DNA from: Escherichia coli
Lineage (GTDB): Bacteria; Pseudomonadota; Gammaproteobacteria; Enterobacterales; Enterobacteriaceae
Length of the DNA stretch: 64,000 nucleotides
Assembly (NCBI RefSeq): GCF_003790525.1
Contig: NZ_CP033635.1
Strand: one strand, 5' to 3'
Part shown: positions 1 through 64,000 of the stretch, piece after piece
Numbering within the stretch: the first letter of the stretch is position 1
Layout: the number at the start of each line of letters is the position of its first letter
Notes under the pieces: generated by a model
Databases searched by the model: none
The model's input: the letters and a program-made list of their open reading frames with translations, nothing else
Told to the model about the DNA's origin: nothing
Made by a program: the position numbers and the translations under genes

Positions 1-19886: not shown

Positions 19887-20172
19887 ACTTTATCTCCGTA
19901 TTCAATAATTGAGTAAAACAATCCCCCGCGCTTATATAAGCGCGTTGATATTTTTAATTATTAACAAGCAACATCATGCTAATACAGACATACAAGGAGA
20001 TCATCTCTCTTTGCCTGTTTTTTATTATTTCAGGAGTGTAAACACATTTTCCGTCTCCCTGGCTAATAACCACATTGGCATTTATGGAGCACATCACAAT
20101 ATTTCAATACCATTAAAGCACTGCATCAAAATGAAACACTGCGATATTAAAATTCTTTCAATTTGAAAAGCA

Positions 20173-22122
20173 TCAATCTGCATGCTCAACATTTGGATAG
20201 AGATTATAGATTTTAAGCTTGCGCCATAATGTTGTACGACCAATTTTTAATACTTCAGCTGCTTTAGTTAGATTCCATTCGCAGACACGACATGTATGCT
20301 CAATAGCTTGCATCTCCAATTCTGCCAGTGAAGTAAGATGAGGGATATCATCGTCGCCACTACTGTTATTTTGTCGGATATCCAGAGGAATATTCTCTAA
20401 TCCGAGGACAAGCCGATTGCAGTTAATAAATACCTTCTCCATTCGATTTTTGAACTCGGAGATGTTTCCAGGCCAACGGTACTCAAGCAGAACTGAATTT
20501 GCGTCAGGCGTGATTGTCATTTTTTTTCGAGTGCGCTCCTGATACTTATCAATAATATCGTCAATCATTTGCTTGAGATCTTCACGACGTTTGCGCAATG
20601 GCGGAATTTCAATTTCATTCATGGAGATCTCATAATATAGCTGTCGGCTAAAAGCCCCTTGTTGCACGTACTCACGTAAAGAACTACTGGTACATGTAAT
20701 CAGGCGAAAGCGTACGGGGATCAAACGATGACTGTCTGAGCGAGTAACAAGCCCCGTTTTCAATACTTTCAATAAAACACTCTGAACTTCCCCTGATAGA
20801 TATTCGACTTTATCCAGATATAAGGTGCCATTATGAGCCAGTTCAAATTTCGATGGCGAAGGACCAACATCAGAGCCAAGAAGTTCGTGTAAGATATTTT
20901 CTGGTGATAGCATCTGACAATCTACAGAAATAAATGGCCCATCACGTTGCTCGCTCTCATTATGTATTGCCATCGCCAAACTCAATTTTCCCACACCTTC
21001 TTCGCCATTGATCAAAATCGGAGAGATGGATTTAATTGCCCGGCGAGCGATAAGTAATACCTGCTTCATACCACCTGAAGCCGCATGTAAACTGTCAAAG
21101 GTAAAATTTGCATTAGTGCTTATTTGCTGTTGGGCTATTTTCCTGATTTTGTCTAATGGATGAAGAAAAAGCAAAAACGAACCATCGCTTAACGGGCGAA
21201 GGGTAACCATAAGTTCAATAAATTCGCCACGGCATTCGAGGACAATTTGCTTTTGCGATAGTTTGTTCCGTTGTGTAATTGCCTCATTCAAAATCGGCGG
21301 AAATACGAATCCTTTTCGGATGTTCTGACCAATTAAACTTTCTTTATCAATATTCAGTAGTGTTTGTGCTTGAGAATTAACCATCGTAATTAAAGAATGA
21401 CTATTCCAACAAATAAAACCGTCATCCATGCATTCAATCACAGCATTATGCTGGCAAAGTACTTTGTTTATTAACTTTTGTTCATTCTCAATATAGATAT
21501 AATTAGCGATTTCTGTTGCACATGAATATGATGTTTTTAATTTAACAAGCTCGGCGGTAGTTTCAATTATACATACAATGTATCCATGGATATTACCATA
21601 ATAATCAATGACCGGAGCAGCGCTCATCGCATAACAATGTAGCTGTTCACTAAAATGTTCTGCTCCTTCCAGTTGTGTATATAAATTTGTTTCCCGACAA
21701 AGACTATATACATTGGTTCCAATGCCATCTTCGGCCCATGACATACCAGATTCAATTCCTAACTCTCGCAATTGACTGGAATAATCGCCTGCTGCATTCA
21801 ACGATAGAACCCAGCCGTGTGGGTCAATGATCAAAAATGCCAACCGGTCGTCACCAGCCAGGGTGAAATGGTCTTCAACAACTCTTTGTGAAATTCTAAT
21901 AAACTCTTCGTTACGAGAAAAAATCGTCTGCAATGTTTGCCCGGAAGCTTTGACAGGCGTGTTCCAGTGGCGAGGGTCACAATGCTTGAGACATTTTTGC
22001 CATGACCTCAGCATCACATGATTAGTCGAATTTGTCGCGACCCAACCATGCTTAACAAACATTTTCCATTTATTTTTTAGATCATTATGATACGACTCTT
22101 TATTCATTATAATAATATCCAT
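20173..22122 (-). CDS. DhaR/TyrR-type transcriptional activator (GAF/PAS + AAA+ domain lacking GAFTGA + C-terminal HTH)
   Basis: 649 aa; Walker A GEEGVGK, AIHNESE, FSRQLYY and C-terminal IGRTTLWRK motifs match the DhaR pattern I recall; no GAFTGA motif, so probably sigma-70-dependent. Confidence 0.75.
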   Translation of the reverse strand: MDIIIMNKESYHNDLKNKWKMFVKHGWVATNSTNHVMLRSWQKCLKHCDPRHWNTPVKASGQTLQTIFSRNEEFIRISQRVVEDHFTLAGDDRLAFLIIDPHGWVLSLNAAGDYSSQLRELGIESGMSWAEDGIGTNVYSLCRETNLYTQLEGAEHFSEQLHCYAMSAAPVIDYYGNIHGYIVCIIETTAELVKLKTSYSCATEIANYIYIENEQKLINKVLCQHNAVIECMDDGFICWNSHSLITMVNSQAQTLLNIDKESLIGQNIRKGFVFPPILNEAITQRNKLSQKQIVLECRGEFIELMVTLRPLSDGSFLLFLHPLDKIRKIAQQQISTNANFTFDSLHAASGGMKQVLLIARRAIKSISPILINGEEGVGKLSLAMAIHNESEQRDGPFISVDCQMLSPENILHELLGSDVGPSPSKFELAHNGTLYLDKVEYLSGEVQSVLLKVLKTGLVTRSDSHRLIPVRFRLITCTSSSLREYVQQGAFSRQLYYEISMNEIEIPPLRKRREDLKQMIDDIIDKYQERTRKKMTITPDANSVLLEYRWPGNISEFKNRMEKVFINCNRLVLGLENIPLDIRQNNSSGDDDIPHLTSLAELEMQAIEHTCRVCEWNLTKAAEVLKIGRTTLWRKLKIYNLYPNVEHAD

Positions 22123-22500
22123 TCAAGTCATTTTCAGAACTTGTATCAGAATGCTATGCCAGTAAGCTTGATCAAACGCAATAATATCTAGTCTGGATCA
22201 TTACAAAAACAGACCTTATCAACAATGTAACCATACATACATTAGAAAGAATAACCGTTAAAGCAATAAAAAACGAATAATACATTAGATAAATTTTAAA
22301 AATGCCAACAACATCTGAAATCTTTGCGTTTGATATTTATCATTATTCAAACTGAAACAACACAGGCATACGAGTTGTTTCACTGTGAAACAGTGCAGCG
22401 AAATTTGTTCTGCCCTTTTATTTCCTCAAAGATATTTCGTCGTTAAATTCCAAAATTGACTGACTATTCAACTCAGCGTAAATATCAGGAGAAATAATGT

Positions 22501-24240
22501 ATGGCGAGGATGCGTGCAATCGAAGCTGCAGTAGAAATACTGAAAAAAGAAGGCATTAGCGTTGCTTTTGGTGTACCCGGCGCAGCAATCAACCCACTCT
22601 ATGCCGCGATGAAAAAATCAGGCGGTATTGATCATATTCTGGCCCGTCATGTTGAGGGCGCCTCGCATATGGCTGAAGGTTACACCCGCAGTCAGAATGG
22701 CAATATTGGCGTGTGTATTGGCACATCAGGCCCTGCGGGCACTGATATGATTACGGGGCTTTATTCCGCCTCCGCGGATTCCATTCCTATTCTCTGCATT
22801 ACTGGTCAAGCTCCCGTAGGAAAACTTCATAAAGAAGATTTCCAGGCCGTCGATATTGAGGCTATCGCCACGCCAGTAACCAAAATGGCTCGCACAATTC
22901 TCGAAGCGGGTCAGTTGCCGGGGATATTCCAGAAAGCCTTCTGGGAAATGCGTTCAGGCCGCCCTGGCCCGGTTCTTTTAGATCTCCCTTTTGATGTTCA
23001 GATGACCGAAATTGAGTTTGATATCGATCTCTATCAGCCACTAACCCCCTGGCAACCTCAGGCAACACGGGCCCAGGCCGTACGCGCATTAGAAATGCTA
23101 AATGGCGCCGAAAAGCCCGTCATCATCGCTGGCGGTGGCATTATTAACGCCAAAGCGAGTGAATTGTTGCGTGAGTTTGTCGAGTTAACTGGCGTTCCCG
23201 TCATTCAAACCTTACGCGGTTGGGGCGCATTATCAGATGATCATCCCCTAATGATTGGTCGCATGGGATGTCAGGCGGGTCATCGCTATGGTAACGCCAG
23301 TTATCTGGCCTCCGATTTTGTTTTTGGTATCGGTAACCGTTGGGCAAACCGTCATACCGGAGCCATTGAGACCTACACCGAAGGCCGCAAATTCATTCAT
23401 GTTGATATCGAACCTGCACAAATTGGCCGGATATTTGCGCCGGATCTGGGCATTGTTTCTGATGCTGAAAGCGCCTTAACGCTATTTATTCAGGTCGCCC
23501 GTGATATGAAGTCACGTGGAGAACTGAAAGACCGCAGTCGCTGGATTGCCGAATGTGCCGAGCGTAAACGCACAATGCTTCGTCGTTCAGACTTTGACTG
23601 CAATCCAATTAAACCGCAGCGCGTGTATCACGAAATGAATAAGGTTTTCGGACCGGAGACACGCTATATTTCGACAATTGGTCTGGCGCAAATCGCCGCA
23701 AACCAATTTTTACATGTTTACCGCCCACGCCACTGGATTAATGCCTGTCAGGCTGGGCCGCTAGGCTGGACAATGCCCGCAGCACTGGGCGCGGTAAAAG
23801 CTGATCCATCTGTTCCCGTTGTGGCAATATCCGGTGATTACGATTTTCAATTCTTGATTGAAGAATTAGCCGTCGGCGCACAATTTAATCTTCCGTATAT
23901 CCATATTTTACTTAACAACGCTTATCTTGGTTTGATTCGTCAATCACAACGTGCATTTGATATTGATTATTGCGTTCAACTGTCATTTGAAAATATTAAT
24001 GCTCCAGAAATTAATGGTTATGGCGTTGATCATAAAGCTGTGGTTGAAGGATTAGGATGTAAAGCGATTCGCGTATTCGCATCACAGGATATTGCGCCTG
24101 CACTGCAAGAAGCCCAGCGTTTGCGTGACGAATTTCACGTACCTGTTGTTGTGGAAATTATTGCTGAACGCGTGACTAATATCGCTATGGGACCTGACAT
24201 TAATAAAGTCACAGAATTTGAAGAAATTCTCGATTTATAA
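22501..24240 (+). CDS. Glyoxylate carboligase-like ThDP enzyme (Gcl paralog)
   Basis: 579 aa; N-terminus ([41 protein letters not shown]) is near-identical in pattern to Gcl; ATG 22501 lies 10 nt after AGGAG. Confidence 0.8.
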
Positions 24241-24252
24241 GGAAACAGGATT

Positions 24253-25035
24253 ATGGCAAAGTTTGCAGCAAATTTATCTATGCTCTTTACCGAGTATCCA
24301 TTTATTGAACGTTTTGCACAGGCAAGTCACGCAGGATTCCACGGCGTTGAGTATCTTTTCCCCTATGACTTTTCTGCAGATGAGTTGGTTTCGCAACTGC
24401 ATCAACATAATCTGACGCAGGTTCTGTTTAATCTTCCTGCGGGTAACTGGCAAGAGGGTGAACGGGGTATTGCATGTCATCCTGGTCGGGCAAAAGAATT
24501 TCAGGAGAGCGTTTCCAGGGCAATAGAGTATGCATTGGCCCTTAATTGTTCACAAGTTAATTGCCTTGCAGGAAAACATCCAGGTGGTTATTCGCATGAA
24601 CAATGTCATGAAACACTGGTCGAAAATTTGCGCTATGCGGTAGATAAATTGGCTTCTCATGGGATAAAGTTAGTTCTGGAAGCCATTAATACAAAAGATA
24701 TTCCCGGTTTTTTTGTTAACAATACCAGACAAGCTCTCAATATTATTCATGATGTAAAACATCCTGATTTGCGCTACCAATACGATATTTATCATATGCA
24801 AATCATGGAAGGGAATATTGCTACAACAATCAAAAACAACCTGAATAACATTGGACATATTCAATTAGCCGATAACCCTGGGCGTCATGAACCAGGGACG
24901 GGAGAAATTAATTACCCGTGGTTGTTAAATTATATAGACCAGATTGGTTATCAGGGATGGATTGGTTGCGAATATATTCCATCTACGACAACGACTGAAA
25001 GTCTACGCTGGCTAAAAAACGAGACTCAATTTTAA
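24253..25035 (+). CDS. Hydroxypyruvate isomerase-like (Hyi family, TIM-barrel sugar isomerase)
   Basis: 260 aa, directly downstream of the gcl-like gene as in the gcl-hyi-glxR arrangement. Confidence 0.75.
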   Translation: MAKFAANLSMLFTEYPFIERFAQASHAGFHGVEYLFPYDFSADELVSQLHQHNLTQVLFNLPAGNWQEGERGIACHPGRAKEFQESVSRAIEYALALNCSQVNCLAGKHPGGYSHEQCHETLVENLRYAVDKLASHGIKLVLEAINTKDIPGFFVNNTRQALNIIHDVKHPDLRYQYDIYHMQIMEGNIATTIKNNLNNIGHIQLADNPGRHEPGTGEINYPWLLNYIDQIGYQGWIGCEYIPSTTTTESLRWLKNETQF

Positions 25036-25052
25036 TCCCTGAGGTATTTATC

Positions 25053-25940
25053 ATGAATATTGGATTTATCGGCACCGGCATAATGGGTAAGCCGATGGCT
25101 TATAATTTACAACAAGCCGGACATACTCTTTATTTTTCAGCGCATTTTGAACCTGCACCGCAAGAGCTTATTGGTGAACGTGGCATTGTTTGCTCTACAC
25201 CGCGTGAAGTCGCGCAGGAGTGTGAGGTCATCATCACCATGCTCCCTGATACCCCACATGTTGAGGATGTTCTTTTTCATCCCAACTATGGCGTAATACA
25301 CGGTTTAAGCCACGGGAAAATTGTCATTGATATGAGTTCAATTTCCCCGGTTGCCACCAAAGCATTTGCACAACGTATTATCGCGGGAGGCGCGGAATAT
25401 ATCGATGCGCCCGTCTCTGGCGGTGAAGTTGGCGCGAAAGCCGGGACGCTTTCCATTATGGTTGGCGGATGTGAAGAGGTTTATTTACAGATCAAACCGA
25501 TTCTGGAATTGATGGGTAAAAATATCACTCTGGTCGGGAACGTCGGTGATGGTCAAACGTGCAAAGTCGCTAACCAAATTATTGTTGCACTGAATATTGA
25601 AGCGGTGGCTGAAGCCCTGCTCTTTGCCAGTAAATCAGGTGCCGATCCCGCCCGCGTACGTGAAGCTCTGATGGGGGGTTTTGCTTCCTCTCGTGTATTG
25701 GAAGTTCATGGCGAACGGATGATCAAAGGGACATTCGCCCCTGGTTTTCGAATTAGCCTGCATCAAAAAGATCTGAATCTGGCACTGGAGAATGCTCGCC
25801 TGTTGAATACCCCGCTTCCTAACACGGCTATGACGCAACAATTATTTAGCGCCTGCGCCGCGCTCGGTGGTAAAGAGTGGGATCATTCTGCGTTAATTCG
25901 GGCGCTTGAAACACAAGCCAATTTCACTATCCGTAAATAA
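25053..25940 (+). CDS. Tartronate semialdehyde reductase-like (beta-hydroxyacid dehydrogenase family)
   Basis: 295 aa; N-terminal NAD-binding GFIGTGIMG; third gene of the gcl-like operon. Confidence 0.8.
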   Translation: MNIGFIGTGIMGKPMAYNLQQAGHTLYFSAHFEPAPQELIGERGIVCSTPREVAQECEVIITMLPDTPHVEDVLFHPNYGVIHGLSHGKIVIDMSSISPVATKAFAQRIIAGGAEYIDAPVSGGEVGAKAGTLSIMVGGCEEVYLQIKPILELMGKNITLVGNVGDGQTCKVANQIIVALNIEAVAEALLFASKSGADPARVREALMGGFASSRVLEVHGERMIKGTFAPGFRISLHQKDLNLALENARLLNTPLPNTAMTQQLFSACAALGGKEWDHSALIRALETQANFTIRK

Positions 25941-26014
25941 TGAATTAAGGGAACCACCGGTTCCCTTCGTTCACTCGTTGCCCTGCCCCATTCCCCTATT
26001 TTGAGAGACCTGCT

Positions 26015-27157
26015 ATGAAGATAGTTATCTCCCCCGACTCCTTTAAAGAATGCCTTCCCGCATGGAAAGTCGCCGAAGCGCTGGCAACCGGCTGGCGCAA
26101 GGTCCTGCCTGGCAGCCAACTGGTGTGTTTGCCCGTGGCTGACGGCGGCGAAGGCACGCTCGAAACACTCATTCATGCGACTGACGGTACGTTTTACACT
26201 AAAAAAGTCACCGGACCGCTTGGCGAATCAATACATGCGCAATACGGTATTTTAGGCAACCAAACCACCGCAGTGATAGAACTGGCACAAGCTTCAGGGC
26301 TGGAACTGGTTTCTCCTGTCCAGCGTTCTCCCCTTTATACGACGTCGTTTGGCACTGGCGAACTTATTCTCGCCGCCCTGGAACACAATATTGATACCGT
26401 TATTCTATGCCTGGGTGGCAGTGCTACAAATGATGGCGGTATTGGGTTGATGTCGGCACTTGGCGCATCGTTTACAGACGCCGAAGGGCTATCAGTCTCT
26501 GTTAATGGGATGGGGCTGGCGGCAATTCACCACATTGACTTACAGCACCTCGATCCACGATTGAAAAATGTGAAATTTATTGCAGCCTGTGATGTCACCA
26601 ACCCACTAACCGGCGATAACGGCGCGACTCGGGTTTTTGCTCAACAAAAAGGGGCCAGTGCTGACAACCTTGAGCAACTGGAACAGGGAATGAAAAACTA
26701 TGCCCGTTGCATCTACCGTTGTTGTGGTAAAGAAGTCGATACGATACCCGGTTCTGGGGCGGCTGGCGGCGTTGGCGCGGCCTTGATGGCTTTTCTCGAT
26801 GCTCGCTTACAACCGGGTATTTCGCTCGTGCTGGAAGCGATTCAATATACCCAACATTTAAAATATGCAGCATTGGCGATTGTCGGTGAAGGTAAATTAG
26901 ACCGTCAAAGCCTGAATGGCAAAGCACCTGTGGGGGCGGCCAAAATCGCCCAGATGATGGGCGTTCCGGTTATCGCAATTGCCGGGTATATCGATGATCA
27001 ACTTGATTTGAATGAGTTACGCCAGTGTGGAATCGAAGCCTGTTTTTCCGTCGTCAATGGTCCTTGTGATTTACCCACCGCGCTGAGTCAGGGGGAAAAT
27101 AATTTAATTCGTCTCGGAGAAAATTTGGCAGGGTATTTTCATGCAGTCCTGAGTTAA
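26015..27157 (+). CDS. Glycerate kinase (GlxK/GarK family)
   Basis: 380 aa; starts MKIVISPDSFKE, typical of the glycerate kinase family. Confidence 0.8.
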   Translation: MKIVISPDSFKECLPAWKVAEALATGWRKVLPGSQLVCLPVADGGEGTLETLIHATDGTFYTKKVTGPLGESIHAQYGILGNQTTAVIELAQASGLELVSPVQRSPLYTTSFGTGELILAALEHNIDTVILCLGGSATNDGGIGLMSALGASFTDAEGLSVSVNGMGLAAIHHIDLQHLDPRLKNVKFIAACDVTNPLTGDNGATRVFAQQKGASADNLEQLEQGMKNYARCIYRCCGKEVDTIPGSGAAGGVGAALMAFLDARLQPGISLVLEAIQYTQHLKYAALAIVGEGKLDRQSLNGKAPVGAAKIAQMMGVPVIAIAGYIDDQLDLNELRQCGIEACFSVVNGPCDLPTALSQGENNLIRLGENLAGYFHAVLS

Positions 27158-27212
27158 TTCCCGTTCGGTAAAATGCCCGATAATGCAAATTACCGGGCAT
27201 TCCTGAACATCA

Positions 27213-28754
27213 TTATTCATCTCTCGCGGTTTTCTCTTCAGCCGCAAGCTGTGTCAAAAAACTCTTCAATAAAATAAACACTACGCCGCAAAGCGGTAGT
27301 CCGGCCAGGATAGAGACCGTTTGTAGCGGTTGCAGACTTTGCGCATCAAGAAGATAGAGTGTGATTGCGACGATTCCGGTCATAATCAACCAAAATGCCA
27401 CGTTCCAGAATGCCGGTTCACTCTCACTATCTGCCCGTTTTTGCGTCGCAAAACCGAGGGCATAACCCACAGTACAGTGTCCGGTAATATATGAAATTAA
27501 TGCTATAGCCCCAAAAGCAACCAAAAACACCTGACTTGCGGGTAGCTGCTCCAGTAAACGAGAAACGACAACGCCTCGCCCTTGTTCGTTAAGTATGGGA
27601 ACAAAATCGATGACATGAGTTGTCTGCAACGATAAGCCGAAATTAGCCAGTACCATGTAAAAAACCATGCATCCCAATGAACCTGCCAGAGTTCCACATA
27701 CAATCAATTGCCGGATCGTCCTTCCTTTTGAAATACGGGCGATAAATAAACCGAATGGGATGGCATACACGACCCACCATGAAAAATAAAATACGGTCCA
27801 CATCTGTGGAAATCCGCTACGACCAATAGCATCGGTACTTAAACTCATCGCTACAAAATTTTGCAGCATCAGGCCGAAACCATCAATTGATTGGTTAAGT
27901 ATAAAAGCTGTCGGTCCACAAATCAGTATTGCCAGTAGCATAAAAATATCGGCACGAATATTCCAGTTACTGGCCCATGCCACACCTTTTTTAAGTCCAA
28001 AAAAGAGAATTAATAATGGCACTAGCGTCCAGATAAAAATAACCATGACATTGATAAACTGCCCGGCAGGATCCAGATGGAACACATGGCAAAATACGGC
28101 AGAAATCATCGGCGTTCCCAGCGCCAGAGACGTTACCGCGCCGCCGAGCAAACCAAACATGTAGAAAAAATTCACACAATGCCCGCAAAAACCATCAGCA
28201 CGTGCCCCCAGACACCCACGGCATAAATCACTGACCTTTAATGAGTTCGTTTTCTTAACATGCATAAACCAACCAATGGGAACGGCACAAATCAGATACC
28301 ATGCCCATGCGGACGGCCCCCAATGGAACATGCCATAAGCAGAGGCCCAACGAGCAGCCTGAGCGCTTCCTGCTGTCGCGCCAAAAGGCGGTTGCTGAAT
28401 GATCCAAATCCACTCTACAGAGGCCAGATATAACAAGCTGCCCCCCGTTCCAGAAGTAAAAATAAGTCCAAGCCAGGTTAACAAGCTGAAGTCAGGCTTT
28501 TCTCCCGACTGACCTAACAAGATATCGCCATAACGTGAGAAGGCCAGCCACAGACAACAAAGTACAACCAGAAAAGTCATGACCAGAAAAATCCCGCCCA
28601 TTTCCCAGGTTAAAAAATGATGTATTTTATTTATATACCGGCTGGTATCTTGTGGATATATCGTCAAACACAGAATGATTACCGCAATAAATAATATTGC
28701 TGGGATAAACACATTCAGTTCAATCAAAGAAAAGCGTTTTTTTAAATATTGCAT
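27213..28754 (-). CDS. BCCT-family transporter (betaine/carnitine/choline type)
   Basis: 513 aa from ATG 28754 (AGGAG upstream); contains the BCCT signature-like stretch WTVFYFSWWVVYAIPFGLFIARISKGRTIRQ. Confidence 0.7.
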   Translation of the reverse strand: MQYLKKRFSLIELNVFIPAILFIAVIILCLTIYPQDTSRYINKIHHFLTWEMGGIFLVMTFLVVLCCLWLAFSRYGDILLGQSGEKPDFSLLTWLGLIFTSGTGGSLLYLASVEWIWIIQQPPFGATAGSAQAARWASAYGMFHWGPSAWAWYLICAVPIGWFMHVKKTNSLKVSDLCRGCLGARADGFCGHCVNFFYMFGLLGGAVTSLALGTPMISAVFCHVFHLDPAGQFINVMVIFIWTLVPLLILFFGLKKGVAWASNWNIRADIFMLLAILICGPTAFILNQSIDGFGLMLQNFVAMSLSTDAIGRSGFPQMWTVFYFSWWVVYAIPFGLFIARISKGRTIRQLIVCGTLAGSLGCMVFYMVLANFGLSLQTTHVIDFVPILNEQGRGVVVSRLLEQLPASQVFLVAFGAIALISYITGHCTVGYALGFATQKRADSESEPAFWNVAFWLIMTGIVAITLYLLDAQSLQPLQTVSILAGLPLCGVVFILLKSFLTQLAAEEKTARDE

Positions 28755-28777
28755 TTCAGTCTCCTGAATGTTTTCAT

Positions 28778-29002
28778 TCAATGAGGACGAATATTTCGCC
28801 GTTCCTTTTTCATGTGTTGCAATTGTCGGGAAAGGCGTAAAGAAAAAAAGGCGCAAATAAGTGAAAGTACCGCAATACAATACAGAGCTAAACCACACTG
28901 ATGCTGTTGCAGCATGAACAGGAATATCCCCAAAAAGAGGCCGCAGAGAACTGTGGTTATCCAGTAATTGGCACTTAAGTGCTCCAGGTCATCATCCCTC
29001 AT
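28778..29002 (-). CDS. Small two-span membrane protein upstream of the BCCT transporter
   Basis: 74 aa from ATG 29002, with AGGAG 7 nt upstream; two hydrophobic segments; 23 nt upstream of the BCCT start on the same strand. Confidence 0.35.
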   Translation of the reverse strand: MRDDDLEHLSANYWITTVLCGLFLGIFLFMLQQHQCGLALYCIAVLSLICAFFSLRLSRQLQHMKKERRNIRPH

Positions 29003-29054
29003 GGTCTTTCTCCTGCAAGGCGCAGAGAGGCTTTCAGCTCTCTGCGCCTTGTTG

Positions 29055-30419
29055 TTATGCCAGACGTACGCCCTGCTGTTGCAGCGTGTTTTGCAAATCA
29101 GGAATAGCAACCTGACGCACGGTGCAATGTTGCTGTAGCGAAACCACGGCGGCAGTGCCTGCGGCCTCACCGGTAACGGCACAACACATCATGTTGCGCA
29201 TAGAAGTATGTGCAACTACGCCTGCGGAAATACAGCGACCGGCGACCAAAAGGTTCTCCACTTTTTGTGGCACCAGACAGCCATAGGGGATCTGAAAGAA
29301 ACGCCCGGTCGTTGGCAAAATGAGATAACCGGAACCATCAATAAATTCCGGGAAAATCCCTACACTGTCCGAACAACGCCCCTGATTAAGGACGTAATCA
29401 TCAGCAATACGTATTTCCCCCTCAATAAGCCGTGATTCGCGTGTACCCAGCGTGGCGCCAAAATTGCGTAACCGTACATTTTCAAAGCCCGGAACATAAT
29501 GGCGTAGAGCGTCAATTGCCCATAATGCTTGCTGCCTTCCGGCGATTTCTGCTTTGGTTAAATCGAAGACATCGGTACAGTCAAAACCAAAGGCGTACAC
29601 CATATTCATCTGAAACGCTTCGCCGCTTTCAGAAAAGGTTGACCAGGTTCCGGCAATCGCCTGGGCGTCGCCTGGAATCACACCATCCTGCTGCGCCCGG
29701 GTAAAAATATCCTCCATATAAGGGCTAAACATCTGGTCTTCTTTGCCCGTGGTTTGAATCGTCCAGTTTTTTCCCCAATCCGCGTAGGTCGGCTTAAGTT
29801 CTTCCGCAACAAAACGGTTAAAGCGCGCCACATCGACACCTGCGCAACTGAACATCACGGTGACGCCCATCAGTTGGTCCTTTCCCCGTTTCGTCCAGGG
29901 CGCGCCTGCACGAGCAGCAATATCAGCATCCCCCGTGCAATCGACGATTCTTTTCGCCAGAATTGCCCCTCGTCCTGATTTGTTCTCGACAATAACACCG
30001 CATAACGTATCCCCTTCCTTGATCACATCCACAACCCAGGAGTGATATAACGGCTCAACGCCAGCTTCCGTTATCATCTGATCGGCAACAACTTTAAATC
30101 CTTCAGTATCTATAACTTCGCTAATTGACTGAGGTTCTGGTCGCGTGAAGCCCAATGCTCGCGCGCGGCCTTCATATTCACGACAAATCCCTTCACAATC
30201 TTCCGTCCCCGGATGGCGATACCAGGCAAAACTTTCCACACCAACCTGCGTCAATACGCCGCCTAGTGAGCCGTAACGCTCAACAATCATGGTTCTGGCA
30301 CCTAGCCGCCCCGCCGCTATCGCCGCCGTTAATCCTGCCGGACCGCCCCCGATAACCAGAACGTCCGTTTGTGCAATGACTGGCGTTTGCCGTGCACTTT
30401 CATTAATCATGTCCACCAT
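29055..30419 (-). CDS. FAD-dependent oxidoreductase (paralog 2)
   Basis: Start chosen at ATG 30419 (GGGGGAA upstream); the track ORF starts at TTG 30449, overlapping the upstream MFS gene; VLVIGGGPAGLTAAIAAGRLGARTMIVERYGSLGG fold; paralog of 18516-19886. Confidence 0.7.
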   Translation of the reverse strand: MVDMINESARQTPVIAQTDVLVIGGGPAGLTAAIAAGRLGARTMIVERYGSLGGVLTQVGVESFAWYRHPGTEDCEGICREYEGRARALGFTRPEPQSISEVIDTEGFKVVADQMITEAGVEPLYHSWVVDVIKEGDTLCGVIVENKSGRGAILAKRIVDCTGDADIAARAGAPWTKRGKDQLMGVTVMFSCAGVDVARFNRFVAEELKPTYADWGKNWTIQTTGKEDQMFSPYMEDIFTRAQQDGVIPGDAQAIAGTWSTFSESGEAFQMNMVYAFGFDCTDVFDLTKAEIAGRQQALWAIDALRHYVPGFENVRLRNFGATLGTRESRLIEGEIRIADDYVLNQGRCSDSVGIFPEFIDGSGYLILPTTGRFFQIPYGCLVPQKVENLLVAGRCISAGVVAHTSMRNMMCCAVTGEAAGTAAVVSLQQHCTVRQVAIPDLQNTLQQQGVRLA

Positions 30420-30436
30420 TGGTTCCCCCATCAGAT

Positions 30437-31705
30437 TCAGGATGCGCAATCCGCATTGTTTTCAGTGATTTCATTGACTTGATTTTTACTTTTACGATTC
30501 ACACGCTGGAGGACCAGTGCGGCGATAAGGCCGATGAATGCGCAAACCAACATGAACAGGAAAACATCCTGATAACCGGCAATACCCGGTTTGCGGTCGA
30601 CCATATTGCCCACCATCGTGTAGCAGTAGATTTCCGGGAAATAGGTCAGTAAAGAGATCAGACCCGCAGCAGTCCCTGTGACTTTTGCCGGGATCCGAAT
30701 CTCATCAATAATTGAGAAGAACACGGCATTCGCAGAGTAAATAAACACGCCCAACGCAACCATATTCGCCAGCGCAATAGTGACGTAGCGCGACTCACCG
30801 GGCAGGAAGAAATAAACGGTAGTAAAGACAATCATGCCGATAAAGGCGTAAATCATAAAACGCGTGCGTGACGCACAGCGGTCGGCCAGTTGTCCGCCAA
30901 TTAATCCCCCCATCGCAAATAACACATAGGCGCGAAGAATACTGGCAACTGCCACTTCCGATTCGCCCATATGCAGGATCTGCGTGAGATACGGCGTGAC
31001 CATGCCAAAGCCGATATAAATTGACCACATACAAAAGGTCACAACACCTGCCAGCCAAACCGTCGGCATTTTCAGCACGAATGCCATATCTGCCAGACGG
31101 AAATTCGCTTTATCTTCGCTGTGCGTTTCATCCTGACAAACAAACCAGGCTAAAACACCGGCCAGAATAGTCACTACGGAATAAAAAATAATTGTCGCCC
31201 GTAAACCATCAACACCTTCGCCAAATTTGGCAAATACCGGCACGGAAAGAAATCCCAGTACAATGGAGGTTAATCCCTTACCCAGAAACCAGTAACCGTA
31301 TAAGCGACCTTGTTCTTCGCTGGTTCCCAGGGTACGAATAATTCGCACACACACGGCCCAAAACGTAAATACGGTTGTAACAGCCCAAAGTGCATGTAAC
31401 AAACAGATCATAGTATACGAGGGGAAGGTCGCATAATAAAAACCACTTATCCCGGTGGAAATTAATGAAAAGGTCATTAATTTACGTGCAGAAAATCTAT
31501 CGGCAGCCCAACCGCCAGGTAGATATAATAAAAAGTTCACCAGACCATAGGCTGTCATTAGAAAACCAAGTTCAGCATTAGTCGCTCCTGTAGCCTGCTG
31601 CATCGCGTCGTAATAGGTTTCCCGTAAATAAGGCAATTTATATATTGCACTTCCGGCAATACCACATAACGCCAGCGTGATCCAACGTTTCCAGTTACTG
31701 GTCAT
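30437..31705 (-). CDS. MFS transporter
   Basis: 422 aa, 12-span hydrophobic profile; immediately upstream of FAD oxidoreductase paralog 2 on the same strand. Confidence 0.75.
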   Translation of the reverse strand: MTSNWKRWITLALCGIAGSAIYKLPYLRETYYDAMQQATGATNAELGFLMTAYGLVNFLLYLPGGWAADRFSARKLMTFSLISTGISGFYYATFPSYTMICLLHALWAVTTVFTFWAVCVRIIRTLGTSEEQGRLYGYWFLGKGLTSIVLGFLSVPVFAKFGEGVDGLRATIIFYSVVTILAGVLAWFVCQDETHSEDKANFRLADMAFVLKMPTVWLAGVVTFCMWSIYIGFGMVTPYLTQILHMGESEVAVASILRAYVLFAMGGLIGGQLADRCASRTRFMIYAFIGMIVFTTVYFFLPGESRYVTIALANMVALGVFIYSANAVFFSIIDEIRIPAKVTGTAAGLISLLTYFPEIYCYTMVGNMVDRKPGIAGYQDVFLFMLVCAFIGLIAALVLQRVNRKSKNQVNEITENNADCAS

Positions 31706-31772
31706 ATTTATTCCCGAATGAAGTATTTAAAATGACACCAACGGCCTGCTTTGCACAGGCCGTATTATTTTT

Positions 31773-32855
31773 TTAAAGTCCCAAATGATGTGCAGTTAAA
31801 ATTGCGCAAAGAACGTCCTGCGCTGTTACTACGAATGGCATATTATGGATAGTTTCCCCTTCAGCAGTCGCTGCTTCAGCCACTGCCCGTAATTTATCTT
31901 TATTAATTTCCTTCACGCCTAACATATGAAGATTTGTCGGCAGACCAACGCTATGGCAGAAATTGAGTACGGTTTCAATTTCCTCCTGTGGTGCGTTTTC
32001 CAGTACGAGCTGTACCAGGACGCCAAATGCCACTTTTTCACCGTGGTAGCAATGATGGCATTCCTCCAGTTGCGTCATGCCGTTATGAATGGCATGAGCT
32101 GCCGCCAGGCCGCTACTTTCAAATCCAATGCCGCTAAGATAGGTATTAGCTTCGATAATATTCTCTACCGCTTTGGTGCTAACACCTTGTTCAACCGCGA
32201 CTTTTGCCTTATAGCCATCTTCCAGTAGCGTGGTATAACAGAGTCGGGCAATAGCCAGTGCCGCCAGTGTCGACGCCCCACCTGCCATTGTGGCTTTTCC
32301 TGACGCCTGATTGGCTCTCGCCTCAAACCAGGTTGACAATGCATCTCCCATACCGGCCACCAGCAGACGCACTGGCGCGGCTGAAATGACGCCAGTATCC
32401 ATAATCACCATATCCGGGTTTTTCGGGAAAAACAGATATTCGCTAAACTGGCCTTCCGGGGTGTAAATTACTGCCAGAGAACTGGTTGGCGCATCTGTGG
32501 AAGCAATTGTCGGCACCACCACTACCGGAATTTTTTGGTAATACGCTACGGCTTTTGCCGTATCCAACGTTTTACCGCCGCCAATACCAATAACGACATT
32601 ATATTTACGCTGATTAAATTTCTCACGAATTCGAGAAATTTCATTTTGCGAGCATTCACCGCAAAAAACATCAAGATCCGCAATAATGTTTTCTCTTGCA
32701 AAGCTCTGGCTTACTCTGTCACCAACCAGACCGGTCACAAATTCATCTGCAATAATTAATGGTTCTGTTCCCAAACTCGCCGCATATGTAGCAATATTAT
32801 CCAGAGAACCATTTCCCTGGATATATTTAGCCGGACTTATAATAATCTTATCCAT
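31773..32855 (-). CDS. Glycerol dehydrogenase-like (iron-containing alcohol dehydrogenase family, GldA paralog)
   Basis: 360 aa; GIGGGKTLDTAKA and GFESSGLAAAHAIHNG motifs as in GldA. Confidence 0.8.
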   Translation of the reverse strand: MDKIIISPAKYIQGNGSLDNIATYAASLGTEPLIIADEFVTGLVGDRVSQSFARENIIADLDVFCGECSQNEISRIREKFNQRKYNVVIGIGGGKTLDTAKAVAYYQKIPVVVVPTIASTDAPTSSLAVIYTPEGQFSEYLFFPKNPDMVIMDTGVISAAPVRLLVAGMGDALSTWFEARANQASGKATMAGGASTLAALAIARLCYTTLLEDGYKAKVAVEQGVSTKAVENIIEANTYLSGIGFESSGLAAAHAIHNGMTQLEECHHCYHGEKVAFGVLVQLVLENAPQEEIETVLNFCHSVGLPTNLHMLGVKEINKDKLRAVAEAATAEGETIHNMPFVVTAQDVLCAILTAHHLGL

Positions 32856-33174
32856 ATCATTCCTCGCGTAACTTGTTTTGCTTCACTGTTAACCTACTCG
32901 TTGCATCCAGTGGCGGCAAACATTTCATTCGCGAAAAATTATGTTTTATGATCGCGCTGTAAAAAACATCATCTGCAGATGATAATAAAAAACACTTTTC
33001 ATGCCTTAATCACAATATATCAATATCCATACTGGTCCCTTTTCATTTTGAAACAACACCATGAATTAACTGTTTCATTATGAATCTTATTATCGTGCGA
33101 TTTGTTTTATTGCGGTTGGAGAATTAATCTCGCAAACATATTTAGCGCGATTTACGTAATTTATCAGAACAGGA

Positions 33175-34245
33175 ATGACTATGAAGAAATTAATTAACCA
33201 GATTGATTCTGTTGTCACAGAACAAATGGAAGGACTCATCGCCACCTGGCCACACCTGCAGGCAAATTACGCGCCCCGATATGTGTGGTGCAAACAAACC
33301 GATAATGCAGTGGCGCTGATTTCAGGCGGCGGCTCAGGCCATGAACCACTGCATGCAGGTTTTGTCGGTATGGGAATGTTAACCGGTGCATGTCCTGGTG
33401 AAATCTTCACATCGCCCACGCCAGATCAAATGATCGAATGTGCCAAAGCGGTTGATAATGGTTCTGGCGTTCTGTTTTTCATCAAAAATTACACAGGCGA
33501 TATTCTGAATTTCGAAACGGCAGTCGAGATGTTACACGAAGAAGGCATCGCCGTTGGGACCGTCATTATTGATGATGATGTAGCGGTAAAAGATAGCCTG
33601 TATACAGCCGGACGTCGCGGTGTTGCGGGTACAGTTTTTGTTGAAAAGATTGTCGGTGCGGCTGCACTTCAGGGATATAACCTGGGGCAGTGCGAGCAAC
33701 TTGGCAAAGATGTTAACAATGCCACCCGTTCTTTTGGCATCGCACTGTCAGCCTGTACGGTTCCCGCCGCGGGAAAACCCTCATTTGAACTGGCTGATAA
33801 TGAAATCGAATTTGGTGTCGGGATCCACGGTGAACCCGGCATTGAACGCCGCACTTTGCAAGATCTGAACACTTTAATCGACAGCGTGATAGCGCAATTA
33901 CTGGATAATACCCCCTGGCGACGCACATTACGCCATTGGGATCGCCATGCGGGGGGATGGATTGACGCATCATCAATGAATGAGTCATTCGATCAAAATG
34001 CCGAATATATTGTGTTAATTAACGGACTTGGCAGCACGCCTGAATCAGAGTTATATGGTGTGGCCAGGGTATTTATGTGCGCCGCACAGCGCCAGGGAAT
34101 TAAAATTAGCCGCCAGTTGGTCGGTAATTATTGTACATCATTAGATATGGCCGGATTTTCCATCAGCCTGCTGAAATGTACCCCAGAGTTTTTGCAACTT
34201 TGGGATGCCCCGGTCAATACGCCAGCGCTTCGTTGGGGATGTTAA
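33175..34245 (+). CDS. Dihydroxyacetone kinase subunit DhaK (paralog)
   Basis: 356 aa; extensive match to recalled E. coli DhaK (LISGGGSGHEP, GEIFTSPTPD, IKNYTGDILNFETA, VIDDDVAVKDSLYTAGRRGVA). Confidence 0.85.
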   Translation: MTMKKLINQIDSVVTEQMEGLIATWPHLQANYAPRYVWCKQTDNAVALISGGGSGHEPLHAGFVGMGMLTGACPGEIFTSPTPDQMIECAKAVDNGSGVLFFIKNYTGDILNFETAVEMLHEEGIAVGTVIIDDDVAVKDSLYTAGRRGVAGTVFVEKIVGAAALQGYNLGQCEQLGKDVNNATRSFGIALSACTVPAAGKPSFELADNEIEFGVGIHGEPGIERRTLQDLNTLIDSVIAQLLDNTPWRRTLRHWDRHAGGWIDASSMNESFDQNAEYIVLINGLGSTPESELYGVARVFMCAAQRQGIKISRQLVGNYCTSLDMAGFSISLLKCTPEFLQLWDAPVNTPALRWGC

Positions 34246-34257
34246 TAAGGACATTAT

Positions 34258-34890
34258 ATGAAAATTCAAAACAAACATGTTATTGCCTGGCTGGAGAGTT
34301 GTGCTGCACATCTCACTGAACAACAAGATTTTCTAACCGCACTTGACAGAGATATTGGTGATGCCGACCACGGCCTCAATATGAATCGTGGTTTCAGTGC
34401 AGTGAAAGCGACGTTGCCCGACATTGAACGTCAGCATATTGGCAATATTCTTAAAAATACTGGCATGAAACTACTTTCCAGCGTTGGCGGTGCCAGTGGT
34501 CCTCTTTACGGCACATTATTTATTCGCGCTTCTGCGGCAGTGGGAGCCAGAACAGAATTAACTCTGGAAGAGTGGCTGGCGTGTCTGGAAGAAGGGATTG
34601 CAGGCGTTATCGCACGAGGAAAAGCAGAACAAGGGGATAAAACACTGTGTGATGTCTGGGTTCCAGTTCTCCACGAAGCCAAAAAGAACCTGCAAGCCGG
34701 AATGTCGCCTTCCCTTCTGCTGAATACGATGGTGCAAGATGCGGCAACAGCAGTCGATAACACCATCAATATGCAGGCGAAAAAAGGACGTGCCAGTTAT
34801 CTCGGCGCTCGCAGTGTGGGCCATCAGGATCCAGGCGCGACCTCCTCCTGGCTGATGATTAAGGCTATGCAGGAAGGATTCGCGGGATAA
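34258..34890 (+). CDS. Dihydroxyacetone kinase ADP-binding subunit DhaL (paralog)
   Basis: 210 aa; LDREIGDADHGLNMNRGF and SSVGGASGPLYGT motifs as in DhaL. Confidence 0.85.
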   Translation: MKIQNKHVIAWLESCAAHLTEQQDFLTALDRDIGDADHGLNMNRGFSAVKATLPDIERQHIGNILKNTGMKLLSSVGGASGPLYGTLFIRASAAVGARTELTLEEWLACLEEGIAGVIARGKAEQGDKTLCDVWVPVLHEAKKNLQAGMSPSLLLNTMVQDAATAVDNTINMQAKKGRASYLGARSVGHQDPGATSSWLMIKAMQEGFAG

Positions 34891-34893
34891 ATT

Positions 34894-37275
34894 ATGGTTG
34901 CCATTGTTATTGTTTCTCATAGTCTACGTCTCGCCCAGGGGGTTGAGGAATTAGCACTACAGATGTCTGGAGGGGACGTTCCTCTGGCCATTGCTGCAGG
35001 TATTGATGATCCGCAAAATCCGATTGGCACTGATGCTATTGCCATTATGTCTGCGATTGAATCGGTCTGGTCACCGGATGGCGTTCTGGTACTCATGGAT
35101 ATGGGCAGTGCGCTGCTTAGTACCGAGATGGCGCTGGAGCTGCTTTCTGAAGAGCAAAGAAGTGCAATTTATCTGCTCGCCGCCCCTGTAGTGGAAGGTG
35201 CCATGTCAGCGGTAACGTCTGCCGCAGCGGGGCTTTCGGTGACGGAGATTATCGCTGAAGTGGATCTTGCGCTGTGTGCTAAACAGCAGCAACTCACGCC
35301 ATCCTCAACTGCAGGCGAGGTTATTCCAGCAATATCACCAATCAATCATTCCGGTGAATGGCAAACTTTTTGCTGGACGATACGTAATCCCCACGGCATT
35401 CATGCTCGTCCGGCAGCCAGCATCCTGAAAGTATCCGCACAATATTCGGCAAACATTATCGTCATCAAAGGCGATAAACGCGCCAGCACCCGCAGTCTCA
35501 ACGAACTGGCAATGCTGGGCGTCCGCTGTGGCGATGAAATCATCTTCCAGGCCGAAGGCACCGATGCCAGTGACGCTCTCAAGGCAATTGAAACGTTGGC
35601 GAAAAATCATTTTGGTGAAGCTCACCTGCTCGCTTCTTCAGAGATTCCGCTAACGGAAACGCCGGTGGTCAGCGCCCCTGTCGATGGCGCAATATCAGGC
35701 TTGTCAGTACAAAATGGTATCGCTATTGGTCCTGTTAAATGGTTTACCTGCGAACGACCAGAAATTACGCAGCGCACCGTCGATTCTCCGCAAGAAGAGC
35801 TGTCGCGAATCGAGTCTGCTATCGACATTGTTGTTTGTGAACTTGCCGATAAAGCGGCAGGCCCTGAAGGCGATATTTTTGCCGCCCATAAAATGATGCT
35901 TGAAGATCCAAAGATTAACCGGCAATTACAGCAACGTCTGGCAAAGGGCAAACAGGCGGAATTCGCATGGTTAGAAGTCATGCAGGCATTAGCAGAGCAA
36001 TATTGTCAGGCGGAAACACTGTATTTACGTGAACGCGAGGCAGATATCCGTGACCTTACACGTCAGGTACTGAACCAGCTTTGCGGGGGAAGTGAACAAC
36101 ACTTTATTACTACCGCGCCCTGCATTTTGTTAGCCAACGATCTGTTGCCATCACAGATAACCAGCCTGAATAAAGCACACATTCTTGGCATTTGTCTTCA
36201 TAATGGCGGAACAACTTCACATACAGCGATCCTTGCCAGAGCAATGGGTATTCCTGCCATTGTGAAGGCAGCTATTACCCCGCAAAACGTCCGCGATAAC
36301 GACACGGTCATTCTTGATGGTGAAACAGGCCGTTTGTGGCTACAGCCGGATGAGGTCACCCGCCTGGATTTACTGCAACGCGCCGAAGCATGGCGGCAAC
36401 AAAGGGATCGTCAGTTAGCTGATGCCATGCAGCCCGCTGTCACGCAAGGTGGGCGAAAAATCAGCGTGCTGGCGAATATTGGTGACCTGCAAGATATTGA
36501 GGCTGCGCTATCTCACGGGGCTGAGGGCGTGGGTTTACTGCGCACAGAGTTTTTATTCCATGAGTCTGCAACATTACCCGATGAAGAAGAGCAGTTTCGC
36601 GTGTATTGTTCTGTTGCTCAGGCTTTTGGCGATAAACCAGTCACCATCCGCACTCTGGATATTGGCGGTGACAAGCCATTACCTTCGTACCCTTTACCCG
36701 CAGAGGACAACCCGTTCCTGGGACTTCGCGGTATCCGGTTGTGCCTGGCGCATCCGCAAATATTTATTCCGCAATTACGCGCACTTCTCCGGGCCGGGAA
36801 AGAATACCCAACGCTGCAAATTATGCTGCCGATGGTTTCAACGCTCGAGGAGGTCAACGCCGTCAAAACGCTGATACAAACGCAGGCAAAACTGCTGGGA
36901 CTTACTGCAGAAAATCTTCCGGCGCTGGGAATTATGATTGAGGTTCCTGCTGCAGTCATGATTGCAGAAAAATTAGCCAGTGAAGTCGATTTCTTTTCCA
37001 TCGGCACCAACGATCTGACGCAATATATTATGGCGGCAGACAGAGGAAATAGCACCGTCGCGGAACTGGTCGATTATCGTAATGACGCGGTGATTAACGC
37101 TATTGCTATGGTGTGTCAGGCCGGACGTAATAATGAAATTCCGGTCAGTATGTGCGGCGAAATGGCTGGAGATACCCAGCAAACAGCACGACTGCTCACC
37201 ATGGGGATTGATAAGCTCAGTGCCAGTCCGTCCCGGCTTCCGGCCTTGAAAGCAGCAATCAGAACCTCCCACTAA
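34894..37275 (+). CDS. DhaM-like multiphosphoryl transfer protein: EIIA(Man-like) + HPr-like + complete Enzyme I
   Basis: 793 aa; N-terminus MVAIVIVSHS ... AAGIDDPQNPIGTDA matches DhaM; HPr-like segment with GIHARPAA; EI phosphohistidine region GGTTSHTAILARAMGIPAIV and C-terminal PEP-utilising region ending FFSIGTNDLTQY. Confidence 0.85.
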   Translation: MVAIVIVSHSLRLAQGVEELALQMSGGDVPLAIAAGIDDPQNPIGTDAIAIMSAIESVWSPDGVLVLMDMGSALLSTEMALELLSEEQRSAIYLLAAPVVEGAMSAVTSAAAGLSVTEIIAEVDLALCAKQQQLTPSSTAGEVIPAISPINHSGEWQTFCWTIRNPHGIHARPAASILKVSAQYSANIIVIKGDKRASTRSLNELAMLGVRCGDEIIFQAEGTDASDALKAIETLAKNHFGEAHLLASSEIPLTETPVVSAPVDGAISGLSVQNGIAIGPVKWFTCERPEITQRTVDSPQEELSRIESAIDIVVCELADKAAGPEGDIFAAHKMMLEDPKINRQLQQRLAKGKQAEFAWLEVMQALAEQYCQAETLYLREREADIRDLTRQVLNQLCGGSEQHFITTAPCILLANDLLPSQITSLNKAHILGICLHNGGTTSHTAILARAMGIPAIVKAAITPQNVRDNDTVILDGETGRLWLQPDEVTRLDLLQRAEAWRQQRDRQLADAMQPAVTQGGRKISVLANIGDLQDIEAALSHGAEGVGLLRTEFLFHESATLPDEEEQFRVYCSVAQAFGDKPVTIRTLDIGGDKPLPSYPLPAEDNPFLGLRGIRLCLAHPQIFIPQLRALLRAGKEYPTLQIMLPMVSTLEEVNAVKTLIQTQAKLLGLTAENLPALGIMIEVPAAVMIAEKLASEVDFFSIGTNDLTQYIMAADRGNSTVAELVDYRNDAVINAIAMVCQAGRNNEIPVSMCGEMAGDTQQTARLLTMGIDKLSASPSRLPALKAAIRTSH

Positions 37276-37285
37276 TTGTGACCTA

Positions 37286-37312
37286 ACGCGATACGTCTTG
37301 CGCGTATCGCGT
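37286..37312. terminator. Bidirectional stem-loop between the dhaM-like gene and iraD
   Basis: ACGCGATACG ... CGTATCGCGT perfect 10 bp inverted repeat followed by TT. Confidence 0.5.
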
Positions 37313-37322
37313 TTCCCGTCAT

Positions 37323-37715
37323 TTACTGCGGCATCGTGCGATGCCAACTCCCCTTCTGCCAGACCAGATCAAACGTTAGCGGTTCATCGTCGTGGTACAG
37401 CATTATCTCAAGGCTGATCGCCAGCGTGTGGCAGTACGCTTCTTTCAAATTGACCTGCAACGCCGCAATCCGTGGCTCATGAAATAACAGTGCAGAACGC
37501 AGCTGACGGCAATACCAGCTCTGAAGATGTTTGTCGCTCTGGTTATGCAGTTGCCACTCGGGCATGCCTGAAACAAGTAATGACGGTAATGCCGAATGAG
37601 GAGAATTAAAAAGTGTGAGGAGATCGCTGCATACCGATTTACGCAGCGATGACGTTTTATTGCCTGAAATTTCAGGTAAAACAGCCTGAAGTGATTGGCG
37701 CATCATTTTGCGCAC
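37323..37715 (-). CDS. iraD: Anti-adaptor protein IraD (YjiD)
   Basis: 130 aa; sequence matches recalled IraD; followed by a long AT-rich upstream region shared with divergent yjiC. Confidence 0.75.
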
Positions 37716-38377
37716 TCCTGACGTTTAGCAACATATGCGGCTTGCCCTGAACACCGGGCACCACTGTATTGATGCTCATTTTCCATAGCCATTCCCTTTT
37801 GTTCATTACATCCATGTCAGTCTGAGACAGGCCTGAATCCTGTCAGCAAAGTATAAAACCTTACTTGCCTATGAATATCTACTGACTTTTCAGGAAAAAA
37901 GTCATGATTTGATAAAAATCATCAAACTCAAAAAAAAACTGCTAGTATATTCTGAATATTTCGAATAGTTATGTAGATGAAAATACTTGTCACCGCTGCT
38001 ACTTAATTCCGGTGGGAAATTATTTATTTCCGCATAATCAGCCATGTACTATTTGAAACAATTAGTTTGTAAATAATATAAATTGATAACATATCAAATA
38101 CATCAAAAATACCATTCATAGGCATTATTAATATAGACATAAATATAGCAACATCAAATTCCAATTAGTAATAAGATATGCTTTTTAATTGCATGAAAAT
38201 AATTTCAAATGAGCGTTTTTTGATACTTTAGAGTGTTTCCTACCCTTTAATATCACCGTGTAGAGTTGATATCACTACAACAGAAACATGCATGTCATTT
38301 TTTTACTTCTTTTTTACTACAGAAAAATTTATCTATTTTTCTAAACATCAGTGAAATACTCATAAAAGGTAACTATT

Positions 38378-39208
38378 ATGTCTATGCCATTAAGCAATGC
38401 CGCTAATAACCAATTCAATACAAATAATCACTTCCTTCATCACCCAAGAGTCGACAATAAGTTAACACGTGAATATGAATATGCACGCATGGATACGGAA
38501 AATATCTATATTATGCCTCTTGTTCGTGGCAATAACCATAATTACGATGGAAAAAGTGTTGTCGAAATTAGAAAACTTAATATTAGCAAACAGTCCTGGC
38601 CATTTAATTATGTGACAGAAACATGCAGAGAATTCAATGGTATTACAACAACAGGACGTATGCTCTATCGAAACTTGAAAATCACCTCAGCTTTAGACGA
38701 AATATATGGTGGTATATGTAAAAAGGCGCATGCTGCCACAGAGTTAGCGGAAGGATTACAACTAAATTTATTTATGAAGAGCCCCTCCGATCCTGTAGAG
38801 GACTATACTGTGCATGAAATAACATTAGGCCCTGGCTGCAATGTTCCTGGTTATGCCGGAACCACGATAGGATATATTTCAACCCTTCCAGCTTCTCAGG
38901 CAAAAAGATGGACCAATGAACAGCCAAGGATTGATATCTATATTGATCAGATAATGACGGTAACAGGGGTAGCAAATTCTTCCGGATTCGCCGTTGCCGC
39001 ATTACTTAATGCTAATATTGAGATGGGAAATGACCCAATAATTGGTATAGAAGCCTATCCCGGTACCGCGGAGATCCATGCAAAAATGGGATATAAAATT
39101 ATCCCCGGTGATGAAGATGCGCCACTCAAACGCATGACTCTGCAACCGTCATCTCTTCCAGAACTGTTTGAATTAAAAAATGGTGAATGGAATTATATTG
39201 GTAAATGA
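38378..39208 (+). CDS. yjiC: Uncharacterised protein YjiC
   Basis: 276 aa; size and position match K-12 yjiC. Confidence 0.75.
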   Translation: MSMPLSNAANNQFNTNNHFLHHPRVDNKLTREYEYARMDTENIYIMPLVRGNNHNYDGKSVVEIRKLNISKQSWPFNYVTETCREFNGITTTGRMLYRNLKITSALDEIYGGICKKAHAATELAEGLQLNLFMKSPSDPVEDYTVHEITLGPGCNVPGYAGTTIGYISTLPASQAKRWTNEQPRIDIYIDQIMTVTGVANSSGFAVAALLNANIEMGNDPIIGIEAYPGTAEIHAKMGYKIIPGDEDAPLKRMTLQPSSLPELFELKNGEWNYIGK

Positions 39209-39348
39209 CTACTGAGAAGAATGAGTACTAACATTCAGGTTATACAGATATTTAAACAATACCCTGCAATTTACAAAGTAATACTCATTGCGATTTCTTA
39301 ATTTAAGAAAGCGCAAGGAACGTTTACCCTTGCGCTTATCATAATAAG

Positions 39349-40122
39349 TCAGGCGTCGACTTTATCCAGCGGCCATGAATCAAACAGATAGCCGTCAAAA
39401 TAAATATCGTCAACGTTCGAAAATTCCAGCAGACGTTGTTTAACGTTTTCCAGATGCTGCCACATTGCCAGCTTCGCCGCTCGGGCATCTTTTTTGATTA
39501 ACGCGGCGAGGATCTGTTTGTGATCGCCCAACCACTCTTTGCGATACAGGCTGTCATCCAGATGGCTGTGCAACTGGATCCACATCGGATTGTTTTCCCG
39601 CCACTGCCAGGACTGACGGAATAGCTCCACCAGCATGCTGTTATGCGTCGCTTCGGCAATGGCGAGATGGAACTGCATGTCACCACTTTCGCTGCTGCCC
39701 GGCGCGCTGGAAGCAAGCTCACGCTCTTCCAGTTGCAATGCCTGACGCATTTTGACGATATCTTCGCGGGTAGCCTGCAAAGCGGCAAATTCCGCGATGT
39801 TACTTTCCAGTAACTGACGCGCCTGTAACAGCTCAAAAGGACCCGCATCATTGCAAACGTTGGCATCCGGACCGTCTGTGTTCTGGCTGTCTGAGCTATC
39901 AAGAACATAAATACCGGCACCCCGGCGCACTTCCACCAGCCCTTTGATCTCCAGCATGATCAGCGCTTCACGTACCACCGTCCGCGTGACATCAAGCATT
40001 TCTGCAATTTCACGCTCCGGCGGCAGCCGTTCGCCAGGATTGTACGGCGTCTTTATGATCAGATCGCGGATCATCGCCCCGACTTCCTGGTAAGGTCTTT
40101 GCGCAGAGGTGACAGATTTCAT
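39349..40122 (-). CDS. uxuR: GntR/FadR-family repressor UxuR
   Basis: 257 aa from ATG 40122 (the track ORF runs further upstream through a repeat element); N-terminal HTH and FCD domain. Confidence 0.9.
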   Translation of the reverse strand: MKSVTSAQRPYQEVGAMIRDLIIKTPYNPGERLPPEREIAEMLDVTRTVVREALIMLEIKGLVEVRRGAGIYVLDSSDSQNTDGPDANVCNDAGPFELLQARQLLESNIAEFAALQATREDIVKMRQALQLEERELASSAPGSSESGDMQFHLAIAEATHNSMLVELFRQSWQWRENNPMWIQLHSHLDDSLYRKEWLGDHKQILAALIKKDARAAKLAMWQHLENVKQRLLEFSNVDDIYFDGYLFDSWPLDKVDA

Positions 40123-40175
40123 AAGTAATATCCATTTGATGAGACTGATAACAAATCCTGTAAAGGGCACGTTCA

Positions 40176-40216
40176 GTCCCCTCGCCCCTTTGGGGAGAGG
40201 GTTAGGATGAGGGGAA
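40176..40216. repeat. GC-rich imperfect-palindrome intergenic repeat (possibly boxC-type), copy 1
   Basis: GTCCCCTCGCCCCTTTGGGGAGAGGGTTAGGATGAGGGGAA; a near-identical copy occurs at 44920-44960. Confidence 0.5.
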
Positions 40217-40444
40217 ATGACTGTAGCCATTACCCTGCCCTATTGCCTTCCTGGACTGGGGAGAAAAACAGTGACTGAATCGCTCATAAACAGGTTTGTC
40301 AGCAATCTGGTTAGATGCGGTTATTTATTTTCAAACTATACCATTAGCACTGGAAGTTGGCACGTACAGGTGGGCAAAAAAACGAAAACTGGTCAACCAA
40401 ATATCAGTTTGATTGACCAGTAAGTCTGTAGGGTAATCAGTTAG

Positions 40445-41905
40445 TTACAGCGCAGCCACACACTCGCGCGCACCGCGTTCGCACAGCTGCTGATATGCCG
40501 CCGTCACCGCGCCAACAAAGTCGGCATTCTGCGGCAGATCATCGGCAAAAATACCGCTCAGGCCCAGCAGCGCTTTCACGCGGTCTGCGCCCTGATACTG
40601 CGCGTTGATCTTCTGGAACTCCACCAGCATCGGGTCGACCACGTCAATGGCATTACCCTGCTCATCCACGCCCTGGGTGTAACGCATCCAGCCAGCCACG
40701 CCCAGCGCCAGGTGACGCCAGCTGCCGCCGTTTTGCAGGTGCAGACGCACCGGATCCAGCAGACGCTGCGGTAACTTCTGGCTGCCGTCCATTGCAATCT
40801 GCCAGGTACGGTGACGCAGAGACGGGTTGCTGAAACGCTCGATCAGCAGCGTCGCATAGGCGTTCAGGTCCGTACCTTCCGGCATCGACAGCGTTGGCGC
40901 TTGTTCCTGCATCATCAGGGCAAAGGCCGCTTTGCGATAATCCGGGTTAGTCATGGTGTCGGCAATGGTTTCATAGCCGCCGAGGTAACCGAGGTACGCC
41001 AGGAAAGAGTGGCTGCCGTTCAGCATACGCAGTTTCATCATTTCGAACGGCACAACGTCTGCAACGAACTGTGCGCCCACTTTATCCCAGTCCGGACGAC
41101 CATTAACGAAGTTATCTTCAATCACCCACTGACGGAACGGTTCGCAGGCAATGGCGCACGGGTCGTAAACACCCAGCTGGTCAGCAATTTCCTGTAAGGT
41201 TTCTGGCGTCGCCGCCGGAACGATGCGGTCAACCATGGTGCACGGGAAGGTGACGTTCTCTTCAATCCATGCCGCCAGCTGTGGATCACGCGCCTGAGCC
41301 AGCCCCAGAACCGCGACCTTCGCCACATGACCGTTTTCACGCACGTTGTCGCAGGACATCACCGTAAACGCTTTCAGCCCTTTTTCACGACGCAGACGCA
41401 GGGCTTCTACGATGTAACCAATCGCGGACTTCGGCGCAGTCGGGTTTTCCAGATCGTGCTTAATCAGCGGATTATTGAGATCCAGCTGACCGCTTGCCGC
41501 ATCGGCGCAATAACCTTTCTCTGTGACCGTCAGGGAGACAATCGCCGTCTGCGGACGCGCCATCGCGTTGAGAATACCTTCACAACCGTCGATTTCCGGG
41601 TGCAGGGCTTCTTTCATCGAACCGATAATTTTCAGCTCGGTGCTTTCTGCGCCTTTTTCCGCCACGGTGTACAGCAGTTGCTGTTTTTTCAGGTTTTCGA
41701 TCAGCACGCGGTCGTTACCTGGCATCAGGTTAACTTCGCAGATACCCCAGTCGCTGTCGGTGCTTTCCAGCAGATGATGGGTGTACAGCGCCTGGTGCGC
41801 GCGGTGAAACGCCCCGCAACCGAGATGCACAATGCGTGATTCCAGACGAGAATGATCCCATGACGGGCGGGCAACCGGCAGATTGCTGTCAACAATAGTA
41901 GTCAT
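40445..41905 (-). CDS. uxuB: D-mannonate oxidoreductase UxuB
   Basis: 486 aa, mannitol dehydrogenase family; downstream of uxuA. Confidence 0.9.
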   Translation of the reverse strand: MTTIVDSNLPVARPSWDHSRLESRIVHLGCGAFHRAHQALYTHHLLESTDSDWGICEVNLMPGNDRVLIENLKKQQLLYTVAEKGAESTELKIIGSMKEALHPEIDGCEGILNAMARPQTAIVSLTVTEKGYCADAASGQLDLNNPLIKHDLENPTAPKSAIGYIVEALRLRREKGLKAFTVMSCDNVRENGHVAKVAVLGLAQARDPQLAAWIEENVTFPCTMVDRIVPAATPETLQEIADQLGVYDPCAIACEPFRQWVIEDNFVNGRPDWDKVGAQFVADVVPFEMMKLRMLNGSHSFLAYLGYLGGYETIADTMTNPDYRKAAFALMMQEQAPTLSMPEGTDLNAYATLLIERFSNPSLRHRTWQIAMDGSQKLPQRLLDPVRLHLQNGGSWRHLALGVAGWMRYTQGVDEQGNAIDVVDPMLVEFQKINAQYQGADRVKALLGLSGIFADDLPQNADFVGAVTAAYQQLCERGARECVAAL

Positions 41906-41985
41906 CGTAAACTCCAGAATCCGTCTTCAGAGAGTGACGGCAAGGAAGAAGGAACCGGCACGGCGCGCAGCCATGCCGGTGGATA

Positions 41986-43170
41986 TTAACGGCTAAAGAA
42001 AGCGCGCTGGATCGCCAGTTCGACACCGCGAACTTCGGCCAGGCCTTTCAGACGACCAATTGCGGAGTAACCTGGGTTGGTTTTCTTCTTCAGGTCGTCC
42101 AGCATCTGATGACCGTGGTCCGGACGCATCGGGATCAGGTCTTCTTTGCCTTCCGCTTTACGACGGTGTTCTTCTTCAACAATCGCTTTCACCACTTCGT
42201 ACATATCAACGTCACCGTTCAGGTGCGCCGCTTCGTGGAAGGTTTTCGGGTTATCTTCACGCATGGTGGAGCGCAGATGGGTGAAGTAAATACGCGGACC
42301 AAACTGCTTGATCATATCAACCAGATCGTTGTCAGCACGCACGCCGTAGGAACCGGTGCACATGGTGAAACCGTTCGCCATGCTGTTTACGGTATCAACC
42401 ATCCACTGCATATCTTCAATGGTAGAAACAATGCGCGGCAGGCCGAGGATTGGGCGCGGCGGATCGTCCGGGTGAACCGCCATACGCACGCCAACTTCTT
42501 CAGCAACTGGAATAATCGCTTTCAGGAAGACAGCAAAGTTTTCGCGCAGTTTGGCTTTGTCGATATCTTTGTACAGCTCCAGGTGCTTACGGAACTGGTC
42601 GAGGGTATACCCTTCTTCCGCACCTGGCAGACCGGCAATGATGTTACGGGTCAGACGCGCTTTGTCTTCGTCGCTCATAGTGGCGAAGCGTTCAGCGGCC
42701 TGAGCAATTTCTTCTTCGGTGTAATCCGCTTCCGCGCCTGGACGCTTCAGGATATGCATTTCGAATGCAGCGAATTCGATCTGGTCGAAGCGCAGAGCTT
42801 TGGAGCCGTCTGGCAGCACGTATTCGAGGTCAGTACGGGTCCAGTCGAGCACCGGCATGAAGTTGTAGCACACGGTGCGAATGCCGCACTGCGCCAGGTT
42901 GCGCAGGGTCTGCTGATAGTTAGCAATCCACTGCTCATAGTTGCCAGTGTGGGTTTTGATATCTTCGTGAATTGGTACGCTTTCAACGACAGACCACACC
43001 AGGCCTGCGTCTTCAACGATCGCCTTGCGTTTGAGGATCTCTTCTACGGACCATACTTCGCCGTTCGGGATATGGTGCAGCGCGGTAACCACGCCAGTTG
43101 CGCCCGCCTGACGGACATCAGCTAAAGAAACCGGATCGTTTGGGCCGTACCAGCGCCAGGTCTGTTCCAT
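41986..43170 (-). CDS. uxuA: Mannonate dehydratase UxuA
   Basis: 394 aa from ATG 43170 (AGAGGA upstream); begins [16 protein letters not shown]. Confidence 0.9.
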
Positions 43171-43336
43171 GATTTTTCCTCTTTCACATAGTGGGTTCCA
43201 CAGCAAAGAGACGTGGAGCCCCGGAGTTGTTTAGGTATCCGGATGAACAACCAGACCGCAGCCGTGGCGTTGCATCGGATGAGATGGCGTATAAGTTCTA
43301 CCTTTTGGTAAGACATGTCAACCCGAATTCTAAAAT

Positions 43337-43346
43337 TGGTTAACCA
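43337..43346. promoter_or_regulatory. Candidate UxuR/ExuR-type operator (perfect palindrome TGGTTAACCA) in the uxuA/gntP divergent region
   Basis: 10 bp perfect palindrome within AAATTGGTTAACCACAT, midway between the divergent uxuA and gntP starts; FadR-subfamily operators are short palindromes of this type. Confidence 0.4.
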
Positions 43347-43509
43347 CATCACAAGAATTTCACTCTCATGGTTGTTGCTGCAAATTGCAGCAAAGAGTAA
43401 TCGATGGTTATTGATCAGAGGATGTGACATTCATCGCAACAATGGTTGACCAATTTACATAACATGTCGCCCAAAATAACAACGGTTCAACCAGGTAAGG
43501 TAAAACGTT

Positions 43510-44853
43510 ATGCATGTGCTTAACATTCTCTGGGTGGTATTCGGCATTGGTCTGATGCTGGTACTGAATTTGAAGTTCAAAATCAATTCAATGGTGGCTT
43601 TGTTGGTGGCGGCGCTGTCCGTCGGGATGCTGGCGGGCATGGATTTGATGTCGCTGCTGCACACCATGAAAGCGGGCTTCGGCAACACGCTGGGGGAACT
43701 GGCTATCATCGTGGTGTTCGGTGCGGTCATCGGTAAATTGATGGTCGACTCCGGCGCGGCTCACCAGATAGCACATACGCTGCTGGCGCGTCTCGGTCTG
43801 CGCTATGTACAGCTGTCGGTGATTATCATCGGCCTGATTTTCGGTCTGGCGATGTTTTATGAAGTGGCCTTTATCATGTTAGCGCCGCTGGTTATTGTTA
43901 TTGCCGCCGAAGCTAAAATTCCGTTCCTGAAACTGGCGATCCCGGCAGTAGCAGCTGCCACTACAGCACATTCACTGTTCCCACCGCAGCCGGGTCCGGT
44001 GGCGCTGGTGAATGCTTATGGCGCGGATATGGGGATGGTTTATATCTATGGCGTACTGGTGACGATCCCAAGTGTAATCTGCGCAGGTCTGATCCTGCCG
44101 AAGTTCCTCGGCAATCTTGAGCGCCCAACGCCATCATTCCTGAAAGCAGATCAACCGGTAGATATGAATAATCTGCCCTCTTTCGGCGTTTCGATTCTGG
44201 TGCCGCTGATCCCAGCGATCATTATGATCTCCACCACCATCGCCAATATCTGGCTGGTAAAAGATACCCCTGCCTGGGAAGTGGTTAACTTTATCGGTTC
44301 CTCGCCGATTGCAATGTTTATTGCGATGGTGGTTGCATTCGTACTCTTTGGCACCGCGCGTGGTCATGACATGCAGTGGGTGATGAACGCTTTTGAAAGC
44401 GCGGTGAAGAGTATTGCAATGGTGATTCTGATCATCGGTGCGGGTGGCGTGCTGAAGCAGACCATCATCGACACCGGCATTGGCGACACCATCGGCATGT
44501 TGATGTCCCACGGCAATATCTCGCCCTACATCATGGCATGGCTGATCACTGTGCTAATTCGTCTGGCGACGGGTCAGGGTGTCGTTTCGGCGATGACCGC
44601 CGCCGGGATTATCAGTGCTGCAATCCTTGATCCAGCAACCGGTCAGCTGGTTGGCGTGAATCCGGCGCTGCTGGTACTGGCGACGGCTGCGGGTTCCAAC
44701 ACCCTCACCCACATTAATGATGCCTCATTCTGGCTGTTCAAAGGTTACTTTGACCTGTCGGTAAAAGACACGTTGAAAACCTGGGGACTGCTGGAGCTGG
44801 TCAACTCCGTGGTTGGGCTGATTATTGTGTTGATTATTAGCATGGTAGCGTAA
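43510..44853 (+). CDS. gntP: Fructuronate/gluconate-family transporter GntP
   Basis: 447 aa, GntP permease family; position matches K-12. Confidence 0.9.
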
Positions 44854-44864
44854 AAGAACACCGG

Positions 44865-44884
44865 AGCCTGCCAATGGCAGGCTC
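44865..44884 (+). terminator. Stem-loop after gntP
   Basis: AGCCTGCC - AATG - GGCAGGCT hairpin 12 nt after the gntP stop. Confidence 0.45.
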
Positions 44885-44919
44885 TGACTGATGACAAAGT
44901 CTAAAAATGTGCCCGGCCA

Positions 44920-44960
44920 GTCCCCTCGCTCCTCCGGGGAGAGGGTTAGGGTGAGGGGAA
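44920..44960. repeat. GC-rich imperfect-palindrome intergenic repeat, copy 2
   Basis: GTCCCCTCGCTCCTCCGGGGAGAGGGTTAGGGTGAGGGGAA; near-identical to 40176-40216. Confidence 0.5.
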
Positions 44961-44987
44961 CAGACCAGCAAAGTGCGCTTTGTTTAT

Positions 44988-45023
44988 GCCAGATGCGACG
45001 CTGACGCGTCTTATCTGGCCTAC
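44988..45023. repeat. REP (BIME-type) element
   Basis: GCCAGATGCGACGCTGACGCGTCTTATCTGGCCTAC matches the REP consensus pattern (GCC(G/T)GATGCG ... CTTATC(C/A)GGCCTAC). Confidence 0.6.
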
Positions 45024-45095
45024 AAAGGGCTAACGTGCAGGTTTTTAGCTTCAGGTAATATTGCGTACCAGCATTAGCAATGTCCTGTGATTTCT

Positions 45096-45998
45096 TTATT
45101 GATAAACAAAAGTCACGCCAATAATCGATTGCACATTCCCTGCAGTCACCTGCCCTCCGGTACGTGCGTAATTTGCCGTTAATCCCAGACTTACCGCCGA
45201 AGTCCCTACTGCTCCTAACGATACCGTGTTATTCGCTGGAATAATCGTACCGTTGCGCGTCAACTGTACGCCGACGCCCTGCGCGGGTGAAAACGAGGCG
45301 GTATTGGTGAAAATCGAGTTGCCCGCATCTGCGGTTGTGCCGGAGAGGTAATACCCCAGGTTTTGGCTTTTCGCACAATAAACGGTAAGAGGAATCGGCA
45401 CTGAACCAGGGTAGTCCGGCAGAGTAACGGTGACATCACGAGCAGAAACATCGCAGCCGCCAGTGGGCACCACCACATCATTATTGGCGTAAATATTCCA
45501 CACAAACTGAAAATCATCGCTGTTATAATTGTTGGTCTGTCGCAAAATAAGCACGGCAATTAATGAACCAGCTTTAATCGCCACCCCGCCCGCACTGCTC
45601 ACAGGCGTCAAATAAAGCGCCACCGGCCACGGCTTATCCGTTCTCGAATTATAAACAACGCGCGGCGTTTCACTGGTGGTCGGAAATGGATAGCTACTGC
45701 CACTATATTTTACGGTCCCGGAAAAATTAGATAACACGCCGCCATAAGCCGAACCTCGTTGCAGTGTGACATAGTCTGTAATGGTTTCCGGGTAATCGTT
45801 ATGGCAAAAGATTTGCGTCGAAAGATCTACGACCAGGTTTTGCCCCACATTCACGGCAGGCGCAAGGTTTACATAAACATTGGCGCTGCCACCGCCAATA
45901 GGGATTGCGGTACCATTGGCGGTTTTACAGGCGAATGACCAGGCATTTACCGACCAGCCCATCAGCAGTACAGCAAACAGGGTAATAACTCTTTTCAT
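45096..45998 (-). CDS. fimH: Type 1 fimbrial adhesin FimH
   Basis: 300 aa from ATG 45998; mature N-terminus FACKTANGTAIPIGGGSANVYVNLAP, lectin and pilin domains. Confidence 0.9.
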   Translation of the reverse strand: MKRVITLFAVLLMGWSVNAWSFACKTANGTAIPIGGGSANVYVNLAPAVNVGQNLVVDLSTQIFCHNDYPETITDYVTLQRGSAYGGVLSNFSGTVKYSGSSYPFPTTSETPRVVYNSRTDKPWPVALYLTPVSSAGGVAIKAGSLIAVLILRQTNNYNSDDFQFVWNIYANNDVVVPTGGCDVSARDVTVTLPDYPGSVPIPLTVYCAKSQNLGYYLSGTTADAGNSIFTNTASFSPAQGVGVQLTRNGTIIPANNTVSLGAVGTSAVSLGLTANYARTGGQVTAGNVQSIIGVTFVYQ

Positions 45999-46017
45999 TA
46001 CAATCATCTCTTTGGGT

Positions 46018-46521
46018 TCAGCTGTAGGTATAGGTGATGCTAATCACTGCCTGAATGGTTCCCTGAGTGGCTCCGCCATTTACCGTCAATGCTCTGACCT
46101 GTAACGGGAAGTGCGCTGATTGTGAGGAATCATCCACCTGCACTGTTTTGGTTGCGCCAGTATTCAATGTGTTGCCACTGTCATCCTGTAGCTCTAACTG
46201 GATGTTTTGCGCGGTCCCCTGGTTTTTATAATATCCGGTACTGTCGGCTGCCCCGCTGAAGCTGGCAGTGACCCTCGACGTTCCCACCGGACAATGAGTC
46301 AACTCAAGCGCAACATCATGCCAGGCCGATGCCGCACCGGCAGACACGAGACTGAAAGAATAAAGATCGCCGAGATCAATCGTGGCATTGGTGGTGGAAA
46401 CTGTGCACGGTTTGGCGACGACCTTACCGTTCACCGTGATGGTGACATCGGCTGCCTGTATCGTCGCACTTGCGAACGCCAACATTGCCGCCAATAAATA
46501 CCCACGTTTGCGCCATTTCAT
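46018..46521 (-). CDS. fimG: Type 1 fimbrial minor subunit FimG
   Basis: 167 aa from ATG 46521. Confidence 0.9.
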   Translation of the reverse strand: MKWRKRGYLLAAMLAFASATIQAADVTITVNGKVVAKPCTVSTTNATIDLGDLYSFSLVSAGAASAWHDVALELTHCPVGTSRVTASFSGAADSTGYYKNQGTAQNIQLELQDDSGNTLNTGATKTVQVDDSSQSAHFPLQVRALTVNGGATQGTIQAVISITYTYS

Positions 46522-46533
46522 GAGCATCTCCAG

Positions 46534-47064
46534 TTACTGATATTCAAGAGTGAAGGTAGCCGTGGCATTAATATGCCCCGCAGTGACAGGCACCTGTGTC
46601 GCCATTAGCCGGGCGTAAAAATTCAACGTATTTGGTTTACCCGGCGTCAGGGTCGTCCACGAAATCGCGGACGATGGGGCATTAAGGGGTATCTCATTTT
46701 GCTGCTCATTCAGAAGCTGTATTCCCAGTCCCGCAGCCGCTGACACCGTATTTTCAAGTGCAAGCAGGTTGGCATTGTGGCTATCTGCAACGCCGGTAAA
46801 CCCAACCTTTACGGCAGAAACAGCGTTACCACAGGGTGACAGCAAAATACGAAATGGAACGACAGGAGTCGTCGCGCCAATGTTGTTAAATTGCTTCGCC
46901 GCGTTTTCCATCAGATCAACAGTAAAATTGGTTGATTCAGCGGCCACACTACAGCCATTATCTCTGACATAGCCGCGGATAGTAATCGTGCTATCCGCAG
47001 CCAAAGCGTGACTTACCGCCAGCCACAAAAAAGCGCAAAGAAGATAAAAAGGTTTGTTTCTCAT
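46534..47064 (-). CDS. fimF: Type 1 fimbrial minor subunit FimF
   Basis: 176 aa from ATG 47064. Confidence 0.9.
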
Positions 47065-47073
47065 CACGCCCCC

Positions 47074-49710
47074 TTAACGACATTCAGCTGATAGCTGGGT
47101 TAATAACTGCTGCTGACTCTCTGGTGGCAGTTGATAATTGGCGACACAGTGAGCATTTTCCTCTTCTCCCCATTTCACCTGAACTTTTCCCGCTAAAGGC
47201 ATTCCGCTGAGGTAAACCTGACCATTATCCGCAACAATGCCGCTACTCTGGCTACTCTCTGATGTCACCATCGCCCCAAACGGCAGCGGCTTATTATTGT
47301 GGGTTAGCGTCATGAGCAGTTTTATCCCAACGCGCGCTTTAAACTCTGCTCGCACGATCGCCCCACGAGTGGGAACAACGTTAGCGACCGAGTTATCTAA
47401 ATCGACGTTATCAGCCAGGGTATTGGTATCCAGCGCCACTCTGTTTTCCCGATATTCAGTGGCATATGGCAGCACGGCATAACCCCGCCAGTCGGTACGC
47501 ACTCCTGTCTGGTTTTCGACTTTTGCATCTTTTGCGCCAGGCGCTTTAACAAGCACCACCGTATCGTTTAACGGCTGCCCCAGCGTTACGCCATTGGCAT
47601 GAGCCAGTACCCCACCGCTGACTCCGTAATAGAGCTGCTTAATATCATCGCTATGGCTGTAACCGATATTGGCATTGCCGTAACCACCGCGATAATTCAG
47701 CGTGGCGTAGCCTGTACTTCCGCTATTACCATCACCTCCCCCGGCGTAACCGGTTTGCACGCTATAGCTGAGGTTGTTGTCTTCCAGCAACGTACCGTAT
47801 ACACCGGCCAGATTGGTCATCCGACCGTTGAGATCGTGTGACATGCTGTAACTGGCACTGGCATGTCGCCACTGAGATTTACTGTCAGAACGCAGCCAGT
47901 GGCTGAAAGGAATATTGACGTTAAGCGCTAACATCTGATCCCGTCCTTTTTGCCAGGCGTTTTTCGTCAGGCTATAGCTGAGCGTCCAGTTGATATCTTC
48001 GAATGCAGTATTTAAACCAGCCTGGAATTGCTCATCGACATTATTCGTTCCCCAATAAGTTTGATGGCTACCACTCAAATACAGTGTTGATGAGCGCCCG
48101 AGTTGCTGAGTAACGGTGAGCTGTAATTTCCCGCGTTTGTTATAAGCGAGGTTGTAATAGTCGGTGAATTTCGGCTTAACCTGAATAACTCCGTCCTGTG
48201 TTTCGATGTTGTAGCCATTCATTCGACTGTATGTTGTATCAGCGAAATTAAAATATCCGCTGGTCGAATAACGGTAACCCACTAACTGAATATTCGTGCC
48301 TGACTCATTGAGCGATTTGTTATAGAGAAAACGCACCGATTGTCCGTCATGCTGACTGTCATCGGGAAGTGTGGAATTAGCCTGCGTCATATCCACAGAC
48401 AGAGCACCCAGTGCCCCCATGTTTTTCCCGATACCGAAATTAAAAGCACGATAACGATCCGCCAGTTGCGTTCCACCATATATTGTCCAGCCAGCCGGAA
48501 GGCCGTGGAGTAATGTACTCTGGAAAAAGCGGGGTTTTTCCTGTTGCGCATTTCCACTACGGTATTCTCCTGCCGTAATGGAATAACGAGTATGCCCTTC
48601 ACGTTGCAAAAGCGGGACTGACGAATAGGGTACGGTAAAAATCTGCGTGCTGCCGTCAGCCTCTTTGATCGTTACCTGCAAGTCACCACTATTACCTGCG
48701 GCATAGATATCGTTGATGGTAAAAGGCCCCGGTGGCACCGTACTATTATAAATGTCATACCCATTTTGTTTAATAGTGACCTGTGCAGTACCACGAGCAA
48801 TACCGTGGATCACCGGGGCAAATCCTCTTTGGCTATCGGGTAACATATTGTCATCTGAGGCCAATTGTGCGCCGCGAAAGTTAATACCATCGAAAATATC
48901 GCCCTGAGTATAACCATCACCCAGCGTCAGCCGGGAACGTAACGGTATTATGTCTCGCTCAAGCCAGGTATTGATATGCTGCCATTTATTTTTGCTACCT
49001 GATGAACTGTCGCTACTGTTATAACTCCAGGTGGTATTGTCGCGTAAACGCCACGCACCAATATTTAACCCACTCTGTAGGTTTAAATATGCATAATGGC
49101 TGTTACCCCCAATTCGATTCTGTACACTATTTCCGCTGAAATTATAATTGAGCAATCCGGCATTAATACCGGGATCCCATAACTCAGGAGGAATATAACC
49201 ACGCGCGCGATTACTCATAAATGCCTGAGGGATCGTCAGGTTGAGTCGCTGCTGACCCACATCCAGTTGCGCAGTAGCGTCATGTATCATTGAGGTTAAT
49301 GGCACGCAGGCATCATCCGCCAGCAGATTCATACCGGAGACAGAAGCCGTATTCAGCCCCATACTGGCAAGTTGCGCGCGTGTCAGGCAGGGAACAATCC
49401 CTTGTTCACTGTCGCCCGTATTAAATGTGACATCACGCGTTGCCATATAACCATTATTCAAATAGATATCGACACGATACGTCCCTGGCGGTAATTCTTG
49501 CCCATTCTCAAAACGCGATAAATCAGCCACAGCCTGGGGATCATCCGCTAAAAAACGCGGGTTAAAATAGAGTTCGGCAGATGACAAAGGTGCCTGTGCG
49601 GCAAAAGCACAGGCAACAAAGAGCCGGACAAAAAAACCAGCCAAACGATGCTTACGAATATGCAAGCATTGTGTGTTTCGCTGGTAAAGTCTTAAATTCA
49701 GATATGACAT
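47074..49710 (-). CDS. fimD: Outer membrane usher FimD
   Basis: 878 aa; sequence matches FimD throughout. Confidence 0.95.
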   Translation of the reverse strand: MSYLNLRLYQRNTQCLHIRKHRLAGFFVRLFVACAFAAQAPLSSAELYFNPRFLADDPQAVADLSRFENGQELPPGTYRVDIYLNNGYMATRDVTFNTGDSEQGIVPCLTRAQLASMGLNTASVSGMNLLADDACVPLTSMIHDATAQLDVGQQRLNLTIPQAFMSNRARGYIPPELWDPGINAGLLNYNFSGNSVQNRIGGNSHYAYLNLQSGLNIGAWRLRDNTTWSYNSSDSSSGSKNKWQHINTWLERDIIPLRSRLTLGDGYTQGDIFDGINFRGAQLASDDNMLPDSQRGFAPVIHGIARGTAQVTIKQNGYDIYNSTVPPGPFTINDIYAAGNSGDLQVTIKEADGSTQIFTVPYSSVPLLQREGHTRYSITAGEYRSGNAQQEKPRFFQSTLLHGLPAGWTIYGGTQLADRYRAFNFGIGKNMGALGALSVDMTQANSTLPDDSQHDGQSVRFLYNKSLNESGTNIQLVGYRYSTSGYFNFADTTYSRMNGYNIETQDGVIQVKPKFTDYYNLAYNKRGKLQLTVTQQLGRSSTLYLSGSHQTYWGTNNVDEQFQAGLNTAFEDINWTLSYSLTKNAWQKGRDQMLALNVNIPFSHWLRSDSKSQWRHASASYSMSHDLNGRMTNLAGVYGTLLEDNNLSYSVQTGYAGGGDGNSGSTGYATLNYRGGYGNANIGYSHSDDIKQLYYGVSGGVLAHANGVTLGQPLNDTVVLVKAPGAKDAKVENQTGVRTDWRGYAVLPYATEYRENRVALDTNTLADNVDLDNSVANVVPTRGAIVRAEFKARVGIKLLMTLTHNNKPLPFGAMVTSESSQSSGIVADNGQVYLSGMPLAGKVQVKWGEEENAHCVANYQLPPESQQQLLTQLSAECR

Positions 49711-49776
49711 TATTCCTCCGGTTTAAAATCACCCGGCAGTCAATTCTTTTTATTCAGGCGAAAAATTCCCCCTGCG

Positions 49777-50502
49777 TTATTCCATTACGCCCGTCATTTT
49801 GGGGGTAAGTGCGCCATAATCATTTATTGTTCGGTAAGTAATATTGCTTCCTGCATCAGAAGGCAATTTAACCGTGCTTTCGCCCATTGGAGGCACCAAT
49901 GCATTTTCAAGAACCCGGGTTCCGGCATTCAACTCTGTTACCGTCAGGTAATAGGGTGTCGGGTTAATCAGCGTCAGAGAATTCGCGCTACGACGAAATC
50001 TTAATTTTTCTGCGGCCTGATCGGGTGGCAACGCTAATTTAGCCGGGCGATAGTACAGTTTAATGCGGCTGATAATTGCGAGCTGTAGCGTATTCTCAGT
50101 CAATTTTGATTTATCCATTGACGGAATCGCTTTAACGTTCATCCAGAATAAACTTTCCCGATCCTGTGGCAATTGGTTATTTGTTGCATCAAGAATACGT
50201 AAGGTATTCTCTTTTTTTCCCTTCATCGCAAACAGAGGTGGCGTCACGATAAAACGACCATCCTTAACACCATCGGCATTTTCCACCCATGATTGAATTA
50301 AATAGGTACTATTTTCATCATTATTTGTCACGGCAAGTTGCACTTGTTTTTGCCCTGCCGGATAAATTACGCGAGTCGCACCTAAGGCCACTCCCGCTTC
50401 AGCGCGTCCGGCAACCACCATTGCCATGAACATCAGGATACCTGCCAGCAAGCAGAATGTTATTTCCTGCGATTTCCTTACATTGACGTTTTTATTACTC
50501 AC
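49777..50502 (-). CDS. fimC: Periplasmic chaperone FimC
   Basis: 241 aa PapD-like chaperone. Confidence 0.95.
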   Translation of the reverse strand: MSNKNVNVRKSQEITFCLLAGILMFMAMVVAGRAEAGVALGATRVIYPAGQKQVQLAVTNNDENSTYLIQSWVENADGVKDGRFIVTPPLFAMKGKKENTLRILDATNNQLPQDRESLFWMNVKAIPSMDKSKLTENTLQLAIISRIKLYYRPAKLALPPDQAAEKLRFRRSANSLTLINPTPYYLTVTELNAGTRVLENALVPPMGESTVKLPSDAGSNITYRTINDYGALTPKMTGVME

Positions 50503-50538
50503 TGTCCTGTTCCTGTTATCACATTATCTGCTGAACAA

Positions 50539-51078
50539 TTACTGATAGGTTAAAGAGAACCAGGCCTGGGCATTGGCGATGCCGCCAGTAACCCGACGCC
50601 CGGTAGCACGATATTTGGCGATGAAATGTAGCGAAGTAGAGCCTGAGTAAAGCCGTTTCCAGTTTGCTGGAGGACGATTAATCGGTACGAGGTTTCCTTC
50701 ATCATCAAATAACGCTACGCCAATATTGGTGGCTATCCCTGGCCCCTCTCCCACGGAAAGCACATCCGGATTTTTACCATCCGCGACACCGTGAAACGCC
50801 ACACCCACACGTTCACTCACCACCGTGCTACATTCCCGTAAATGAATAACAAAAGGCACCGGTGCGCTATCTTCCCCAACCGCATGAAACCGGTTACTGC
50901 TGATTTGCCCCATATTGACCGTCATTTGTTTATCCCCAGCTTCAATCCGGCAAGCTTCTGCAATAATGACGCCCTGAAATTGCATATTTCCGCCGGGCAA
51001 CGTGGTGTTCCATTTATTTCCGGCCAGAGCAAACATTGGCAGTAACGACGCTAATAGAAATAATCTCTTCCTTTTCAT
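50539..51078 (-). CDS. fimI: Fimbrin-like protein FimI
   Basis: 179 aa from ATG 51078 ([19 protein letters not shown] signal peptide); the track ORF extends upstream to 51210. Confidence 0.8.
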
Positions 51079-51142
51079 TGTTATTTTTATCGCACAAGGG
51101 TGGGCATCCCTGCCCGTAATGACGTCCCTGAACCTGGGTAGG

Positions 51143-51691
51143 TTATTGATACTGAACCTTGAAGGTCGCATCCGCATTAGCAGCACCTGGGGTTGCGGCA
51201 CCGGTTGCAAAATAACGCGCCTGGAACGGAATGGTGTTGGTTCCGTTATTCAGGGTTGTTTGTGCACTAAATGTCGCACCGTCCAGCGCCAGCGCAGCAC
51301 CCGTTCTGTCCAGGATCTGCACACCAACTTTTGTTGCGCTACCCGCAGCTGAACTCTGCAAAGCTAATACGTTAGGATGAGTTCCATCAATTGCGGTACC
51401 AAGGAAGGCAATAGCAGCTTTGTCTGCAACAGTAGTGTCACAATCGTTCAGTTGAATGTTAAAACCGACAGCAGAACTGGTTGCTCCTTCTTGTGCCAGC
51501 GATGCGGTACGAACCTGCCCTAACTGAACGGTTTGATCAACAGAGCCTGCATCAACTGCGCAAGCGGCGTTAACAACTTCCCCTTTAAAGTGAACGGTCC
51601 CACCATTTACCGTCGTAGTATCAGCCAGAGCCGCTGCGGAACTGAGGGACAGAGCCGACAGAACAACGATTGCCAGAGTTTTAATTTTCAT
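51143..51691 (-). CDS. fimA: Type 1 fimbrial major subunit FimA
   Basis: 182 aa; signal peptide [24 protein letters not shown]-terminal FKVQYQ. Confidence 0.9.
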
Positions 51692-51810
51692 GCTGCTTTC
51701 CTTTAAAAAAACTATTTCTAAATCGACATGGGCAGTCGTTCTGTACGCTTTGTTTTGTCAACGAGTTTGACTGCCAACACTGCACAGTTTCCCCCCAAAA
51801 GATGAAACAT

Positions 51811-52124
51811 TTGGGGCCATTTTGACTCATAGAGGAAAGCATCGCGCACAAACTTTTTCAGTTTATTTGTTGGCTTAATATTCTATTGTTATCTTTATTT
51901 ATAGATTTTTATATTGCATGAGGTGGTTTTTGGAGAGAAGAATGAGGAAGATGCATCGAGCCACAGAAACGTTAGCTTTACATATAGCGGAGGTGATGTG
52001 AAATTAATTTACAAGAGAAATAATTTACATATCAAACAGTTAGATGCTTTTTGTCGTTTTTTGATATTTTTATGCTTGAGAAAAAATACGTAACTTATTT
52101 ATGATATGGACAGTTTGGCCCCAA
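51811..52124. promoter_or_regulatory. fimS: fimS invertible element (314 bp) bounded by 9 bp inverted repeats TTGGGGCCA / TGGCCCCAA
   Basis: Inverted repeats at 51811-51819 and 52116-52124 are exactly 314 bp apart (outer edges), between fimE and fimA. Confidence 0.8.
52076..52106 (+). promoter_or_regulatory. fimA promoter (TTGAGA - 18 bp - TATGATA) inside fimS, pointing toward fimE (phase OFF)
   Basis: -35 TTGAGA at 52076-52081 and -10 TATGATA at 52100-52106 read on the + strand; they abut the fimE-proximal inverted repeat, while fimA is on the - strand at the other end. Confidence 0.55.
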
Positions 52125-52171
52125 TTGTCTTGTATTTATTTGTTTTTTAACTTTATTATCAATAAGTTAAA

Positions 52172-52768
52172 TCAAACCTCTTCTCTTTTTAATTTTTCGT
52201 TTATGAGATTATTTCTTTCCCATAATCCGGCAAAACGAGCAGCATTACTGGCGGTATAACGCACAGTATGGCGAATATTTCGATGCCCGAGATAATCCTG
52301 AATTAAACGGGTATCTGCACCACGCTCTGCCAGTTCATAACCGCAAGCATGCCTTAACATATGAGGATGAGTCTGCGTTACGGTTCCAGCTTCAATACCG
52401 GCATCGCGAATAATGCGATAGGCCTGCTGGCGAGAAAGCCGACTCCCGCGGCGAGAAATAAATATAGCGTCGGTCCGGTCAGCGCCTTTCCAGTTAGCAC
52501 GTTCCTGGGTCCAGCGTTCCACGGCTTCACGCTCATCAAAACGTAACGGGTGAACGGTAGAAAATCCGTTCTTCAGTCGGCGAATATTTATTCGACCTTC
52601 ATTAAGGTCAAGGTCCTGATAATGCAGATCAAGCAGTTCACTAATACGCATCCCATGCCGATATGCCAACAGAATAAGACAATAATCTCTGGCTCCCGTT
52701 GCCCCGTAACAAACCGCCTGCATCATGGCCTGAACTTCTTTACCGGTAAGATAACGACGTTTACTCAC
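52172..52768 (-). CDS. fimE: Tyrosine recombinase FimE (ON-to-OFF switching)
   Basis: 198 aa; matches FimE. Confidence 0.9.
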   Translation of the reverse strand: MSKRRYLTGKEVQAMMQAVCYGATGARDYCLILLAYRHGMRISELLDLHYQDLDLNEGRINIRRLKNGFSTVHPLRFDEREAVERWTQERANWKGADRTDAIFISRRGSRLSRQQAYRIIRDAGIEAGTVTQTHPHMLRHACGYELAERGADTRLIQDYLGHRNIRHTVRYTASNAARFAGLWERNNLINEKLKREEV

Positions 52769-53245
52769 AATAGTAGTACTCCTGACTGAGATATATTTGA
52801 ATGAATACCTATAGGAAACCTCAATCGGTCAAAATTAGCCCAATAGATAAAAAGATAACCATACACGAAGTGATGTGGCTATCAGTCAATTACATTAAAT
52901 ATCATACAAAAATAAAATATCACCGATGTGACAACATCTATTTTCATTGATTTGATTCAATATAACAATAGATTGCAGAAGATTAACTTCCAGTTGCTTA
53001 AAAAATAAAGAAAAAAGTGTGGAAACAGGAGAATTTAAGTGATGTGTAAATTTATGAATGATTTTGTTTATTTATTTTGAAGAACATAAACCATTGTATT
53101 TTGTATGGATATGGTTAACTTAATGTTTATTATGATAATTAAGAATTACACTTACAATAACATCAATTAATAAATGGTTAATCATTTTTGATATATCGTA
53201 AGAATAATGTAGTTTTTAACACCATCCATGGTATCTCAACTATCT

Positions 53246-53848
53246 CTATAAAACAGCGTGACGCTGTCGTCCTCTGGCTCTATCCCAGATGCCGTAAAAA
53301 CGCCCTGCATTGCTGGCGGTATACCAGACAGTATGACGAATATTGCGATGCCCAAGATAATCCTGGATAAGTCGCGTATCTATTCCCATATTCGCCAAAG
53401 CAAAACCACACGAATGGCGTAACATGTGCGGATGAATCTCCAGTGACAACCCGGCATTACCACCGGAAGTCGAGATAATATGGTAAAACTGTTGCCGAGA
53501 AAGTGGATTCCCCTTACGTGATAAAAATACCCACTCGCTCTCAGCATGCGGATAAGAAGTACGGATACTCAACCAGTTTTTTAAAGCCTGAATTTCTTTG
53601 TTCAATAGCGGGTGCGTTGTTGAAAAGCCTTTTTTTAATCGATGGATATATATACACTTTGCCTTAAGATCAATATCCGAAATCCTCAATCGGCAAATTT
53701 CACTCGCCCGGAAACCATGAATAAAACAAAGCAAAGTCAGACAATAATTACGTGCAGCATGAGGCCCGGTATTTGCTGCTTTAAGGAGTGATTCGATTTC
53801 ACTATGGGTAAGGAAGTTCCTTTTTTTGTTATCAGCCTTATTCTTCAT
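53246..53848 (-). CDS. fimB: Tyrosine recombinase FimB (bidirectional switching)
   Basis: 200 aa; matches FimB. Confidence 0.9.
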   Translation of the reverse strand: MKNKADNKKRNFLTHSEIESLLKAANTGPHAARNYCLTLLCFIHGFRASEICRLRISDIDLKAKCIYIHRLKKGFSTTHPLLNKEIQALKNWLSIRTSYPHAESEWVFLSRKGNPLSRQQFYHIISTSGGNAGLSLEIHPHMLRHSCGFALANMGIDTRLIQDYLGHRNIRHTVWYTASNAGRFYGIWDRARGRQRHAVL

Positions 53849-54863
53849 CGTTTTCCCTTATAATTACAGACGCGCACTAGCTGTGCTGAGTTAGCAATAA
53901 TCCAACATTTTAATCCTGATTATGTTTATAAAAGCGAACGTTTGCTTAATAACTAACGTAAGTGGACCAGTTCTTCTGAGCGAACTTAAATGGAGTAGCG
54001 ATAGTTACTTATAATAACTTTGCCATACAAACGCCATGCTCTTGCATGCTATGTACCTTTATATATTTATCAATCTGATACGAATCTAATAATAACCCTC
54101 ATCATTAATGCAACTAATCTTATCTATATATCATGTGATATGTTCTGTAACAAGTAAAATCAACATAAAAAATTCAGCAAAATTTAATATTCGTTCAACT
54201 AGCCGTCTCACATATGACATTATTAGTCAACTGCATTTGCCACAAAATGGCTATTTCATGGAACGCAGTTATTTCTTAGTGGCTATTATCATGCTAATTC
54301 TTAGGTCCCTAGCGATTATTCCTGCCTGGTTCATCAGCTTACGCCATGAGATTGTTACATTCCTTTTTATCCTGGAGATATGGGGGAACGCAGGAGATGA
54401 TTTTTTCATCTACATCCGTTGGTAAATATGGCTTTGGTCACTACGACTTAAACCTTCCTCAATCACAGCTATTCGCCGGGCGATACGGCAAACAAACTAA
54501 GTGAAACATCATCCTGAAAACACCAACATCAACAAGCCTCTCCAGATCGACATCAGGAGTGACCAGTTACAAACCACAAACCAAGAAACATATTTCATGA
54601 TGAGAATTATGCTCAGCCTGATGGCGGGTAAACCCTTATTATCACCAAGCTCACTGCGTTAGCTTGCAAAGCTTTCCTTGTTTAGATTCTAAATAAAATT
54701 TTTATAAAACAGATAGTTAAAAGAAAATCTTTAGTTTTTTGAAGACCACCGCAAGTGTTCGTCTGGCTTCACATGGCATCTTCTTCTTAGAAAAAGATCG
54801 ACATATTTTGTGACACGAATTGCAAATCTGGTTTTGTTGTATGGATTGCGTGATTTTTGATCT

Positions 54864-54886
54864 GGTATAACAGGTATAAAGGTGCA
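54864..54886. promoter_or_regulatory. NanR-type operator (tandem GGTATA repeats) in the fimB-nanC intergenic region
   Basis: GGTATAACAGGTATAAAGGTGCA: two exact GGTATA hexamers plus a degenerate third, the repeat type NanR is known to bind. Confidence 0.55.
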
Positions 54887-55302
54887 CCACGATAGTCAAT
54901 GAGACTGGGCATCTCGTAATCTATGGCAAACATCACTTCAGTTCTTTCTCATCGGGTGATGAAAACGCACTTCAGTCAGAAAGGAATATGAAAATGAGAT
55001 CAACAGACACTCTATTTTATGACTCTGGGTAAAATGAATTGAGTAAGTGATATAGCTTACGAACATTCAAATCAATTAAACATCAGAATAGATTTTATAC
55101 TCAGGTATTTAATCTGGCTCTCTGTTTATTTAAATAATGTGGAAAGAGAATTTTCACAGGAGACCTTATACAAAAAATATAAAATACAGCTACTCGTTGC
55201 CAAAGACACTATAAGCCTGGCAAAAAATATTACACAACATAAATGCTAATTGTTTATGCGGGCTTTGTATTGCTTTCTGTATCCTACAAATGAGTGAAAT
55301 TT

Positions 55303-56019
55303 ATGAAAAAGGCTAAAATACTTTCTGGCGTATTATTACTGTGCTTTTCGTCACCATTAATTTCTCAGGCTGCGACACTGGACGTACGTGGTGGATATCG
55401 TAGCGGAAGCCATGCCTATGAGACTCGACTCAAAGTCAGTGAGGGATGGCAAAATGGATGGTGGGCAAGCATGGAAAGTAATACCTGGAATACCATTCAT
55501 GATAATAAAAAGGAAAATGCCGCACTCAATGATGTTCAGGTTGAAGTTAATTACGCGATTAAACTTGATGATCAATGGACGGTGCGCCCGGGAATGTTAA
55601 CGCATTTTAGCAGCAACGGCACACGCTACGGACCCTACGTAAAACTGTCCTGGGACGCGACAAAAGATCTTAATTTTGGCATTCGCTATCGTTACGACTG
55701 GAAAGCTTACCGACAACAAGACTTATCCGGTGATATGTCTCGTGATAACGTTCATCGTTGGGATGGATATGTCACTTACCATATTAATAGTGATTTCACC
55801 TTCGCATGGCAAACGACGCTATACAGCAAACAGAACGATTATCGCTATGCAAACCACAAGAAATGGGCGACGGAAAATGCATTTGTTCTACAATACCATA
55901 TGACGCCCGATATTACGCCATACATAGAATATGACTACCTTGACCGCCAGGGTGTTTACAACGGCAGAGATAATTTATCGGAAAACAGTTATCGCATTGG
56001 TGTGTCATTTAAACTGTAG
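55303..56019 (+). CDS. nanC: N-acetylneuraminic acid outer membrane channel NanC
   Basis: 238 aa from ATG 55303; signal peptide and KdgM-family beta-barrel. Confidence 0.9.
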   Translation: MKKAKILSGVLLLCFSSPLISQAATLDVRGGYRSGSHAYETRLKVSEGWQNGWWASMESNTWNTIHDNKKENAALNDVQVEVNYAIKLDDQWTVRPGMLTHFSSNGTRYGPYVKLSWDATKDLNFGIRYRYDWKAYRQQDLSGDMSRDNVHRWDGYVTYHINSDFTFAWQTTLYSKQNDYRYANHKKWATENAFVLQYHMTPDITPYIEYDYLDRQGVYNGRDNLSENSYRIGVSFKL

Positions 56020-56038
56020 TAGACAGGAGACAGTCACA

Positions 56039-57145
56039 ATGAATAAAACAATAATGGCGCTTGCTATCATGATGGCTTCATTTGCCGCAAACGCGTCTGT
56101 ATTACCGGAAACTCCTGTGCCATTTAAAAGTGGTACCGGAGCAATTGATAACGACACTGTCTACATTGGTTTAGGTAGCGCAGGTACAGCATGGTACAAG
56201 CTGGATACACAGGCCAAAGATAAAAAATGGACAGCGTTAGCTGCATTCCCTGGTGGACCGAGAGATCAAGCAACCTCTGCATTTATTGATGGCAATCTGT
56301 ATGTGTTTGGCGGCATTGGCAAAAACAGCGAGGGCTTGACTCAGGTATTTAATGACGTACACAAATACAACCCCAAAACTAATAGCTGGGTTAAATTGAT
56401 GTCGCACGCGCCGATGGGCATGGCGGGCCATGTGACTTTTGTACACAACGGCAAGGCTTATGTTACTGGCGGTGTTAACCAGAATATCTTCAATGGCTAT
56501 TTTGAAGATCTCAACGAGGCTGGAAAAGATTCAACCGCTATAGATAAAATCAACGCCCACTATTTTGACAAAAAAGCAGAAGATTATTTCTTCAATAAGT
56601 TTCTGTTGTCTTTTGATCCCTCAACACAGCAATGGAGTTACGCTGGCGAATCTCCCTGGTACGGAACGGCTGGTGCGGCGGTTGTGAATAAAGGTGATAA
56701 AACCTGGCTTATTAATGGCGAAGCCAAACCAGGATTGCGAACGGATGCCGTATTTGAACTTGATTTCACCGGTAATAATTTAAAATGGAATAAGCTTGAT
56801 CCCGTCTCATCACCAGATGGCGTCGCTGGCGGTTTTGCGGGGATAAGCAATGATTCTCTTATATTTGCCGGAGGGGCCGGATTCAAAGGTTCACGAGAAA
56901 ATTACCAGAACGGTAAGAACTATGCGCATGAAGGCCTGAAAAAATCATATAGCACTGATATTCATCTTTGGCATAACGGGAAATGGGATAAATCGGGTGA
57001 ATTATCGCAAGGTCGGGCCTACGGAGTATCATTGCCCTGGAATAATAGTTTATTAATTATTGGCGGTGCAACTGCAGGCGGCAAAGCGGTGACGGATTCA
57101 GTTTTAATTTCTGTGAAGGATAATAAAGTCACAGTACAAAACTAA
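56039..57145 (+). CDS. nanM: N-acetylneuraminate mutarotase NanM (Kelch repeats)
   Basis: 368 aa from ATG 56039; signal peptide MNKTIMALAIMMASFAANA. Confidence 0.9.
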   Translation: MNKTIMALAIMMASFAANASVLPETPVPFKSGTGAIDNDTVYIGLGSAGTAWYKLDTQAKDKKWTALAAFPGGPRDQATSAFIDGNLYVFGGIGKNSEGLTQVFNDVHKYNPKTNSWVKLMSHAPMGMAGHVTFVHNGKAYVTGGVNQNIFNGYFEDLNEAGKDSTAIDKINAHYFDKKAEDYFFNKFLLSFDPSTQQWSYAGESPWYGTAGAAVVNKGDKTWLINGEAKPGLRTDAVFELDFTGNNLKWNKLDPVSSPDGVAGGFAGISNDSLIFAGGAGFKGSRENYQNGKNYAHEGLKKSYSTDIHLWHNGKWDKSGELSQGRAYGVSLPWNNSLLIIGGATAGGKAVTDSVLISVKDNKVTVQN

Positions 57146-57209
57146 CGCTTCAGGGCCCCGGTAAAGGGGCCCTGCTATCAATTTGTCATTTGTATTACGC
57201 GAAAATTAT

Positions 57210-58190
57210 ATGAACGCAATAATATCGCCCGATTATTACTATGTTCTTACCGTTGCTGGTCAGTCTAATGCCATGGCGTATGGCGAAGGACTGCCATTAC
57301 CGGACAGGGAAGATGCGCCTCATTCCAGAATTAAACAATTAGCGAGATTTGCGCATACGCATCCCGGAGGCCCGTCATGTCACTTTAACGACATTATTCC
57401 TCTGACTCACTGCCCACACGATGTTCAGGATATGCAGGGTTATCACCATCCTCTGGCAACGAATCATCAAACACAGTACGGCACCGTTGGCCAGGCACTG
57501 CATATTGCACGAAAATTACTGCCCTTTATTCCTGATAACGCAGGGGTTCTCATCGTTCCGTGTTGCCGTGGCGGATCGGCTTTTACCGCGGGCAGCGAAG
57601 GGACATATTCAGAACGGCACGGAGCCAGCCATGATGCTTGTCGTTGGGGATCGGATACTCCGCTATACCGGGATTTAGTCAGCAGAACGCGAGCCGCACT
57701 GGCAAAAAATCCGCAGAACAAATTCCTCGGCGTATGCTGGATGCAAGGCGAATTTGACTTAACGACCAGTGACTACGCGTCACACCCTCAACACTTTAAT
57801 CATATGGTTGAAGCCTTTCGTAGGGATCTAAAACAATACCATTCTCAGCTTAATAATATTACTGACGCGCCGTGGTTTTGCGGCGATACCACCTGGTACT
57901 GGAAAGAAAAATTCCCTCATGCGTATGAAGCTATTTATGGCAATTATCAAAATAATGTTTTAGCCAATATTATTTTCGTCGACTTCCAGCAACAAGGTGA
58001 AAGAGGACTGACGAACGCGCCTGTTGAAGACCCGGACGATTTAAGCACGGGATATTACGGTTCAGCGTACCGGTCACCGGAGAGCTGGACGACGGCACTG
58101 CGAAGCAGTCATTTCAGCGCGGCAGCCCGTCGGGGGATTATTTCTGACAAGTTTGTAGAAGCAATTTTGCAGTTTTGGCGCGAAAGGTGA
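57210..58190 (+). CDS. nanS: 9-O-acetyl-N-acetylneuraminate esterase NanS
   Basis: 326 aa from ATG 57210; third gene of nanCMS. Confidence 0.85.
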   Translation: MNAIISPDYYYVLTVAGQSNAMAYGEGLPLPDREDAPHSRIKQLARFAHTHPGGPSCHFNDIIPLTHCPHDVQDMQGYHHPLATNHQTQYGTVGQALHIARKLLPFIPDNAGVLIVPCCRGGSAFTAGSEGTYSERHGASHDACRWGSDTPLYRDLVSRTRAALAKNPQNKFLGVCWMQGEFDLTTSDYASHPQHFNHMVEAFRRDLKQYHSQLNNITDAPWFCGDTTWYWKEKFPHAYEAIYGNYQNNVLANIIFVDFQQQGERGLTNAPVEDPDDLSTGYYGSAYRSPESWTTALRSSHFSAAARRGIISDKFVEAILQFWRER

Positions 58191-58243
58191 GCGTTCATTA
58201 ATTTGATTTATTTGCATCCATCAACGCTTTTAACTGCTCCGGC

Positions 58244-58990
58244 GTGCGGCACTATAATGGTTTTCACAACAAGGAGCCATTTTCTTATACCACTTTCAGA
58301 GACCATCCGCTTATGCCACCGCCCTCTACGCAACTGTTTGCAGAGCACCTTCCCACCGAGTGGATACAGCACCTCCTGACGCTTTCTGCTCATGCGACCA
58401 TTTGTCGTCTTAACCTGAGCGCGGATGGCGAAGCGGGGATTAGCCTGCTGGCCCGCAGCGCTGTCACCCAGGAGCGCCAGCGCGTGGGGGCCCCCTGGTG
58501 GAATGGCTCTTCCGCCAGACCGCACAGACATGGGGCGCGGAACGTTACCTGAAGGATGACTGGCACGGCCTGCAACTTTTTGCCATTGATGGCGCACAGT
58601 TCAGGACACCTATGAACCTGAGTTGCGCGAATATTATGGCTCTGCCAACACATCCACTGAGCGGCAGAGCGCCTACCCGGTCATGCGTCTGGTGGCGTTA
58701 ATGAATCTGGGAATCACATTCTGCTGAATGCCATGACCTCGGCCTACCGGCGGAGCGATACAGCGTGAGGCAACTAAAGCGGCGTCAGAAATCAGCTTTA
58801 AGTTCGCATTCCAGTTTATCGTGACAGAAATGATAGTGCAGGGAAATACGGCGTCACCAGGAACCATCCCGAAACGGCTGGAGCATCTGCGGGGTGCTCT
58901 GGAAGCGGTGTTCCCACGACTATCAAGGCCGAGGGCTGTTAAGGTATCAAAAACCCGTTATCCGGTGAAACACAGTGCCGCCCCGCTTAA
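58244..58990 (+). pseudogene. IS4-family transposase remnant (frameshifted, internally deleted)
   Basis: Translations in two frames align to IS4 transposase segments as I recall them (e.g. QTAQTW ... LFAIDGAQFRTP and the C-terminal KTRYPVKHSAAP); no intact ORF; no terminal inverted repeats identified. Confidence 0.5.
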
Positions 58991-59163
58991 GTGACGGCAT
59001 TGTGTTTCTGACTGGCCTTAACTTTCCCTGAATCTCTGACGATCCTCACCATTGATATTTTCTTCATTCCTCACCAGAGAAATAAAAAATCACTATACTC
59101 ATCAAAATATGAGATTACATTTATTCAGGCGATCACCTTACTATTTTATACGGAAAATAAATC

Positions 59164-59814
59164 ATGAATATCCGTCAATCATTACATGACCGAATCTATG
59201 CAGAATACCCTCAACAGGCTAAAGATATATTACTGTATTTCCCCACTTATGAAATTATGCCATCGACCATAAAAATGGTTATGATTAATGAGGTGGTAGC
59301 TATAACACCGCAAGAAGATTTTTATACACCAGAGTCTGGTTATTTTACGACTGTCGCCCGACAGTTAGCGCTGGCTGGATTATCGGCAAGTAGTGGCGAA
59401 GTCTTACTCAACCATGGTATCTACCTGACCTCCGCACTGAAACTACCTAAAACACAGATCACAGCCACACCCGCGGAGATCATTCTCTGGTCACCTATTG
59501 TAGAATGGGAGCTCGAACTCTTTGCCAATATAAAAGTTATTTTCGTTGGCGGCGATATCGCGCGAAAATGCCTTAACATCATCGCGAAAAAGCAAACACG
59601 TAAACATGCCATCCCTTCAACTCCGACGTACAAACTGATGAATAGCGAATTAGTCTGGAAAGGAATAAGCATACTTCCTGGATATATTCTTACCGGAAAA
59701 AACCTGCTCATTGAAAAGTCAAAAATCGAAATGAATGTCGAACAATTAAGAAAAGGAATTGCGATTTATCGCAATAGTAACAGTAACCATACGAATAATT
59801 CAGTTCATGAATAA
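59164..59814 (+). CDS. Hypothetical protein (216 aa), AT-rich; possibly uracil-DNA-glycosylase-superfamily-like
   Basis: ATG 59164; no close family recognised; weak resemblance to UDG-fold motifs (IFVGGDIARK ... KHAIPSTP); convergent with the helicase gene. Confidence 0.45.
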   Translation: MNIRQSLHDRIYAEYPQQAKDILLYFPTYEIMPSTIKMVMINEVVAITPQEDFYTPESGYFTTVARQLALAGLSASSGEVLLNHGIYLTSALKLPKTQITATPAEIILWSPIVEWELELFANIKVIFVGGDIARKCLNIIAKKQTRKHAIPSTPTYKLMNSELVWKGISILPGYILTGKNLLIEKSKIEMNVEQLRKGIAIYRNSNSNHTNNSVHE

Positions 59815-60327
59815 GAGATGAATCATTAATAACAAGAAATCACTGACAAACCACCTGTAAAAGGTCAATCATTTTAGTTCAATTTCCTTTGTCATGATTA
59901 TATTTTTATCGTCCTGACGATACTATTAACAATTACAATATTTATACCCTCCCCAGAACAAACAGAAAAGAACTCATACATTCGTTTATAATTCTGGTAA
60001 TCCTGGCATCATACGTTTAAAATTTAAGGTGTTTGTTTTATAATCATGATTCCAAAGACTATTGGTCACCAGAAAATGCCAGCCTTTTCGTGCCAGCTAT
60101 ATTTGTCCAGTGTGTTACCCCATCCAAAAATCATCCACATCCTGATGTTACGTTAGATATAGAGAAAACAGGTTGTACTGTGCAATATGCTAACCGCATA
60201 AGCGAATATAATTTCTAAGCTGATATTGTCTGGCTGTTGGGAGCTAAACAATATAAATATCGCCAGTTGCCAGAACGGTTATATAGACCAGGAGCGTTTC
60301 GGCTCCTGGTCTGTTTCGGACATATTA

Positions 60328-64000: not shown

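Follow-up and report, generated by a model that had tools for sequence, protein, structure and literature searches.

Which genes does the regulator encoded at 20173-22122 (minus strand) control, and what in turn sets its activity? The open reading frame lies in a window of 64,000 nucleotides of Escherichia coli DNA that is 100% identical to strain SMS-3-5, where dhaR, ibeA and nhaC are annotated. It is ibeR, the regulator already described in the GimA virulence/metabolic island, and the locus is not new; the neighbouring ibeA is much used as a marker of virulence in neonatal-meningitis and avian pathogenic E. coli. IbeR and GimA have reportedly been found in E. coli RS218/E44, APEC O1, IMT5155 and DE205B, in work said to be that of Huang in 2001, Chi in 2009 and Wang in 2015. 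The NCBI annotation pipeline (PGAP) names the product DhaR. When the annotation of SMS-3-5 and IMT5155 was compared with the published island (PMC2878320), the locus was recognised as GimA, of about 20 kb, reaching from hypT/yjiE to iraD/yjiD and made up of the operons ptn, cgl, gcx and ibeRAT (operon map in PMC2878320 and PMC4359115). The gene, its position between yjiE/hypT and yjiD/iraD and the four-operon layout are the same as published, and no sequence difference was seen. The whole island is present in 245-246 of 5426 genomes. ibeR is intact, and its protein has the same WP accession in SMS-3-5 (phylogroup F) and APEC IMT5155 (B2).

From its first ATG (22122) the ibeR reading frame encodes 649 amino acids, but the ATG at 22107, which gives 644 amino acids (20173-22107), is favoured by PGAP and by the Pluralibacter orthologue, which has no upstream ATG. 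The spacer to gcl measures 393 bp with the ATG at 22107 and 378 bp with the one at 22122. As the initial annotation had described, ibeR is divergent from the gcl-hyi-glxR-glxK operon (22501-27157, plus strand; GimA3, the gcx genes) and lies upstream of an FAD oxidoreductase gene. The former encodes a second, paralogous glyoxylate-to-glycerate pathway, with a Gcl that is 70% identical to K-12 Gcl. The latter belongs to ibeA-ibeT (17098-19886, minus strand, downstream of ibeR), with ibeA (18516-19886) for an FAD-dependent oxidoreductase and ibeT (17098-18501) for an NhaC-type antiporter. GimA1 (the ptn genes, 33181-37275, plus strand) consists of dhaK (33181-34245), dhaL (34258-34890) and a dhaM that is fused to a complete Enzyme I (34894-37275); the products are the presumed sensor/trigger enzymes, and the catalytic motifs of DhaK, DhaL and DhaM are intact. 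These genes are divergent from gldA and begin 11.06 kb from ibeR, also as first read. GimA2 (the cgl genes, 27213-32855, minus strand) contains gldA (31773-32855), an MFS transporter gene (30437-31705), an FAD oxidoreductase gene paralogous to ibeA (29055-30419), an unannotated 74-amino-acid membrane ORF (28778-29002) and a BCCT transporter gene (27213-28754). The initial annotation had taken it as the rule that dhaR is divergent from dhaKLM; this arrangement belongs to E. coli K-12 only, whereas the gene divergent from dhaK in Klebsiella, Pantoea and Vibrio is one for glycerol dehydrogenase, as in GimA. A search of the island against Rfam, with the long ibeA leader included, gave no match at E ≤ 0.1.

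The assignment of the regulator to the DhaR family was borne out. Against the NCBIfam DhaR equivalog model NF008485, IbeR scored 985.8 bits (cut-off 551) over residues 15-647, a full-length match, whereas the TyrR model gave 144.8 bits (cut-off 576). The Pfam architecture is GAF (weak)-PAS-Sigma54_activat-AAA_lid-HTH_8, that is, a GAF-like/PAS sensor, an AAA+ domain and a Fis-type helix-turn-helix. TyrR/PhhR-type regulators resemble IbeR in that an enhancer-binding-type AAA+ domain is used without sigma-54; however, a TyrR/PhhR identity was rejected because the score stays far under the cut-off and the architecture has no ACT domain. IbeR residues 36-334 align to residues 15-317 of chain C of 4LRX with E = 5e-40, which belongs to the solved DhaR sensor (4LRX/4LRY/4LRZ).

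IbeR lacks GAFTGA because the sigma-54 contact loop is deleted relative to NtrC1, and the DE of Walker B is DK. For these reasons it is not a sigma-54-dependent enhancer-binding protein of the NtrC/PspF type. GAFTGA is absent in all eight aligned DhaR-family members, and the loss is therefore a family trait and not peculiar to IbeR. This agrees with published work, according to which the DhaR family has no GAFTGA and DhaR works from a sigma-70 promoter under the control of DhaK and DhaL (PMC10084136). A scan of the window for -24/-12 promoters returned 42 hits, where 43 are expected, and none in the island control regions, so that sigma-54 promoters at the island were rejected as well. The predicted sigma-54 independence of the regulator is thus supported, with the missing GAFTGA a property of the family and not of this copy. 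A sigma-70 consensus scan of the spacers did not rise above chance, and therefore no transcription start was placed.

IbeR is a second, diverged DhaR paralogue that is carried by GimA. The canonical dhaR-dhaKLM locus is present in 5385 of 5426 E. coli genomes (99%). K-12 DhaR (b1201) has the same domain order, deleted GAFTGA loop and degenerate Walker B as IbeR, and both have the recognition helix IGRTTLWRK, which is invariant in the alignment. Both are also linked to dha genes, K-12 DhaR to dhaK, dhaL and dhaM, and IbeR to a dhaK and dhaL that lie in the same island, with an operator pair ahead of dhaK. Unlike K-12 DhaR, IbeR is encoded 11 kb from dhaK and divergently from gcl, and it is only 33% identical to the K-12 protein; its identity to Vibrio DhaRs is 40-47%. 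The sensor is the most diverged region, with 26% (GAF-like) and 31% (PAS) identity to K-12 DhaR, so that IbeR could have other partner proteins or another ligand. The ratio of sensor-domain to AAA+-domain identity is about 0.8 in the IbeR lineage, the same as among canonical DhaRs.

The initial annotation had proposed to search 22123-22500 and 32856-33174 for shared inverted-repeat operators. A DhaR-type pair was indeed found in both, and a further one in the ibeR-ibeA spacer. The K-12 operator was derived from conservation by footprinting across canonical dhaK loci, and a weight matrix trained on canonical and Vibrio dhaK promoters only was applied to the 64 kb. The 17-bp palindrome TGTTTCA-N3-TGAAACA, paired 32-33 bp apart, forms exactly three outlier pairs in the window, one per control region (ibeR-gcl, gldA-dhaK and ibeR-ibeA). 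Since each of the three control regions has a pair, all four GimA operons are covered. The matrix pair scores are 33.8, 30.5 and 23.5 at the three GimA spacers, and the best pair elsewhere in the window reaches 7.6. Matches to the K-12 palindrome with at most two mismatches number five, all inside GimA spacers, against an expectation of 0.31; none of 100 shuffles reached five, and pairs 31-33 bp apart were never seen in randomised sequence.

In the gcl spacer the distal box TTATTCAAACTGAAACA (22343-22359), the weak half of its pair, is conserved in the alignment with relatives, and the proximal box TGTTTCACTGTGAAACA (22376-22392) is a perfect palindrome with its centre 117 bp upstream of the gcl ATG. 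Between gldA and dhaK the gldA-side box CTTTTCATTTTGAAACA (33039-33055) is accompanied by the dhaK-side box TGTTTCATTATGAATCT (33071-33087), whose centre is 102 bp upstream of the dhaK ATG. The ibeA-distal box TCTTTCAATTTGAAAAG (20154-20170) lies directly past the ibeR stop codon, and the centre of the ibeA-proximal box TGCATCAAAATGAAACA (20122-20138) is 244 bp upstream of the ibeA ATG. This pair is the weakest, with 12.7 + 10.8 bits at 244 bp from the ATG. The GimA pairs are set three helical turns apart, as at the K-12 dhaR-dhaK promoter, and K-12 dhaK has the same 17-bp palindrome pairs about 100-125 bp upstream; the K-12 gcl promoter has no such boxes. In the B2-type allele the boxes are intact despite divergence of the adjacent DNA.

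The arrangement is kept in other genera. In E. coli, Citrobacter sp. NCU1 and two Pluralibacter the regulator gene and gcl are transcribed away from each other, and in two Serratia species the regulator is co-linear with gcl-hyi-glxR; it adjoins gcl in all of these islands, and its placement beside gcl is not chance. Pluralibacter has operator pairs upstream of gcl, dhaK and ibeA, and Citrobacter upstream of gcl and dhaK. A mismatch-based pair scan missed the Citrobacter boxes because they are of the CGTTTCA...GGAACG type, but the independently trained weight matrix recovered them. The distances from box to ATG are kept in Pluralibacter and Citrobacter (gcl 117/115/117, dhaK 102/103/105; ibeA 244 and, in Pluralibacter, 243 bp). 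The two Serratia species also have pairs, at different distances from the ATG; in Serratia they were seen upstream of gcl and BCCT and between dhaL and MFS. The island of S. microhaemolytica contains dhaL only, and this lone dhaL is retained under its own operator pair; in Serratia sp. DD3 no dhaK or dhaL was found within the sequence retrieved. Altogether, a cognate dhaKL or dhaL is present in the island in eight of nine examined species that have a regulator of the IbeR lineage. The extra genes of the Serratia islands gave no hint to the substrate of the BCCT/MFS/FAD-oxidoreductase module. As the scan of species-representative genomes yielded only seven loci, this taxonomic breadth is a lower bound.

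A DhaR-type regulon that spans the whole GimA island is thus well supported in silico. The operators before every operon suggest that IbeR switches the whole island together, including the invasion gene ibeA. We consider it probable that IbeR binds these pairs and co-regulates GimA as one regulon, its activity being set by the DhaK and DhaL of the island. IbeR would then occupy the operator pairs at the three control regions and, from sigma-70 promoters, co-regulate gcl-hyi-glxR-glxK, dhaKL-dhaM/EI, gldA-MFS-FADox-BCCT and ibeA-ibeT. Gating by DhaK and DhaL is plausible from the example of K-12 DhaR, and the intact catalytic motifs of DhaK, DhaL and DhaM and the canonical-like constraint on the sensor are indirect evidence for it. 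In such a scheme DhaL-ADP would co-activate IbeR during substrate phosphorylation and free DhaK would antagonise it. The flux through the triose kinase would in this way control the glyoxylate pathway, the transporters, the oxidoreductases and the virulence-associated ibeA. The initial annotation had proposed that the triose-kinase state couples the two halves of the island; coupling through IbeR is supported by the operator pairs, while the part that DhaK and DhaL would play is inferred from the analogy only. More tentatively, with the balance slightly against it, GimA as a whole may form a single trigger-enzyme regulon, in which triose flux, signalled to IbeR by the dihydroxyacetone kinase subunits of the island, would act through one operator pair per control region on the glyoxylate-to-glycerate pathway, the BCCT/MFS/FAD-oxidoreductase module and ibeA-ibeT, with cross-talk to the core dhaKLM operon. 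Such cross-talk would follow from the recognition helix that IbeR and canonical DhaR have in common.

The literature presents IbeR differently: there it is called 'RpoS-like' and is said to regulate ibeA/ibeT and stress genes. Deletion of ibeR in an avian pathogenic strain raised the ibeA transcript, which speaks for control of the island by IbeR, but it also caused stress sensitivity and altered the transcripts of katE, sodC, osmC, ompA, aatA and luxS (PMC4359115). On these phenotypes IbeR could be mainly a global stationary-phase/stress regulator that acts outside GimA (katE, sodC, osmC, ompA and others), with the island boxes incidental or autoregulatory. We regard this published view as unlikely: IbeR is a DhaR-family enhancer-binding-type protein without similarity to sigma factors, and the operator pairs are concentrated at the island promoters and conserved there in five other species. 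Moreover, the stress-gene effects can be indirect, arising from a mis-expressed island of oxidoreductases and carbon metabolism. In the literature searched, no binding or expression experiment on the metabolic operons of GimA was found, and only genes of stress and virulence have been published as targets; nothing relevant was found that links ibeR with DhaR or concerns an operator sequence, and DhaR-type operators at the metabolic operons are not described. A paper from 2026 states that the contribution of ibeA's regulon in GimA to pathogenesis 'remains elusive'. The canonical DhaR, which shares its recognition helix with IbeR and is found in 99% of E. coli genomes, could therefore occupy the island boxes. 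Given an operator consensus that is identical in both lineages, it might even be the main protein to serve them, with IbeR redundant or decaying. That seems very improbable for a gene that is intact, encodes an identical protein in strains of phylogroups F and B2 and is kept beside gcl across genera, and whose deletion alters ibeA expression although that strain presumably has a canonical dhaR, too.

A closer competitor, though still an improbable one, accepts that IbeR controls the island through the operators but lets its GAF/PAS region sense a small molecule, such as a metabolite of the glyoxylate or C3 pathway or the substrate of the BCCT/FAD-oxidoreductase module, with DhaK and DhaL uninvolved. 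The divergence of the sensor from K-12 DhaR would fit, as would the fact that the regulator always occurs with gcl and not always with dhaK, as seen in Serratia sp. DD3 and S. microhaemolytica. However, the sensor can be aligned over its whole length with the domain of the solved DhaR that binds DhaK and DhaL, the relative constraint on it equals that of canonical DhaRs, and all but one of the nine examined species have dhaKL or dhaL in the island. We therefore prefer IbeR as a regulator whose activity would be set by the kinase subunits of the island.

At this known locus, what is new is a testable wiring diagram, with the DhaR paralogue IbeR and conserved operators at every island promoter. 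It names a likely inducing condition, namely flux of the dihydroxyacetone/glycerol type through the kinase that the island encodes, and it places the invasion- and oxidative-stress-associated genes ibeA-ibeT within the proposed regulon. If true, a DhaR regulon has expanded from a single operon to an island of four, and a classical meningitis/avian virulence determinant is tied to C2/C3 carbon metabolism. The predicted IbeR regulon comprises four operons (glyoxylate pathway, transporters and two FAD oxidoreductases), against one for K-12 DhaR. In addition, the DhaM of the island carries a complete Enzyme I, unlike its K-12 counterpart. Outside the enterics the closest lineage is the DhaR of Vibrionaceae. 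There, the regulator adjoins the dha genes, and the gcl operon, the BCCT/FAD-oxidoreductase genes and ibeA are absent, but the DhaM-Enzyme I fusion, the divergent arrangement of gldA and dhaK and the 33-bp spacing of the operator pairs are shared with GimA.

The stretch 17000-37500 of the window is 100% identical to SMS-3-5 (phylogroup F) and other E. coli strains, and its full length occurs in just 245 of the 5426 complete genomes. In the RefSeq annotation of SMS-3-5 it runs from hypT (yjiE) on the left flank through nhaC, ibeA and 'dhaR' (minus strand), gcl, hyi, 2-hydroxy-3-oxopropionate reductase and glycerate kinase (plus), a BCCT transporter, an FAD oxidoreductase, an MFS transporter and glycerol dehydrogenase (minus), and dhaK, dhaL and 'ptsP' (plus) to iraD (yjiD) on the right flank. 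This is the published GimA island, a locus of ~20.3 kb in the yjiD-yjiE interval with the four operons ptnIPKC, cglDTEC, gcxKRCI and ibeRAT (PMC2878320; PMC4359115), and the ORF at 20173-22122 (minus strand) is therefore ibeR. The ORF is real and encodes 649 aa; PGAP sets the start at 22107 (644 aa), which is favoured because the Pluralibacter orthologue lacks the upstream ATG. The neighbours initially annotated for it and the 11-kb gap to dhaK all agree with the window ORFs and the SMS-3-5 annotation. The island Gcl is a paralogue of K-12 Gcl (70%).

As an object ibeR is already known: the gene and its location were reportedly published together with the island map in 2001, mutants were studied in 2009 and 2015, and PGAP names the product DhaR. 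Papers up to 2026 describe IbeR as 'RpoS-like' and its regulon as elusive, and the searchable literature, outside which several primary papers lie, holds no statement of IbeR as a DhaR paralogue with operators at metabolic operons.

Judged by its sequence, IbeR is a second, diverged DhaR. It scores 985.8 bits against the NCBIfam DhaR equivalog (cut-off 551) and 144.8 bits against the TyrR model (cut-off 576), so that the DhaR-like assignment of the initial annotation stands and the TyrR-type alternative raised there does not. The Pfam order is GAF (weak)-PAS-Sigma54_activat-AAA_lid-HTH_8, and residues 36-334 align with the solved E. coli DhaR sensor domain (4LRX/4LRY/4LRZ; E = 5e-40). GAFTGA is absent, as previously noticed: in the alignment with NtrC1 a deletion removes the stretch (ELLGSDVGP----SPSK---FELAHNG) and DK stands in place of the Walker-B DE, both of which recur in 8/8 aligned DhaR-family proteins. 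Since action at a sigma-70 promoter, without a sigma-54 motif, is already established for DhaR (PMC10084136, citing Bachler 2005), the missing GAFTGA is a family trait and no peculiarity of IbeR.

Identity to K-12 DhaR is only 33%, and the island DhaK and DhaL share 59% and 55% with their K-12 counterparts. Among 5426 E. coli genomes, 5385 contain the canonical dhaK-dhaR region, and GimA-positive strains therefore almost certainly carry two systems. Relatives from a database search form tiers: those of Pluralibacter (formerly [Enterobacter] lignolyticus), where a canonical DhaR is encoded as well, share 76-81% identity with IbeR, that of Citrobacter sp. NCU1 shares 62%, those of Vibrio, Photobacterium, Salinivibrio and two Serratia share 40-47%, and the canonical enterobacterial DhaRs ~33%. 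The island DhaM (34894-37275, plus strand; 'ptsP' in PGAP) has a complete Enzyme I as fusion partner and is 793 aa long versus 472 aa in K-12, with EIIA-like, HPr-like and PEP-utilising N, mobile and C domains in this order. The fusion is common to the Vibrio, Citrobacter and Pluralibacter loci, and could make the island kinase independent of the general PtsI/HPr when it draws phosphate from PEP.

The K-12 dhaR-dhaK spacer contains a perfect palindrome, TGTTTCAtagTGAAACA, and an imperfect second copy 31 bp away. With up to two mismatches, TGTTTCAnnnTGAAACA has five matches in the 64-kb window against 0.31 expected, a number reached in 0/100 shuffles, and all five fall within GimA spacers. These boxes lie at 22343 and 22376 (the latter a perfect palindrome) between ibeR and gcl, at 33039 and 33071 between gldA and dhaK, and at 20122 between ibeR and ibeA, where a partner with three mismatches is found at 20154. 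Each of the three spacers thus holds a box pair 32-33 bp apart, an arrangement with zero occurrences in randomised sequence; the shared inverted repeats suggested for the gcl and dhaK spacers are present in both and additionally upstream of ibeA. The K-12 core-genome gcl promoter, taken as negative control, contains no such box. To avoid circularity, a weight matrix was trained on dhaK-proximal pairs only, from canonical loci (K-12, Pantoea, Klebsiella, Rahnella) and Vibrio loci, without GimA-type loci, and then scanned over the latter. The three spacers scored 33.8, 30.5 and 23.5, whereas the best pair elsewhere in the whole window reached 7.6; each control region therefore contains one operator pair. 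Together, the three predicted pairs cover all four GimA operons. The recognition helix IGRTTLWRK is invariant across all aligned lineages, which explains the common operator.

The pairs are conserved beyond E. coli. Pluralibacter has the GimA layout apart from a missing gldA, at a different chromosomal site, with pairs between gcl and ibeR (one box perfect), between dhaK and the MFS gene and between ibeR and ibeA; in a metagenome-derived Pluralibacter genome ~125 bp are inserted between the ibeR stop codon and the ibeA pair, leaving pair and leader intact. The compact Citrobacter sp. NCU1 locus (gldA< >dhaK dhaL dhaM/EI> <glxK glxR hyi gcl< >regulator) lacks ibeA, ibeT and the cgl genes and has pairs at gldA-dhaK and gcl-regulator. 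In the two Serratia species the regulator gene is co-linear with gcl, hyi and glxR, which precede it, and is followed by the BCCT and FAD oxidoreductase genes; here, pairs are located upstream of gcl and of BCCT. S. microhaemolytica has an extra DhaR-type pair between the MFS gene and a divergent stand-alone dhaL (15476-16144 in the numbering of the Serratia locus) with no adjacent dhaK or dhaM; this lone DhaL may be retained purely as a regulatory partner. With the centre of the box nearer the start codon as reference point, distances to that codon in E. coli, P. lignolyticus and Citrobacter are 117/115/117 bp for gcl and 102/103/105 bp for dhaK (125 bp for K-12 dhaK), and 244/243 bp for ibeA in the first two, Citrobacter having no ibeA. 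When the spacers of three species are aligned, the boxes stand out as the most conserved blocks in sequence that has otherwise diverged. In the B2-type allele of APEC IMT5155 five boxes are identical and the sixth has only a consensus-internal change (TGAAACA to TGGAACA), with the adjacent 60 bp heavily substituted.

Beyond the observed family, architecture, operators and operator conservation, we infer that IbeR would bind the pairs and co-regulate the four GimA operons from sigma-70 promoters. A scan of the GimA spacers found no -24/-12 motif, and matches in sigma-70 consensus scans were not above chance. In APEC DE205B, ibeA transcript levels rose significantly upon deletion of ibeR (PMC4359115), as expected for an operator-bound DhaR held non-activating; this one experiment fits the operator model. 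The coupling of the island halves proposed initially thus has solid in-silico support as far as one DhaR-type regulator with operator pairs in three spacers is concerned, and its other part, control by the island DhaL-ADP and DhaK, may hold by analogy to DhaR. Such gating is favoured by intact catalytic motifs (DhaK GGGSGHEP and GIHGEPG, DhaL DxxxxDxD, three DhaM histidines), by a sensor-to-AAA+ identity ratio of ~0.8 in both the IbeR lineage and canonical DhaRs, indicating equal relative constraint on the sensor, and by the dhaL retained in the Serratia island, but the IbeR sensor shares only 26-31% identity with that of K-12 DhaR, and Serratia sp. DD3 has neither dhaK nor dhaL within the sequence examined.

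IbeA (18516-19886, minus strand) and the second FAD oxidoreductase, CglE (29055-30419, minus), are paralogues with 51% identity over the full length. Because ibeA is missing in Citrobacter and Serratia, and Vibrio lacks both genes, ibeA looks like a later duplicate with its own acquired operator pair. The module 27213-32855 plus 17098-19886 comprises BCCT, MFS and NhaC-type antiporter genes and two FAD oxidoreductases; the best model for the BCCT transporter is the carnitine/gamma-butyrobetaine antiporter, with a score below its cut-off. Between BCCT and FAD oxidoreductase genes, 28778-29002 (minus) encodes a predicted membrane protein of 74 aa (MRDDDLEHLSANYWITTVLCGLF...), unannotated in SMS-3-5 and IMT5155; a 74-aa gene is called there in Pluralibacter lignolyticus. 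Outside GimA, the two low-GC stretches 2001-6000 and 52001-56000 (0.38-0.42 versus ~0.50 elsewhere) may also have arrived by horizontal transfer.

Between SMS-3-5 and IMT5155 the gldA-dhaK spacer differs at 31/325 positions, clustered just upstream of the operator pair (32974-33035), and the ibeR-ibeA spacer is identical. For the ibeR-gcl spacer, only ~20 genomes have the SMS-3-5-type allele, versus 226 with the 95-99% type. The ~240 nt from the ibeA pair to the start codon contain two hairpins (19927-19944 and 19993-20013) with no Rfam match, one being the perfect palindrome CGCGCTTATATAAGCGCG of 18 bp, which lies ~40 bp upstream of the ATG and is partly conserved in Pluralibacter, as are the blocks ATAAAAAACA and TCTGTATTAGCATG; a role as leader, attenuator or promoter element is conceivable. 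Near the ibeR start, 22160-22180 contains the block AAGCTTGATCAAACGCAAT with the GATC-containing palindrome TTGATCAA; this block is shared by E. coli and Pluralibacter, in part also by Citrobacter, and may be the ibeR promoter or a second-factor site.

Follow-up and report, generated by a model that had tools for sequence, protein, structure and literature searches.

A small predicted membrane-protein gene in the GimA2 operon of Escherichia coli and its gammaproteobacterial family

Just upstream of a BCCT transporter gene of E. coli, in the 64,000-nucleotide stretch of DNA analyzed here (the window), lies a short ORF that raises two questions: whether it is a gene, and if so whether its product serves the transporter. 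The original prediction described a 74-aa ORF with a Shine-Dalgarno sequence and two hydrophobic helices. All of these are present, on the minus strand, and the predicted distance of 23 nt from the stop codon to the BCCT gene is exact (BCCT ATG at 28754). The translation, of 74 aa, is MRDDDLEHLSANYWITTVLCGLFLGIFLFMLQQHQCGLALYCIAVLSLICAFFSLRLSRQLQHMKKERRNIRPH. Feature coordinates are collected in Table 1.

The GimA2 operon and its small ORF

In E. coli strains that cause meningitis or are pathogenic to birds, GimA is a virulence-associated island that has been studied intensively. This ExPEC island has 14 ORFs in four operons, one of which, GimA2, is cglDTEC (PMC2878320); as published, GimA2 has these four named genes, and the small ORF is not one of them. 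The 2.3-kb segment studied here is 100% identical to E. coli SMS-3-5 and was found in 246 of 5,426 complete E. coli genomes. Its annotated neighborhood comprises hypT, nhaC, ibeA, dhaR, gcl-hyi-glxR-glxK, the BCCT gene, an FAD oxidoreductase gene, an MFS gene, a glycerol dehydrogenase gene, dhaK-dhaL-ptsP and iraD. With its site between yjiD (iraD) and yjiE (hypT) and its ibeA, dha, gcl and cgl genes, the locus is the GimA2 operon (cglDTEC) of the ibeA island. CglE belongs to PF12831, which we take to be the Pfam family expected for IbeA as well. For CglC the nearest named NCBIfam model is a CaiT-type antiporter, whose cut-off is 541 bits and for which CglC scores 392.

Judged by gene order, the small gene is an unnamed fifth gene of GimA2, the operon running cglD, cglT, cglE, small gene, cglC. 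It is predicted to be co-transcribed with cglDTEC and translated from its own Shine-Dalgarno sequence; in the aligned orthologs too a purine-rich stretch (AGGAG, GAGGA or GAGAA) lies 5′ of its ATG. It is on the same strand as its neighbors, 52 nt past cglE and 23 nt before cglC, and our scan called no promoter-like or terminator-like site on that strand in the cglE-cglC interval. The shared strand, the short gaps and the lack of a called promoter or terminator support the proposal, made at the outset, of one transcription unit with the BCCT gene.

Table 1. Features of the small-ORF locus, in window coordinates.
Feature	Coordinates	Strand	Remarks
Glycerol dehydrogenase gene cglD	31773..32855	minus	first operon gene, divergent from dhaK
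MFS transporter gene cglT	30437..31705	minus	RefSeq annotation
FAD-dependent oxidoreductase gene cglE	29055..30419	minus	PF12831 E=5.8e-97; RefSeq CDS; directly upstream of small ORF
Intercistronic stem-loop	29017..29050	minus	between cglE stop (TAA 29057-29055) and small-ORF Shine-Dalgarno; 13-bp perfect stem, 8-nt loop
Shine-Dalgarno AGGAG for small ORF	29010..29014	minus	7 nt 5′ of ATG
Small ORF	28778..29002	minus	ATG 29002-29000, TGA 28780-28778; 74 aa
T7 homopolymer in small ORF	28843..28849	minus	codons 52-54; apparent site of recurrent 1-nt frameshift
Spacer, small-ORF stop to BCCT start	28755..28777	minus	23 nt; holds BCCT AGGAG 28765-28761
BCCT transporter gene cglC	27213..28754	minus	513 aa; PF02028 E=1.8e-118; RefSeq WP_001199692.1

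The stem-loop that precedes the small ORF is conserved as a structure in six taxa, with 11 consensus pairs, seven of which show compensatory changes. An Rfam scan of the operon region, stem-loop included, gave no matches. We rejected the stem-loop as a canonical terminator because it has no U-tract and was not called by the terminator scan; going by its form, it could be an mRNA 3′-end stabilizer, an attenuation point or a palindromic protein-binding site.

Coding status and predicted protein

The exact protein is public as a ‘hypothetical protein’ (e.g., UniProt A0A0G9FL30), and two of its alleles occur on at least 1,000 contigs each. Some genomes have a RefSeq CDS at exactly the small-ORF coordinates (WP_001204018.1 in APEC O1, and others); of 60 E. 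coli genomes sampled, about 19 have this CDS and the rest, SMS-3-5 included, lack it. The locus_tag series of NC_010498.1 has a gap at RS24440, between RS24435 and RS24445, that may be a removed entry.

Could the ORF be without a functional product, having arisen by chance in a 300-nt intergenic region or serving as a uORF whose translation tunes BCCT expression? Such a reading would fit the want of RefSeq PGAP annotation in about two-thirds of the sampled genomes (again including SMS-3-5), the fact that no Pfam or NCBIfam family covers the protein, and a frameshift allele present on 348 contigs; it is opposed by strong purifying selection on the amino acid sequence. Orthologs with 68–79% amino acid identity were found in E. 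albertii, Pluralibacter and two further enterobacterial lineages (L005/L006 and L007). Across the five enterobacterial lineages pairwise dN/dS is 0.045–0.139, with dS from 0.9 to saturation, and the comparison of synonymous with non-synonymous differences gives Fisher P values of 8e-9 to 1e-13. Variable sites fall 32:20:54 over the three codon positions, and the small-ORF frame is the only one open across all seven orthologs, whose sole length difference is an in-frame gain of two codons in L005. The six alleles compared within E. coli are all intact; among their polymorphic codons 10 are synonymous and 5 non-synonymous. The small protein evolves about 2–3 times faster than its neighbors (dN 0.12–0.23 vs. 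0.04–0.13 for BCCT). Also against a non-functional ORF, homologs at 27–47% identity retain length, motif and two-helix layout in two orders, and family members occur without any downstream gene to regulate. Since the sequence is under selection, it is very unlikely to be non-coding or to act purely as a leader peptide, and we allow these readings hardly any probability. By the pattern of its conservation, the small ORF is a genuine conserved protein-coding gene.

The frameshift allele (P0017) encodes 63 aa and ends ‘...CAFFLYAFPDNCNT’, so that the basic tail is lost. The 225-nt length is kept in 60 of 60 sampled complete genomes; because all of these are full-length, the frameshift may in part be assembly error.

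A longer BCCT ORF of 561 aa, from GTG 28898 (27213-28898, minus strand), would share 121 nt with the small ORF in a different frame, and was rejected. Its upstream frame is open for 213–234 nt in Escherichia only, closing after 33–75 nt in other genera, which marks the extension as a gene-caller trap.

The small protein has hydrophobic segments at residues ~15–31 and ~38–55, each reaching a maximum of 2.6 in a 15-residue Kyte-Doolittle window, and net charges of −3 at the N-terminus, 0 in the loop and +6 at the C-terminus. AlphaFold2, run on a 32-sequence family alignment, gave helices at residues 2–33 and 38–71 joined by a 4-residue turn, at moderate confidence (mean pLDDT 69.6, i.e., about 70). 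Hydropathy, charge and model all place it in the generic class of small two-span inner-membrane proteins. By the positive-inside rule, the acidic N-terminus and very basic C-terminus imply an N-in/C-in arrangement, and the protein is accordingly a predicted two-helix inner-membrane hairpin. A holin or type-I-toxin reading was set aside because the genes lie inside or at the ends of catabolic operons.

The family and its genomic contexts

Searched exhaustively with an HMM, 1.84 billion representative proteins yielded 12 matches of about 75 aa (E 5e-13 to 5e-4), and a wider profile search yielded 60 clusters at E≤1e-9, all ‘hypothetical’. As these searches delimit it, the family is narrow, uncurated and gammaproteobacterial, with about 60 clusters at 90% identity, and its genera are Escherichia, Pluralibacter, Citrobacter, Serratia, Vibrio and Photobacterium. 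Membership was taken to require a length of 69–86 aa (most have 72–84), N-Y-W-x2-T at the start of TM1, [CS]-[GAS] four residues on, and a second TM, most members having a basic tail as well. In the 32-sequence alignment the family motif is H-x2-A-N-Y-W-x2-T, with N12, Y13, W14 and T17 invariant; the His three residues before NYW is near-invariant, and TM1 has the stretch [CS]-[GAS]-x-F-L-[GAS], of small-xxx-small type. The E. coli protein fits this definition of the family.

Scanning one genome per species with a degenerate DNA motif gave 10 true members, all of them from Vibrio, Photobacterium, Citrobacter sp. NCU1 or Pluralibacter, together with 13 Bacteroidetes and 2 chance matches; a metagenome motif scan added almost only E. 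coli alleles. The Bacteroidetes matches (L021, L022, L024, L025 and others) are signal-peptide-bearing proteins of about 340 aa with H-x2-[AV]-N-Y-W-x2-T-x3-G. We rejected these secreted proteins as family members; they are unrelated, and the motif string is coincidental.

Pfam and NCBIfam scans of the small protein and 12 relatives returned only sub-threshold matches, apparently compositional. The best in Pfam was DUF4131 (E=0.0043), for which the E. coli protein scores 15.3 bits against a cut-off of 31.6. Neither the E. coli protein nor any of the 12 family members matched PF04341 (DUF485/YjcH) at E≤1, and DUF997/YhdT and DUF4212 were likewise not among their Pfam matches at E≤1. A sequence-profile search of the PDB with the small protein found nothing below E=0.5.

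We compared 19 non-redundant lineages: BCCT is directly downstream of the small gene in six, a DeoR gene is directly upstream in nine, and four have neither. Most members with resolved neighbors lie in glycerol/dihydroxyacetone/glyoxylate or sugar catabolic clusters, and their immediate neighbors vary; it is such clusters, and not BCCT genes as such, that the family accompanies in most of these contexts.

The order MFS, FAD oxidoreductase, small ORF, BCCT is found in E. coli, E. albertii, Pluralibacter, L005/L006 and L007. In L011, whose small protein is 39% identical, an FAD oxidoreductase gene, a hairpin and the small ORF are followed at the contig end by a start resembling the BCCT N-terminus, and this is probably a sixth BCCT-syntenic lineage. 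E. coli, E. albertii and Pluralibacter share an identical 23-nt junction. Conserved synteny with BCCT homologs had been named in advance as the check on the original prediction, and its absence elsewhere as grounds for discarding it; with FAD oxidoreductase, small ORF and BCCT in this order in five lineages and probably a sixth, all enterobacterial, the prediction survives on this count. All BCCT-adjacent loci are versions of one enterobacterial island and so make up essentially one evolutionary observation.

Several of these loci have local peculiarities. An element of about 195 bp (L007:8230-8440) stands between the small ORF and BCCT in L007, splitting the 23-nt junction; across 5,421 E. 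coli genomes it has 19,703 unannotated intergenic matches, with a median of 3 in each genome, and from these multi-copy intergenic matches we take it for an ERIC/IRU-type repeat. In L005/L006 cglE is split into three ORFs (6584-7945, in two independent assemblies), and in E. coli EC28 (L047) it has an internal stop; the small ORF is intact in both despite the damage to cglE. In EC28 the BCCT gene is annotated as intact, but in L005 its aligned ATG carries a mutation and the ORF called is shorter. A gut metagenome contig (L057:9807-11877) has GimA2 intact to about codon 61 of the small ORF, which then continues in frame into unrelated sequence as a 435-aa fused ORF, BCCT being missing, as a result either of rearrangement or of chimeric assembly.

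Is the small protein, then, an accessory subunit that assembles with CglC in the membrane and is needed for its stability or activity, as has been proposed for DUF485/YjcH with ActP-type permeases? We hold this to be unlikely. [quoted passage not shown] The BCCT-adjacent cases, however, all belong to one enterobacterial island type, adjacency does not extend over the phylogenetic range of the family, and the members from Vibrio, Photobacterium, Serratia and Citrobacter NCU1 are not beside BCCT. The 254 nt upstream of the Serratia BCCT ortholog (51–61% identity across fragments) contain no small ORF, the repeat parts the two genes in L007, and the protein has no homology to DUF485, DUF997 or DUF4212. 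A literature search for BCCT accessory small proteins found nothing relevant. The accessory-subunit role first suggested is thus possible in E. coli and unsupported family-wide, BCCT being adjacent in 6 of 19 lineages. Because relatives elsewhere follow DeoR or stand alone, the small protein is probably not a dedicated BCCT subunit.

The oxidoreductase is the other immediate neighbor in E. coli. That the small protein is a membrane anchor or electron-transfer partner docking soluble CglE to the inner membrane would account for its gene adjoining a PF12831 gene in 7 of 7 enterobacterial GimA2-type loci, including that of Citrobacter sp. NCU1, which has no BCCT in 14 kb and in which the small gene lies between gldA and the FAD oxidoreductase gene, with order reversed. 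We nevertheless judge this highly unlikely: the Vibrio and Photobacterium small-gene clusters have no PF12831 enzyme, the Serratia oxidoreductase is about 8 kb away, the small ORF is intact beside the cglE pseudogenes of L005/L006 and EC28, and, one His apart, the small protein lacks a conserved cofactor-ligand motif.

Outside the GimA2-type loci the neighbor in nine lineages is the DeoR gene, whose stop overlaps the start of the small gene (ATGA or TAATG) in 8 of 9 loci, including four Vibrio lineages, Photobacterium DA100, Serratia and L015; in L012 there is a gap of 19 nt. The overlap implies coupled translation. Loci with the pair are L019:7294-8228, L051:9273-10234 and L123:8294-9225, with L030, L038, L039, L015 and L052. 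These regulators are divergent and short (229–243 aa), the best named NCBIfam model scoring about 74 bits against a cut-off of 331. Recurring in Vibrio, Photobacterium and Serratia, the pair of DeoR and small gene has the look of a conserved module of two genes.

A cluster of gldA, DHA kinase, MFS, Zn-ADH, a 274-aa protein and DeoR genes, with the small gene last, is found in V. qinghaiensis, V. aestuarianus, a Vibrionaceae MAG and Photobacterium sp. DA100. E. coli CglD is 73% identical to the gldA product of the Vibrio cluster, and CglT matches the MFS protein there along its full length at 28% identity (E=3e-52); these identities indicate that the E. coli and Vibrio clusters are homologous. 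The 274-aa protein (L019:6381-7205) is conserved and has no Pfam or NCBIfam family. In Vibrio sp. ES.051 the small gene follows LamB and DeoR genes. DeoR also directly precedes it in Serratia sp. L9 and two further contigs; in Serratia sp. L9 the small gene is followed by gcl-hyi-glxR-dhaR-BCCT-FADox, with nhaC convergent, in a GimA-like island, so that it lies behind DeoR and 6.5 kb from BCCT. In V. ruber and L016 the small gene ends a TRAP/EIIB/epimerase sugar cluster; a 111-aa protein (L016:8359-8694), conserved and without a Pfam family, is encoded directly after the small gene in L016, L017 and L018. In several Photobacterium species the small gene is solitary, and altogether about one-fifth of contexts have no catabolic cluster (Photobacterium, the gene being solitary beside IS elements, LysE or H-NS genes).

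These loci suggest another possibility, that family members are primarily membrane partners of the divergent DeoR, for example tethering or releasing it according to substrate or transport state, with the E. coli copy re-wired or orphaned on loss of DeoR. This too we regard as improbable, in spite of the direct upstream position of DeoR in 9 of 19 lineages from two orders, with overlap in eight. The Vibrio and Serratia DeoR proteins share 32% identity (E=3e-30), compared with 26% between the Vibrio protein and an unrelated neighboring DeoR; between Photobacterium DA100 and V. qinghaiensis the DeoR proteins are 44% identical and the cluster enzymes 88–95%. Against this partnership, DeoR homologs are missing both from the 64-kb window and from the remaining GimA2-type loci, and the adjacency may reflect only the 3′-end position of the small gene in its clusters. 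To our knowledge, control by a small membrane protein has not been described before for any DeoR regulator. A more specific version gets only a slim chance from us: the family would be the membrane half of an unrecognized two-gene module with a DeoR-type repressor, coupling it to the membrane or to the transporter status of a catabolic cluster of glycerol/DHA/glyoxylate type, and the module would have been broken up in ExPEC GimA and the small protein recruited beside CglC.

A proposed modulatory partner within a catabolic module

The reading that we prefer, tentatively and as falling just short of probable, is that the hairpin encoded in GimA2 acts as a modulatory partner within the catabolic module and is not a dedicated family-wide BCCT subunit. 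In this proposal an acidic N-terminal juxtamembrane helix would end in the invariant Asn-Tyr-Trp, followed by TM1 with a small-xxx-small face (G21xxxG25), a 4–6-residue periplasmic turn, TM2 and a strongly basic C-terminal tail. From this anatomy and the gene neighborhood, an intramembrane helix-helix contact with another protein of the module would be the likeliest mode of action. The nearest candidate partners in E. coli would be the transporters CglC and CglT; for Vibrio and Serratia the obvious candidate would be DeoR, co-translated stoichiometrically with the small protein. By position CglC appears the most obvious E. coli partner, and the family pattern seems to speak against a dedicated BCCT subunit; on that pattern a regulator-linked role would deserve about equal weight, and a link to the FAD oxidoreductase some weight. 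The conserved, tight 23-nt junction with cglC counts against the modulatory reading insofar as it is also expected of a dedicated transporter subunit, as do the one-fifth of contexts that have no catabolic cluster, the 348 contigs with the frameshift allele, the frequent dropping of the gene by RefSeq and the no more than moderate confidence of the AlphaFold2 model.

The original prediction compared the ORF with the DUF485-type gene yjcH. The arrangement is analogous, in that YjcH/DUF485 is a small two-TM inner-membrane protein encoded just upstream of, and co-transcribed with, a secondary transporter, its function being inferred mainly from adjacency; DUF485 (PF04341) shows cofitness with its permease (bioRxiv 10.1101/072470). 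The small protein, however, is not a DUF485 member and has no sequence relationship with that family (no PF04341 match at E≤1). The partner of DUF485 is an SSS (ActP-like) permease, whereas the gene downstream of the small ORF encodes a BCCT protein (PF02028), of a different superfamily branch, and, unlike DUF485, most of the small-protein family is not found beside the supposed transporter partner. KdpF, AcrZ and MgtS/MgtR are short hydrophobic proteins that bind, stabilize or tune larger transporters (PMC12648545), the same general logic as that proposed here. These have a single TM, 29–49 aa and demonstrated partners, whereas the small protein has two predicted TMs, 74 aa and candidate partners only, and is not homologous to any of them. 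The best place for it is among the small inner-membrane proteins of transporter/catabolic operons, as a new uncharacterized member of that general class.

The small gene alone does not change the understanding of BCCT transporters. For E. coli it means that the GimA2 gene list (cglDTEC) omits a conserved, selected gene for a predicted membrane protein, which reference annotation treats inconsistently and which bears on the design of non-polar cglE and cglC mutants. For the family it means the addition to the catalog of an uncurated set of small membrane proteins with a clean sequence signature, and two testable partner hypotheses, a transporter or the DeoR regulator.

Follow-up and report, generated by a model that had tools for sequence, protein, structure and literature searches.

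The IIA-Man(DhaM)-HPr-Enzyme I protein PtnI and a second set of DHA kinase genes on the GimA island of Escherichia coli

The locus and its genes

The stretch of DNA considered here (hereafter the window, to which all position numbers refer unless stated otherwise) comprises 64,000 nucleotides of contig NZ_CP033635.1 from the E. coli assembly GCF_003790525.1, and it includes the genomic island GimA, which in published passages on the island is placed between yjiD and yjiE and divided into the operons ptnIPKC, cglDTEC, gcxKRCI and ibeRAT (PMC2878320). The GC content of the island is 0.40–0.51, as against 0.54–0.55 in its flanks. The first GimA gene, adjoining yjiD/iraD, is ptnI/pptE, which the ORF listing and translation give as a single intact ATG-to-stop reading frame of 2,382 bp encoding 793 aa (residues 697–711 of the translation include VDFFSIGTNDLTQY). 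The ORF matches the annotation of E. coli SMS-3-5 at 100%; it is the SMS-3-5 allele of the same gene that is found in GimA of E. coli K1 RS218, APEC O1 and UTI89, and the copies in UTI89 and IHE3034 have 99.3% nucleotide identity to it. Knowledge of ptnI/pptE as a GimA gene goes back to 2001 (Huang et al. 2001), and a later paper gives both its length of 2,382 bp and a pair of pptE probe primers (Homeier et al. 2010, PMC2878320); these primers match the window at 36934–36953 (one mismatch) and 37255–37275 (none), spanning 342 bp. In passages on GimA, that paper uses ptnI/pptE chiefly as a marker for the island, without going into its domain architecture. In RefSeq the protein is WP_000225796.1 and carries the gene symbol ‘ptsP’, which is misleading in that it conceals a protein of DhaM type that would act as donor to a second DHA kinase.

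The two genes directly upstream encode the other subunits of such a kinase, with gaps of only 12 bp (dhaK–dhaL) and 3 bp (dhaL–ptnI). The island DhaK is 59% identical to K-12 DhaK and keeps the motifs GGGSGHEP, NYTGD and GVGIHGEPG, while the island DhaL is 55% identical to its K-12 counterpart and keeps DxxIGDADHG. Upstream again, and divergent, lies a glycerol dehydrogenase gene (GimA2 cglD), the product of which would make DHA from glycerol; in Vibrio parahaemolyticus, too, this Fe-ADH gene lies divergently upstream of the dhaK-dhaL-fusion genes, and in Pseudovibrio an Fe-ADH gene lies downstream of the fusion gene. A scan for promoters and terminators over 32700–37500 returned 6 promoter-like sites where 7.3 would be expected, and 1 terminator-like site where 5.0 would be expected. 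Table 1 collects the coordinates.

Table 1 Positions in the window of GimA, its flanking genes, the DHA kinase genes and the domains of PtnI.
Feature	Position	Strand	Basis
hypT/yjiE, island flank	16100–17011		
GimA genomic island, ~20.3 kb	17012..37322	.	annotation, published description, GC
ibeR, DhaR-family regulator	20173..22107	-	annotated as DhaR
Glycerol dehydrogenase (GimA2 cglD), divergent	31773..32855	-	NF006941 556 bits
Island dhaK, DHA-binding subunit	33175..34245 (RefSeq start 33181)	+	TIGR02363 460 bits > 406
Island dhaL, ADP-binding subunit, predicted phosphoryl acceptor from H9	34258..34890	+	TIGR02365 248 > 138
ptnI/pptE, 793-aa IIA-Man(DhaM)-HPr-Enzyme I multiphosphoryl transfer protein (MTP)	34894..37275	+	ORF, domains, annotation, primers
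DhaM / EIIA-Man-like domain, aa 4–118	34903..35247	+	Pfam PF03610 4e-23; TIGR02364 above cutoff
HPr-like domain, aa 159–237	35368..35604	+	Pfam PF00381 PTS-HPr, 7e-21
Enzyme I N-terminal part, aa 267–484	35692..36345	+	PF05524, PF00391; PtsI/DhaM alignments
Enzyme I C-terminal PEP-binding (beta/alpha)8 domain, aa 510–791	36421..37266	+	Pfam PF02896 4.5e-100
iraD/yjiD, island flank	37323–37706		

Domains, active-site residues and the C-terminal end of PtnI

The original prediction was of a DhaM-like protein carrying a complete Enzyme I (EI), and the Pfam matches bear this out, placing five domains in the order EIIA-Man/DhaM, HPr, EI N-terminal, mobile His and full PEP-binding, so that every domain it had named for annotation was found. 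Two broader NCBIfam models agree from either end of the protein, TIGR02364 (dha_pts) scoring 119.7 bits against a cutoff of 98.25, and TIGR01417 (PTS_I_fam) 460.6 against 341.7. In the first domain H9 (codon 34918–34920) aligns to the phospho-histidine H9 of K-12 DhaM, and in the HPr-like domain residue mapping makes H170 (codon 35401–35403) and R172 the equivalents of H15 and R17 of HPr, the residue equivalent to S46 also being kept. The N-terminal part of EI consists of a helical HPr-binding subdomain (PEP-utilisers_N, PF05524, at aa 269–381, 1e-20) and a mobile His domain (PF00391 at 408–479, 6e-20), within which H443 (codon 36220–36222) corresponds to H189 of PtsI. In the C-terminal domain (EIC), where the match to PEP-utilizers_C (PF02896) spans model positions 7–290 of 293, C754 (codon 37153–37155) corresponds to C502 of PtsI, and the residues of the PEP/Mg2+ site (R550, R586, K594, E683, N706, D707 and R717) are all kept.

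These residues are conserved well beyond the Escherichia proteins. In a set of 63 homologs having 33–67% overall identity to PtnI, H9, H170, R172, H443, D589, E683 and D707 are invariant (63/63), and R550, R586, K594, N706, R717 and C754 are kept in 61–62; near-invariance of the active-site residues at such levels of overall identity indicates purifying selection across the whole relay. The catalytic His and Cys and the PEP ligands, the loss of which would have told against the original prediction, are thus both present and conserved throughout the family, and, since the barrel is also complete (see below), the idea that the EI part is degenerate, or a pseudo-EI, can be rejected.

The AlphaFold (AF2) model of PtnI has a pLDDT of 91.4, with disorder confined to the linkers 136–153 and 249–252, and in it the EIC barrel is complete, having eight strands and a final helix. 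The EIC part of the model fits the solved EIC structures 2xz7, 2bg5 and 6vu0 with rmsd values of 1.5–1.6 Å (1.6 Å for the PEP-bound EIC of 2xz7), full-length EI structures ranking highest among the matches; a sequence search of the PDB likewise gave full-length EI as the best match (E=9e-101, over PtnI residues 267–792). Where the original prediction needs qualifying is at the very end of the chain: the PEP-utilising domain is there, with a complete predicted barrel, but the C-terminus of PtnI falls at about residue 541 of PtsI, and the final ~34 residues of PtsI (542–575) are missing. About two thirds of PtnI's family keep a C-terminal tail of 25–50 aa, which has to be counted against the reading of PtnI as a functional phosphoryl donor; that the missing tail represents a truncation can nevertheless largely be rejected, as the tail-less form is common to homologs from several genera (Escherichia, [Enterobacter] lignolyticus, Serratia, Vibrio and Pseudovibrio).

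Relation to named phosphotransfer proteins

K-12 DhaM (YcgC, b1198; 472 aa), which partners with DhaK, DhaL and a DhaR-type regulator, resembles PtnI in having HPr-like and EI N-terminal domains, and its phospho-histidines H9, H169 and H430 correspond to H9, H170 and H443 of PtnI. It aligns only to PtnI residues 1–484, however, with 38% identity (62% between the DhaM domains), and it ends at residue 472, just past the His domain and without a PEP-binding domain, in keeping with the statement in the original prediction that canonical DhaM ends in a truncated EI N-domain. This lack makes K-12 DhaM reliant on PtsI and HPr. PtnI reaches 309 residues past the end of this alignment, and K-12 PtsI aligns to its residues 267–793 with 38% identity (48% for EIC, but only 26% for the helical subdomain of the EI N-terminal part, EIN); taken together, the two alignments show that PtnI continues through the PEP-binding domain. 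PtsI shares with PtnI both EIN and EIC, the active-site His and Cys and the PEP/Mg ligands, but it is a separate protein of ~575 aa that serves as a general enzyme, has a tail (542–575) and carries no fused HPr or IIA domains.

None of the narrower family models fits. Canonical DhaM (the NF008478 equivalog) can be set aside on score (421.4 bits, below the cutoff of 520) and on length (793 aa as against ~472), and general Enzyme I PtsI (NF008382) on score (395.7 against 824), on the fused N-terminal domains and on the lack of the tail. PtsP or EI-Ntr, as the RefSeq symbol would have it, is rejected because Pfam finds no GAF domain, such as is fused N-terminally to EI in that family, and the corresponding model (NF008283) scores 398.2 against a cutoff of 583 with a match limited to model positions 170–705. 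What does fit, in domains, residues and adjacency to dhaK and dhaL alike, is the class of IIA-Man/HPr/EI MTPs, for which Vibrio parahaemolyticus, Photobacterium profundum and Desulfovibrio vulgaris have been given as examples, and which have been described as ‘invariably associated’ with DHA kinase genes (Comas et al. 2008, PMC2405797). Known members have the same five-domain order, catalytic residues and dhaK-dhaL-MTP gene order as PtnI, which differs from them in that it is encoded on a mobile island and its host possesses dhaKLM already, and in belonging to a subgroup without the C-terminal tail. The FruB-type IIA-Fru/HPr/EI proteins (as in Rhodobacter capsulatus) and the E. coli HPr-EI-IIA-Fru proteins PtsA and FryA likewise put a IIA domain together with EI and HPr on a single chain that serves one pathway, but they have a different IIA family, sometimes in a different order, and form separate phylogenetic groups (PMC2405797); moreover they serve sugar transporters, whereas the class of PtnI serves a soluble kinase.

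The full-length architecture is widespread. Most of the best 150 representatives (50% clustering) align to PtnI from end to end, and both the five domains and the gene order dhaK-dhaL-fusion recur in V. parahaemolyticus (52% identity to PtnI, end to end), in Pseudovibrio FO-BEG1 and in a metagenomic homolog that is 34% identical; a five-domain protein is present in Serratia as well. Given that YcgC/DhaM has been held to derive by evolution from EI-containing proteins (Comas et al. 2008, PMC2405797), the full-length IIA-Man/HPr/EI form is probably ancestral and K-12 DhaM a reduced derivative of it. The original prediction had treated the full-length form as the departure, and this framing has to be inverted: it is the widespread form, and K-12 DhaM is the one that has been cut down. 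Both the gene and its architecture were thus already known, the one as an ExPEC/NMEC island gene, the other as a class catalogued in comparative PTS studies; a search of the accessible literature found no experiments on what ptnI/pptE does, nor on any other protein of IIA-Man/HPr/EI type.

The predicted relay and its possible roles

The domain order, catalytic residues, conservation and fold of PtnI and the dhaK-dhaL-MTP gene order having been established above, it is very probable from the sequence that ptnI/pptE encodes a functional MTP, acting as the phosphoryl donor of a second, horizontally acquired PTS-type DHA kinase on GimA. With all the relay residues present and dhaK and dhaL adjoining, a relay from PEP to DhaL is the straightforward reading at the level of sequence, and it agrees with PMC2405797; a self-contained path PEP→His443→His170→His9→DhaL·ADP→DHA, needing three island proteins, is accordingly a well supported prediction. 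The C-terminal (beta/alpha)8 domain would bind PEP and Mg2+ and phosphorylate His443 on the mobile EI His domain, from which the phosphoryl group would reach first, either within one chain or within a dimer, His170 in the HPr part of the fusion, next His9 in the DhaM (IIA-Man-like) domain at the N-terminus, and then the ADP that DhaL holds permanently; DhaL·ATP would finally phosphorylate DHA bound to DhaK, this DHA being the product of the neighbouring glycerol dehydrogenase. How each transfer proceeds, in direction and chemistry, and independence from the PtsI and HPr of the host, would follow from what is established for E. coli DhaKLM and EI, activity without separate EI and HPr being the mechanism long assumed for this large family; that the island kinase is also insulated from the state of the general PTS is speculation. 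It should be added that the island set is not the strain's only DHA kinase, a possibility that was considered and rejected: SMS-3-5 also carries canonical dhaR-dhaKLM (at 1,960,779–1,966,068 in that genome) together with PtsI and HPr, which counts against the proposal, and the canonical dha operon is present in 5385 of 5426 complete E. coli genomes.

The reading that most obviously competes accepts the relay but not its insulation: the fused EI and HPr might exchange phosphoryl groups with free HPr, PtsI and other EI paralogs, in which case the island kinase would still report the global PTS state. Jointly these two propositions are a real, if doubtful, possibility. The canonical residues of the HPr-like domain (equivalent to H15, R17 and S46) and the presence of the HPr-binding EIN helical subdomain speak for cross-talk, and K-12 DhaM, a relative, takes phosphate from free HPr, as Gutknecht reportedly found in 2001 (cited in PMC2405797); against this, the helical subdomain is far from that of PtsI (see the identity given above), the HPr domain is distant from PtsH, and fusion favours intramolecular transfer. 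A different kind of objection is that the relay may be right and the pathway label wrong, the substrate being glyceraldehyde, for instance, or some other short ketose or aldose that the dehydrogenase and FAD-oxidoreductases of the island would make. Some kinases of the Dak family do act on other small carbonyl compounds, the identity of the island DhaK to that of K-12 is no more than moderate, and the island has additional oxidoreductases and transporters; but DhaK and DhaL both score above their equivalog cutoffs (Table 1) with active-site motifs kept, and with a glycerol dehydrogenase adjacent a substrate other than DHA seems very unlikely.

It is also conceivable, though on balance unlikely, that the module is mainly regulatory, island DhaK and DhaL·ADP controlling IbeR, and thereby the GimA genes including ibeA, while the fused EI sets DhaL phosphorylation from PEP. 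In K-12, DhaK and DhaL act on DhaR. IbeR is a full-length DhaR homolog that is nearer to the regulator beside the V. parahaemolyticus dhaK-dhaL-fusion operon (45% identity) than to K-12 DhaR (33%), which suggests a co-inherited kinase–regulator unit and makes IbeR the probable cognate regulator of the island dha module; the apparent co-inheritance in turn suggests that sensing of glycerol or DHA may be tied to the control of the GimA genes. Carbon-source-regulated invasion is reported in the title of the first paper on GimA (cited in PMC12928451). Weighing the other way, ibeR lies ~11 kb from the dha operon with other operons between, and in K-12 regulation and catalysis are compatible. A more elaborate version, which must be judged quite unlikely, would see in the GimA dha module not a redundant catabolic enzyme but a sensor of metabolism that works independently of the PTS, gating the GimA genes (among them the invasion and oxidative-stress gene ibeA) through binding of DhaK and DhaL to IbeR. 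As the donor subunit would draw directly on PEP, phosphorylation of island DhaL would then reflect nothing but the PEP pool and the supply of DHA or glycerol, and, were this true, host-derived glycerol or DHA would be linked to ExPEC virulence traits independently of glucose-PTS status.

Lastly, ptnI might be thought a relic that has no function in E. coli and is decaying as part of a shrinking island. GimA remnants have been described and reductive evolution proposed (Homeier et al., PMC2878320), and of the 511 genomes with any match to the ORF 267 keep only a 3' remnant, its last ~371–374 bp; together these suggest that the module may be only weakly selected for in E. coli. That the intact gene is a relic is nonetheless extremely unlikely, given that its catalytic residues are intact, that it is present as a full-length annotated CDS in 244 complete E. 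coli genomes at 96.6–100% nucleotide identity, and that PtnI has orthologs with 90–92% identity in E. albertii and E. marmotae.

Domain architecture and catalytic residues

The original prediction took the product of this gene for a DhaM-like protein that continues through a complete Enzyme I (EI), including the PEP-utilising C-terminal domain, and this is borne out. The gene is a single ATG-to-stop ORF whose translation contains the C-terminal motif quoted in that prediction, FFSIGTNDLTQY; Pfam finds the expected EIIA-man, HPr and PEP-utilizers N and C domains among five arranged in N- to C-terminal order, and the protein passes the curated NCBIfam cutoffs for both the PTS Enzyme I family (TIGR01417; 460.6 vs 341.7) and the DhaM domain model (TIGR02364; 119.7 vs 98.25). 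It fails the whole-protein equivalogs for K-12 DhaM (421 < 520), PtsP (398 < 583) and PtsI (396 < 824).

Features of the fusion protein and its locus (positions in the window, or in the protein where marked aa)
Feature	Position	Strand	Remarks
ibeA	18516-19886	-
ibeR	20173-22107	-	DhaR-family regulator
Second FAD-dependent oxidoreductase	29055-30449	-
Island dhaK	33175-34245		operon with dhaL and fusion gene
Island dhaL	34258-34890		operon with dhaK and fusion gene
Fusion gene	34894..37275	+	793 aa
EIIA-man domain	aa 4-118		Pfam
PTS-HPr domain	aa 159-237		Pfam
PEP-utilisers_N domain	aa 269-381		Pfam
PEP-utilizers mobile His domain	aa 408-479		Pfam
PEP-utilizers_C domain	aa 510-791		Pfam, model positions 7-290 of 293, E=4.5e-100
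3' remnant in other genomes	~36902-37275		last ~371-374 bp
Site of missing C-terminal tail	~37240-37275		C-terminus of fusion protein

K-12 DhaM (472 aa) is indeed the shorter protein, its alignment covering fusion residues 1-484 (38% identity) and then ending, while that of K-12 PtsI covers residues 267-793 (38%) and leaves the last ~34 residues of PtsI with no counterpart; within single domains, identity is 62% to DhaM for IIA-Man and 48% to PtsI for the PEP-binding domain. When catalytic residues are mapped from the K-12 proteins, DhaM H9 falls on H9, DhaM H169 and HPr H15 on H170, HPr R17 on R172, and DhaM H430 and PtsI H189 on H443, while the PEP site of PtsI (R296, R332, D335, K340, E431, N454, D455, R465 and C502) corresponds to R550, R586, D589, K594, E683, N706, D707, R717 and C754. 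In a 63-sequence alignment, made up of the protein itself and 62 homologs 33-67% identical to it, no variation occurs at H9, H170, R172, H443, D589, E683 or D707, and the remaining mapped residues are kept in 61-62; the EI Cys and His residues and the PEP-binding domain, on which the prediction hinged, are all present and conserved.

An AlphaFold2 model built from the same alignment has a mean pLDDT of 91.4, with disorder limited to two inter-domain linkers (136-153 and 249-252). Its C-terminal domain, which has eight beta strands and ends in a helix, superposes at 1.5-1.6 Å on experimental EI C-domain structures, the PEP complex 2xz7 among them, and the best overall structure matches are full-length EI structures, in agreement with the sequence search. 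The structural interpretation is supported to the extent that sequence and a predicted fold allow.

The GimA island and its occurrence in E. coli

Sequence comparison gives a 100% match of the region to E. coli SMS-3-5 (NC_010498.1). The operon runs dhaK, dhaL, fusion gene, with gaps of 12 bp and 3 bp, and a glycerol dehydrogenase gene is divergent from it. (For dhaK the longest ORF gives an ATG at 33175, while the RefSeq start at 33181, MKKLIN..., coincides in alignment with the first residue of DhaK from K-12 and Vibrio.) Further genes are an MFS transporter, an FAD oxidoreductase, a BCCT transporter, glycerate kinase, 2-hydroxy-3-oxopropionate reductase, hyi, gcl, the DhaR-family regulator, ibeA and nhaC; the block is bordered by iraD (yjiD) and hypT (yjiE), and it is poorer in GC (0.40-0.51) than the left flank (0.54-0.55). 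According to Homeier et al. (2010, PMC2878320), GimA lies between yjiD and yjiE and carries the operons ptnIPKC, cglDTEC, gcxKRCI and ibeRAT, and pptE (ptnI), the first gene of GimA1, is 2,382 bp long, exactly the length of the fusion ORF. Their pptE probe primers map to 36934-36953 (one mismatch) and 37255-37275 (none), 342 bp apart as published. The block is the GimA island, and the fusion gene is the known ptnI/pptE. Within GimA, IbeA and the second FAD-dependent oxidoreductase, which occupies the 'cglE' position of GimA2, are paralogs, 51% identical over their full length.

The name ptsP normally denotes the GAF-containing EI-Ntr. RefSeq/PGAP nevertheless gives this symbol to the fusion gene (WP_000225796.1; ECSMS35_RS24410 in NC_010498.1), whose product passes the generic EI model but not the K-12 DhaM equivalog; the symbol hides its tie to DHA (dihydroxyacetone) kinase, and correcting it is among the most useful outputs of this work.

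The full-length gene occurs in 244 of 5,426 complete E. coli genomes (96.6-100% nucleotide identity), UTI89, IHE3034 and NC101 among them. A further 267, such as CFT073, carry only a 3' remnant, adjoining iraD and annotated 'putative PEP-binding protein', which is the 'GimA remnant' described by Homeier et al. (PMC2878320) as having its own ATG and stop. Canonical dhaKLM is present in 5,385 of the 5,426 genomes and also in SMS-3-5 (1,960,779-1,966,068; DhaM of 472 aa), so that the island set is a second, xenologous system, its DhaK sharing 59% and its DhaL 55% identity with their K-12 counterparts, active-site motifs kept. Compared with K-12, SMS-3-5 carries a large chromosomal inversion (NC_010498.1, 1.29-2.06 Mb, outside the window), the order being reversed from che/flh (~1.29 Mb) through canonical dhaKLM (~1.96 Mb) to the fab cluster (~2.05 Mb).

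Relatives of the fusion protein

A word-indexed search found five-domain relatives in E. marmotae (92%), E. albertii (90%), [Enterobacter] lignolyticus (67%), Citrobacter (58%), Serratia (54%) and many Vibrio and Photobacterium (about 50-52%), and also in Moritella, Pseudovibrio and a Rhodobacteraceae bacterium, with 1,853 sequences in the V. parahaemolyticus cluster alone. Against a library clustered at 50% identity, the alignment spans the full length (query 1-790; 34-50% identity) for most of the 150 top-ranked representatives, implying well over a hundred distinct clusters. Dak1 (dhaK) and Dak2 (dhaL) directly precede the fusion gene in V. parahaemolyticus, in Pseudovibrio sp. FO-BEG1 and in a 34%-identical metagenomic homolog, and in Vibrio a divergent Fe-ADH gene and a DhaR-type regulator lie beside the operon. 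The protein belongs to a widespread and already known class of multiphosphoryl transfer proteins (Comas et al. 2008, PMC2405797). The original framing, in which the fusion departs from canonical DhaM, is accordingly to be reversed: the full-length form is the common and probably the ancestral one, and K-12 DhaM is probably reduced.

About two thirds of the homologs in the 63-sequence alignment keep a C-terminal tail of 25-50 residues, comparable to PtsI 542-575. Truncation of this particular copy is largely discounted as the reason for its absence here, because no such tail is present in the whole subgroup of Escherichia, [Enterobacter] lignolyticus, Serratia, Vibrio and Pseudovibrio; tail absence is a clade trait.

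Proposed phosphoryl relay and possible regulation

On the established mechanisms of E. coli DhaKLM and EI (summarised in PMC6643234; Gutknecht 2001, as cited in PMC2405797), the C-terminal domain would use PEP to phosphorylate H443, from which the phosphoryl group would be handed on via H170, H9 and the ADP held by DhaL to DHA bound by DhaK. The present analysis shows the order of the domains, the catalytic residues and their conservation, the predicted fold and a conserved operon context; the linkers seen in alignment and model, flexible and 40 and 29 residues long, would allow transfer within one chain or within a dimer. Independence from host PtsI and HPr is predicted as a natural consequence of the fusion architecture. 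A literature search found no biochemical test of any IIA-Man/HPr/EI family member, and the apparent lack of any biochemical demonstration of self-sufficiency is one of the most useful points to emerge. The further proposal that the pathway is insulated from the global PTS state is speculative, cross-talk of the fusion protein with free HPr being a live alternative to it.

IbeR is only 33% identical to K-12 DhaR, but shares 45% identity with the DhaR-like protein encoded alongside the V. parahaemolyticus operon (8478-10403 of that locus), and island DhaK is likewise closer to its Vibrio counterpart (64%) than to that of K-12 (59%). These sequence relationships suggest joint inheritance of IbeR and the kinase module as one unit, a lead that also ranks among the most useful outputs, and by analogy with K-12 DhaR, island DhaK and DhaL may control IbeR.

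Follow-up and report, generated by a model that had tools for sequence, protein, structure and literature searches.

The two GC-rich repeats that bracket the uxuAB-gntP block in this stretch of Escherichia coli DNA are members of BoxC, an enterobacterial family of intergenic repeats that is already known and has long been catalogued in E. coli. BoxC is the same element as PIT (potential intrastrand triplex; Hoyne and Maher), TMECO (Holder et al. 2015) and the putative quadruplex-hairpin motifs HPG1/HPG2 (Kaplan et al. 2016), the TMECO motif having been equated with BoxC and PIT in its own description (PMC4666352). Taken together, the BoxC identity of both repeats, their origin as passengers and their subsequent fate provide the best explanation, to which a probability of about 0.72 is assigned. 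We know of no function for BoxC, thirty years past its first description.

Two BoxC copies around uxuAB-gntP

Within the window, i.e., the whole 64-kb stretch of DNA analysed, positions 39000-46200 are 100% identical to E. coli SMS-3-5. The gene layout given here is that of the SMS-3-5 annotation, with coordinates converted to the window, and each core string was seen exactly at the positions listed.

38378-39208, plus strand: yjiC (SMS-3-5 annotation)
39349-40122, minus strand: uxuR (SMS-3-5 annotation)
40176-40216, plus strand: core of copy 1, GTCCCCTCGCCCCTTTGGGGAGAGGGTTAGGATGAGGGGAA
40445-41905, minus strand: uxuB (SMS-3-5 annotation)
41986-43170, minus strand: uxuA (SMS-3-5 annotation)
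43510-44853, plus strand: gntP (SMS-3-5 annotation)
44920-44960, plus strand: core of copy 2, GTCCCCTCGCTCCTCCGGGGAGAGGGTTAGGGTGAGGGGAA
about 44985-45022, strand not given: REP adjoining copy 2 (sequence; partial Rfam naRNA4 match at 44987-45019)
45096-45998, minus strand: fimH (SMS-3-5 annotation)

An earlier note on this DNA had reported two near-identical 41-base copies on either side of uxuAB-gntP, with a REP element next to the second. Both strings were found exactly where it had located them, as were the differences between them, and the geometry agrees with the SMS-3-5 annotation and the sequence. The copies are identical at 37 of 41 positions (mismatches at positions 11, 15, 16, and 32), the longest exact run common to both being 15 bases; they are spaced 4744 bases apart and, as both lie on the plus strand, constitute direct repeats. 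Copy 1 is intergenic, in the spacer that separates the end of uxuB from the start of uxuR, and stops 54 bases short of the uxuR start codon, on its upstream side. Copy 2 is likewise intergenic, between the convergent genes gntP and fimH, and starts 67 bases past the gntP stop. A search of the 64 kb with a 20-base core pattern, allowing up to 3 mismatches, returned these two places as sole matches, and the same pattern gave 0 matches in 100 dinucleotide-preserving shuffles of the window. When 39000-46000 was scanned against Rfam with E-values up to 10, no family matched copy 1 or copy 2. The REP-derived RNA model naRNA4 matched the neighbouring REP at 44987-45019 and not the repeat (a partial match, E 0.016, under the gathering score), so that the copies do not belong to REP/BIME.

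The strict TMECO consensus is CCCTCNCCC N3-6 GGGNGAGGG N3 GGGNGAGGG, with 23 copies listed in K-12 (PMC4666352). This strict pattern found no match anywhere in the window because each copy is one substitution off consensus: block 3 of copy 1 reads GGATGAGGG in place of GGGNGAGGG (G-to-A), and block 1 of copy 2, the pyrimidine block, reads CCCTCGCTC (C-to-T). Membership in BoxC is therefore based on homology, as measured by a family profile, and on orthology. The profile (nhmmer) drew on 15 further E. coli copies and left out both window copies; it matched the copy 1 region at 40135-40235 (E 6.7e-23) and the copy 2 region at 44874-44966 (E 9.3e-22), with no third significant match within the 64-kb window. 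Alignment to the catalogued consensus, which places each copy a single base away, stands alongside a profile match in both cases. Moreover, copy 2 aligns base for base, with one core position differing, to TMECO no. 23 of K-12 (CCCTCGCCCCTCCGGGGAGAGGGTTAGGGTGAGGGG, 4,549,883-4,549,848, type A with mismatch; PMC4666352), and the K-12 locus between fimH and gntP where that element sits is also HPGQ 52 (PMC5100583). The boxC assignment that the earlier note had offered tentatively was right, copy 2 being orthologous to a listed K-12 element and both copies being strong family-profile matches. "Mutated" copies also occur at known TMECO loci (Holder et al., PMC4666352).

Like the published BoxC/PIT/TMECO/HPG elements, the window copies have a core in three parts, TTA as second loop (type A) and a mismatch at the centre ("mm" subtype), and they are intergenic and belong to a multi-copy set. 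The variability of their loci from strain to strain agrees with the association already published (PMC4666352). They differ by one substitution each, which places them outside the strict pattern. The original K-12 GenBank record annotated 33 BoxC elements of 51-59 bp (PMC5172473). By BLAST, 15-17 BoxC places were found in SMS-3-5, and the median across 5425 E. coli genomes was 17-18 per genome, with extremes from 1-2 up to 32-33 places; only 2-6 were found in B2 strains such as SE15, ST131, APEC O1, and S88. The copy-number spread observed here agrees with the 1 to 29 strict motifs per strain reported by Holder et al. (PMC4666352).

Anatomy of the units and their transcriptional setting

In the core, the C-rich block CCCTCGCCCC is separated by a short loop from one G-rich block, GGGGAGAGGG, and TTA forms the loop between the latter and another G-rich block, GGGTGAGGGG. 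The second loop is TTA in both copies, which makes them BoxC type A, and the C-rich block is complementary to either G-rich block with one mismatch or one wobble. The description of the repeat as palindromic in the earlier note thus holds insofar as the C-rich block can pair with each of the two G-rich blocks, but the core is tripartite and its palindromy partial. Similarly, the 41-base core is real, but the likeness between the copies runs about 34 bases further to the left. The elements outside the cores are the following.

40143-40175, plus strand: left arm of copy 1, GACTGATAACAAATCCTGTAAAGGGCACGTTCA, collinear with the left arm of copy 2
40229-40273, plus strand: decayed inverted type-B partner of copy 1, tail to tail with it, by alignment to the alx-sstT type-B partner
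44886-44919, plus strand: left arm of copy 2, GACTGATGACAAAGTCTAAAAATGTGCCCGGCCA, collinear with the left arm of copy 1
44961-44970, plus strand: short right arm of copy 2, family motif AACAG(G)CCAGCA, which begins at 44959

The left arms are collinear over about 34 bases and about 70% identical, a score reached by 2 of 2000 shuffles; comparison of the right flanks of the two copies revealed no likeness. As this arm is common to both copies, the repeated unit measures about 85 bases. The left arm recurs in the paralogs at alx-sstT, rluF-yjbD, lptG-yjgR, yihR-yihS, and fepB-entC, and partly at pstB-pstA, and the remaining K-12 single copies retain only about 15 core-proximal arm bases, of the form GCGCAC..(N)..GTC. 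In genomes without copy 2, the best BLAST match of a 93-base query covers query positions 7-91, equivalent to window 44886-44970, and hence runs exactly from the start of the left arm to the short right arm of copy 2. On the right of copy 1, the segment 40229-40273 aligns, at a score of 15 that 1 of 1000 shuffles reaches, to the type-B member that is inverted in the alx-sstT pair. Judged from this alignment, copy 1 is the type-A half of a decayed tail-to-tail A/B inverted pair spanning 40143-40273 (about 130 bases). Copy 2 is a single unit, likewise in K-12. Neither PMC4666352 nor PMC5100583 describes the arms on the flanks, the decayed partner next to copy 1 or the rare locus between uxuB and uxuR. 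A hammerhead ribozyme, noticed by eye as CTGATGA in the left arm, was considered and rejected, since the motif varies from copy to copy (ACTGATAA, CATTGTTGA, GCTGATGT) and neither helix II nor GAAA follows CTGATGA.

The transcriptional setting was examined by consensus scans only. A strong terminator-like hairpin of uxuB was detected from 40421 to 40388 on the minus strand, followed by a promoter-like site with an extended -10 at 40363-40335 (minus strand), so that copy 1 probably lies in the uxuR leader, of about 200 bases. A literature search returned no usable mapped uxuR promoter, and the leader placement comes from these consensus scans only. The 40388-40421 hairpin ACTGGTCAATCAAACTGATATTTGGTTGACCAGT is a long palindrome with TGGT...ACCA half-sites, and its loop holds the sole two differences among the haplotypes that carry the BoxC spacer. 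Two reading frames overlap or adjoin copy 1. The frame 39349-40230 (minus strand) has an upstream in-frame ATG at 40230 and runs through copy 1 for a total of 293 residues, adding 36 residues (MATVISPHPNPLPKGARG...) to the RefSeq form of UxuR (257 residues, start at 40122); the repeat happens to be open in this frame, and the extra residues are probably an artefact of that. On the plus strand, a 68-residue ORF at 40217-40423, antisense to the uxuB-uxuR spacer, has its ATG directly after copy 1 and is preceded by the ribosome-binding-site-like GAGGGGAA, formed by the last bases of copy 1; this ORF is probably spurious.

Terminator-like hairpins were also flagged by the scanning tool directly at the outer ends of left arms.

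44864-44884 of the window, minus strand: terminator-like hairpin GAGCCTGCCATTGGCAGGCTC then CGGTGTTCTT, next to the left arm of copy 2 and one base past its outer end
280-298 of locus L127, minus strand: arm-abutting terminator-like hairpin
286-301 of locus L128, minus strand: arm-abutting terminator-like hairpin

The first of these is the probable fim operon terminator and, as it lies beyond the arm of copy 2, the fim transcript would pass the REP and copy 2 before terminating. The arrangement of arm end and terminator hairpin was flagged at copy 2, alx-sstT, and rluF-yjbD; that is, three of eight E. coli units with a full left arm, a set that includes pstB-pstA, which retains only about two-thirds of the arm, had a flagged terminator-like hairpin on the opposite strand, 0-3 bases from the outer end of the arm. 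No terminator was flagged at the arm end of lptG-yjgR or yihR-yihS, where adjoining hairpins were seen by eye only. Terminator-like sites within the arm itself were flagged at alx-sstT and rluF-yjbD, and none within the arm of either window copy. The adjacency of arm and terminator may reflect an insertion-site preference, or mere survival in 3' untranslated regions.

Distribution among strains and across bacteria

At gntP-fimH, two alleles were distinguished. The long allele carries about 83 bases comprising arm, core and tail, and is present in the window, K-12, and strain 74-2. The short allele, found in E. coli C, O157:H7, and strain E1, has at the same place 14 bases, GTTCGGATTGTCGG. The left boundary of the length difference is the start of the family arm. 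By identity class, copy 2 (the long allele) was found in about 2850 records and paralog-level matches only in about 2600, and an evenly spaced sample of rows contained 21 long and 18 short alleles. The short allele might be a deletion derivative, as its 14 bases resemble by eye the core-proximal bases of the arm. Variation was also observed in the adjoining gene: in 7 of 39 evenly sampled chromosomal rows, the match begins only some 105-110 bases ahead of the gntP stop, and strain 74-2 (positions 5550-6093 of locus L141) has an internal gntP deletion that leaves an annotated 3' stub of 93 bases, with uxuA intact and fimH truncated by IS1.

At uxuB-uxuR, the allele with copy 1 was present in 37 of 5426 complete E. 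coli genomes, more than 99% being without it; copy 1 is a lineage-specific member of the family. The other sampled genomes have the K-12 form of the spacer, in which a REP takes the place of copy 1 and the length is reduced by 108 bases. The exact UxuR protein of the window was found at nine places, and all nine share a 322-base spacer with an identical repeat pair, differing from the window by at most 2 bases, both outside the repeat. Compared with K-12 in bins of 200 bases, identity amounts to 94-98.5% for uxuR and to 98.5-99.5% for the adjoining end of uxuB. This dip in identity fits a haplotype imported by recombination, short of proof. The REP in the K-12 spacer (positions 6472-6554 of locus L002; nearly all E. 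coli) has a near-perfect direct repeat, TTTGAGATTAAC ... TTTGATTAAC, on both sides. At the corresponding site of the window, 40300-40335, the REP is absent and TTTGAAAATAAATAAC is there. The spacer thus contains a REP in one haplotype and the BoxC pair in the other, at different positions.

Outside E. coli, an exact search with the 36-base type-A core, using one genome per species, returned at least 120 stretches. As identity of the core across species follows from the exact search itself, the informative features are the multiple copies and their lineage-specific context. Among the matches listed were Pseudomonas, Stutzerimonas, many Enterobacteriaceae, Devosia, Asticcacaulis, Azospirillum, and Methylophaga, together with metagenome-assembled genomes labelled Chloroflexota, Anaerolineae, Candidatus Kuenenia, and Candidatus Troglogloeales, and an AT-rich rumen bacterium (the label of a metagenome bin). 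The flanks of the core were conserved within each lineage and different between lineages, and inverted pairs made up most copies, again among the matches listed. Previously, the motif had been reported in Proteobacteria (Holder et al., PMC4666352). In the Pseudomonas element, of about 190 bases, a type-B-like core in inverted orientation is followed by some 85 conserved central bases (GGAAAGGGAGCCGATCTTCATGCTTTTC..CCTGAGTTCGACTCGA..TTTCAGGTCGATGTA..) and then by a type-A core; this architecture is MITE- or REPIN-like, with the two cores as inverted termini. No transposase, RAYT-like or other, was found between widely spaced inverted cores at Pseudomonas loci, which contained only repeat-derived spurious ORFs and degenerate tandem units. 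Carriage by plasmids was also considered: 499 plasmid records match the core, and both of those inspected proved to be non-mobilizable records with chromosomal-type neighbourhoods, which lends plasmid carriage no support. Only 5 phage records match the core. Among phage sequences, the 174-kb Campylobacter phage records MG065686.1 and MG065691.1 have three near-perfect BoxC cores each; this is unexpected for the host and could be due to contamination or chimeric assembly.

Alternative explanations, origin and significance

The ability of BoxC DNA to fold has been the main subject of earlier work. In the triplex model, the C block pairs with one G block and the other G block lies in the groove, all within a single strand; by CD and NMR in vitro, the intrastrand purine-motif triplex of the consensus oligonucleotides is very stable and turns into duplex once the complementary strand is added, and in vivo DMS footprinting revealed no protection and no evidence of a stable triplex (Holder et al., PMC4666352). 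In both window copies, the triplex should be weakened, given that the substitution of copy 1 falls in the third strand and that of copy 2 would make a T-G pair in the duplex. An alternative fold has the four G runs as a quadruplex in potassium (PMC5100583). Folding predictions restricted to Watson-Crick pairs gave both alternative hairpins (the C block with either G block) with modest energies (z of -0.1 to -1.8 relative to composition-matched shuffles).

Kaplan et al. (2016) proposed that such elements act as DNA switches between quadruplex, hairpin and duplex that control neighbouring operons. Their ion-dependent CD changes in vitro are consistent with a quadruplex-hairpin switch (PMC5100583), loop sequences are conserved, and copy 2 fits the G3+ quadruplex pattern (HPG1: four runs of at least 3 G, with loops of 1-7 bases) at 44936-44958, the sole such motif in the 64 kb. 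However, copy 1 fails this pattern because its third run is broken (GGA), many strains are without the element at these loci, and NMR of the full oligonucleotide favoured triplex over quadruplex (Holder et al., PMC4666352); a switch of this kind is accordingly judged to be quite improbable here. The copies could instead act as RNA, the earlier note having mentioned mRNA-stabilising hairpins, with the GC-rich hairpin in the fim 3' UTR (copy 2) or in the uxuR leader (copy 1) protecting mRNA from 3' exonucleases, modulating translation, or yielding a 3'-UTR-derived small RNA. Some REP elements do protect mRNA from 3' exonucleases or modulate translation. The positions described above are in line with such a role, as copy 2 lies between fimH and a minus-strand terminator-like hairpin, copy 1 is downstream of the uxuB terminator-like and extended -10 promoter-like sites and upstream of the uxuR ATG, and three units abut terminator hairpins. 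Nevertheless, E. coli copies are not oriented consistently with respect to the neighbouring genes (gene tables; also PMC4666352), and copy 2 is missing from about half of the E. coli genomes and copy 1 from more than 99%. Earlier tests, in addition, revealed polymerase blockage in vitro and no promoter, terminator or conjugation effect (cited in PMC4666352, where the lack of promoter or terminator activity is credited to Hoyne and Maher), which also speaks against RNA elements. We consider a role in RNA rather unlikely.

Two further readings concern the block that the copies enclose. The earlier note had suggested that the repeats are recombination substrates, and direct copies 4.7 kb apart, belonging to a family associated with variable regions (Holder et al., PMC4666352), could in principle serve as homologous substrates for deleting or mobilising uxuAB-gntP. 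Against this, the cores match over an exact run of 15 bases at most, their arms are about 70% identical, genomes with truncated gntP retain uxuA and uxuB and have their breakpoints inside gntP and not at the repeats, and K-12 has the same block with one copy only. RecA-dependent exchange needs roughly 20-30 bases of exact homology, of which the 15-base run falls short. With the gntP deletions of other genomes ending elsewhere, the suggestion was abandoned as highly improbable. The location of the copies on either side of uxuAB-gntP is also all that argues for operators, i.e., regulon-specific sites for UxuR or ExuR bracketing the hexuronate genes. To our knowledge, the repeat sequence bears no resemblance to a GntR-type palindromic operator. 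Besides, BoxC units occur at many unrelated loci and in many species, and copy 1 is missing in more than 99% of E. coli, nearly all of which have the K-12-type uxuB-uxuR spacer, so that this reading is barely credible.

In the favoured explanation, that of BoxC passengers, the units would be REP/BIME-like non-autonomous repeats that enter or leave intergenic DNA whole, a single unit measuring some 85 bases and an A/B inverted pair some 130. Gain or loss as whole units is suggested because the boundary of the length difference at gntP-fimH coincides with the boundary of the family unit. Units would persist where their insertion does little harm, as with copy 2 in the fim 3' region just before the terminator and copy 1 probably in the uxuR leader. 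Both copies would by now be near-neutral passengers that drift and decay within the lineage, each substitution weakening one of the three blocks, and their main consequence would be local insertion/deletion polymorphism between strains. They would have no role specific to the uxu/gntP regulon; no tie to hexuronate regulation is suggested because paralogs occupy unrelated loci (alx-sstT, rluF-yjbD, lptG-yjgR, adk-hemH, pstB-pstA, and others).

BoxC resembles REP/BIME in being short, structured and intergenic. In both, two subtypes often form inverted pairs joined by characteristic linkers, the repeats lie in 3' untranslated regions or where genes converge, and strains are polymorphic for them; the two kinds also meet by position, a REP adjoining copy 2 and occupying the position of copy 1 in K-12. 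BoxC differs from REP/BIME in that its sequence is unrelated, no RAYT-type transposase is linked to it, and its core recurs in identical form in distant phyla, whereas a REP is specific to its lineage. With MITEs, BoxC shares its small size, non-coding nature and multiple copies, but neither a target-site duplication nor a parent insertion sequence was found. Indeed, no target-site duplication was detected at the gntP-fimH or uxuB-uxuR junctions, nor a clean empty site, the short gntP-fimH allele having 14 bases of its own.

For the window, the outcome is that two BoxC units should be annotated and that the frame 39349-40230 (minus strand) should not be taken as a longer uxuR. For the family, the defined arms, an indel boundary that coincides with the arm start, and the several units abutting terminator hairpins provide handles on how BoxC spreads. 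That very distant bacteria have exactly the same core is hard to reconcile with pure neutrality and hints at a conserved partner or active spreading. On a more speculative reading, which we regard as unlikely, a structure-recognising single-stranded-DNA mechanism would place BoxC units site-specifically at the base of intrinsic-terminator hairpins, with the 36-base core as the recognition structure for a widespread protein of the host or of a mobile element and the arms as lineage-specific cargo. If this were true, BoxC would be an active, cross-phylum class of non-autonomous elements, and not a passive "unstable triplex motif".

Follow-up and report, generated by a model that had tools for sequence, protein, structure and literature searches.

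The fimH gene of an SMS-3-5-like Escherichia coli very probably encodes the species-consensus FimH adhesin with alanine at position 27

The gene described here is, with high confidence, the fimH of an Escherichia coli strain of sequence type ST354 and phylogroup F that closely resembles strain SMS-3-5, and its product is the species-consensus FimH adhesin. It lies in a stretch of 64,000 nucleotides (contig NZ_CP033635.1 of assembly GCF_003790525.1), hereafter called the window, whose first-pass annotation had singled out the alanine at mature position 27 as a possible pathoadaptive trait. Ala27 in FimH is already known, and the protein encoded in the window is the most ordinary FimH variant. 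The use of the result lies in a correction of polarity: when K-12 is taken as the reference, the common and, on the best-supported polarity, ancestral Ala27 takes on the look of a "V27A mutation" and is easily misread as a marker of virulence, an error that has already been flagged (PMC3554634).

An intact fimH gene encodes a two-domain adhesin

The segment at 45096-45998 is an intact fimH gene encoding the FimH tip adhesin of type 1 fimbriae. The gene and the parts of it that matter for the argument are as follows.

45096..45998, minus strand: fimH, 300 codons and a TAA stop (from the list of open reading frames [ORFs]), type 1 fimbrial D-mannose-specific tip adhesin
45936..45998, minus strand: FimH signal peptide, MKRVITLFAVLLMGWSVNAWS (21 amino acids), placed from the starts of mature chains in the PDB
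45462..45935, minus strand: lectin (mannose-binding) domain, approximately mature residues 1-158; the Pfam match covers precursor residues 24-168
45099..45458, minus strand: pilin domain, approximately mature residues 160-279; the Pfam match covers precursor residues 181-300; Val163 and Arg166 unchanged
45855..45857, minus strand: codon 27, GCC, Ala (GTC, Val, in K-12), from the sequence read and a codon comparison
45726..45728, minus strand: codon 70, AAT, Asn
45702..45704, minus strand: codon 78, AGT, Ser

Solved FimH chains start at precursor residue 22, so that mature numbers are precursor numbers minus 21; by the same chains, the mature protein of the window starts with FACKTANG after MKRVITLFAVLLMGWSVNAWS. 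An alternative in-frame ATG at 46007, nine bases upstream of the fimH start, would give a precursor of 303 amino acids and leaves mature FimH unaltered. The mature protein contains VYVNLAPAVNVGQ, and reading the codons of the minus-strand ORF confirmed that it carries Ala27, Asn70, and Ser78, as the first-pass annotation had proposed. The same allele has Ser62, Val163, and Arg166.

The protein has the two-domain architecture of FimH in Pfam, an N-terminal mannose-binding lectin (PF09160, FimH_man-bind; 245.7 bits against a cut-off of 25; residues 24-168) followed by a C-terminal fimbrial pilin (PF00419, Fimbrial; 32.8 bits against a cut-off of 25.6; residues 181-300). A search of the same protein against NCBIfam returned no FimH equivalog, only sub-threshold matches to YehD and FimI. 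Using a list of pocket and gate residues taken from the established structural literature on FimH and from PMC9428848, we found the mannose pocket to be complete (F1, N46, D47, D54, Q133, N135, D140, and F142); the tyrosine gate (Y48, I52, and Y137) and the cysteines C3 and C44 are all present.

For comparison with K-12 we used the fimH gene of MG1655 (NC_000913.3, 4548808-4549710). The two genes differ at 19 of 903 nucleotides; 18 of these differences are synonymous, among them the one in the Pro26 codon (CCT in the window, CCC in K-12), and the sole amino acid change is V27A. K-12 FimH (b4320, NP_418740.1) thus has the same length and operon position and shares 299 of its 300 residues with the protein of the window, including Asn70, Ser78, Ser62, Val163, Arg166, and every residue of the pocket, whereas at residue 27 K-12 has Val and the window has Ala. 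When positions 27, 70, 78, and 163 are checked against K-12, only position 27 differs. The first-pass annotation was correct in giving K-12 Val27, as the MG1655 codon is GTC.

Crystal structures at 99.3-99.6% identity to the FimH of the window exist. The MG1655 protein, called FimH27 in PMC9428848, is identical to the chains of PDB entries 1KLF, 1QUN, and 4XO9/4XOB, and the mature FimH of the window matches 1KLF and 1QUN at 278 of 279 residues and 3JWN at 277 of 279. Two other solved variants share Ala27, Val163, and the mannose pocket with it and differ elsewhere. The FimH of strain F18 (3JWN, 4XOD, and 4XOE; FimH2 in PMC9428848) carries Ser70 and Asn78 where the window has Asn70 and Ser78, and that of UTI89 (9CCS; FimH18), from the B2-associated clade, has Ala62, Ser70, and Asn78 in place of Ser62, Asn70, and Ser78. 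The combination of Ala27, Asn70, and Ser78 was found in none of the best five PDB matches among full-length solved FimH proteins.

Alanine is the majority residue at position 27

To estimate how often each residue occurs at position 27, exact 40-mers spanning codons 26 and 27 were run against the 5,426 complete E. coli genomes of RefSeq. The 40-mers were placed such that every 28-base megablast seed includes nucleotides 141 and 143, and a hit consequently demands an exact match at both. Four haplotypes were counted.

Ala27, T141/C143 (the haplotype of the window): 2,201 genomes
Ala27, C141/C143: 1,799 genomes
Val27, C141/T143 (the haplotype of K-12): 834 genomes
Val27, T141/T143: 100 genomes

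Together they account for 4,934 genomes, with at least 80% of fimH being present in 4,959. Ala27 is encoded by about 4,000 of the 4,934 typable genomes (~81%) and Val27 by about 934 (~19%); as exact-word counts these are lower bounds, and the set of complete genomes is clinically biased and clonally redundant. Val27 was found on both synonymous backgrounds, a pattern that would fit a hot spot at which mutation recurs or recombination takes place. A 31-mer specifying Asn70 and Ser78 occurs in at least 4,536 of the 5,426 genomes and one specifying Ser70 and Asn78 in at least 324. Asn70 and Ser78, which the first-pass annotation described as retained, are the majority state in E. coli. The exact FimH protein of the window is encoded on at least 1,000 contigs of a public collection and corresponds to the UniRef entry Q83TY4_ECOLX.

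The polarity of the change at position 27 was approached through a protein search, which gave FimH orthologues that were 73-87% identical and that their sources label as Kluyvera, Citrobacter, Klebsiella, Salmonella, Shimwellia, Erwinia, Serratia, and Pantoea. As outgroups, 23 cluster representatives were aligned, which bear the names of Citrobacter, Kluyvera, Klebsiella, Salmonella, and others or resemble these. At position 27, 14 of them have Ala, including most of the nearest relatives, and the remainder have Thr (4), Glu (2), Ile (1), Gln (1), or Val (1). Ser62 and Val163 are invariant in all 23. Because Ala27 predominates in E. coli and is also the most frequent state in the outgroups, the Val27 of K-12 appears to be a derived A27V change. 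The best-supported ancestral state would be Ala27; with a residue as variable in the outgroups as this one (A, T, E, I, Q, or V), the polarity follows the majority and the nearest relatives and not a formal reconstruction.

The outgroups give a different picture at positions 70 and 78, where Asn78 is present in 20 of 23 orthologues and Ser70 in 16 of 23, these being the residues of the B2-associated clade of E. coli. We give roughly even odds to the idea that Asn70 and Ser78, found in the window, in K-12, and in more than 90% of E. coli genomes, are derived states specific to the species and that the B2-associated Ser70/Asn78 clade has kept the ancestral residues. A hint of this idea exists in the literature, where the variant with Ala27, Ser70, and Asn78 has been termed evolutionarily primary among extra-intestinal E. 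coli (PMC3091844). If true, it would reverse the label "evolutionarily primary" for the Asn70/Ser78 consensus; the matter concerns the evolution of FimH in general and nothing particular to this locus.

Lineage of the fimH allele

The 903-nucleotide allele of the window occurs exactly in 15 of the 5,426 complete genomes, with SMS-3-5 (NC_010498.1) heading the list, and genomes with the identical allele come, among other sources, from humans (GN03551, a bloodstream isolate, is one), from chickens, from a pangolin, and from river water. The window corresponds, in reverse complement, to SMS-3-5 positions 4935429-4999428. The two are collinear over 64 kb and are distinguished only by three single-nucleotide polymorphisms (SNPs), at window positions 13642, 23152, and 57069. 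None of these falls in fimH, which is 100% identical over its 903 nucleotides to that of SMS-3-5 (ECSMS35_RS24360, WP_000832227.1). With so few differences, the strain would be either a different version of SMS-3-5 or a nearly clonal relative of it. SMS-3-5 belongs to ST354 (PMC9174282), which is listed under phylogroup F (PMC12817139). ST354 and CC354 isolates have been typed as fimH58 (PMC8117236, PMC10449506). Given an allele identical to that of SMS-3-5, the FimTyper type of the window is probably fimH58, an assignment made from lineage. The suggestion in the first-pass annotation of a non-K-12 lineage thus holds, as the strain is SMS-3-5-like, ST354, and phylogroup F; its support comes from the synonymous differences and the DNA on either side of the gene, and not from residue 27, from which, together with the accessory adhesin and effector-like genes, the suggestion had been drawn.

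A different history is conceivable, in which fimH came into phylogroup F by recombination at the fim/leuX hot spot and does not follow the vertical descent of ST354. The T141/C143 haplotype around codon 27 is common to distant lineages such as O157:H7, the occurrence of Val27 on both synonymous backgrounds is compatible with recombination as well as with recurrent mutation, and the fim cluster adjoins variable islands, GimA to one side and helicase genes to the other (both described below). However, the exact allele is limited to the 15 complete genomes mentioned above, and at least 10 of these also match across the 25 kb of flanking DNA at ~100% identity, a pattern suggesting that allele and flank were inherited together, clonally, within the lineage. 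We consider an import unlikely, and the identity and function of the gene would be unaffected even if it had taken place.

The fim operon and its switch

The fimH gene is the last of fimAICDFGH and lies downstream of fimB, fimE, and fimS. The structural operon upstream of it, which spans 46018..51691 on the minus strand, is complete, and the gene order of fimB, fimE, fimS, and fimAICDFGH, followed by gntP, is that of MG1655 and SMS-3-5. The structural genes were established from the ORF list, the annotation of SMS-3-5, and translation.

46018-46521, minus strand: fimG, intact
46534-47064, minus strand: fimF, intact
47074-49710, minus strand: fimD, intact
49777-50502, minus strand: fimC, intact
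50539-51078, minus strand: fimI, intact
51143-51691, minus strand: fimA, intact
51811..52124, no strand assigned: fimS invertible promoter element, bounded by perfect 9-bp inverted repeats, TTGGGGCCA
52172-52768, minus strand: fimE recombinase gene, intact
53246-53848, minus strand: fimB recombinase gene, intact

The fimG gene is start-shortened in the RefSeq annotation of SMS-3-5 (444 nucleotides, labelled "fimbrial protein"). Within 46018-46527 on the minus strand, the window holds an intact 504-nucleotide ORF of the K-12 kind, beginning MKWRKRGY, and the short form is an annotation artefact with no truncation of the gene.

Expression of the operon would be phase-variable, by inversion of fimS through FimB and FimE. 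The fimS element is identical to that of MG1655 at 291 of 296 positions and has the same orientation. Its best sigma-70-like site, TTGAGA and TATGAT with an 18-bp spacer, lies at 52076-52105 on the plus strand and faces fimE, away from fimA, a direction that implies that the assembly records fimS in the OFF phase. This could be taken to mean that the switch is locked OFF, so that the adhesin gene is intact yet silent and its allele has no phenotypic relevance. Such a lock is very unlikely: both recombinase genes are full-length, the 9-bp repeats are perfect, and the element is nearly that of K-12 in the same orientation, which is also the orientation in MG1655, a piliation-competent strain; moreover, a single assembly captures no more than the orientation that prevails in a phase-variable population. 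An intact switch that was recorded in one of its two phases is the reading with which we continue.

The consensus FimH and the question of pathoadaptation

Position 27 was described in the first-pass annotation as one of the pathoadaptive polymorphic positions of FimH, and it is indeed a polymorphic site that has been found to be under positive selection (PMC5302871, PMC4810151). What fails is the implication for the residue present here, as Ala27 is neither distinctive nor pathoadaptive: it is the state of ~81% of the typable genomes, the commonest one in other genera, and the published consensus. Dreux et al. describe K-12 FimH as the consensus, "evolutionarily primary" FimH plus A27V and note that Ala27 occurs in most natural FimH variants (PMC3554634). 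The consensus of Dreux and Sokurenko is K-12 FimH with Ala27 as its only change (PMC3554634), and the protein of the window is exactly the same, with Ala27, Asn70, and Ser78 and nothing else changed relative to K-12. What distinguishes the window from the consensus is only its lineage-specific nucleotide allele, found exactly in 15 of 5,426 complete genomes.

The consensus residue was found at positions 27, 62, 66, 70, 73, 74, 78, 106, 119, 128, 147, 158, 163, 166, 195, 201, 202, 242, and 273. At these 19 positions there is no hot-spot substitution that would mark a pathoadaptive variant, examples of such hot spots being A27V, A62, G66, N70S/S78N, G73, A106, A119, T158, V163A, and R166H.

Whether V27A can itself be pathoadaptive has been debated. 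A study cited by Dreux et al. argued for V27A as the primary pathoadaptive change of isolates from paediatric Crohn's disease, and Dreux et al. judged this unlikely because Ala27 is the consensus and is present in non-AIEC strains too (PMC3554634).

It is extremely improbable that the Ala27 of the window is a pathoadaptive V27A change from a Val ancestor that would identify the lineage as pathogenic or host-adapted and change how mannose is bound under shear: position 27 is among the positively selected sites, V27A has been argued for in the Crohn's isolates, and the strain bears ibeA/GimA and an inverse autotransporter nearby, but Ala27 is the residue of about four-fifths of the typable genomes and the commonest in other genera, where Val occurs in 1 of 23, and the idea has been explicitly rejected on the ground of the consensus and of non-AIEC strains. 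The only title that names a direction, that of Hommais et al. in 2003, which Dreux et al. cite, reportedly calls A27V, not V27A, the pathoadaptive change, in B2 isolates. Because Ala27 and Asn70/Ser78 are majority states, residue 27 alone is uninformative about commensal versus pathogenic status. The consensus reading of the protein is the one carried into the next section.

Predicted binding behavior

Residue 27 lies within the swing segment (residues 23-32), beside Pro26, at the interface where the lectin domain meets the pilin domain (PMC9428848). Pro26 has one backbone geometry in the tense state of FimH and another in the relaxed state, and the difference propagates to the linker and the insertion loop at the interface (PMC9428848). 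The lectin-pilin interface would set the equilibrium between a low-affinity tense state and a high-affinity relaxed state. In the UTI89 background, the double variant A27V/V163A is wholly relaxed, has high affinity, and is attenuated in mouse cystitis, and A62S moves the equilibrium in favor of the tense state (PMC5302871, PMC4810151, PMC11441496); in this biophysical work A27V is always paired with V163A and stands in the UTI89 background of Ala62, Ser70, and Asn78, unlike the Asn70 and Ser78 of the window.

With Ala27, Val163, and Arg166, as well as Ser62, and with pocket and tyrosine gate both intact, the FimH of the window would be expected to act as a standard allosteric catch-bond lectin. 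It would bind monomannose weakly at rest, more strongly under shear, and trimannose strongly, a prediction carried over from proteins that differ from it by 1-3 residues. The allele thus predicts a standard, shear-dependent FimH free of affinity-raising hot-spot substitutions.

Neighboring loci

Several other features of the window were noted. An accessory block of about 20 kb at 17098-37275 lies between hypT/yjiE (16100-17011) and iraD/yjiD. With gene names taken from the annotation of SMS-3-5, it contains nhaC (ibeT), ibeA (18516-19886), dhaR (ibeR), gcl-hyi-glxR-glycerate kinase, and genes for a BCCT transporter, an FAD oxidoreductase, an MFS transporter, glycerol dehydrogenase, dhaK, dhaL, and a ptsP-like protein. 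By its content and position, we take this block to be the GimA island known from extra-intestinal E. coli.

The first-pass annotation had also mentioned an accessory adhesin and effector-like genes. The adhesin is probably the 1,746-amino-acid ORF at 7514-12754 on the plus strand, which the SMS-3-5 annotation names as the inverse autotransporter IatD. The effector-like genes are probably those at 2987-6057 on the plus strand, which encode a pentapeptide-repeat protein of 657 amino acids and an ORF of 329 amino acids; the latter covers the gene for an SdiA-regulated-domain protein in SMS-3-5, whose coding sequence (CDS) is shorter (843 nucleotides). At least 80% of window positions 1-25000 is held by only 20 of the 5,426 complete genomes.

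Upstream of the fim/nan region, at 60328-64000 on the minus strand, is a gene for a UvrD-like helicase of 704 amino acids, whose best PADLOC matches are to GajB-type models (2.6e-36) and to a NERD+UvrD model. Its neighbor is the C-terminal portion of a DEAD/DEAH helicase of very large size (a CDS of 6,342 nucleotides in SMS-3-5), which has a weak HNH-like match to ZorE (1.3e-9). The two may form a helicase pair of a defence type. In the nan region itself, the sialate O-acetylesterase gene next to nanM and nanC is a truncated pseudogene in the SMS-3-5 annotation (57779-58345, within the region 57183-58345), a hypothetical gene near it at 58883-59564 is frameshifted in the same annotation, and the SNP at 57069 relative to SMS-3-5 falls in nanM.

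Follow-up and report, generated by a model that had tools for sequence, protein, structure and literature searches.

The window analysed here is a stretch of Escherichia coli DNA of 64,000 nucleotides (1-64000), which corresponds to the reverse complement of SMS-3-5 (NC_010498.1) positions 4935429-4999428 or comes from a genome very closely related to SMS-3-5. Identity with SMS-3-5 is 100% over 56000-64000 and over 51500-52450 (951 bp around the element described below), and two differences (13642 C/T and 23152 A/G) were found over 1-49929. The gene fimA (51143-51691, - strand) encodes the major type 1 fimbrial subunit and is the first gene of fimAICDFGH, with fimI, fimC and fimD coming after it in the list of open reading frames. 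The genes fimE (52172-52768, - strand, 198 aa) and fimB (53246-53848, - strand, 200 aa) encode tyrosine DNA invertases, FimE with an ON-to-OFF bias and FimB acting in both directions. Both proteins are full length and exceed the curated cutoffs of NCBIfam models for tyrosine-type DNA invertases: FimE, which is identical to K-12 FimE, reaches 451.7 bits against NF007371 (cutoff 222), and FimB, which carries one substitution relative to K-12 (I86V), reaches 458.4 bits against NF007370 (cutoff 221). The gene names are backed by identical proteins annotated in SMS-3-5. Relative to K-12, FimA itself has 13 changes in 182 residues, as against none in FimE and one in FimB; the major subunit is known to be hypervariable, and the divergent FimA allele fits this.

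Several other features of the window can be noted from the matching SMS-3-5 record. An island of the GimA type, as found in ExPEC, occupies 14800-32900 between hypT/nhaC and the dha genes in the SMS-3-5 annotation, and contains ibeA (18516-19886, - strand), dhaR, gcl-hyi-glxR-glxK and several transporters. An open reading frame of 1746 aa (7514-12754, + strand) is an inverse autotransporter, IatD, according to the same annotation. In the region 57183-64000, nanS (sialate O-acetylesterase) is annotated as truncated, with its C-terminus missing. The island beyond nanS carries a gene for a UvrD-like helicase of 704 aa (60328-62442, - strand; GajB-like in PADLOC, 2.6e-36). Next to it, a DEAD/DEAH helicase of ~2,100 aa is represented by its C-terminal part, the remainder falling outside the window (62439-63974, - strand; weak ZorE-like HNH match, 1e-9). 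These genes may form a defence island; a PADLOC scan of the island returned generic UvrD/GajB-like and weak HNH matches, and no defined system.

The invertible element and its sites

Between fimE and fimA, upstream of fimAICDFGH, lies a 314-bp element (51811-52124) with perfect 9-bp inverted repeats at both ends. The fimA-proximal repeat IRR (51811-51819) reads TTGGGGCCA on the + strand, and the fimE-proximal repeat IRL (52116-52124) reads TGGCCCCAA on the + strand, the exact reverse complement of the former. The canonical fimS repeat given in the literature has the sequence TTGGGGCCA (PMC8777976), and both the 314-bp length and the 9-bp repeat of the window match those published for fimS (PMC8777976, PMC9993118). 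In an inverted-repeat search, the surroundings of IRL showed an imperfect symmetry reaching 22 nt with 77% complementarity; half-sites for FimB and FimE have been reported at flanking symmetry overlapping the fimS repeats (PMC9096935). The junction on the fimA side has the sequence ...CTATGAGTCAAAATGGCCCCAAATGTTTCATC when followed toward fimA (51832->51801), and the fimA ATG lies 119 nt beyond IRR.

The best sigma-70 match, taken as the predicted fimA promoter PfimA, lies on the + strand at 52076-52105 and consists of a -35 hexamer TTGAGA, an 18-nt spacer and a -10 hexamer TATGAT(A). It agrees with the consensus at 10 of 12 positions, is the top promoter-like site of 51600-52900 and the only strong sigma-70 match there, and points toward fimE and away from fimA, its -10 hexamer stopping 10 nt short of the fimE-proximal repeat. 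The published description of the element (PMC9993118) likewise has the promoter and the Fis site at opposite ends. A motif scan of 51600-52900 found no intrinsic terminator. The preliminary description of this stretch had proposed a 314-bp element bounded by 9-bp inverted repeats, a promoter-like TTGAGA-18 bp-TATGATA on the + strand beside the fimE-proximal repeat and directed at fimE, a fimA gene on the - strand beyond the other repeat, and a particular sequence at the fimA-proximal end; each of these was recovered at the positions given above.

Neither raw motif is distinctive when considered in isolation. A second perfect 9-nt inverted pair is present within the same 801 bp as the fimS repeats, and the repeat pair alone is at chance level and not significant; the promoter scan returned 4 sites versus 3.3 expected in shuffles, and the promoter match alone is likewise at chance level. 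Because each is at chance level when taken alone, these motifs were not relied upon. The element is accepted as real on account of its ~98-99% identity and colinearity with the K-12 fimS, and of a natural genome that differs solely by inversion of this segment.

The binding sites of accessory proteins are arranged as in the literature, where IHF-2 lies within fimS and IHF-1 adjacent to IRL (PMC9993118). In the window, a predicted IHF-2 site (52030-52042, + strand, TATCAAACAGTTA) upstream of PfimA is a perfect match to the consensus WATCAANNNNTTR, and a predicted IHF-1 site (52157-52169, + strand, TATCAATAAGTTA), outside fimS and adjoining IRL, also matches the IHF consensus perfectly; only 5 matches to the consensus occur in the whole 64-kb window, and these are two of them. 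A Fis site overlapping LRP-2 is predicted at 51853-51888 (- strand), where the published oligonucleotide FBSFOR2 (PMC9993118) aligns. The knockout block of this oligonucleotide falls at ~51865-51873, where the window has CCAACAAAT and the oligonucleotide GGGGTTAGC, differing at 7 of 9 positions, while the rest matches. By sequence match, the Fis/LRP-2 oligonucleotide and the published Lrp probe primers map within 51792-51926, in the promoter-distal half of fimS.

The repeats, the location, the recombinases, the promoter, the regulator sites and the occurrence in both orientations were thus all found as in the E. coli fimS switch, and 51811-52124 is almost certainly fimS, the phase-variation switch of the operon for type 1 fimbriae in E. 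coli, in its OFF orientation.

Orientation of the switch

The orientation was assessed through tests that do not depend on recognising the promoter and are anchored in published assays and reference genomes. The phase assay of the Dorman laboratory, involving PCR with primers OL4 and OL20 and digestion with BstUI, yields fragments of 539+187 bp for OFF and 433+293 bp for ON (PMC9993118). The window contains perfect matches to the two primers at 51657-51676 and 52363-52383, and the in-silico amplicon of 727 bp (51657-52383) has a unique BstUI site (CGCG, 51843-51846) located 186 nt from its OL4 end. Digestion of this amplicon gives 188+539 bp, the published OFF pattern, while the same digest of a construct in which 51811-52124 had been inverted gives 434+293 bp, the published ON pattern. 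The MG1655 reference, treated in the same way, gives 188+540 bp, again the OFF pattern.

A second published reagent, the OFF-specific 135-bp Lrp probe (51792-51926), is generated by primers BSREVBIO (+ strand, 51792-51812) and BSFORBIO (- strand, 51907-51926) (PMC9993118). In the window these converge to give a product of exactly 135 bp; after inversion they would cease to face each other, so that amplification requires template in the OFF orientation. A third indicator is the Fis site, which is described as lying 50 bp from the promoter-distal boundary of fimS (PMC9993118). In the window it lies at ~51865-51873, ~50 bp from the fimA-proximal repeat, placing the promoter-distal end of the element next to fimA.

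The remaining two tests involve genomes of documented phase. For the UTI89 reference genome, fimS is documented as OFF (PMC6458436); its alignment to the uninverted window has 584 identities in 601 positions, that to the inverted construct 445 in 648, and the UTI89 promoter motif lies on the strand antisense to fimA. A 16-bp deletion keeps the fimS of O157:H7 locked in OFF (PMC8605689, citing Li 1997, Roe 2001 and Iida 2001), and the O157:H7 sequence is colinear with the window, with the same junctions and order, differing by the 16-bp deletion.

All five checks (BstUI fragment sizes, OFF-specific probe, Fis position, UTI89 and O157:H7) agree on OFF, and they support the assignment of the window to phase OFF. 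This bears out the reading of the preliminary description, which had suggested alignment to references of known phase and had named a fimA promoter on the opposite strand, making the arrangement phase ON, as the result that would overturn it. An arrangement that is really phase ON, with the true fimA promoter on the - strand near 51811 and a coincidental match on the + strand, could draw on a promoter scan that does not exceed shuffled sequence and on the status of PfimA as a prediction from sequence, but it is contradicted by all five checks, including the published BstUI sizes, the colinearity with the OFF-documented UTI89 and O157:H7 and the position on the fimA side of a Fis site that is promoter-distal in the literature, as well as by the lack of any promoter-like site on the - strand near 51811-51900 in the promoter scan, and is rejected as having practically no chance of being correct.

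Prevalence of the OFF orientation and competence to invert

The frequency of the two orientations was surveyed in 5,426 complete E. coli genomes, using a 130-bp query across the fimA-proximal junction and a coverage of at least 80%. The window-type OFF junction is present in 4,464 of these genomes and the inverted ON junction in 247; of the 4,716 genomes that the OFF-junction query matched at all, 4,711 carry one or the other. Among genomes with the full junction, ~95% are OFF and ~5% ON (247/4,711), a skew of 18:1. The OFF assemblies include BW25113, MC4100 and O157:H7. Among the matches listed, all 15 of 15 sequence-identical relatives of the window are OFF, and one ON genome, M172-1, is sequence-identical to the window apart from the inversion.

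When both recombinases are present, the ON-to-OFF preference of FimE dominates and most cells are OFF (PMC9993118, PMC9096935), and the ~95% of OFF assemblies fits this literature. It is reasonable to infer that the sequenced DNA came from phase-OFF cells, or from a mixture in which their sequence prevailed in the consensus, and the sequenced population was probably mostly OFF. One could suppose instead that the orientation in an assembly is arbitrary, a substantial mixture of ON and OFF cells having been present and one orientation picked by the assembler or finisher; fimS populations are indeed mixtures that assemblies collapse (PMC6458436). Arbitrary choice, however, predicts roughly equal counts of the two junctions, and the skew observed across genomes fits a majority-OFF consensus arising from the FimE bias (PMC9993118), so that this explanation was set aside as very unlikely.

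Whether the switch can invert was addressed by comparison with M172-1 (NZ_CP058714.1). When 51811-52124 is inverted in the window, the fimB-fimC region of the two genomes is identical at 3130 of 3130 positions, with identical FimB, FimE and FimA proteins; when the window is left uninverted, all 189 alignment differences fall inside 51820-52115, strictly between the repeats. M172-1 thus carries the ON state of the same allele, with the segment 51811-52124 in the opposite orientation, implying that this allele exists in both states in nature and that recombination takes place within the 9-bp repeats. Since the two genomes are identical here apart from the inversion, the switch is predicted to be competent in the lineage of the window.

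A switch genetically locked OFF in the window strain and unable to invert, as in O157:H7 or in fimB mutants, would be in line with the uniformly OFF orientation of the sequence-identical relatives among the matches listed, and with the 5 substitutions in fimS and the I86V change in FimB relative to K-12. Against this stand the two perfect 9-bp repeats, the full 314-bp length free of the 16-bp O157 deletion, a FimE identical to that of K-12 and a full-length FimB, whose accession (WP_000790574.1) also occurs in the annotation of UTI89, where inversion of the switch is observed in experiments (PMC6458436). Moreover, the ON orientation was assembled in M172-1, whose fimB-fimC region is identical over 3130 bp and whose FimB and FimE share their protein accessions with those of the window. 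With all parts intact and a relative in the ON state, a locked switch is rejected as highly improbable, and the perfect repeats, full-length element, intact FimB and FimE, IHF sites and M172-1 together suggest that the switch is alive.

Comparison with described systems places the window element close to the K-12 switch. The K-12 fimS and the FimB-FimE phase switch of type 1 fimbriae are reportedly the subject of Abraham et al. 1985 and Klemm 1986. The switch has been reviewed more recently (PMC9993118, PMC8777976). The window shares with K-12 the locus, the 314-bp length, the 9-bp repeats, the promoter hexamers and the IHF and Fis/Lrp site sequences, and the K-12 MG1655 reference is colinear with it in the same orientation. 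It differs from K-12 in the 5 substitutions in 314 bp and in its divergent FimA allele, and no functional difference between the two fimS elements is apparent from their sequences. The O157:H7 fimS has the same orientation and junctions, but the window lacks the 16-bp deletion that lies between the IHF-2 site and the -35 hexamer, and as a full-length element it should be switchable rather than locked. A more distant likeness is to ipuS and hyxS, further switches of UPEC that Fim recombinases act on, and to other promoter invertons, in which a promoter on a short segment is flipped by tyrosine recombinases between short inverted repeats (PMC6458436); these differ in their loci, repeats (7 bp in ipuS) and target genes.

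Expected consequences of the OFF orientation

In the mechanism known from the literature, FimB (in both directions) and FimE (mainly from ON to OFF) bind half-sites that overlap the 9-bp inverted repeats and recombine these, assisted by the cofactors IHF, Lrp, Fis and H-NS, which flips the 314-bp segment bearing the fimA promoter. In the OFF orientation, PfimA, positioned beside the fimE-proximal repeat, would fire toward fimE, which would leave fimA cut off from its promoter and fimAICDFGH as a whole promoterless, and fimbriae would not be made. Under the FimE bias, OFF cells would predominate in an ordinary culture, and the OFF orientation of the assembly would reflect this majority in the consensus. 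The same orientation would place a fimS-borne Rho-dependent terminator downstream of fimE; a review (PMC12360218) states that the OFF orientation enables Rho-dependent termination.

The small RNA FimR2 (35 nt, 51098-51132, - strand) is also present in the window, identical to its K-12 counterpart, which is annotated in MG1655. FimR2 derives from the fimA 3' UTR and is processed from the fimAICDFGH transcript (PMC9723502), and should therefore likewise be silent in the OFF state. An Rfam scan of the whole window gave no hits, Rfam being without a family that detects FimR2.

In the OFF orientation the predicted PfimA is directed at fimE, whose stop codon is 66 nt away. As a long shot, it might drive an antisense transcript across IRL, IHF-1 and the 3' end of fimE, a reading with which the lack of any intrinsic terminator in the scan of 51600-52900 is compatible. 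Were this the case, the antisense transcript could add to the orientational control of FimE based on the Rho terminator. To our knowledge, published work attributes this control to the terminator rather than to PfimA.

The finding of fimS in the OFF orientation is not new in itself: the element is a textbook promoter inverton, and it is found here in the state that reference assemblies such as MG1655, UTI89 and O157:H7 show by default, so that the orientation of the window carries little weight as a discovery. The survey of complete genomes serves as a baseline, by which it is an ON assembly that would stand out. At this site, the RefSeq records of MG1655 and SMS-3-5 were found to contain no fimS, mobile-element, regulatory, repeat or fimA-promoter feature. 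The switch and its state are unmarked by annotation pipelines, and whether fimA is expressed can be read from a genome only if the orientation of fimS is checked.

Follow-up and report, generated by a model that had tools for sequence, protein, structure and literature searches.

A probable NanR operator common to the divergent nanCMS operon and fimB in an Escherichia coli genome

Described NanR and NagC sites of the fimB-nanC region

The closest described counterpart of the site reported here is the NanR operator (O_NR) of the nanC-fimB region of E. coli K-12, known from the Blomfield and Plumbridge laboratories. In K-12, Neu5Ac and GlcNAc lower fimB expression and FimB-mediated OFF-to-ON switching, and genomic SELEX with purified NanR gives a peak in the nanC/fimB spacer. 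Two proposals have been made for the long-range activation of fimB: that RNA polymerase or some other protein is contacted, or that the DNA structure near the promoter changes. The NagC operators are reportedly 212 bp apart, with an IHF site that we take to lie between the two in the K-12 module, and both regulators, NanR and NagC, are said to protect adjacent Dam sites.

NanR binds a two-repeat oligonucleotide (KD 25 nM) about as tightly as the three-repeat operator, forming two complexes instead of three; a single repeat is bound poorly, longer spacers weaken binding and so does Neu5Ac (Horne et al., PMC8012715). At nanA, nanC and yjhB, NanR also binds no more than 5 bp away from GATC sites (PMC5155068), and the K-12 nanA and nanX (yjhB) operators both read GATCT GGTATAACAGGTATAAAGGTATA. 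The NagC site is a 23-bp quasi-palindrome in which only TT at -6/-5 and AA at +5/+6 are invariant, with C or G at +/-11 in sites of high affinity (PMC4288165). Relative to the fimB transcription start, the SlyA operators O_SA1 (TTAGCATGATAA) and O_SA2 (CTAGGGACCTAA) span -179 to -168 and -194 to -183, respectively (PMC3173223).

The operator and its surroundings in the window

The window is the whole stretch of 64,000 nucleotides of E. coli DNA that was analysed (contig NZ_CP033635.1), and all positions refer to it. The divergent genes fimB and nanC are separated by an intergenic spacer of 1454 bp, in which the operator lies. The genes and sites of the locus are listed below.

51811 and 52116: 9-bp inverted repeats of the 314-bp invertible element fimS, present as the pair TTGGGGCCA / TGGCCCCAA
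52172-52768, minus strand: fimE, intact, 100% identical to K-12 FimE
53246-53848, minus strand: fimB, recombinase gene, an intact 200-residue open reading frame 99.5% identical to K-12 FimB
54118, minus strand: predicted fimB transcription start, derived from O_SA1, with a 5' leader of ~270 nt
54286-54297 and 54301-54312, minus strand: SlyA operators O_SA1 and O_SA2, matching TTAGCATGATAA and CTAGGGACCTAA exactly and serving as the positional anchor
54589-54611, plus strand: candidate NagC-type site O_NC2, CATATTTCATGATGAGAATTATG, with TT/AA at +/-5,6, C at -11 and G at +11
54707-54719, plus strand: tentative IHF-like core, AAACAGATAGTTA, about midway between the NagC-type sites
54735-54740, plus strand: run of six T, with one extra T relative to T5, lineage-specific
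54796-54799: Dam site GATC adjoining the first NagC-type site; TATC in some strains
54802-54824, plus strand: candidate NagC-type site O_NC1, CATATTTTGTGACACGAATTGCA, with TT at -6/-5, AA at +5/+6 and C at -11
54859-54862: Dam site GATC, one base before O_NR
54864-54886, plus strand: O_NR, GGTATAACAGGTATAAAGGTGCA
55303-56019, plus strand: nanC, sialic-acid porin gene, full length, 238 residues, 100% identical to K-12 NanC
56039-57145, plus strand: nanM, full length, 98.9% identical to K-12 NanM
57210-58190, plus strand: nanS, full length, 96% identical to K-12 NanS

O_NR is arranged as GGTATA-ACA-GGTATA-AA-GGTGCA, with exact hexamers at 54864-69 and 54873-78 and a degenerate third hexamer (GGTGCA, matching at four of six positions) at 54881-86. 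The spacers of 3 nt (ACA) and 2 nt (AA) are those of the nanA and nanX operators, and with at least two GGTATA repeats in direct tandem at short, fixed spacing the site agrees with the definition of the NanR (GntR-type) operators of the E. coli sialoregulon. It lacks the perfect third GGTATA that would accommodate three NanR dimers, as does the K-12 nanC operator; since GGTGCA is found in that accepted operator, the degenerate repeat describes O_NR as a member and does not exclude it from the class. Given the binding of the two-repeat oligonucleotide, two perfect repeats at native spacing should be enough for cooperative NanR binding. Lone GGTATA hexamers show no enrichment in the window (27 observed, 20.5 expected), and the signal therefore lies in the tandem arrangement: the pattern GGTATANNNGGTATA has one copy in the 64-kb window, and 0.11 copies are expected by chance when up to one mismatch is allowed. 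From the end of O_NR to the nanC ATG (55303) there are 416 bp, and from its start to the fimB ATG (53848, minus strand) 1015 bp. The preliminary description, which had placed tandem GGTATA hexamers ~420 bp from nanC and ~1 kb from fimB, was accurate in both respects, the exact 23-mer being present there on the plus strand and the distances agreeing when counted to the two start codons.

Over its full length the fimB-nanC spacer can be aligned with the MG1655 spacer, and the block GATCTGGTATAACAGGTATAAAGGTGCACCA is identical at the homologous position. Overall it is ~96 to 98% identical to K-12; the differences include a T added between the NagC sites and, at 54712 within the IHF-like core, G in place of A. 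The K-12 operator is the same 23-mer, flanked by the same GATC and likewise offset by 62 bp from the first NagC-type site; its distance class from the fimB start and its flanking genes are also the same. With O_SA1 as the anchor, O_NR falls at -746 to -768 from the predicted fimB start (published value ~760) and the second NagC-type site at -471 to -493 (published value ~470). The agreement of the O_NR position with the published value, taken with the SELEX peak in the K-12 spacer, therefore indicates that the mapped K-12 NanR site and the motif coincide. The comparison with the mapped site that had been advised beforehand finds the same sequence at the orthologous position, with the published position on the motif and the motif conserved.

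We regard the window site as very probably O_NR, the NanR operator common to the divergent nanCMS operon and fimB, and put the probability of this reading at about 0.93. O_NR is an already known and experimentally characterised operator which, being intact and identical to that of K-12, is therefore ordinary here. Its main role is probably that of operator for the nanCMS promoter, and the effect on fimB is a second one, exerted at long range.

The search for a nearby NagC site, which had also been advised, located two sites that fit the published rule, O_NC1 at 54802-54824 and O_NC2 at 54589-54611, displaced from O_NR towards fimB by 62 and 275 bp. The pattern common to both (CATATTTNNTGANNNGAATT) has only these two copies in 64 kb, with 0.01 expected. 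The IHF-like core between them is regarded as tentative because it has two mismatches to the consensus WATCAANNNNTTR; the K-12 core (AAACAAATAGTTA) has one. A scan for the IHF consensus with at most one mismatch returned only AT-rich matches, at 54692-54706, and the candidate at 54707-54719 is recovered with two. E69, a divergent Escherichia, retains the frame AAACA..TAGTTAA of this core.

A CRP-like TGTGA-N6-TTGCA element at 54809-54824 overlaps O_NC1 and lies 55 bp before O_NR, compared with 54 bp at nanA. Because of this similar spacing, the nanC promoter is placed at O_NR, which it probably overlaps, with a transcription start predicted near 54878-54879 and a leader of ~425 nt. By analogy with nanA, the TATAAC within repeat 1 of O_NR fits a promoter at this position, and nanCMS lies directly downstream, at 416 bp. 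A scan of the nanC strand with the sigma-70 consensus gave no promoter at O_NR. An Rfam scan of 53200-55400 at E<=1, covering the long nanC and fimB leaders, gave no match.

fimB, fimE, fimS and nanCMS are all intact in the window, and the functional targets of the module are present. The window does not include nanR and nagC, which lie elsewhere in the genome; more than 99% of E. coli isolates are reported to carry nanRATEK (PMC10088187). Two open reading frames occur inside the spacer, at 54108-54425 (plus strand, 105 residues) and 54717-54899 (minus strand, 60 residues), the second of which overlaps O_NR on the opposite strand; the K-12 annotation has no gene where either falls. Farther away, collinearity with the annotation of E. 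coli 702/18 places an ibeA-containing island at ~17100-37300, between iraD and hypT, with ptsP/dhaKL-like genes, gcl, hyi, a glycerate kinase gene, dhaR, ibeA and nhaC.

Conservation of the module and variation in the spacer

The fimB-nanC spacer is carried by 5109 of the 5426 complete E. coli genomes compared, in most of which it is 95 to 99% identical; the whole spacer reaches at least 99% identity in only 17. The 38-bp operator core is found at 99% identity or above (exact) in 4505 of the 5426, and the 95-bp block that takes in the first GATC, O_NC1 and O_NR at 99% or above (exact) in 3938. When the spacer was aligned among 11 E. coli strains, 185 of 1474 columns were variable, with the most variable part between the two NagC sites; O_NC2 was invariant in all 11, and O_NC1 and O_NR in ten, with changes only in F11. 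In the divergent Escherichia E69 (labelled E. coli; from the scan of GTDB species-representative genomes), the spacer is ~79% identical over ~1 kb, yet the ~90-nt block over O_NC1 and O_NR has two substitutions; O_NC2 of E69 has one change inside the 23-mer and two more just downstream. In these alignments O_NR and both NagC sites stand out as sharp conserved islands in a spacer that otherwise evolves fast.

The second repeat is GGTACA (window 54877) in the clade of F11, 536 and L107, which leaves one perfect GGTATA. A degenerate operator in a major E. coli lineage was suspected from F11 and 536, and this was rejected when the 536 allele was found in only 41 complete genomes, a minor clade. 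F11 also has TATC in place of the GATC adjoining O_NR (window 54859). Two matches outside E. coli look like contamination: a 3.3-kb contig in a 'Bacteroides' MAG (CAUHML010000277.1; L010) is the E. coli fimB-nanC region, and a 265-bp contig of Methylobacterium mesophilicum (NZ_BPQU01000128.1; L076) is the E. coli nanX promoter.

Beyond this spacer, the first 20 nt of O_NR (GGTATAACAGGTATAAAGGT) and the preceding GATCT are identical at K-12 nanA and nanX, and the third hexamer alone differs. The exact 20-mer occurs in 90 stretches from many Enterobacterales among the GTDB species-representative genomes, nearly all of them with upstream sequence of the nanA type; the 20-mer is conserved at nanA-type promoters in dozens of genera of this order, among them Citrobacter, Enterobacter, Kluyvera, Rahnella, Buttiauxella and Hafnia. 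Clades differ in the third repeat (GGTATA, GGTATG, GGTACA or GGTCTA), and the GGTGCA form is confined, among the 90 stretches, to E. coli DNA, which agrees with the literature, where several co-regulated nan operators are ascribed to E. coli alone.

The Dam site at 54859-54862 lies within 5 bp of O_NR, and a GATC at the same one-base distance is shared by the three K-12 NanR sites and by 54 of 91 operator copies (85 from the cross-species scan and the rest from K-12, 702/18 and the window). The GATC and the operator might accordingly be read as mainly a Dam-methylation-dependent epigenetic switch of the pap or agn43 kind instead of a simple operator, the more so as methylation at these sites shifts in the course of growth and a dam mutant expresses nanC at a lower level (PMC5155068). 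We consider this unlikely, since ~40% of the extracted operator copies, and F11 as well, lack the GATC, nanC is not known to have a heritable ON/OFF state and the authors of the methylation study call an effect on NanR binding unconfirmed (PMC5155068). The other Dam site, at 54796, is TATC in several strains (L103, L104, L010 and L085), and methylation at that position is therefore dispensable in some lineages.

The nearest relative of the window is E. coli 702/18, with which it is collinear and from which it differs by 6 mismatches in 47.9 kb. In 702/18, the spacer is interrupted at window 54659-54662, between O_NC2 and the cluster of IHF-like, O_NC1 and O_NR sites, by the IS5-family element ISKpn26 (L002 6815-8010); the window spacer is uninterrupted and lacks this element. 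IS1 is found within or at the edge of the fimB-nanC spacer in other genomes (H4 and H28).

One small departure of the window from the other sequences compared is the spacing of its NagC-type sites. O_NC1 and O_NC2 are 213 bp apart in the window and 212 bp apart in all 12 other sequences compared (K-12, nine E. coli, contig L010 and E69), while the offset between O_NR and O_NC1 is 62 bp in the window and in all 12. The persistence of the 212-bp distance across deep divergence suggests that NagC may form a phase-dependent loop in the module. The extra-T spacer allele is found in ~17 to 19 of about 4960 complete genomes, including SMS-3-5, and also in 702/18. Together with the change in the IHF-like core, the extra T could shift or impair the control of fimB through its GlcNAc/NagC arm and yet spare the NanR arm, an outcome that we consider unlikely; were the NagC arm retuned, fimbriation in this lineage would respond differently to host amino sugars.

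Another reading of the same differences is that O_NR serves in this lineage only as the nanCMS repressor site, the fimB link having been weakened or lost through the altered NagC/IHF architecture. The 213-bp spacing is in its favour, as 212 bp is kept even where the spacer is only ~79% identical, and so are the confinement of the extra-T allele to so few genomes and the second mismatch in the IHF-like core. Nevertheless, O_NR, O_NC1 and O_NC2 are identical to their K-12 counterparts, the 62-bp offset is unchanged and 1 bp shifts the helical phase by only ~34 degrees. IHF is also said not to be required for activation of fimB by NanR, which counts further against this reading, and we consider it very unlikely.

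The upstream regions of nanC and nanX are paralogous (84% identity over 77 bp; window 54807-54883 and nanX-side L004 4568-4644), and this kinship and the degenerate third repeat would favour regarding the motif as a chance match or as a dead, functionless relic of promoter duplication, which is scarcely credible given a chance expectation of 0.11 copies even with one mismatch allowed, conservation far above that of the surrounding spacer and SELEX binding in the K-12 spacer; a chance match was rejected as an explanation of O_NR on the expected count and the conservation.

Predicted regulation and comparison with related operators

For the shared operator O_NR, the present analysis shows that the sequence is that of K-12, where it lies, which sites surround it and how far it is conserved; that NanR binds, in which direction it regulates and which effectors act on it is taken from the K-12 literature. 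In the absence of sialic acid, NanR dimers would bind the GGTATA repeats cooperatively and repress the nanCMS promoter, which O_NR would overlap. NanR, together with NagC at its two operators and IHF between them, would raise fimB transcription from ~750 bp away. Uptake of Neu5Ac would loosen NanR, and its breakdown product GlcNAc-6-P would inactivate NagC. On induction, nanCMS expression would increase and that of fimB decrease, with less FimB-driven OFF-to-ON inversion of fimS and fewer type 1 fimbriate cells as the predicted outcome. This K-12 regulation presumably operates in the present strain also, and the coupling of sialic acid to fimbriation is probably intact, judging from the sequences at hand.

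The published accounts differ in sign: the 2016 SELEX overview (PMC4797297) has NanR activating nanCM and repressing fimB, and the opposite is given in PMC3173223 and by the laboratories that characterised the system.

The preliminary description had both NanR and NagC controlling fimB from far upstream as sialic-acid regulators. Far-upstream control is supported by the K-12 identity, the position and the SELEX peak, with the refinement that O_NR is probably in the first place the nanCMS operator; NagC senses GlcNAc-6-P and not sialic acid itself. The operator ties host sialic acid and GlcNAc to NanC uptake and to the phase switching of the pro-inflammatory type 1 fimbriae, and its intactness says only that the strain has the standard E. 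coli wiring.

Among the other K-12 NanR operators, that of nanA (nanATEK-yhcH) has a perfect third GGTATA and lies ~60 bp from its own ATG, whereas O_NR stands ~420 bp before nanC and has a second, divergent target gene at 1 kb. The nanX (yjhB) operator shares the same first 20 nt, has a perfect third repeat and is followed by a ~430-bp leader to the ATG, so that the distance from operator to start codon is ~420 to 430 bp at both nanC and nanX. Unlike O_NR, it has no upstream site that fits the NagC rule when the sequence is read, and no link to fimB; nanXY is absent from the window. The NagC sites of the module resemble the two-operator looping systems of nagE-nagB, glmU and chb, in which paired NagC operators lie at a fixed distance with a DNA-bending site between them, tentatively matched in the window by the IHF-like core. 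They differ from these systems in that NagC at O_NC1 and O_NC2 would activate a promoter ~470 to 700 bp away, instead of repressing by occlusion or looping.

Follow-up and report, generated by a model that had tools for sequence, protein, structure and literature searches.

What separates the nan genes from the accessory DNA behind them in this chromosome, and how did the boundary between the two arise? The window that we analysed is a 64,000-nucleotide stretch of Escherichia coli DNA (contig NZ_CP033635.1 of assembly GCF_003790525.1), taken as a whole. Its genes run in the order fimE, fimB, nanC, nanM, nanS, an insertion sequence (IS) remnant, a 216-aa open reading frame (ORF), a gene for a UvrD-family helicase and a gene for a 2113-aa helicase that continues off the window end. 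The fragment region is 100% identical to the chromosome of E. coli SMS-3-5 (NC_010498.1). RefSeq/PGAP annotates 58313-58994 as a frameshifted pseudogene ('transposase' / 'hypothetical protein'). A sequence-only reading had placed a decayed IS4-like transposase remnant at 58244-58990 and had taken it as the mark of an old recombination or insertion point at the edge of a variable hotspot. Overall, our analysis indicates that 58245-59002 is very probably an immobile, non-coding fossil of a 1430-bp IS4-family IS, from the same element family as insZ, at a joint made by deletion or recombination.

An IS4-family remnant lies between nanS and the helicase genes

We found intact copies of the element by a protein search of plasmids with a conceptually repaired version of the copy that lies beside silE. 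The intact element used for comparison is 1430 bp long (L010:1418-2847; plasmid pCPWW7-IncF, NZ_CP075717.1, 44413-45842) and encodes the 445-aa transposase WP_029488891.1. Its 18-bp inverted repeats, CAATGCCGATCAGTTAAG and CTTAAGTGAACGGCATTG, are complementary at 16/18 positions, and its target duplication is 11 bp long (TTCAGTTCGGG).

A tblastn search of the whole window with this intact 445-aa relative gave five high-scoring segment pairs, all at the remnant only. They lie at 58295-58492, 58486-58611, 58614-58712, 58709-58762 and 58758-58991, in frames 2, 1, 3, 2 and 3 respectively, and span aa 10-195 and 357-445 of the protein (E 4e-64 and 2e-34). Pieces of the transposase can be recognised in the three forward frames of 58191-59163, and a long ORF is absent there. 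The earlier reading had described fragments in two frames; the transposase fragments were found, but tblastn puts the number of frames at three. It had also stated that no intact ORF is left, and the longest in-frame piece is indeed only 102 aa. This 102-aa ORF (58244-58549) gave a marginal match to Pfam Nterm_IS4 (E 1.5e-5; 25.6 bits against a cutoff of 25). At the DNA level, homology to four independent copies of the element covers 58245-59002 (blastn and alignment). A failure to align to any IS transposase had been named as the outcome that would speak against the reading; the remnant aligns to IS4-family transposases. The signal at 58244-58990 is confirmed, far beyond chance, as a genuine IS4-family transposase remnant by tblastn, by the Nterm_IS4 match and by DNA homology to other copies. 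The limits differ from those first given by 1 bp on the left and by 12 bp on the right, and the 12 bp missing on the right are the end of the right inverted repeat.

The assignment to the IS4 family also stands. Membership follows from transposase homology, on the side of the remnant through tblastn and Nterm_IS4, and on the side of the intact relative through the NCBIfam IS4 equivalog NF033592 (263 bits, cutoff 115) and both Pfam domains, Nterm_IS4 (1.7e-29) and DDE_Tnp_1 (1.3e-18). PGAP and cluster names give the element as 'IS4 family transposase' and nothing finer. In the literature, we found no name other than ISZ'/insZ, which is used for a K-12 fragment.

The element has decayed by deletion

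Aligned to the intact copy, the remnant (58245..59002, plus strand) corresponds to IS positions 42-1430 of the 1430-bp element. It keeps 758 bp, is 92.9% identical over all of these retained bases, shares its right inverted repeat and its gene order with the intact copy, and is short of 672 of the 1430 bp. Unlike the intact plasmid element, it is frameshifted, has neither a left inverted repeat nor a start codon, and is missing both the second Asp and the Glu of the YREK motif. These losses and ten mapped deletions bear out the description of the element as decayed. All lesions of the remnant are deletions, which is the usual bias in bacterial pseudogenes.

The deletions are spread over the whole element. 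At the left end, 41 bp (IS 1-41) are gone, and with them the whole left inverted repeat. The start of the transposase gene (58283..58293, plus strand) is destroyed: ATG has become ATA (~58287-58289), and a 19-bp deletion just past the start codon (IS 91-109) falls after 58293, where the intact copy reads TATGCCACTTCTCAATG… and the window reads TATACCAC|TTTCAG. An 87-bp, in-frame deletion (IS 216-302), whose joint lies at 58399..58400 (plus strand) in the alignment to the intact IS, removes 29 codons of the Nterm_IS4 domain (…RRRRLPGDMVIWMVVAM…). Deletions of 1 bp each at IS 396, 516 and 619 are frameshifts. A deletion of 488 bp (IS 663-1150; joint at 58756..58757, plus strand) leaves aa 196-356 unmatched in the window and takes both the second Asp (LFDK, D214) and the Y-x2-R-x3-E-x6-K motif (YHSRWEIEVGFRNLK). 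Further to the right, 21 bp (IS 1169-1189), 12 bp (IS 1328-1339) and 1 bp within the right inverted repeat (IS 1421) are missing. There are about 4-5 single-base losses, four of them in the coding region. Not every gap has to be decay at this site. The 21-bp gap is also found in the copy on a ColV plasmid and may be a family variant rather than decay. The 1-bp deletion at IS 396 is common to the remnant and the silE copy; the inserted copy could already have been defective, or the C-run could be a mutational hotspot.

What remains is a dead derivative rather than a functional element. Of the full DDE triad with Y-x2-R-x3-E-x6-K, the first Asp is the sole residue that survives (codon at 58588..58590, plus strand; FAIDG, D137 of the intact protein); FAIDG and the other motifs would correspond to the DDE/YREK signature that is typical of the IS4 family. 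The terminal inverted repeats, which the sequence-only reading had proposed to look for, are present on the right and absent on the left. The right one lies at 58986..59002 (plus strand; CTTAAGTG-ACGGCATTG, one base deleted) and is overlapped by the transposase stop codon (TGA, 58992-58994), and for copies at four different loci the homology ends precisely at …GGCATTG, the last base of this repeat. The left one, CAATGCCGATCAGTTAAG, does not occur anywhere in the window with up to 3 mismatches. The target-site duplication that was to be looked for together with them could not be recovered around the remnant. No direct duplication of ~10-13 bp was seen, the 13-mer past the right inverted repeat has a single occurrence in the window, and as flanking direct repeats the repeat finder gave chance-level short repeats only. 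Since the left end is deleted, this absence is expected. With the left inverted repeat, the start codon and two catalytic residues lost and the coding pieces in three frames, the remnant makes no transposase and cannot be mobilised in trans.

Beside these features, a 14-nt inverted repeat at 58967-59008 (GAAACACAGTGCCG / CGGCATTGTGTTTC, 93% complementary, 14-nt loop) extends across the right inverted repeat and 6 bp of flank, and O157 has identical sequence at both arms. It could have arisen by chance as a hairpin, or it could be what is left of the original target.

Other copies of the element

Further copies annotated 'IS4 family transposase' lie between adhE and tdk (in K-12 and many strains), beside silE and on a ColV plasmid. 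The silE, adhE-tdk (insZ) and ColV plasmid copies have target duplications of 10-11 bp. The copies at L003:2193-3621, L004:2210-3198, L006:2192-3597 and L010:1418-2847 sit inside GC-rich hairpins with a T-run, which resemble the intrinsic terminators of silE, adhE and a TolC-family gene. This suggests that the element family prefers terminator-like targets.

The fragment between adhE and tdk in K-12 has been named ISZ'/insZ (PMC3032704). It belongs to the same element family as the remnant (92% over 356 bp) and, like it, is a frameshifted, internally deleted fossil that is fixed in many genomes. On the other hand, insZ lies at another locus, keeps both inverted repeats and has a ~10-bp target duplication in the adhE terminator hairpin, and its deletions (17, 1 and 423 bp) differ from those of the remnant. 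There is also a likeness to IS4, the type element of the family, and its transposase InsG, a two-domain protein (Nterm_IS4 plus DDE_Tnp_1) in an element of ~1.43 kb. IS4 ends in 18-bp imperfect inverted repeats starting (C/T)AATGCCGATCAGTTAAGG and makes target duplications of ~11 bp. However, WP_029488891.1 and InsG share 37.5% aa identity over 95% of the length; at this level the two are distinct elements, and the remnant is not an IS4 copy.

The left boundary is a joint within an HNH endonuclease gene

On its left the remnant meets a conserved flank of 54 bp after the nanS stop codon (58191..58244, minus strand). The minus strand of 58198-58244 carries the last 14-15 codons and the stop codon of an HNH endonuclease gene (…PEQLKALMDANKSN*), and the flank is conserved because this gene end lies there. 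In strains without the IS the flank is 97-100% identical, and their homology to the window ends at 58244/58245. In one of them, strain A25, the HNH reading frame runs on upstream (…CPNCHAMLHRRKPPFS). The 40-aa HNH fragment of A25 is too short and gave no HNH match in Pfam; Pfam HNH does recognise a full-length 213-aa HNH copy, located elsewhere in SMS-3-5, whose C-terminus is the same.

We refer to the joint at 58244|58245 as J1. It joins codon -15 of the HNH gene to IS position 42. Because both partners are truncated, J1 points to deletion or illegitimate recombination and not to transposition. To its right, the IS is followed by DNA with no similarity to that past the breakpoint in strains of the HNH class or the K-12 class. 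When we considered an att-type origin for the boundary, a comparison by eye with the 3' end of leuX gave no convincing match. As a boundary marker the remnant holds up well, the cut IS end coinciding with the point at which other strains diverge. As for the old recombination or insertion point that it was said to mark, J1 is a deletion or recombination scar, and insertion by IS transposition is not the source of the joint.

The conserved sialic-acid gene nanS to the left (57210-58190) is an intact 326-aa ORF that aligns to K-12 NanS without gaps at 96% identity. RefSeq, in this genome as in many others, calls it 'sialate O-acetylesterase, incomplete, missing C-terminus' (57210-57776) and places a separate 29-aa hypothetical protein (YthB-like) on the opposite strand at 58109-58198. 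The incomplete nanS call appears to be an artefact of annotation.

To the right of the remnant, an AT-rich flank (59003..59163) is present in E. coli only together with the IS remnant. It was found in 449 genomes, at one place in each, and every match starts inside the IS part of the query; a right flank free of the IS, that is, an empty site, occurs in none of 5426 genomes. The 216-aa ORF behind this flank (59164..59814, plus strand) is called 'uracil-DNA glycosylase family protein' by PGAP. Its match to Pfam UDG is a weak, superfamily-level one (E 0.003, under the cutoff), and PADLOC and NCBIfam gave no hits. The ORF is present in 92 genomes like SMS-3-5 and deleted in ~357 like O157. In O157, the region upstream of the ORF and its ATG are kept, and the sequence then jumps to 59818, a ~650-bp deletion with ATGAAT microhomology.

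The junction after nanS varies among strains

A comparison of the junction across strains had been proposed, and we carried it out with a 400-bp probe centred on J1 against 5426 complete E. coli genomes. The probe matched 5226 of them, and the joint was spanned in 444 (8% of the 5426). Carriers of the IS junction include O157:H7, O55:H7, O145:H28 and SMS-3-5. The junction classes were counted in an evenly spaced sample of 60 records. The IS junction was present in five. In 31, homology was lost at 58244/58245 and an 'HNH endonuclease' fragment followed; in 19 (K-12, REL606 and others) it was lost at 58193, and in two at 58175, within the nanS 3' end. The last three matched only through an insZ-like copy elsewhere.

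The neighbouring genes vary too. Next to nanS, A25 has a phosphorothioate-dependent restriction endonuclease, McrBC and a type I R-M system; K-12 has yjhR, topAI-yjhQ and the rest of KpLE2; AR Bank #0349 has an AAA ATPase with an N6-methylase; and O103:H2 has a CbtA/YeeU island. Thus at least three gene sets other than the IS remnant and its defence module adjoin nanS in other strains. We also considered whether K-12 yjhR is a remnant of the UvrD-like gene, which was ruled out by the lack of DNA similarity.

With at least four junction classes and gene contents after nanS, the view of this flank as a variable hotspot is upheld. Its support comes from the strain comparison and not, as had been suggested, from the IS itself. 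The nanS edge is a variable hotspot that has already been published: the supplement of Hochhauser et al. (2023; PMC10121019) lists hotspot #37 as nanS-yjgB, tRNA-Leu-CAA, and counts it as occupied in 462 of the 475 genomes in which it was located. The remnant sits at the nanS edge of this hotspot. Here the variable sequence starts 3-54 bp past the nanS stop codon, and four classes of gene content share the same flank. The four are the IS remnant with its defence module, the HNH fragment followed by the phosphorothioate-dependent endonuclease and McrBC, the K-12 yjhR/KpLE2 arrangement, and the AAA ATPase with its N6-methylase. At the other bound, tRNA-Leu(CAA)/yjgB (ahr), we relied on O157:H7, whose version of the island likewise begins with the IS remnant and in which the integrase, tRNA-Leu and ahr are 45 kb from nanS; the SMS-3-5 island was read over ~71-73 kb, short of leuX. 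The supplementary account of hotspot #37 gives occupancy, and in it neither the IS fragment nor the nan duplication presented below is described.

The element died before the O157:H7 and SMS-3-5 lineages split

The copies of O157:H7 and SMS-3-5 have the 41-, 19-, 87-, 488- and 21-bp deletions and the 1-bp deletion at IS 619 in common. The O157:H7 copy has small indels of its own and lacks the SMS-3-5-specific ones. The two strains diverge by ~5-7% in the remnant and by ~3% in nanS. The shared large lesions indicate that the element was already dead in the ancestor of these alleles, before the two lineages split, and that it has drifted neutrally since. The frameshifts, both shared and private, speak against purifying selection on its reading frames.

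A second nan copy brackets a 32-kb defence module

The 'helicase/nuclease pair' of the sequence-only reading does exist as genes, but these are part of a larger, 32-kb multi-system defence module. The UvrD-family helicase (60328..62442, minus strand; 704 aa, GajB-like) is encoded by the last gene of a helicase/methylase operon and matches Pfam UvrD-helicase and UvrD_C as well as PADLOC GajB (2.6e-36). Next to it is the 3' part of the DruE-like helicase gene (62439..64000, minus strand; 2113 aa), which runs off the window; the protein matches PADLOC DruE3 (4e-104) and has a ZorE-like HNH match at its C-terminus (5.8e-9). Read from nanS, the module consists of the IS remnant, the UDG-like ORF, the helicase/methylase operon, Druantia type III and Zorya type II. 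In Druantia type III, DruE3 was matched end to end, along with the STY4851/ECs_5259 protein.

The operon itself (60328-64000 plus L012:7867-24102) was not assigned by PADLOC to a single system. Its four genes encode a DrmD-like SNF2 helicase (952 aa), a type-IIG-like/DrmMI-like methyltransferase (1640 aa), the DruE-like protein (2113 aa) and the UvrD/GajB-like protein (704 aa). It resembles DISARM class 1, with the DruE-like protein replacing DrmA/DrmB, and its neighbours are a complete Druantia III and a Zorya II.

The block from the IS remnant to zorE measures 32,090 bp. Directly past zorE, 32 kb beyond the right end of the window, lies a decayed second nan copy (SMS-3-5 4908421-4909095; L015:38421-39095). 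One part of it matches window 56019-56535 at 95% identity and comprises the first ~500 bp of nanM plus the 19-bp nanC-nanM spacer; another part matches window 58061-58244 at 77% identity and comprises the nanS 3' end plus its flank. A full HNH gene comes next, and then a gene for a phosphorothioate-dependent endonuclease. The second copy of O157:H7 (L016:32478-32760) has the same start point and different internal deletions. A direct duplication of nanM-nanS-HNH thus brackets the 32,090-bp block, and the novel joints of the block are J1 and J2, the latter between the DNA downstream of zorE and the nanC stop codon (zorE|nanM'). Neither the missing 41 bp of the IS nor a second IS copy was found in the 73 kb of island read. 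A trace of the sequence upstream of nanC beside the second copy (72-74% over 74-76 bp) was too weak to count (E 5e-6 against the 12-kb A25 locus and 0.007 against the window).

Elsewhere in the same island, L015:1-12000 (SMS-3-5 4870000-4882000) carries a Kiwa system in which an intact ISVsa5 (IS4 family, IS10-like) interrupts kwaB. Many further IS fragments (IS3, IS66 and IS256) are also present.

Origin of the arrangement

The history that we favour would begin with a complete IS copy in the leuX-linked island, close to the end that faces nanS. IS position 42 would then have been fused, by deletion or illegitimate recombination, to codon -15 of the HNH gene, which converges on nanS, and J1 would have been created in this way. 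The remnant now caps the 32.1-kb defence module, whose far end, J2, abuts the decayed nanM-nanS-HNH copy. The duplicated nan copy at J2 argues that the module was installed by recombination; ~2.2 kb of nan sequence would have been duplicated in the process, and IS transposition would not have been responsible. The installation may have been a homology-facilitated illegitimate recombination with a donor that already carried J1, or it may have been a duplication-insertion event. The two nanM copies differ by 5%, which is compatible with a diverged donor and equally with neutral decay over a long time. From then on, the remnant would have been inherited passively as neutral DNA. The genome collection contained none of the intermediate states (a complete IS at the site, an empty site or the module without the IS). 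A more specific proposal is that J1 and J2 are the two scars of a single homology-facilitated illegitimate recombination or duplication-insertion that installed the 32-kb block. We put this forward tentatively, as a possibility with a real but minor chance of being correct.

Alternatively, a complete IS may have been inserted in situ in the HNH gene and may have lost nothing but its left end there, with the defence module already in place or acquired later and independently. In IS-free strains the HNH frame reads through the breakpoint, and this arrangement is hence the ancestral one, and IS4-family elements do insert with 10-11-bp duplications. Nevertheless, the sequence right of the IS is unlike the post-breakpoint sequence of other strains, so that an insertion followed by a 41-bp loss is not enough to explain the locus. 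In addition, what is left of the HNH gene lies, together with the restriction enzyme gene, at a distance of 32 kb and beyond the second nanM-nanS copy, and the right flank has no empty site. We therefore regard an insertion in place as improbable.

Function and mobility of the remnant

Could the remnant have acquired a function in its present place? We saw no evidence of one. A sigma-70-like site at 58230-58258 (TTAACT-17-TATAAT, 10 of 12) lies across J1, and the remnant may therefore be transcribed. It is a hybrid, with the -35 in the nanS/HNH flank and the -10 in the IS, and the -10 reads TATAAC in O157 and in the intact IS. The remnant might have been co-opted either through this promoter-like site, facing the UDG-like ORF, or through the truncated Nterm_IS4 peptide acting as a regulator. 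The hybrid site and the 102-aa ORF with its marginal domain match are what speaks for it. However, the -10 is not conserved in O157, where the ORF is broken differently (+2 bp after IS 353 and private indels) and the UDG-like ORF is absent. The 102-aa ORF lacks the 29 domain codons and the native start. The promoter scan gave 3 sites against 1.3 expected from shuffles, which is weak, and between the site and the UDG-like ORF there are ~900 bp that contain no open frame. No Rfam family was matched in 57800-59400 with E up to 1, and no terminator-like site was seen in 58100-59300. Co-option is possible but unlikely, and we would give it very little credence.

That the remnant is a non-autonomous, MITE-like derivative, mobilisable in trans by a full-length copy, might be supposed from its large internal deletions, its nearly intact right inverted repeat and the full-length relatives on E. 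coli plasmids, but this reading is refuted and has practically no chance of being right, as neither the copy nor any other part of the window has a left inverted repeat, the copy is not flanked by a target duplication, and in all 444-449 genomes the remnant occupies one and the same locus, at one place per genome.

Discussion

Taken by itself the remnant is ordinary: a long-dead piece of a known kind of IS, which RefSeq had already annotated and which lies at a hotspot described before. Our analysis adds a decay map at base-pair resolution, a left boundary that is a recombination scar in an HNH gene and the duplicated nan flank of a 32-kb block. The fossil has modest value as a marker, since its shared truncation and large deletions tag one ancestral arrangement of the nanS edge, found in ~8% of the complete E. 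coli genomes. From its sequence, one joint of the Zorya II / Druantia III / helicase-methylase block can be placed with base-pair precision. Considered along with the second nanM-nanS-HNH copy, it indicates that the block was placed by recombination and not by transposition.

If J1 and J2 are indeed the two scars of one event, the direct repeats that now bracket the block (~500 bp at 95% identity in SMS-3-5) would allow its loss or transfer by plain homologous recombination. In that case, defence islands at hotspot #37 would be able to turn over without a transposase or an integrase.

Follow-up and report, generated by a model that had tools for sequence, protein, structure and literature searches.

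The described enzymes that are structurally closest to the protein considered here are those of family 4 (UDGa), family 5 (UDGb) and UdgX of the uracil-DNA glycosylase (UDG) superfamily (PDB 1l9g, 1ui0, 2d3y and 6ail). In family 4, the histidine of motif 2 (H155 in Tth UDGa) contributes about 10^4-fold to catalysis, and the asparagine that reads the base contributes more than 40-fold to uracil excision (PMC5387724). A second point of reference is provided by Brig1-3, single-gene antiphage glycosylases with a UDG fold and a non-canonical pocket that are nearest to family 4 and are found in defence islands or AT-rich acquired DNA. Homologues of Brig1 are mainly actinobacterial, those of Brig2 mainly proteobacterial (PMC11078745; bioRxiv 10.1101/2025.10.29.685425; 10.64898/2026.02.25.707755). 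Regulators of the WYL type are a third: WYL repressors of the wHTH-WYL-WCX architecture bind ssDNA and respond to DNA damage (PMC11662680), and WYL regulators also flank or control phage-defence systems (PMC9122601).

The open reading frame (ORF) described here is located in a stretch of 64,000 nucleotides from Escherichia coli (the window, by which we mean the whole stretch of DNA that was analysed). The sequence of the window is found unchanged in E. coli SMS-3-5 (NC_010498.1); in that strain, as in others, the ORF is annotated as the CDS of WP_001026378.1. The RefSeq name of this protein was 'hypothetical protein' in older and is 'uracil-DNA glycosylase family protein' in newer records; a UDG-type name is already in current RefSeq, and it is the branch itself that is uncharacterised. 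The reading we prefer, and to which we give about an even chance of being right, is that the ORF encodes a stand-alone, horizontally acquired glycosylase of a UDG branch that acts on damaged or modified bases, is dispensable in E. coli and has been left stranded at the edge of a defence island.

The locus and the distribution of the gene in E. coli

The ORF and its immediate surroundings consist of the following features.

about 58313..58994, plus strand: frameshifted IS4-like transposase remnant that truncates nanS (mapped RefSeq annotation, Nterm_IS4 match)
58995..59163, no strand: AT-rich gap upstream of the ORF (169 bp, 34.9% GC), retained in the deletion alleles, without a consensus sigma-70 promoter
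59164..59814, plus strand: UDG-superfamily gene, WP_001026378.1, 216 aa, ATG start
59815..60327, no strand: AT-rich unannotated gap between the ORF and the convergent helicase gene (513 bp, 36.1% GC), without an Rfam family
60328..62442, minus strand: UvrD/GajB-like helicase, 704 aa, last gene of the neighbouring system (Pfam UvrD-helicase 1.3e-23; PADLOC GajB 2.6e-36)
62439..64000, minus strand: DruE-like helicase, 2113 aa, MZB/DUF1998, with a ZorE-like end; C-terminal third only, the gene runs beyond the window

The first-pass annotation had described the ORF as clearly lower in GC than its neighbours, and the values bear this out: the ORF has 40.1% GC (GC3 38.7%), the UvrD-type helicase gene 49.8%, the transposase remnant 57.2% and the whole window 47.0%. 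The AT-rich block is larger than the ORF and reaches into the flanks on both sides. The coordinates likewise agree with the arrangement that had been described, with the ORF lying between the helicase gene and the transposase remnant and being convergent with the former. Neither a promoter consensus directly upstream of the ORF nor an Rfam RNA family around it was found when sought. An index of 5.8 billion proteins contains 111 homologues at E <= 1e-3, the closest outside E. coli at an E-value of about 1e-40, and these homologues show that the ORF is a real gene and not a chance reading frame.

The neighbour on the helicase side is a four-gene system resembling DISARM class 1, of which only the last gene and a half lie inside the window. 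Its other members are a DrmD-like helicase (952 aa, PADLOC 1.4e-99) and a type IIG/DrmMI-like methyltransferase (1640 aa). Beyond it, the SMS-3-5 chromosome carries Druantia III, Zorya II, a phosphorothioate-dependent restriction enzyme and a gene with a JetD domain; the ORF is therefore located at the edge of a defence island.

Presence of the ORF and presence of the system were compared across 5426 complete E. coli genomes. The helicase gene is found in 532 of them, including 22 plasmid places, and the whole ORF in 92, always at the present locus beside the system. About 440 genomes harbor the system and lack the ORF, which is missing in about 83% of the E. coli genomes that carry the locus. 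One type of loss can be described at the level of the nucleotide sequence:

59171..59831, no strand: O157:H7-type deletion, 661 bp, by which all of the ORF but its first two codons is removed

In a blastn comparison of the window with the O157:H7-type locus, positions 58001-59170 and 59818-60500 are adjacent blocks. The junction reads ATGAAT|AACAAG, so that the start codon, the second codon and a stub of 11 codons remain, and the allele retains the IS remnant, both AT-rich flanks and the entire system. We also considered whether this allele represents an empty site, with the ORF being an insertion in the other strains; this was rejected, since the retained start codon, second codon and AT-rich flanks indicate a deletion. 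A different loss is found in strain KCTC 2571, where IS1 removes everything upstream of window position 59650 and the system is intact; the truncated remnant is still attached to the helicase side and has a different left-hand context. In one further assembly the ORF carries a 1-nt frameshift. The ORF is independent of the neighbouring system, and most E. coli strains that have the system have lost the ORF.

These data bear on the proposal of the first-pass annotation that the ORF product serves the adjacent helicase-nuclease (DISARM-like) system as an accessory that senses DNA modification. Modifications could in principle be read by a fold that flips bases, all 92 complete E. coli copies are found at one locus beside the system, and the IS1-truncated remnant stays on the helicase side although its left-hand context differs. 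However, the system occurs without the ORF in the approximately 440 genomes and at the 22 plasmid places mentioned above, and the alleles with the deletion or with IS1 have an intact system. The convergent orientation and the gap of 513 bp also mean that the ORF is not co-transcribed with the system. Outside E. coli, tblastn searches of up to 10 kb on each side of 93 homologue loci found a relative of any of the four system proteins at none of them (0/93), and the conserved partners of the relatives are entirely different (WYL, MFS, DUF6194; see below). The co-occurrence analysis that the annotation had suggested was thus carried out, and the ORF and the system genes do not co-occur. We regard an accessory role as very improbable.

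The repeated loss is, on the other hand, what would be expected of a passenger that arrived with foreign AT-rich DNA, lost its regulator and its partner, has no role and is now being lost. At least two independent inactivations (the 661-bp deletion and the IS1 truncation), the 1-nt frameshift in one assembly, the restriction of the ORF to 92 of 5426 genomes and the failure to find an upstream promoter consensus all fit such a decaying gene. Against it, the frame is intact at about 41-48% identity, which implies long purifying selection somewhere, and changes among the intact alleles are more often synonymous than non-synonymous. Specifically, four sampled E. coli alleles differ by four distinct synonymous changes and one non-synonymous change, with the cluster representative adding one further non-synonymous change; this is a weak sign that the intact copies may still be under some constraint. 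A sequence with 89% identity (P0002) was considered as a second allele for dN/dS and set aside, as it is this locus again, from an assembly of low quality and with a frameshift of 1 nt. Taking these points together with the residue pattern described in the following section, we consider a passenger without a role rather unlikely.

Fold and conserved residues

The first-pass annotation had pointed to a weak resemblance to the UDG superfamily and had named a fold comparison as the way to check it. The AlphaFold2 model of the 216-aa protein is based on an alignment of 27 family members and is confident (pLDDT 89.5, pTM 0.87). It contains the alpha/beta/alpha fold with a four-stranded parallel sheet that is common to UDG families 1-6, and Foldseek with this model finds UDG-fold similarity at a probability of 1.00 and E-values down to 3.6e-6 (the best being 2d3y). 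With sequence alone, the family profile matches 2d3y (Tth UDGb) with an E-value of 8.6e-4, in an alignment restricted to the central third, and a single-sequence phmmer search against PDB chains returns 2d3y as the sole match (E 0.18). Sequence identity to the structures of family 4, family 5 and UdgX is 13-20%. A fold search of BFVD returns only generic phage UDGs and UDG-like domains of DNA polymerases. At the level of the fold, the modelled protein is thus a divergent member of the UDG superfamily, and the resemblance that had been suspected is substantiated.

The ORF had also been described as having no assignable family. The Pfam model for UDG (PF03167) does match the E. coli protein at aa 81-152, weakly, with an E-value of 0.003 and 18.1 bits, below the gathering cutoff of 24.3 bits; the same model matches all 27 aligned relatives at E <= 0.01 (best 8e-8), the E. 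coli copy being the weakest. The absence of a family is hence not upheld, and the scores place the family on the periphery of the PF03167 model. Scans of the ORF against NCBIfam and PHROGs gave no match; neither did a scan with PADLOC 2023, a release that is older than the Brig systems and contains no Brig models.

Residue conservation was assessed from 93 close sequences and 57 representatives of the wider family. The assignment of motifs is positional, being derived from DSSP of the model and a partial HMMER alignment to Tth UDGb rather than from a superposition of coordinates. The segments concerned are the following.

59284..59301, plus strand: motif-1-like segment I41-N-E-V-V-A46, directly after strand beta1 (aa 38-42)
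59320..59325, plus strand: F53-Y54, candidate base-stacking aromatic pair, F/Y conserved in the family
59416..59451, plus strand: strand beta2 and motif-3 region G85-I-Y-L-T-S90-A-L-K93-L-P-K96, aligning to Tth UDGb G106-P117
59536..59568, plus strand: strand beta3 and start of the next helix, V125-I-F-V-G-G130-D131-I-A-R-K135, within the Pfam UDG match
59677..59724, plus strand: loop at the position of motif 2, P172-G-Y-I-L-T-G-K-N180-L-L-I-E-K-S-K187, after the last strand (168-173 in the model)

In motif 1, residues I41, N42, E43, V44 and V45 show no variation among 27 close relatives. Across the wider family, position 43 is E or D in 47 of 57 representatives and position 46 is P in 43 of 57, Ala46 being the residue in E. 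coli. The forms used for comparison were GE[AG]PG (family 4), GLAPA (family 5) and GEQPG (UdgX); the wider-family motif, [NSAG]-E-[AV]-[VAP]-P, resembles that of family 4, and the E. coli copy reads N-E-V-V-A. The conserved polar residue that directly follows beta1 (motif A) is present as E43, for which a catalytic role may be inferred. By analogy, the pair F53/Y54 would correspond to F54 of Tth UDGa and Y121 of Brig1.

On beta2, the family conserves G85-x-Y-x-T-x-A-x-K93-x-x-K96. Within this stretch, the positional mapping places position 90 opposite Asn80 of Tth UDGa, the residue that reads uracil; 97% of close relatives have N here, the wider family has T, N or S, and E. coli has Ser. The position of the water-positioning asparagine (N89 in UDGa, N120 in UDGb) is 99, occupied by Ile99 in E. 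coli according to the alignment to 2d3y, and an asparagine of motif 3 is not conserved there in close relatives. At the position of motif 2, the histidine of 'HP[SA]' that would follow the last strand is missing: the family reads [ILMV]-P-S/G-Y and the E. coli protein L171-P-G-Y, whereas P172, Y174, T177, G178, N180 and the residues LLIEK are invariant in close relatives. Further conserved residues of the family are E116, P151, R159, R169 and P172-S-Y...G178. None of the 86 columns that are at least 90% conserved contains a cysteine, and the E. coli protein has a single one; the absence of conserved cysteines argues that no 4Fe-4S cluster is present.

Two segments had been singled out in the first-pass annotation as UDG-like. 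The first, IFVGGDIARK, is a true landmark: it comprises strand beta3 and the following helix, has G130, D131, A133 and K135 conserved, and lies inside the Pfam match. The second, HAIPSTP, is not the HPS sequence of motif 2 but part of the loop before the last beta-hairpin, and its histidine (His148) is specific to E. coli, the relatives having Asn or Arg.

Of the 86 columns that are at least 90% conserved in the 92 other members, the E. coli copy deviates from the consensus at 25; departures of those members at the same columns have a median of 1 and a maximum of 17. Its departures include P46A, N90S, N148H, R159M, R169S and S173G. Two of the residues replaced, R159 and R169, are near-universal arginines. 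Retained are the core residues E43, F53/Y54, G85-Y-x-T...K93...K96, G130-D131 and P172-x-Y...G178-x-N180. The 25 deviating columns, including the two arginines, are consistent with a decaying passenger, whereas the retention of the most conserved core residues and the confident structural model speak against one. By this count the E. coli copy is the most deviant family member, and it may be impaired or its role may have changed.

Relatives and their gene neighbourhoods

A profile search of 1.84 billion cluster representatives yields 443 clusters at E <= 1e-3, and a scan of 100,044 species genomes finds relatives in 263. To judge from these searches, the relatives constitute a small UDG branch that is separate from the large canonical families. 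The best 80 of the 263 relatives are all from Firmicutes or Bacteroidales of gut or anaerobic origin, with no other proteobacterium among those 80. Hosts among the Firmicutes are Lachnospiraceae, Hungatella, Anaerotruncus, Clostridium and the enterococci Enterococcus raffinosus, avium and malodoratus; those among the Bacteroidales are Parabacteroides, Muribaculaceae, Prevotella and Bacteroides. In one lineage the gene lies next to Hef and FlpD, a context that appears to be archaeal. Plasmid copies are found on Enterococcus megaplasmids only.

The E. coli copy is on a long branch, and its identity to anything beyond E. coli and Shigella is at most 48% (divergence to about 41-48% identity). The description of the ORF as an orphan therefore holds in part: it is the sole proteobacterial copy among the best relatives and is far removed from them, but the 111 homologues mean that it does not stand alone. 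The median GC of the relatives' genes is 40.0%, compared with 40.1% for the ORF. Since the best relatives are all from Firmicutes or Bacteroidales at no more than 48% identity, and the GC content of about 40% matches, the simplest reading is that E. coli probably gained the ORF horizontally from an AT-rich gut anaerobe.

Neighbouring genes were clustered at the loci of 79 relatives. At 23 of the 79 loci (about 29%), the relative is directly preceded by a co-directional gene for a WYL regulator (HTH_11-WYL-WCX). Immediately downstream, an MFS transporter gene is found at 13 loci and DUF6194 at 10; the latter are Bacteroidales arrays of small co-directional genes that encode Zn-ribbon-YCII, Zn-ribbon-PNPOx, a hexapeptide acetyltransferase and a class A beta-lactamase. 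Other neighbours on Pfam-annotated contigs are regulators (MerR, TetR, AraC, HxlR, PadR), MatE and MFS pumps, acetyltransferases and DJ-1. The flanks of the E. coli ORF contain no remnant of WYL, MFS or other partner genes detectable by blastx.

Two single loci may be mentioned separately. At one, a pyrimidine-nucleoside phosphorylase gene is a neighbour; the other (L105) has, 5 kb from the relative of the ORF, an AlkZ-like glycosylase gene that follows a second WYL regulator.

By analogy with regulators of this type, the native role looks like an inducible response to DNA damage or foreign DNA and not like that of a partner of a helicase and a methyltransferase. The link to WYL is seen in about 29% of the loci and WYL regulators also control phage defence, so that the response may be one of repair or of defence.

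The neighbourhoods are also relevant to a third explanation, according to which the ORF encodes a Brig-like stand-alone antiviral glycosylase. Such an enzyme would excise a non-canonical base from hypermodified phage DNA, the resulting abasic sites would block replication, and phages that escape the methylation- and helicase-based systems next to it would be covered. The precedent is close in several respects: Brig1-3 are single-gene defences with a UDG fold, often in defence islands and AT-rich acquired DNA, and the ORF, with a GC content 7 points below that of the window, is at the edge of an island with a DISARM-like system, Druantia III, Zorya II, phosphorothioate-dependent restriction and JetD. 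Moreover, WYL regulators of the CapW/BrxR type precede relatives, and altered base-reading residues (Ser90, His148) on a long branch are what an arms race would yield. Yet the relatives are mostly surrounded by MerR, TetR and AraC regulators, efflux pumps, acetyltransferases and housekeeping genes instead of defence islands. A tblastn search of 50,697 phage genomes found no phage-encoded homologues, nor are there known counter-defences among them, and the gene has been lost in about 83% of the E. coli genomes with the locus. We therefore hold an antiviral function to be possible but unlikely.

Proposed activity and comparison with known systems

For the glycosylase of damaged or modified bases that we prefer, the following mechanism is conceivable. 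The protein would be a monofunctional DNA glycosylase in which a damaged or modified base is flipped into a pocket formed by motif 1 (E43), the F53/Y54 pair and position 90, and the N-glycosidic bond would then be hydrolysed to leave an abasic site. Plain uracil is unlikely to be the main substrate, because the branch has neither the motif-2 histidine nor the motif-3 asparagine by which uracil is excised in families 4 and 5, and because in the E. coli copy Ser90 replaces the asparagine that reads uracil; a lesion or a modified base with a better leaving group would be the more likely target. In its native hosts, the gene would usually serve repair under the control of a WYL regulator, presumably in response to DNA damage, and an MFS exporter would often follow it. 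The E. coli copy would have lost both the regulator and the partner, leaving a gene that can be dispensed with. Glycosylase activity of the family is a prediction from its conserved residues.

Two observations on the E. coli copy count against activity, namely the replacement of the two near-universal arginines and the lack of an upstream promoter consensus.

A more far-reaching version combines several of these elements. It takes the ORF as the lone proteobacterial offshoot of an undescribed UDG family, defined by a motif 1 similar to that of family 4 and by the lack of His, Asn and Fe-S, which in gut anaerobes would form a WYL-controlled glycosylase-exporter cassette directed against genotoxic adducts or foreign modified DNA. 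In E. coli, the gene would have been recruited as a single-gene effector of the Brig type, taking a hypermodified base out of phage DNA and complementing the DISARM-like system and Druantia. We consider this combination distinctly improbable as a whole.

The finding is a modest one and concerns an accessory gene that is already annotated. If the family is active, it would represent a UDG lineage that dispenses with the His and Asn used by families 4 and 5, structurally the nearest. In gut bacteria, its repeated association with an efflux pump and a WYL regulator of the DNA-damage-sensing kind suggests a response, as yet unexplored, to foreign modified DNA or to genotoxins. For work on the DISARM-like system, the ORF is not to be counted as a component when that system is dissected. 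Following the precedent of Brig1-3, it also offers a cheap single-gene candidate against phages with modified bases.

Compared with the known groups, the branch differs from family 4, family 5 and UdgX in lacking the Fe-S cysteines, the motif-2 His and the motif-3 Asn, and the E. coli copy additionally lacks the uracil-reading Asn; to judge from its residues, membership in any of the three fails on the cysteines, the His and the motif-3 Asn. With respect to MUG/TDG (family 2), the catalytic Asn of GINPG is not conserved in the ORF family, where position 42 is N, S, A or G, and an hhalign comparison of the family with E. coli Mug is not significant, pairing the beta2 region alone. The WYL-UDG-like(-MFS) cassettes with regulators of the CapW/BrxR type are represented among the relatives, which directly follow such a regulator at the 23 of 79 loci given above, whereas the E. 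coli copy has neither a WYL gene nor an MFS partner and its upstream side is occupied by the IS remnant. Compared by description and not by sequence, the E. coli ORF resembles Brig1-3 in being a single gene with a UDG fold, non-canonical pocket residues and a location in AT-rich acquired DNA beside a defence island; by the same kind of comparison it differs from them in that its family resides in Firmicutes and Bacteroidales and that the relatives examined are not in defence islands. The ORF is thus an uncharacterised variant branch of a well-known superfamily and, in E. coli, an often-lost accessory gene.

Disrupted alleles of the ORF and the gap downstream

Disrupted alleles of the ORF occur in E. 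coli. In O157:H7-type strains the gene is cleanly deleted by the loss of 661 bp (window 59171-59831; junction at 9000-9040 of locus L011), so that its start codon plus a stub of 11 codons (ATGAATAACAAGAAATCACTGACAAACCACCTGTAA) remain; the deletion sits at A/T-rich microhomology. In E. coli KCTC 2571 (L010 8248-9251) the ORF is cut by IS1 at window position 59650. The ORF and the convergent helicase gene are separated by a 513-bp gap devoid of annotated genes (59815-60327), which is AT-rich (36% GC) and is kept at ~95% in strains lacking the ORF. It contains the following features:

60016-60044, +, good sigma-70-like site (TTTAAA-17-TATAAT)
60033-60218, 61-codon ORF with a TTG start
~60283-60312, perfect 10-bp GC-rich hairpin, just beyond the helicase stop codon

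Boundaries and extent of the island

The sialate O-acetylesterase gene nanS is truncated at its C-terminus and is followed by a frameshifted remnant of an IS4-like transposase with 57% GC (window 57210-58994). Together they mark the island boundary, adjoining nanCM and the fim operon. The left-hand junction differs in KCTC 2571, since there the whole system follows tRNA-Phe, an integrase and an eptA-like pseudogene instead of lying beside nanS and fim. On the SMS-3-5 chromosome, outside the window (L003 1-22643), the island also holds:

Druantia type III (STY4851/ECs_5259-family DruH and DruE)
Zorya type II (ZorA2/B2/E)
phosphorothioate-dependent restriction endonuclease
HNH endonuclease
JetD-domain gene

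Settings of relatives in gut bacteria

At a Lachnospiraceae locus (L105 15396-16972), a second, split WYL regulator precedes an AlkZ-like (PF06224) DNA glycosylase, 5 kb away from the cassette of WYL regulator, UDG-like gene and MFS transporter. This second pair suggests that WYL-controlled glycosylase cassettes are recurrent in gut Firmicutes. At seven Bacteroidales loci (L022, L023, L038, L048, L070, L074 and L077) the UDG-like gene lies inside long arrays of small genes that are unrelated and run in the same direction (Zn_ribbon_2-YCII, Zn_ribbon_2-PNPOx, DUF6194, Sel1-DUF4303, hexapeptide acetyltransferase, class A beta-lactamase), at times adjoined by IS110 or integrase genes, a layout that resembles cassette arrays.

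The four-gene system beside the ORF

The neighbouring genes, described in the first-pass annotation as a helicase-nuclease module, form the end of a DISARM-class-1-like system of four genes, which occupies 60328-64000 (-) and runs on past the window (L003 22867-39102). It is found in 532 of 5426 E. coli genomes, as well as in 22 plasmid places, and consists of:

DrmD-like helicase, 952 aa
IIG/DrmMI-like methyltransferase, 1640 aa
DruE-like helicase, 2113 aa, with MZB/DUF1998 and a ZorE-like C-terminus
UvrD/GajB-like helicase, in the DrmC position
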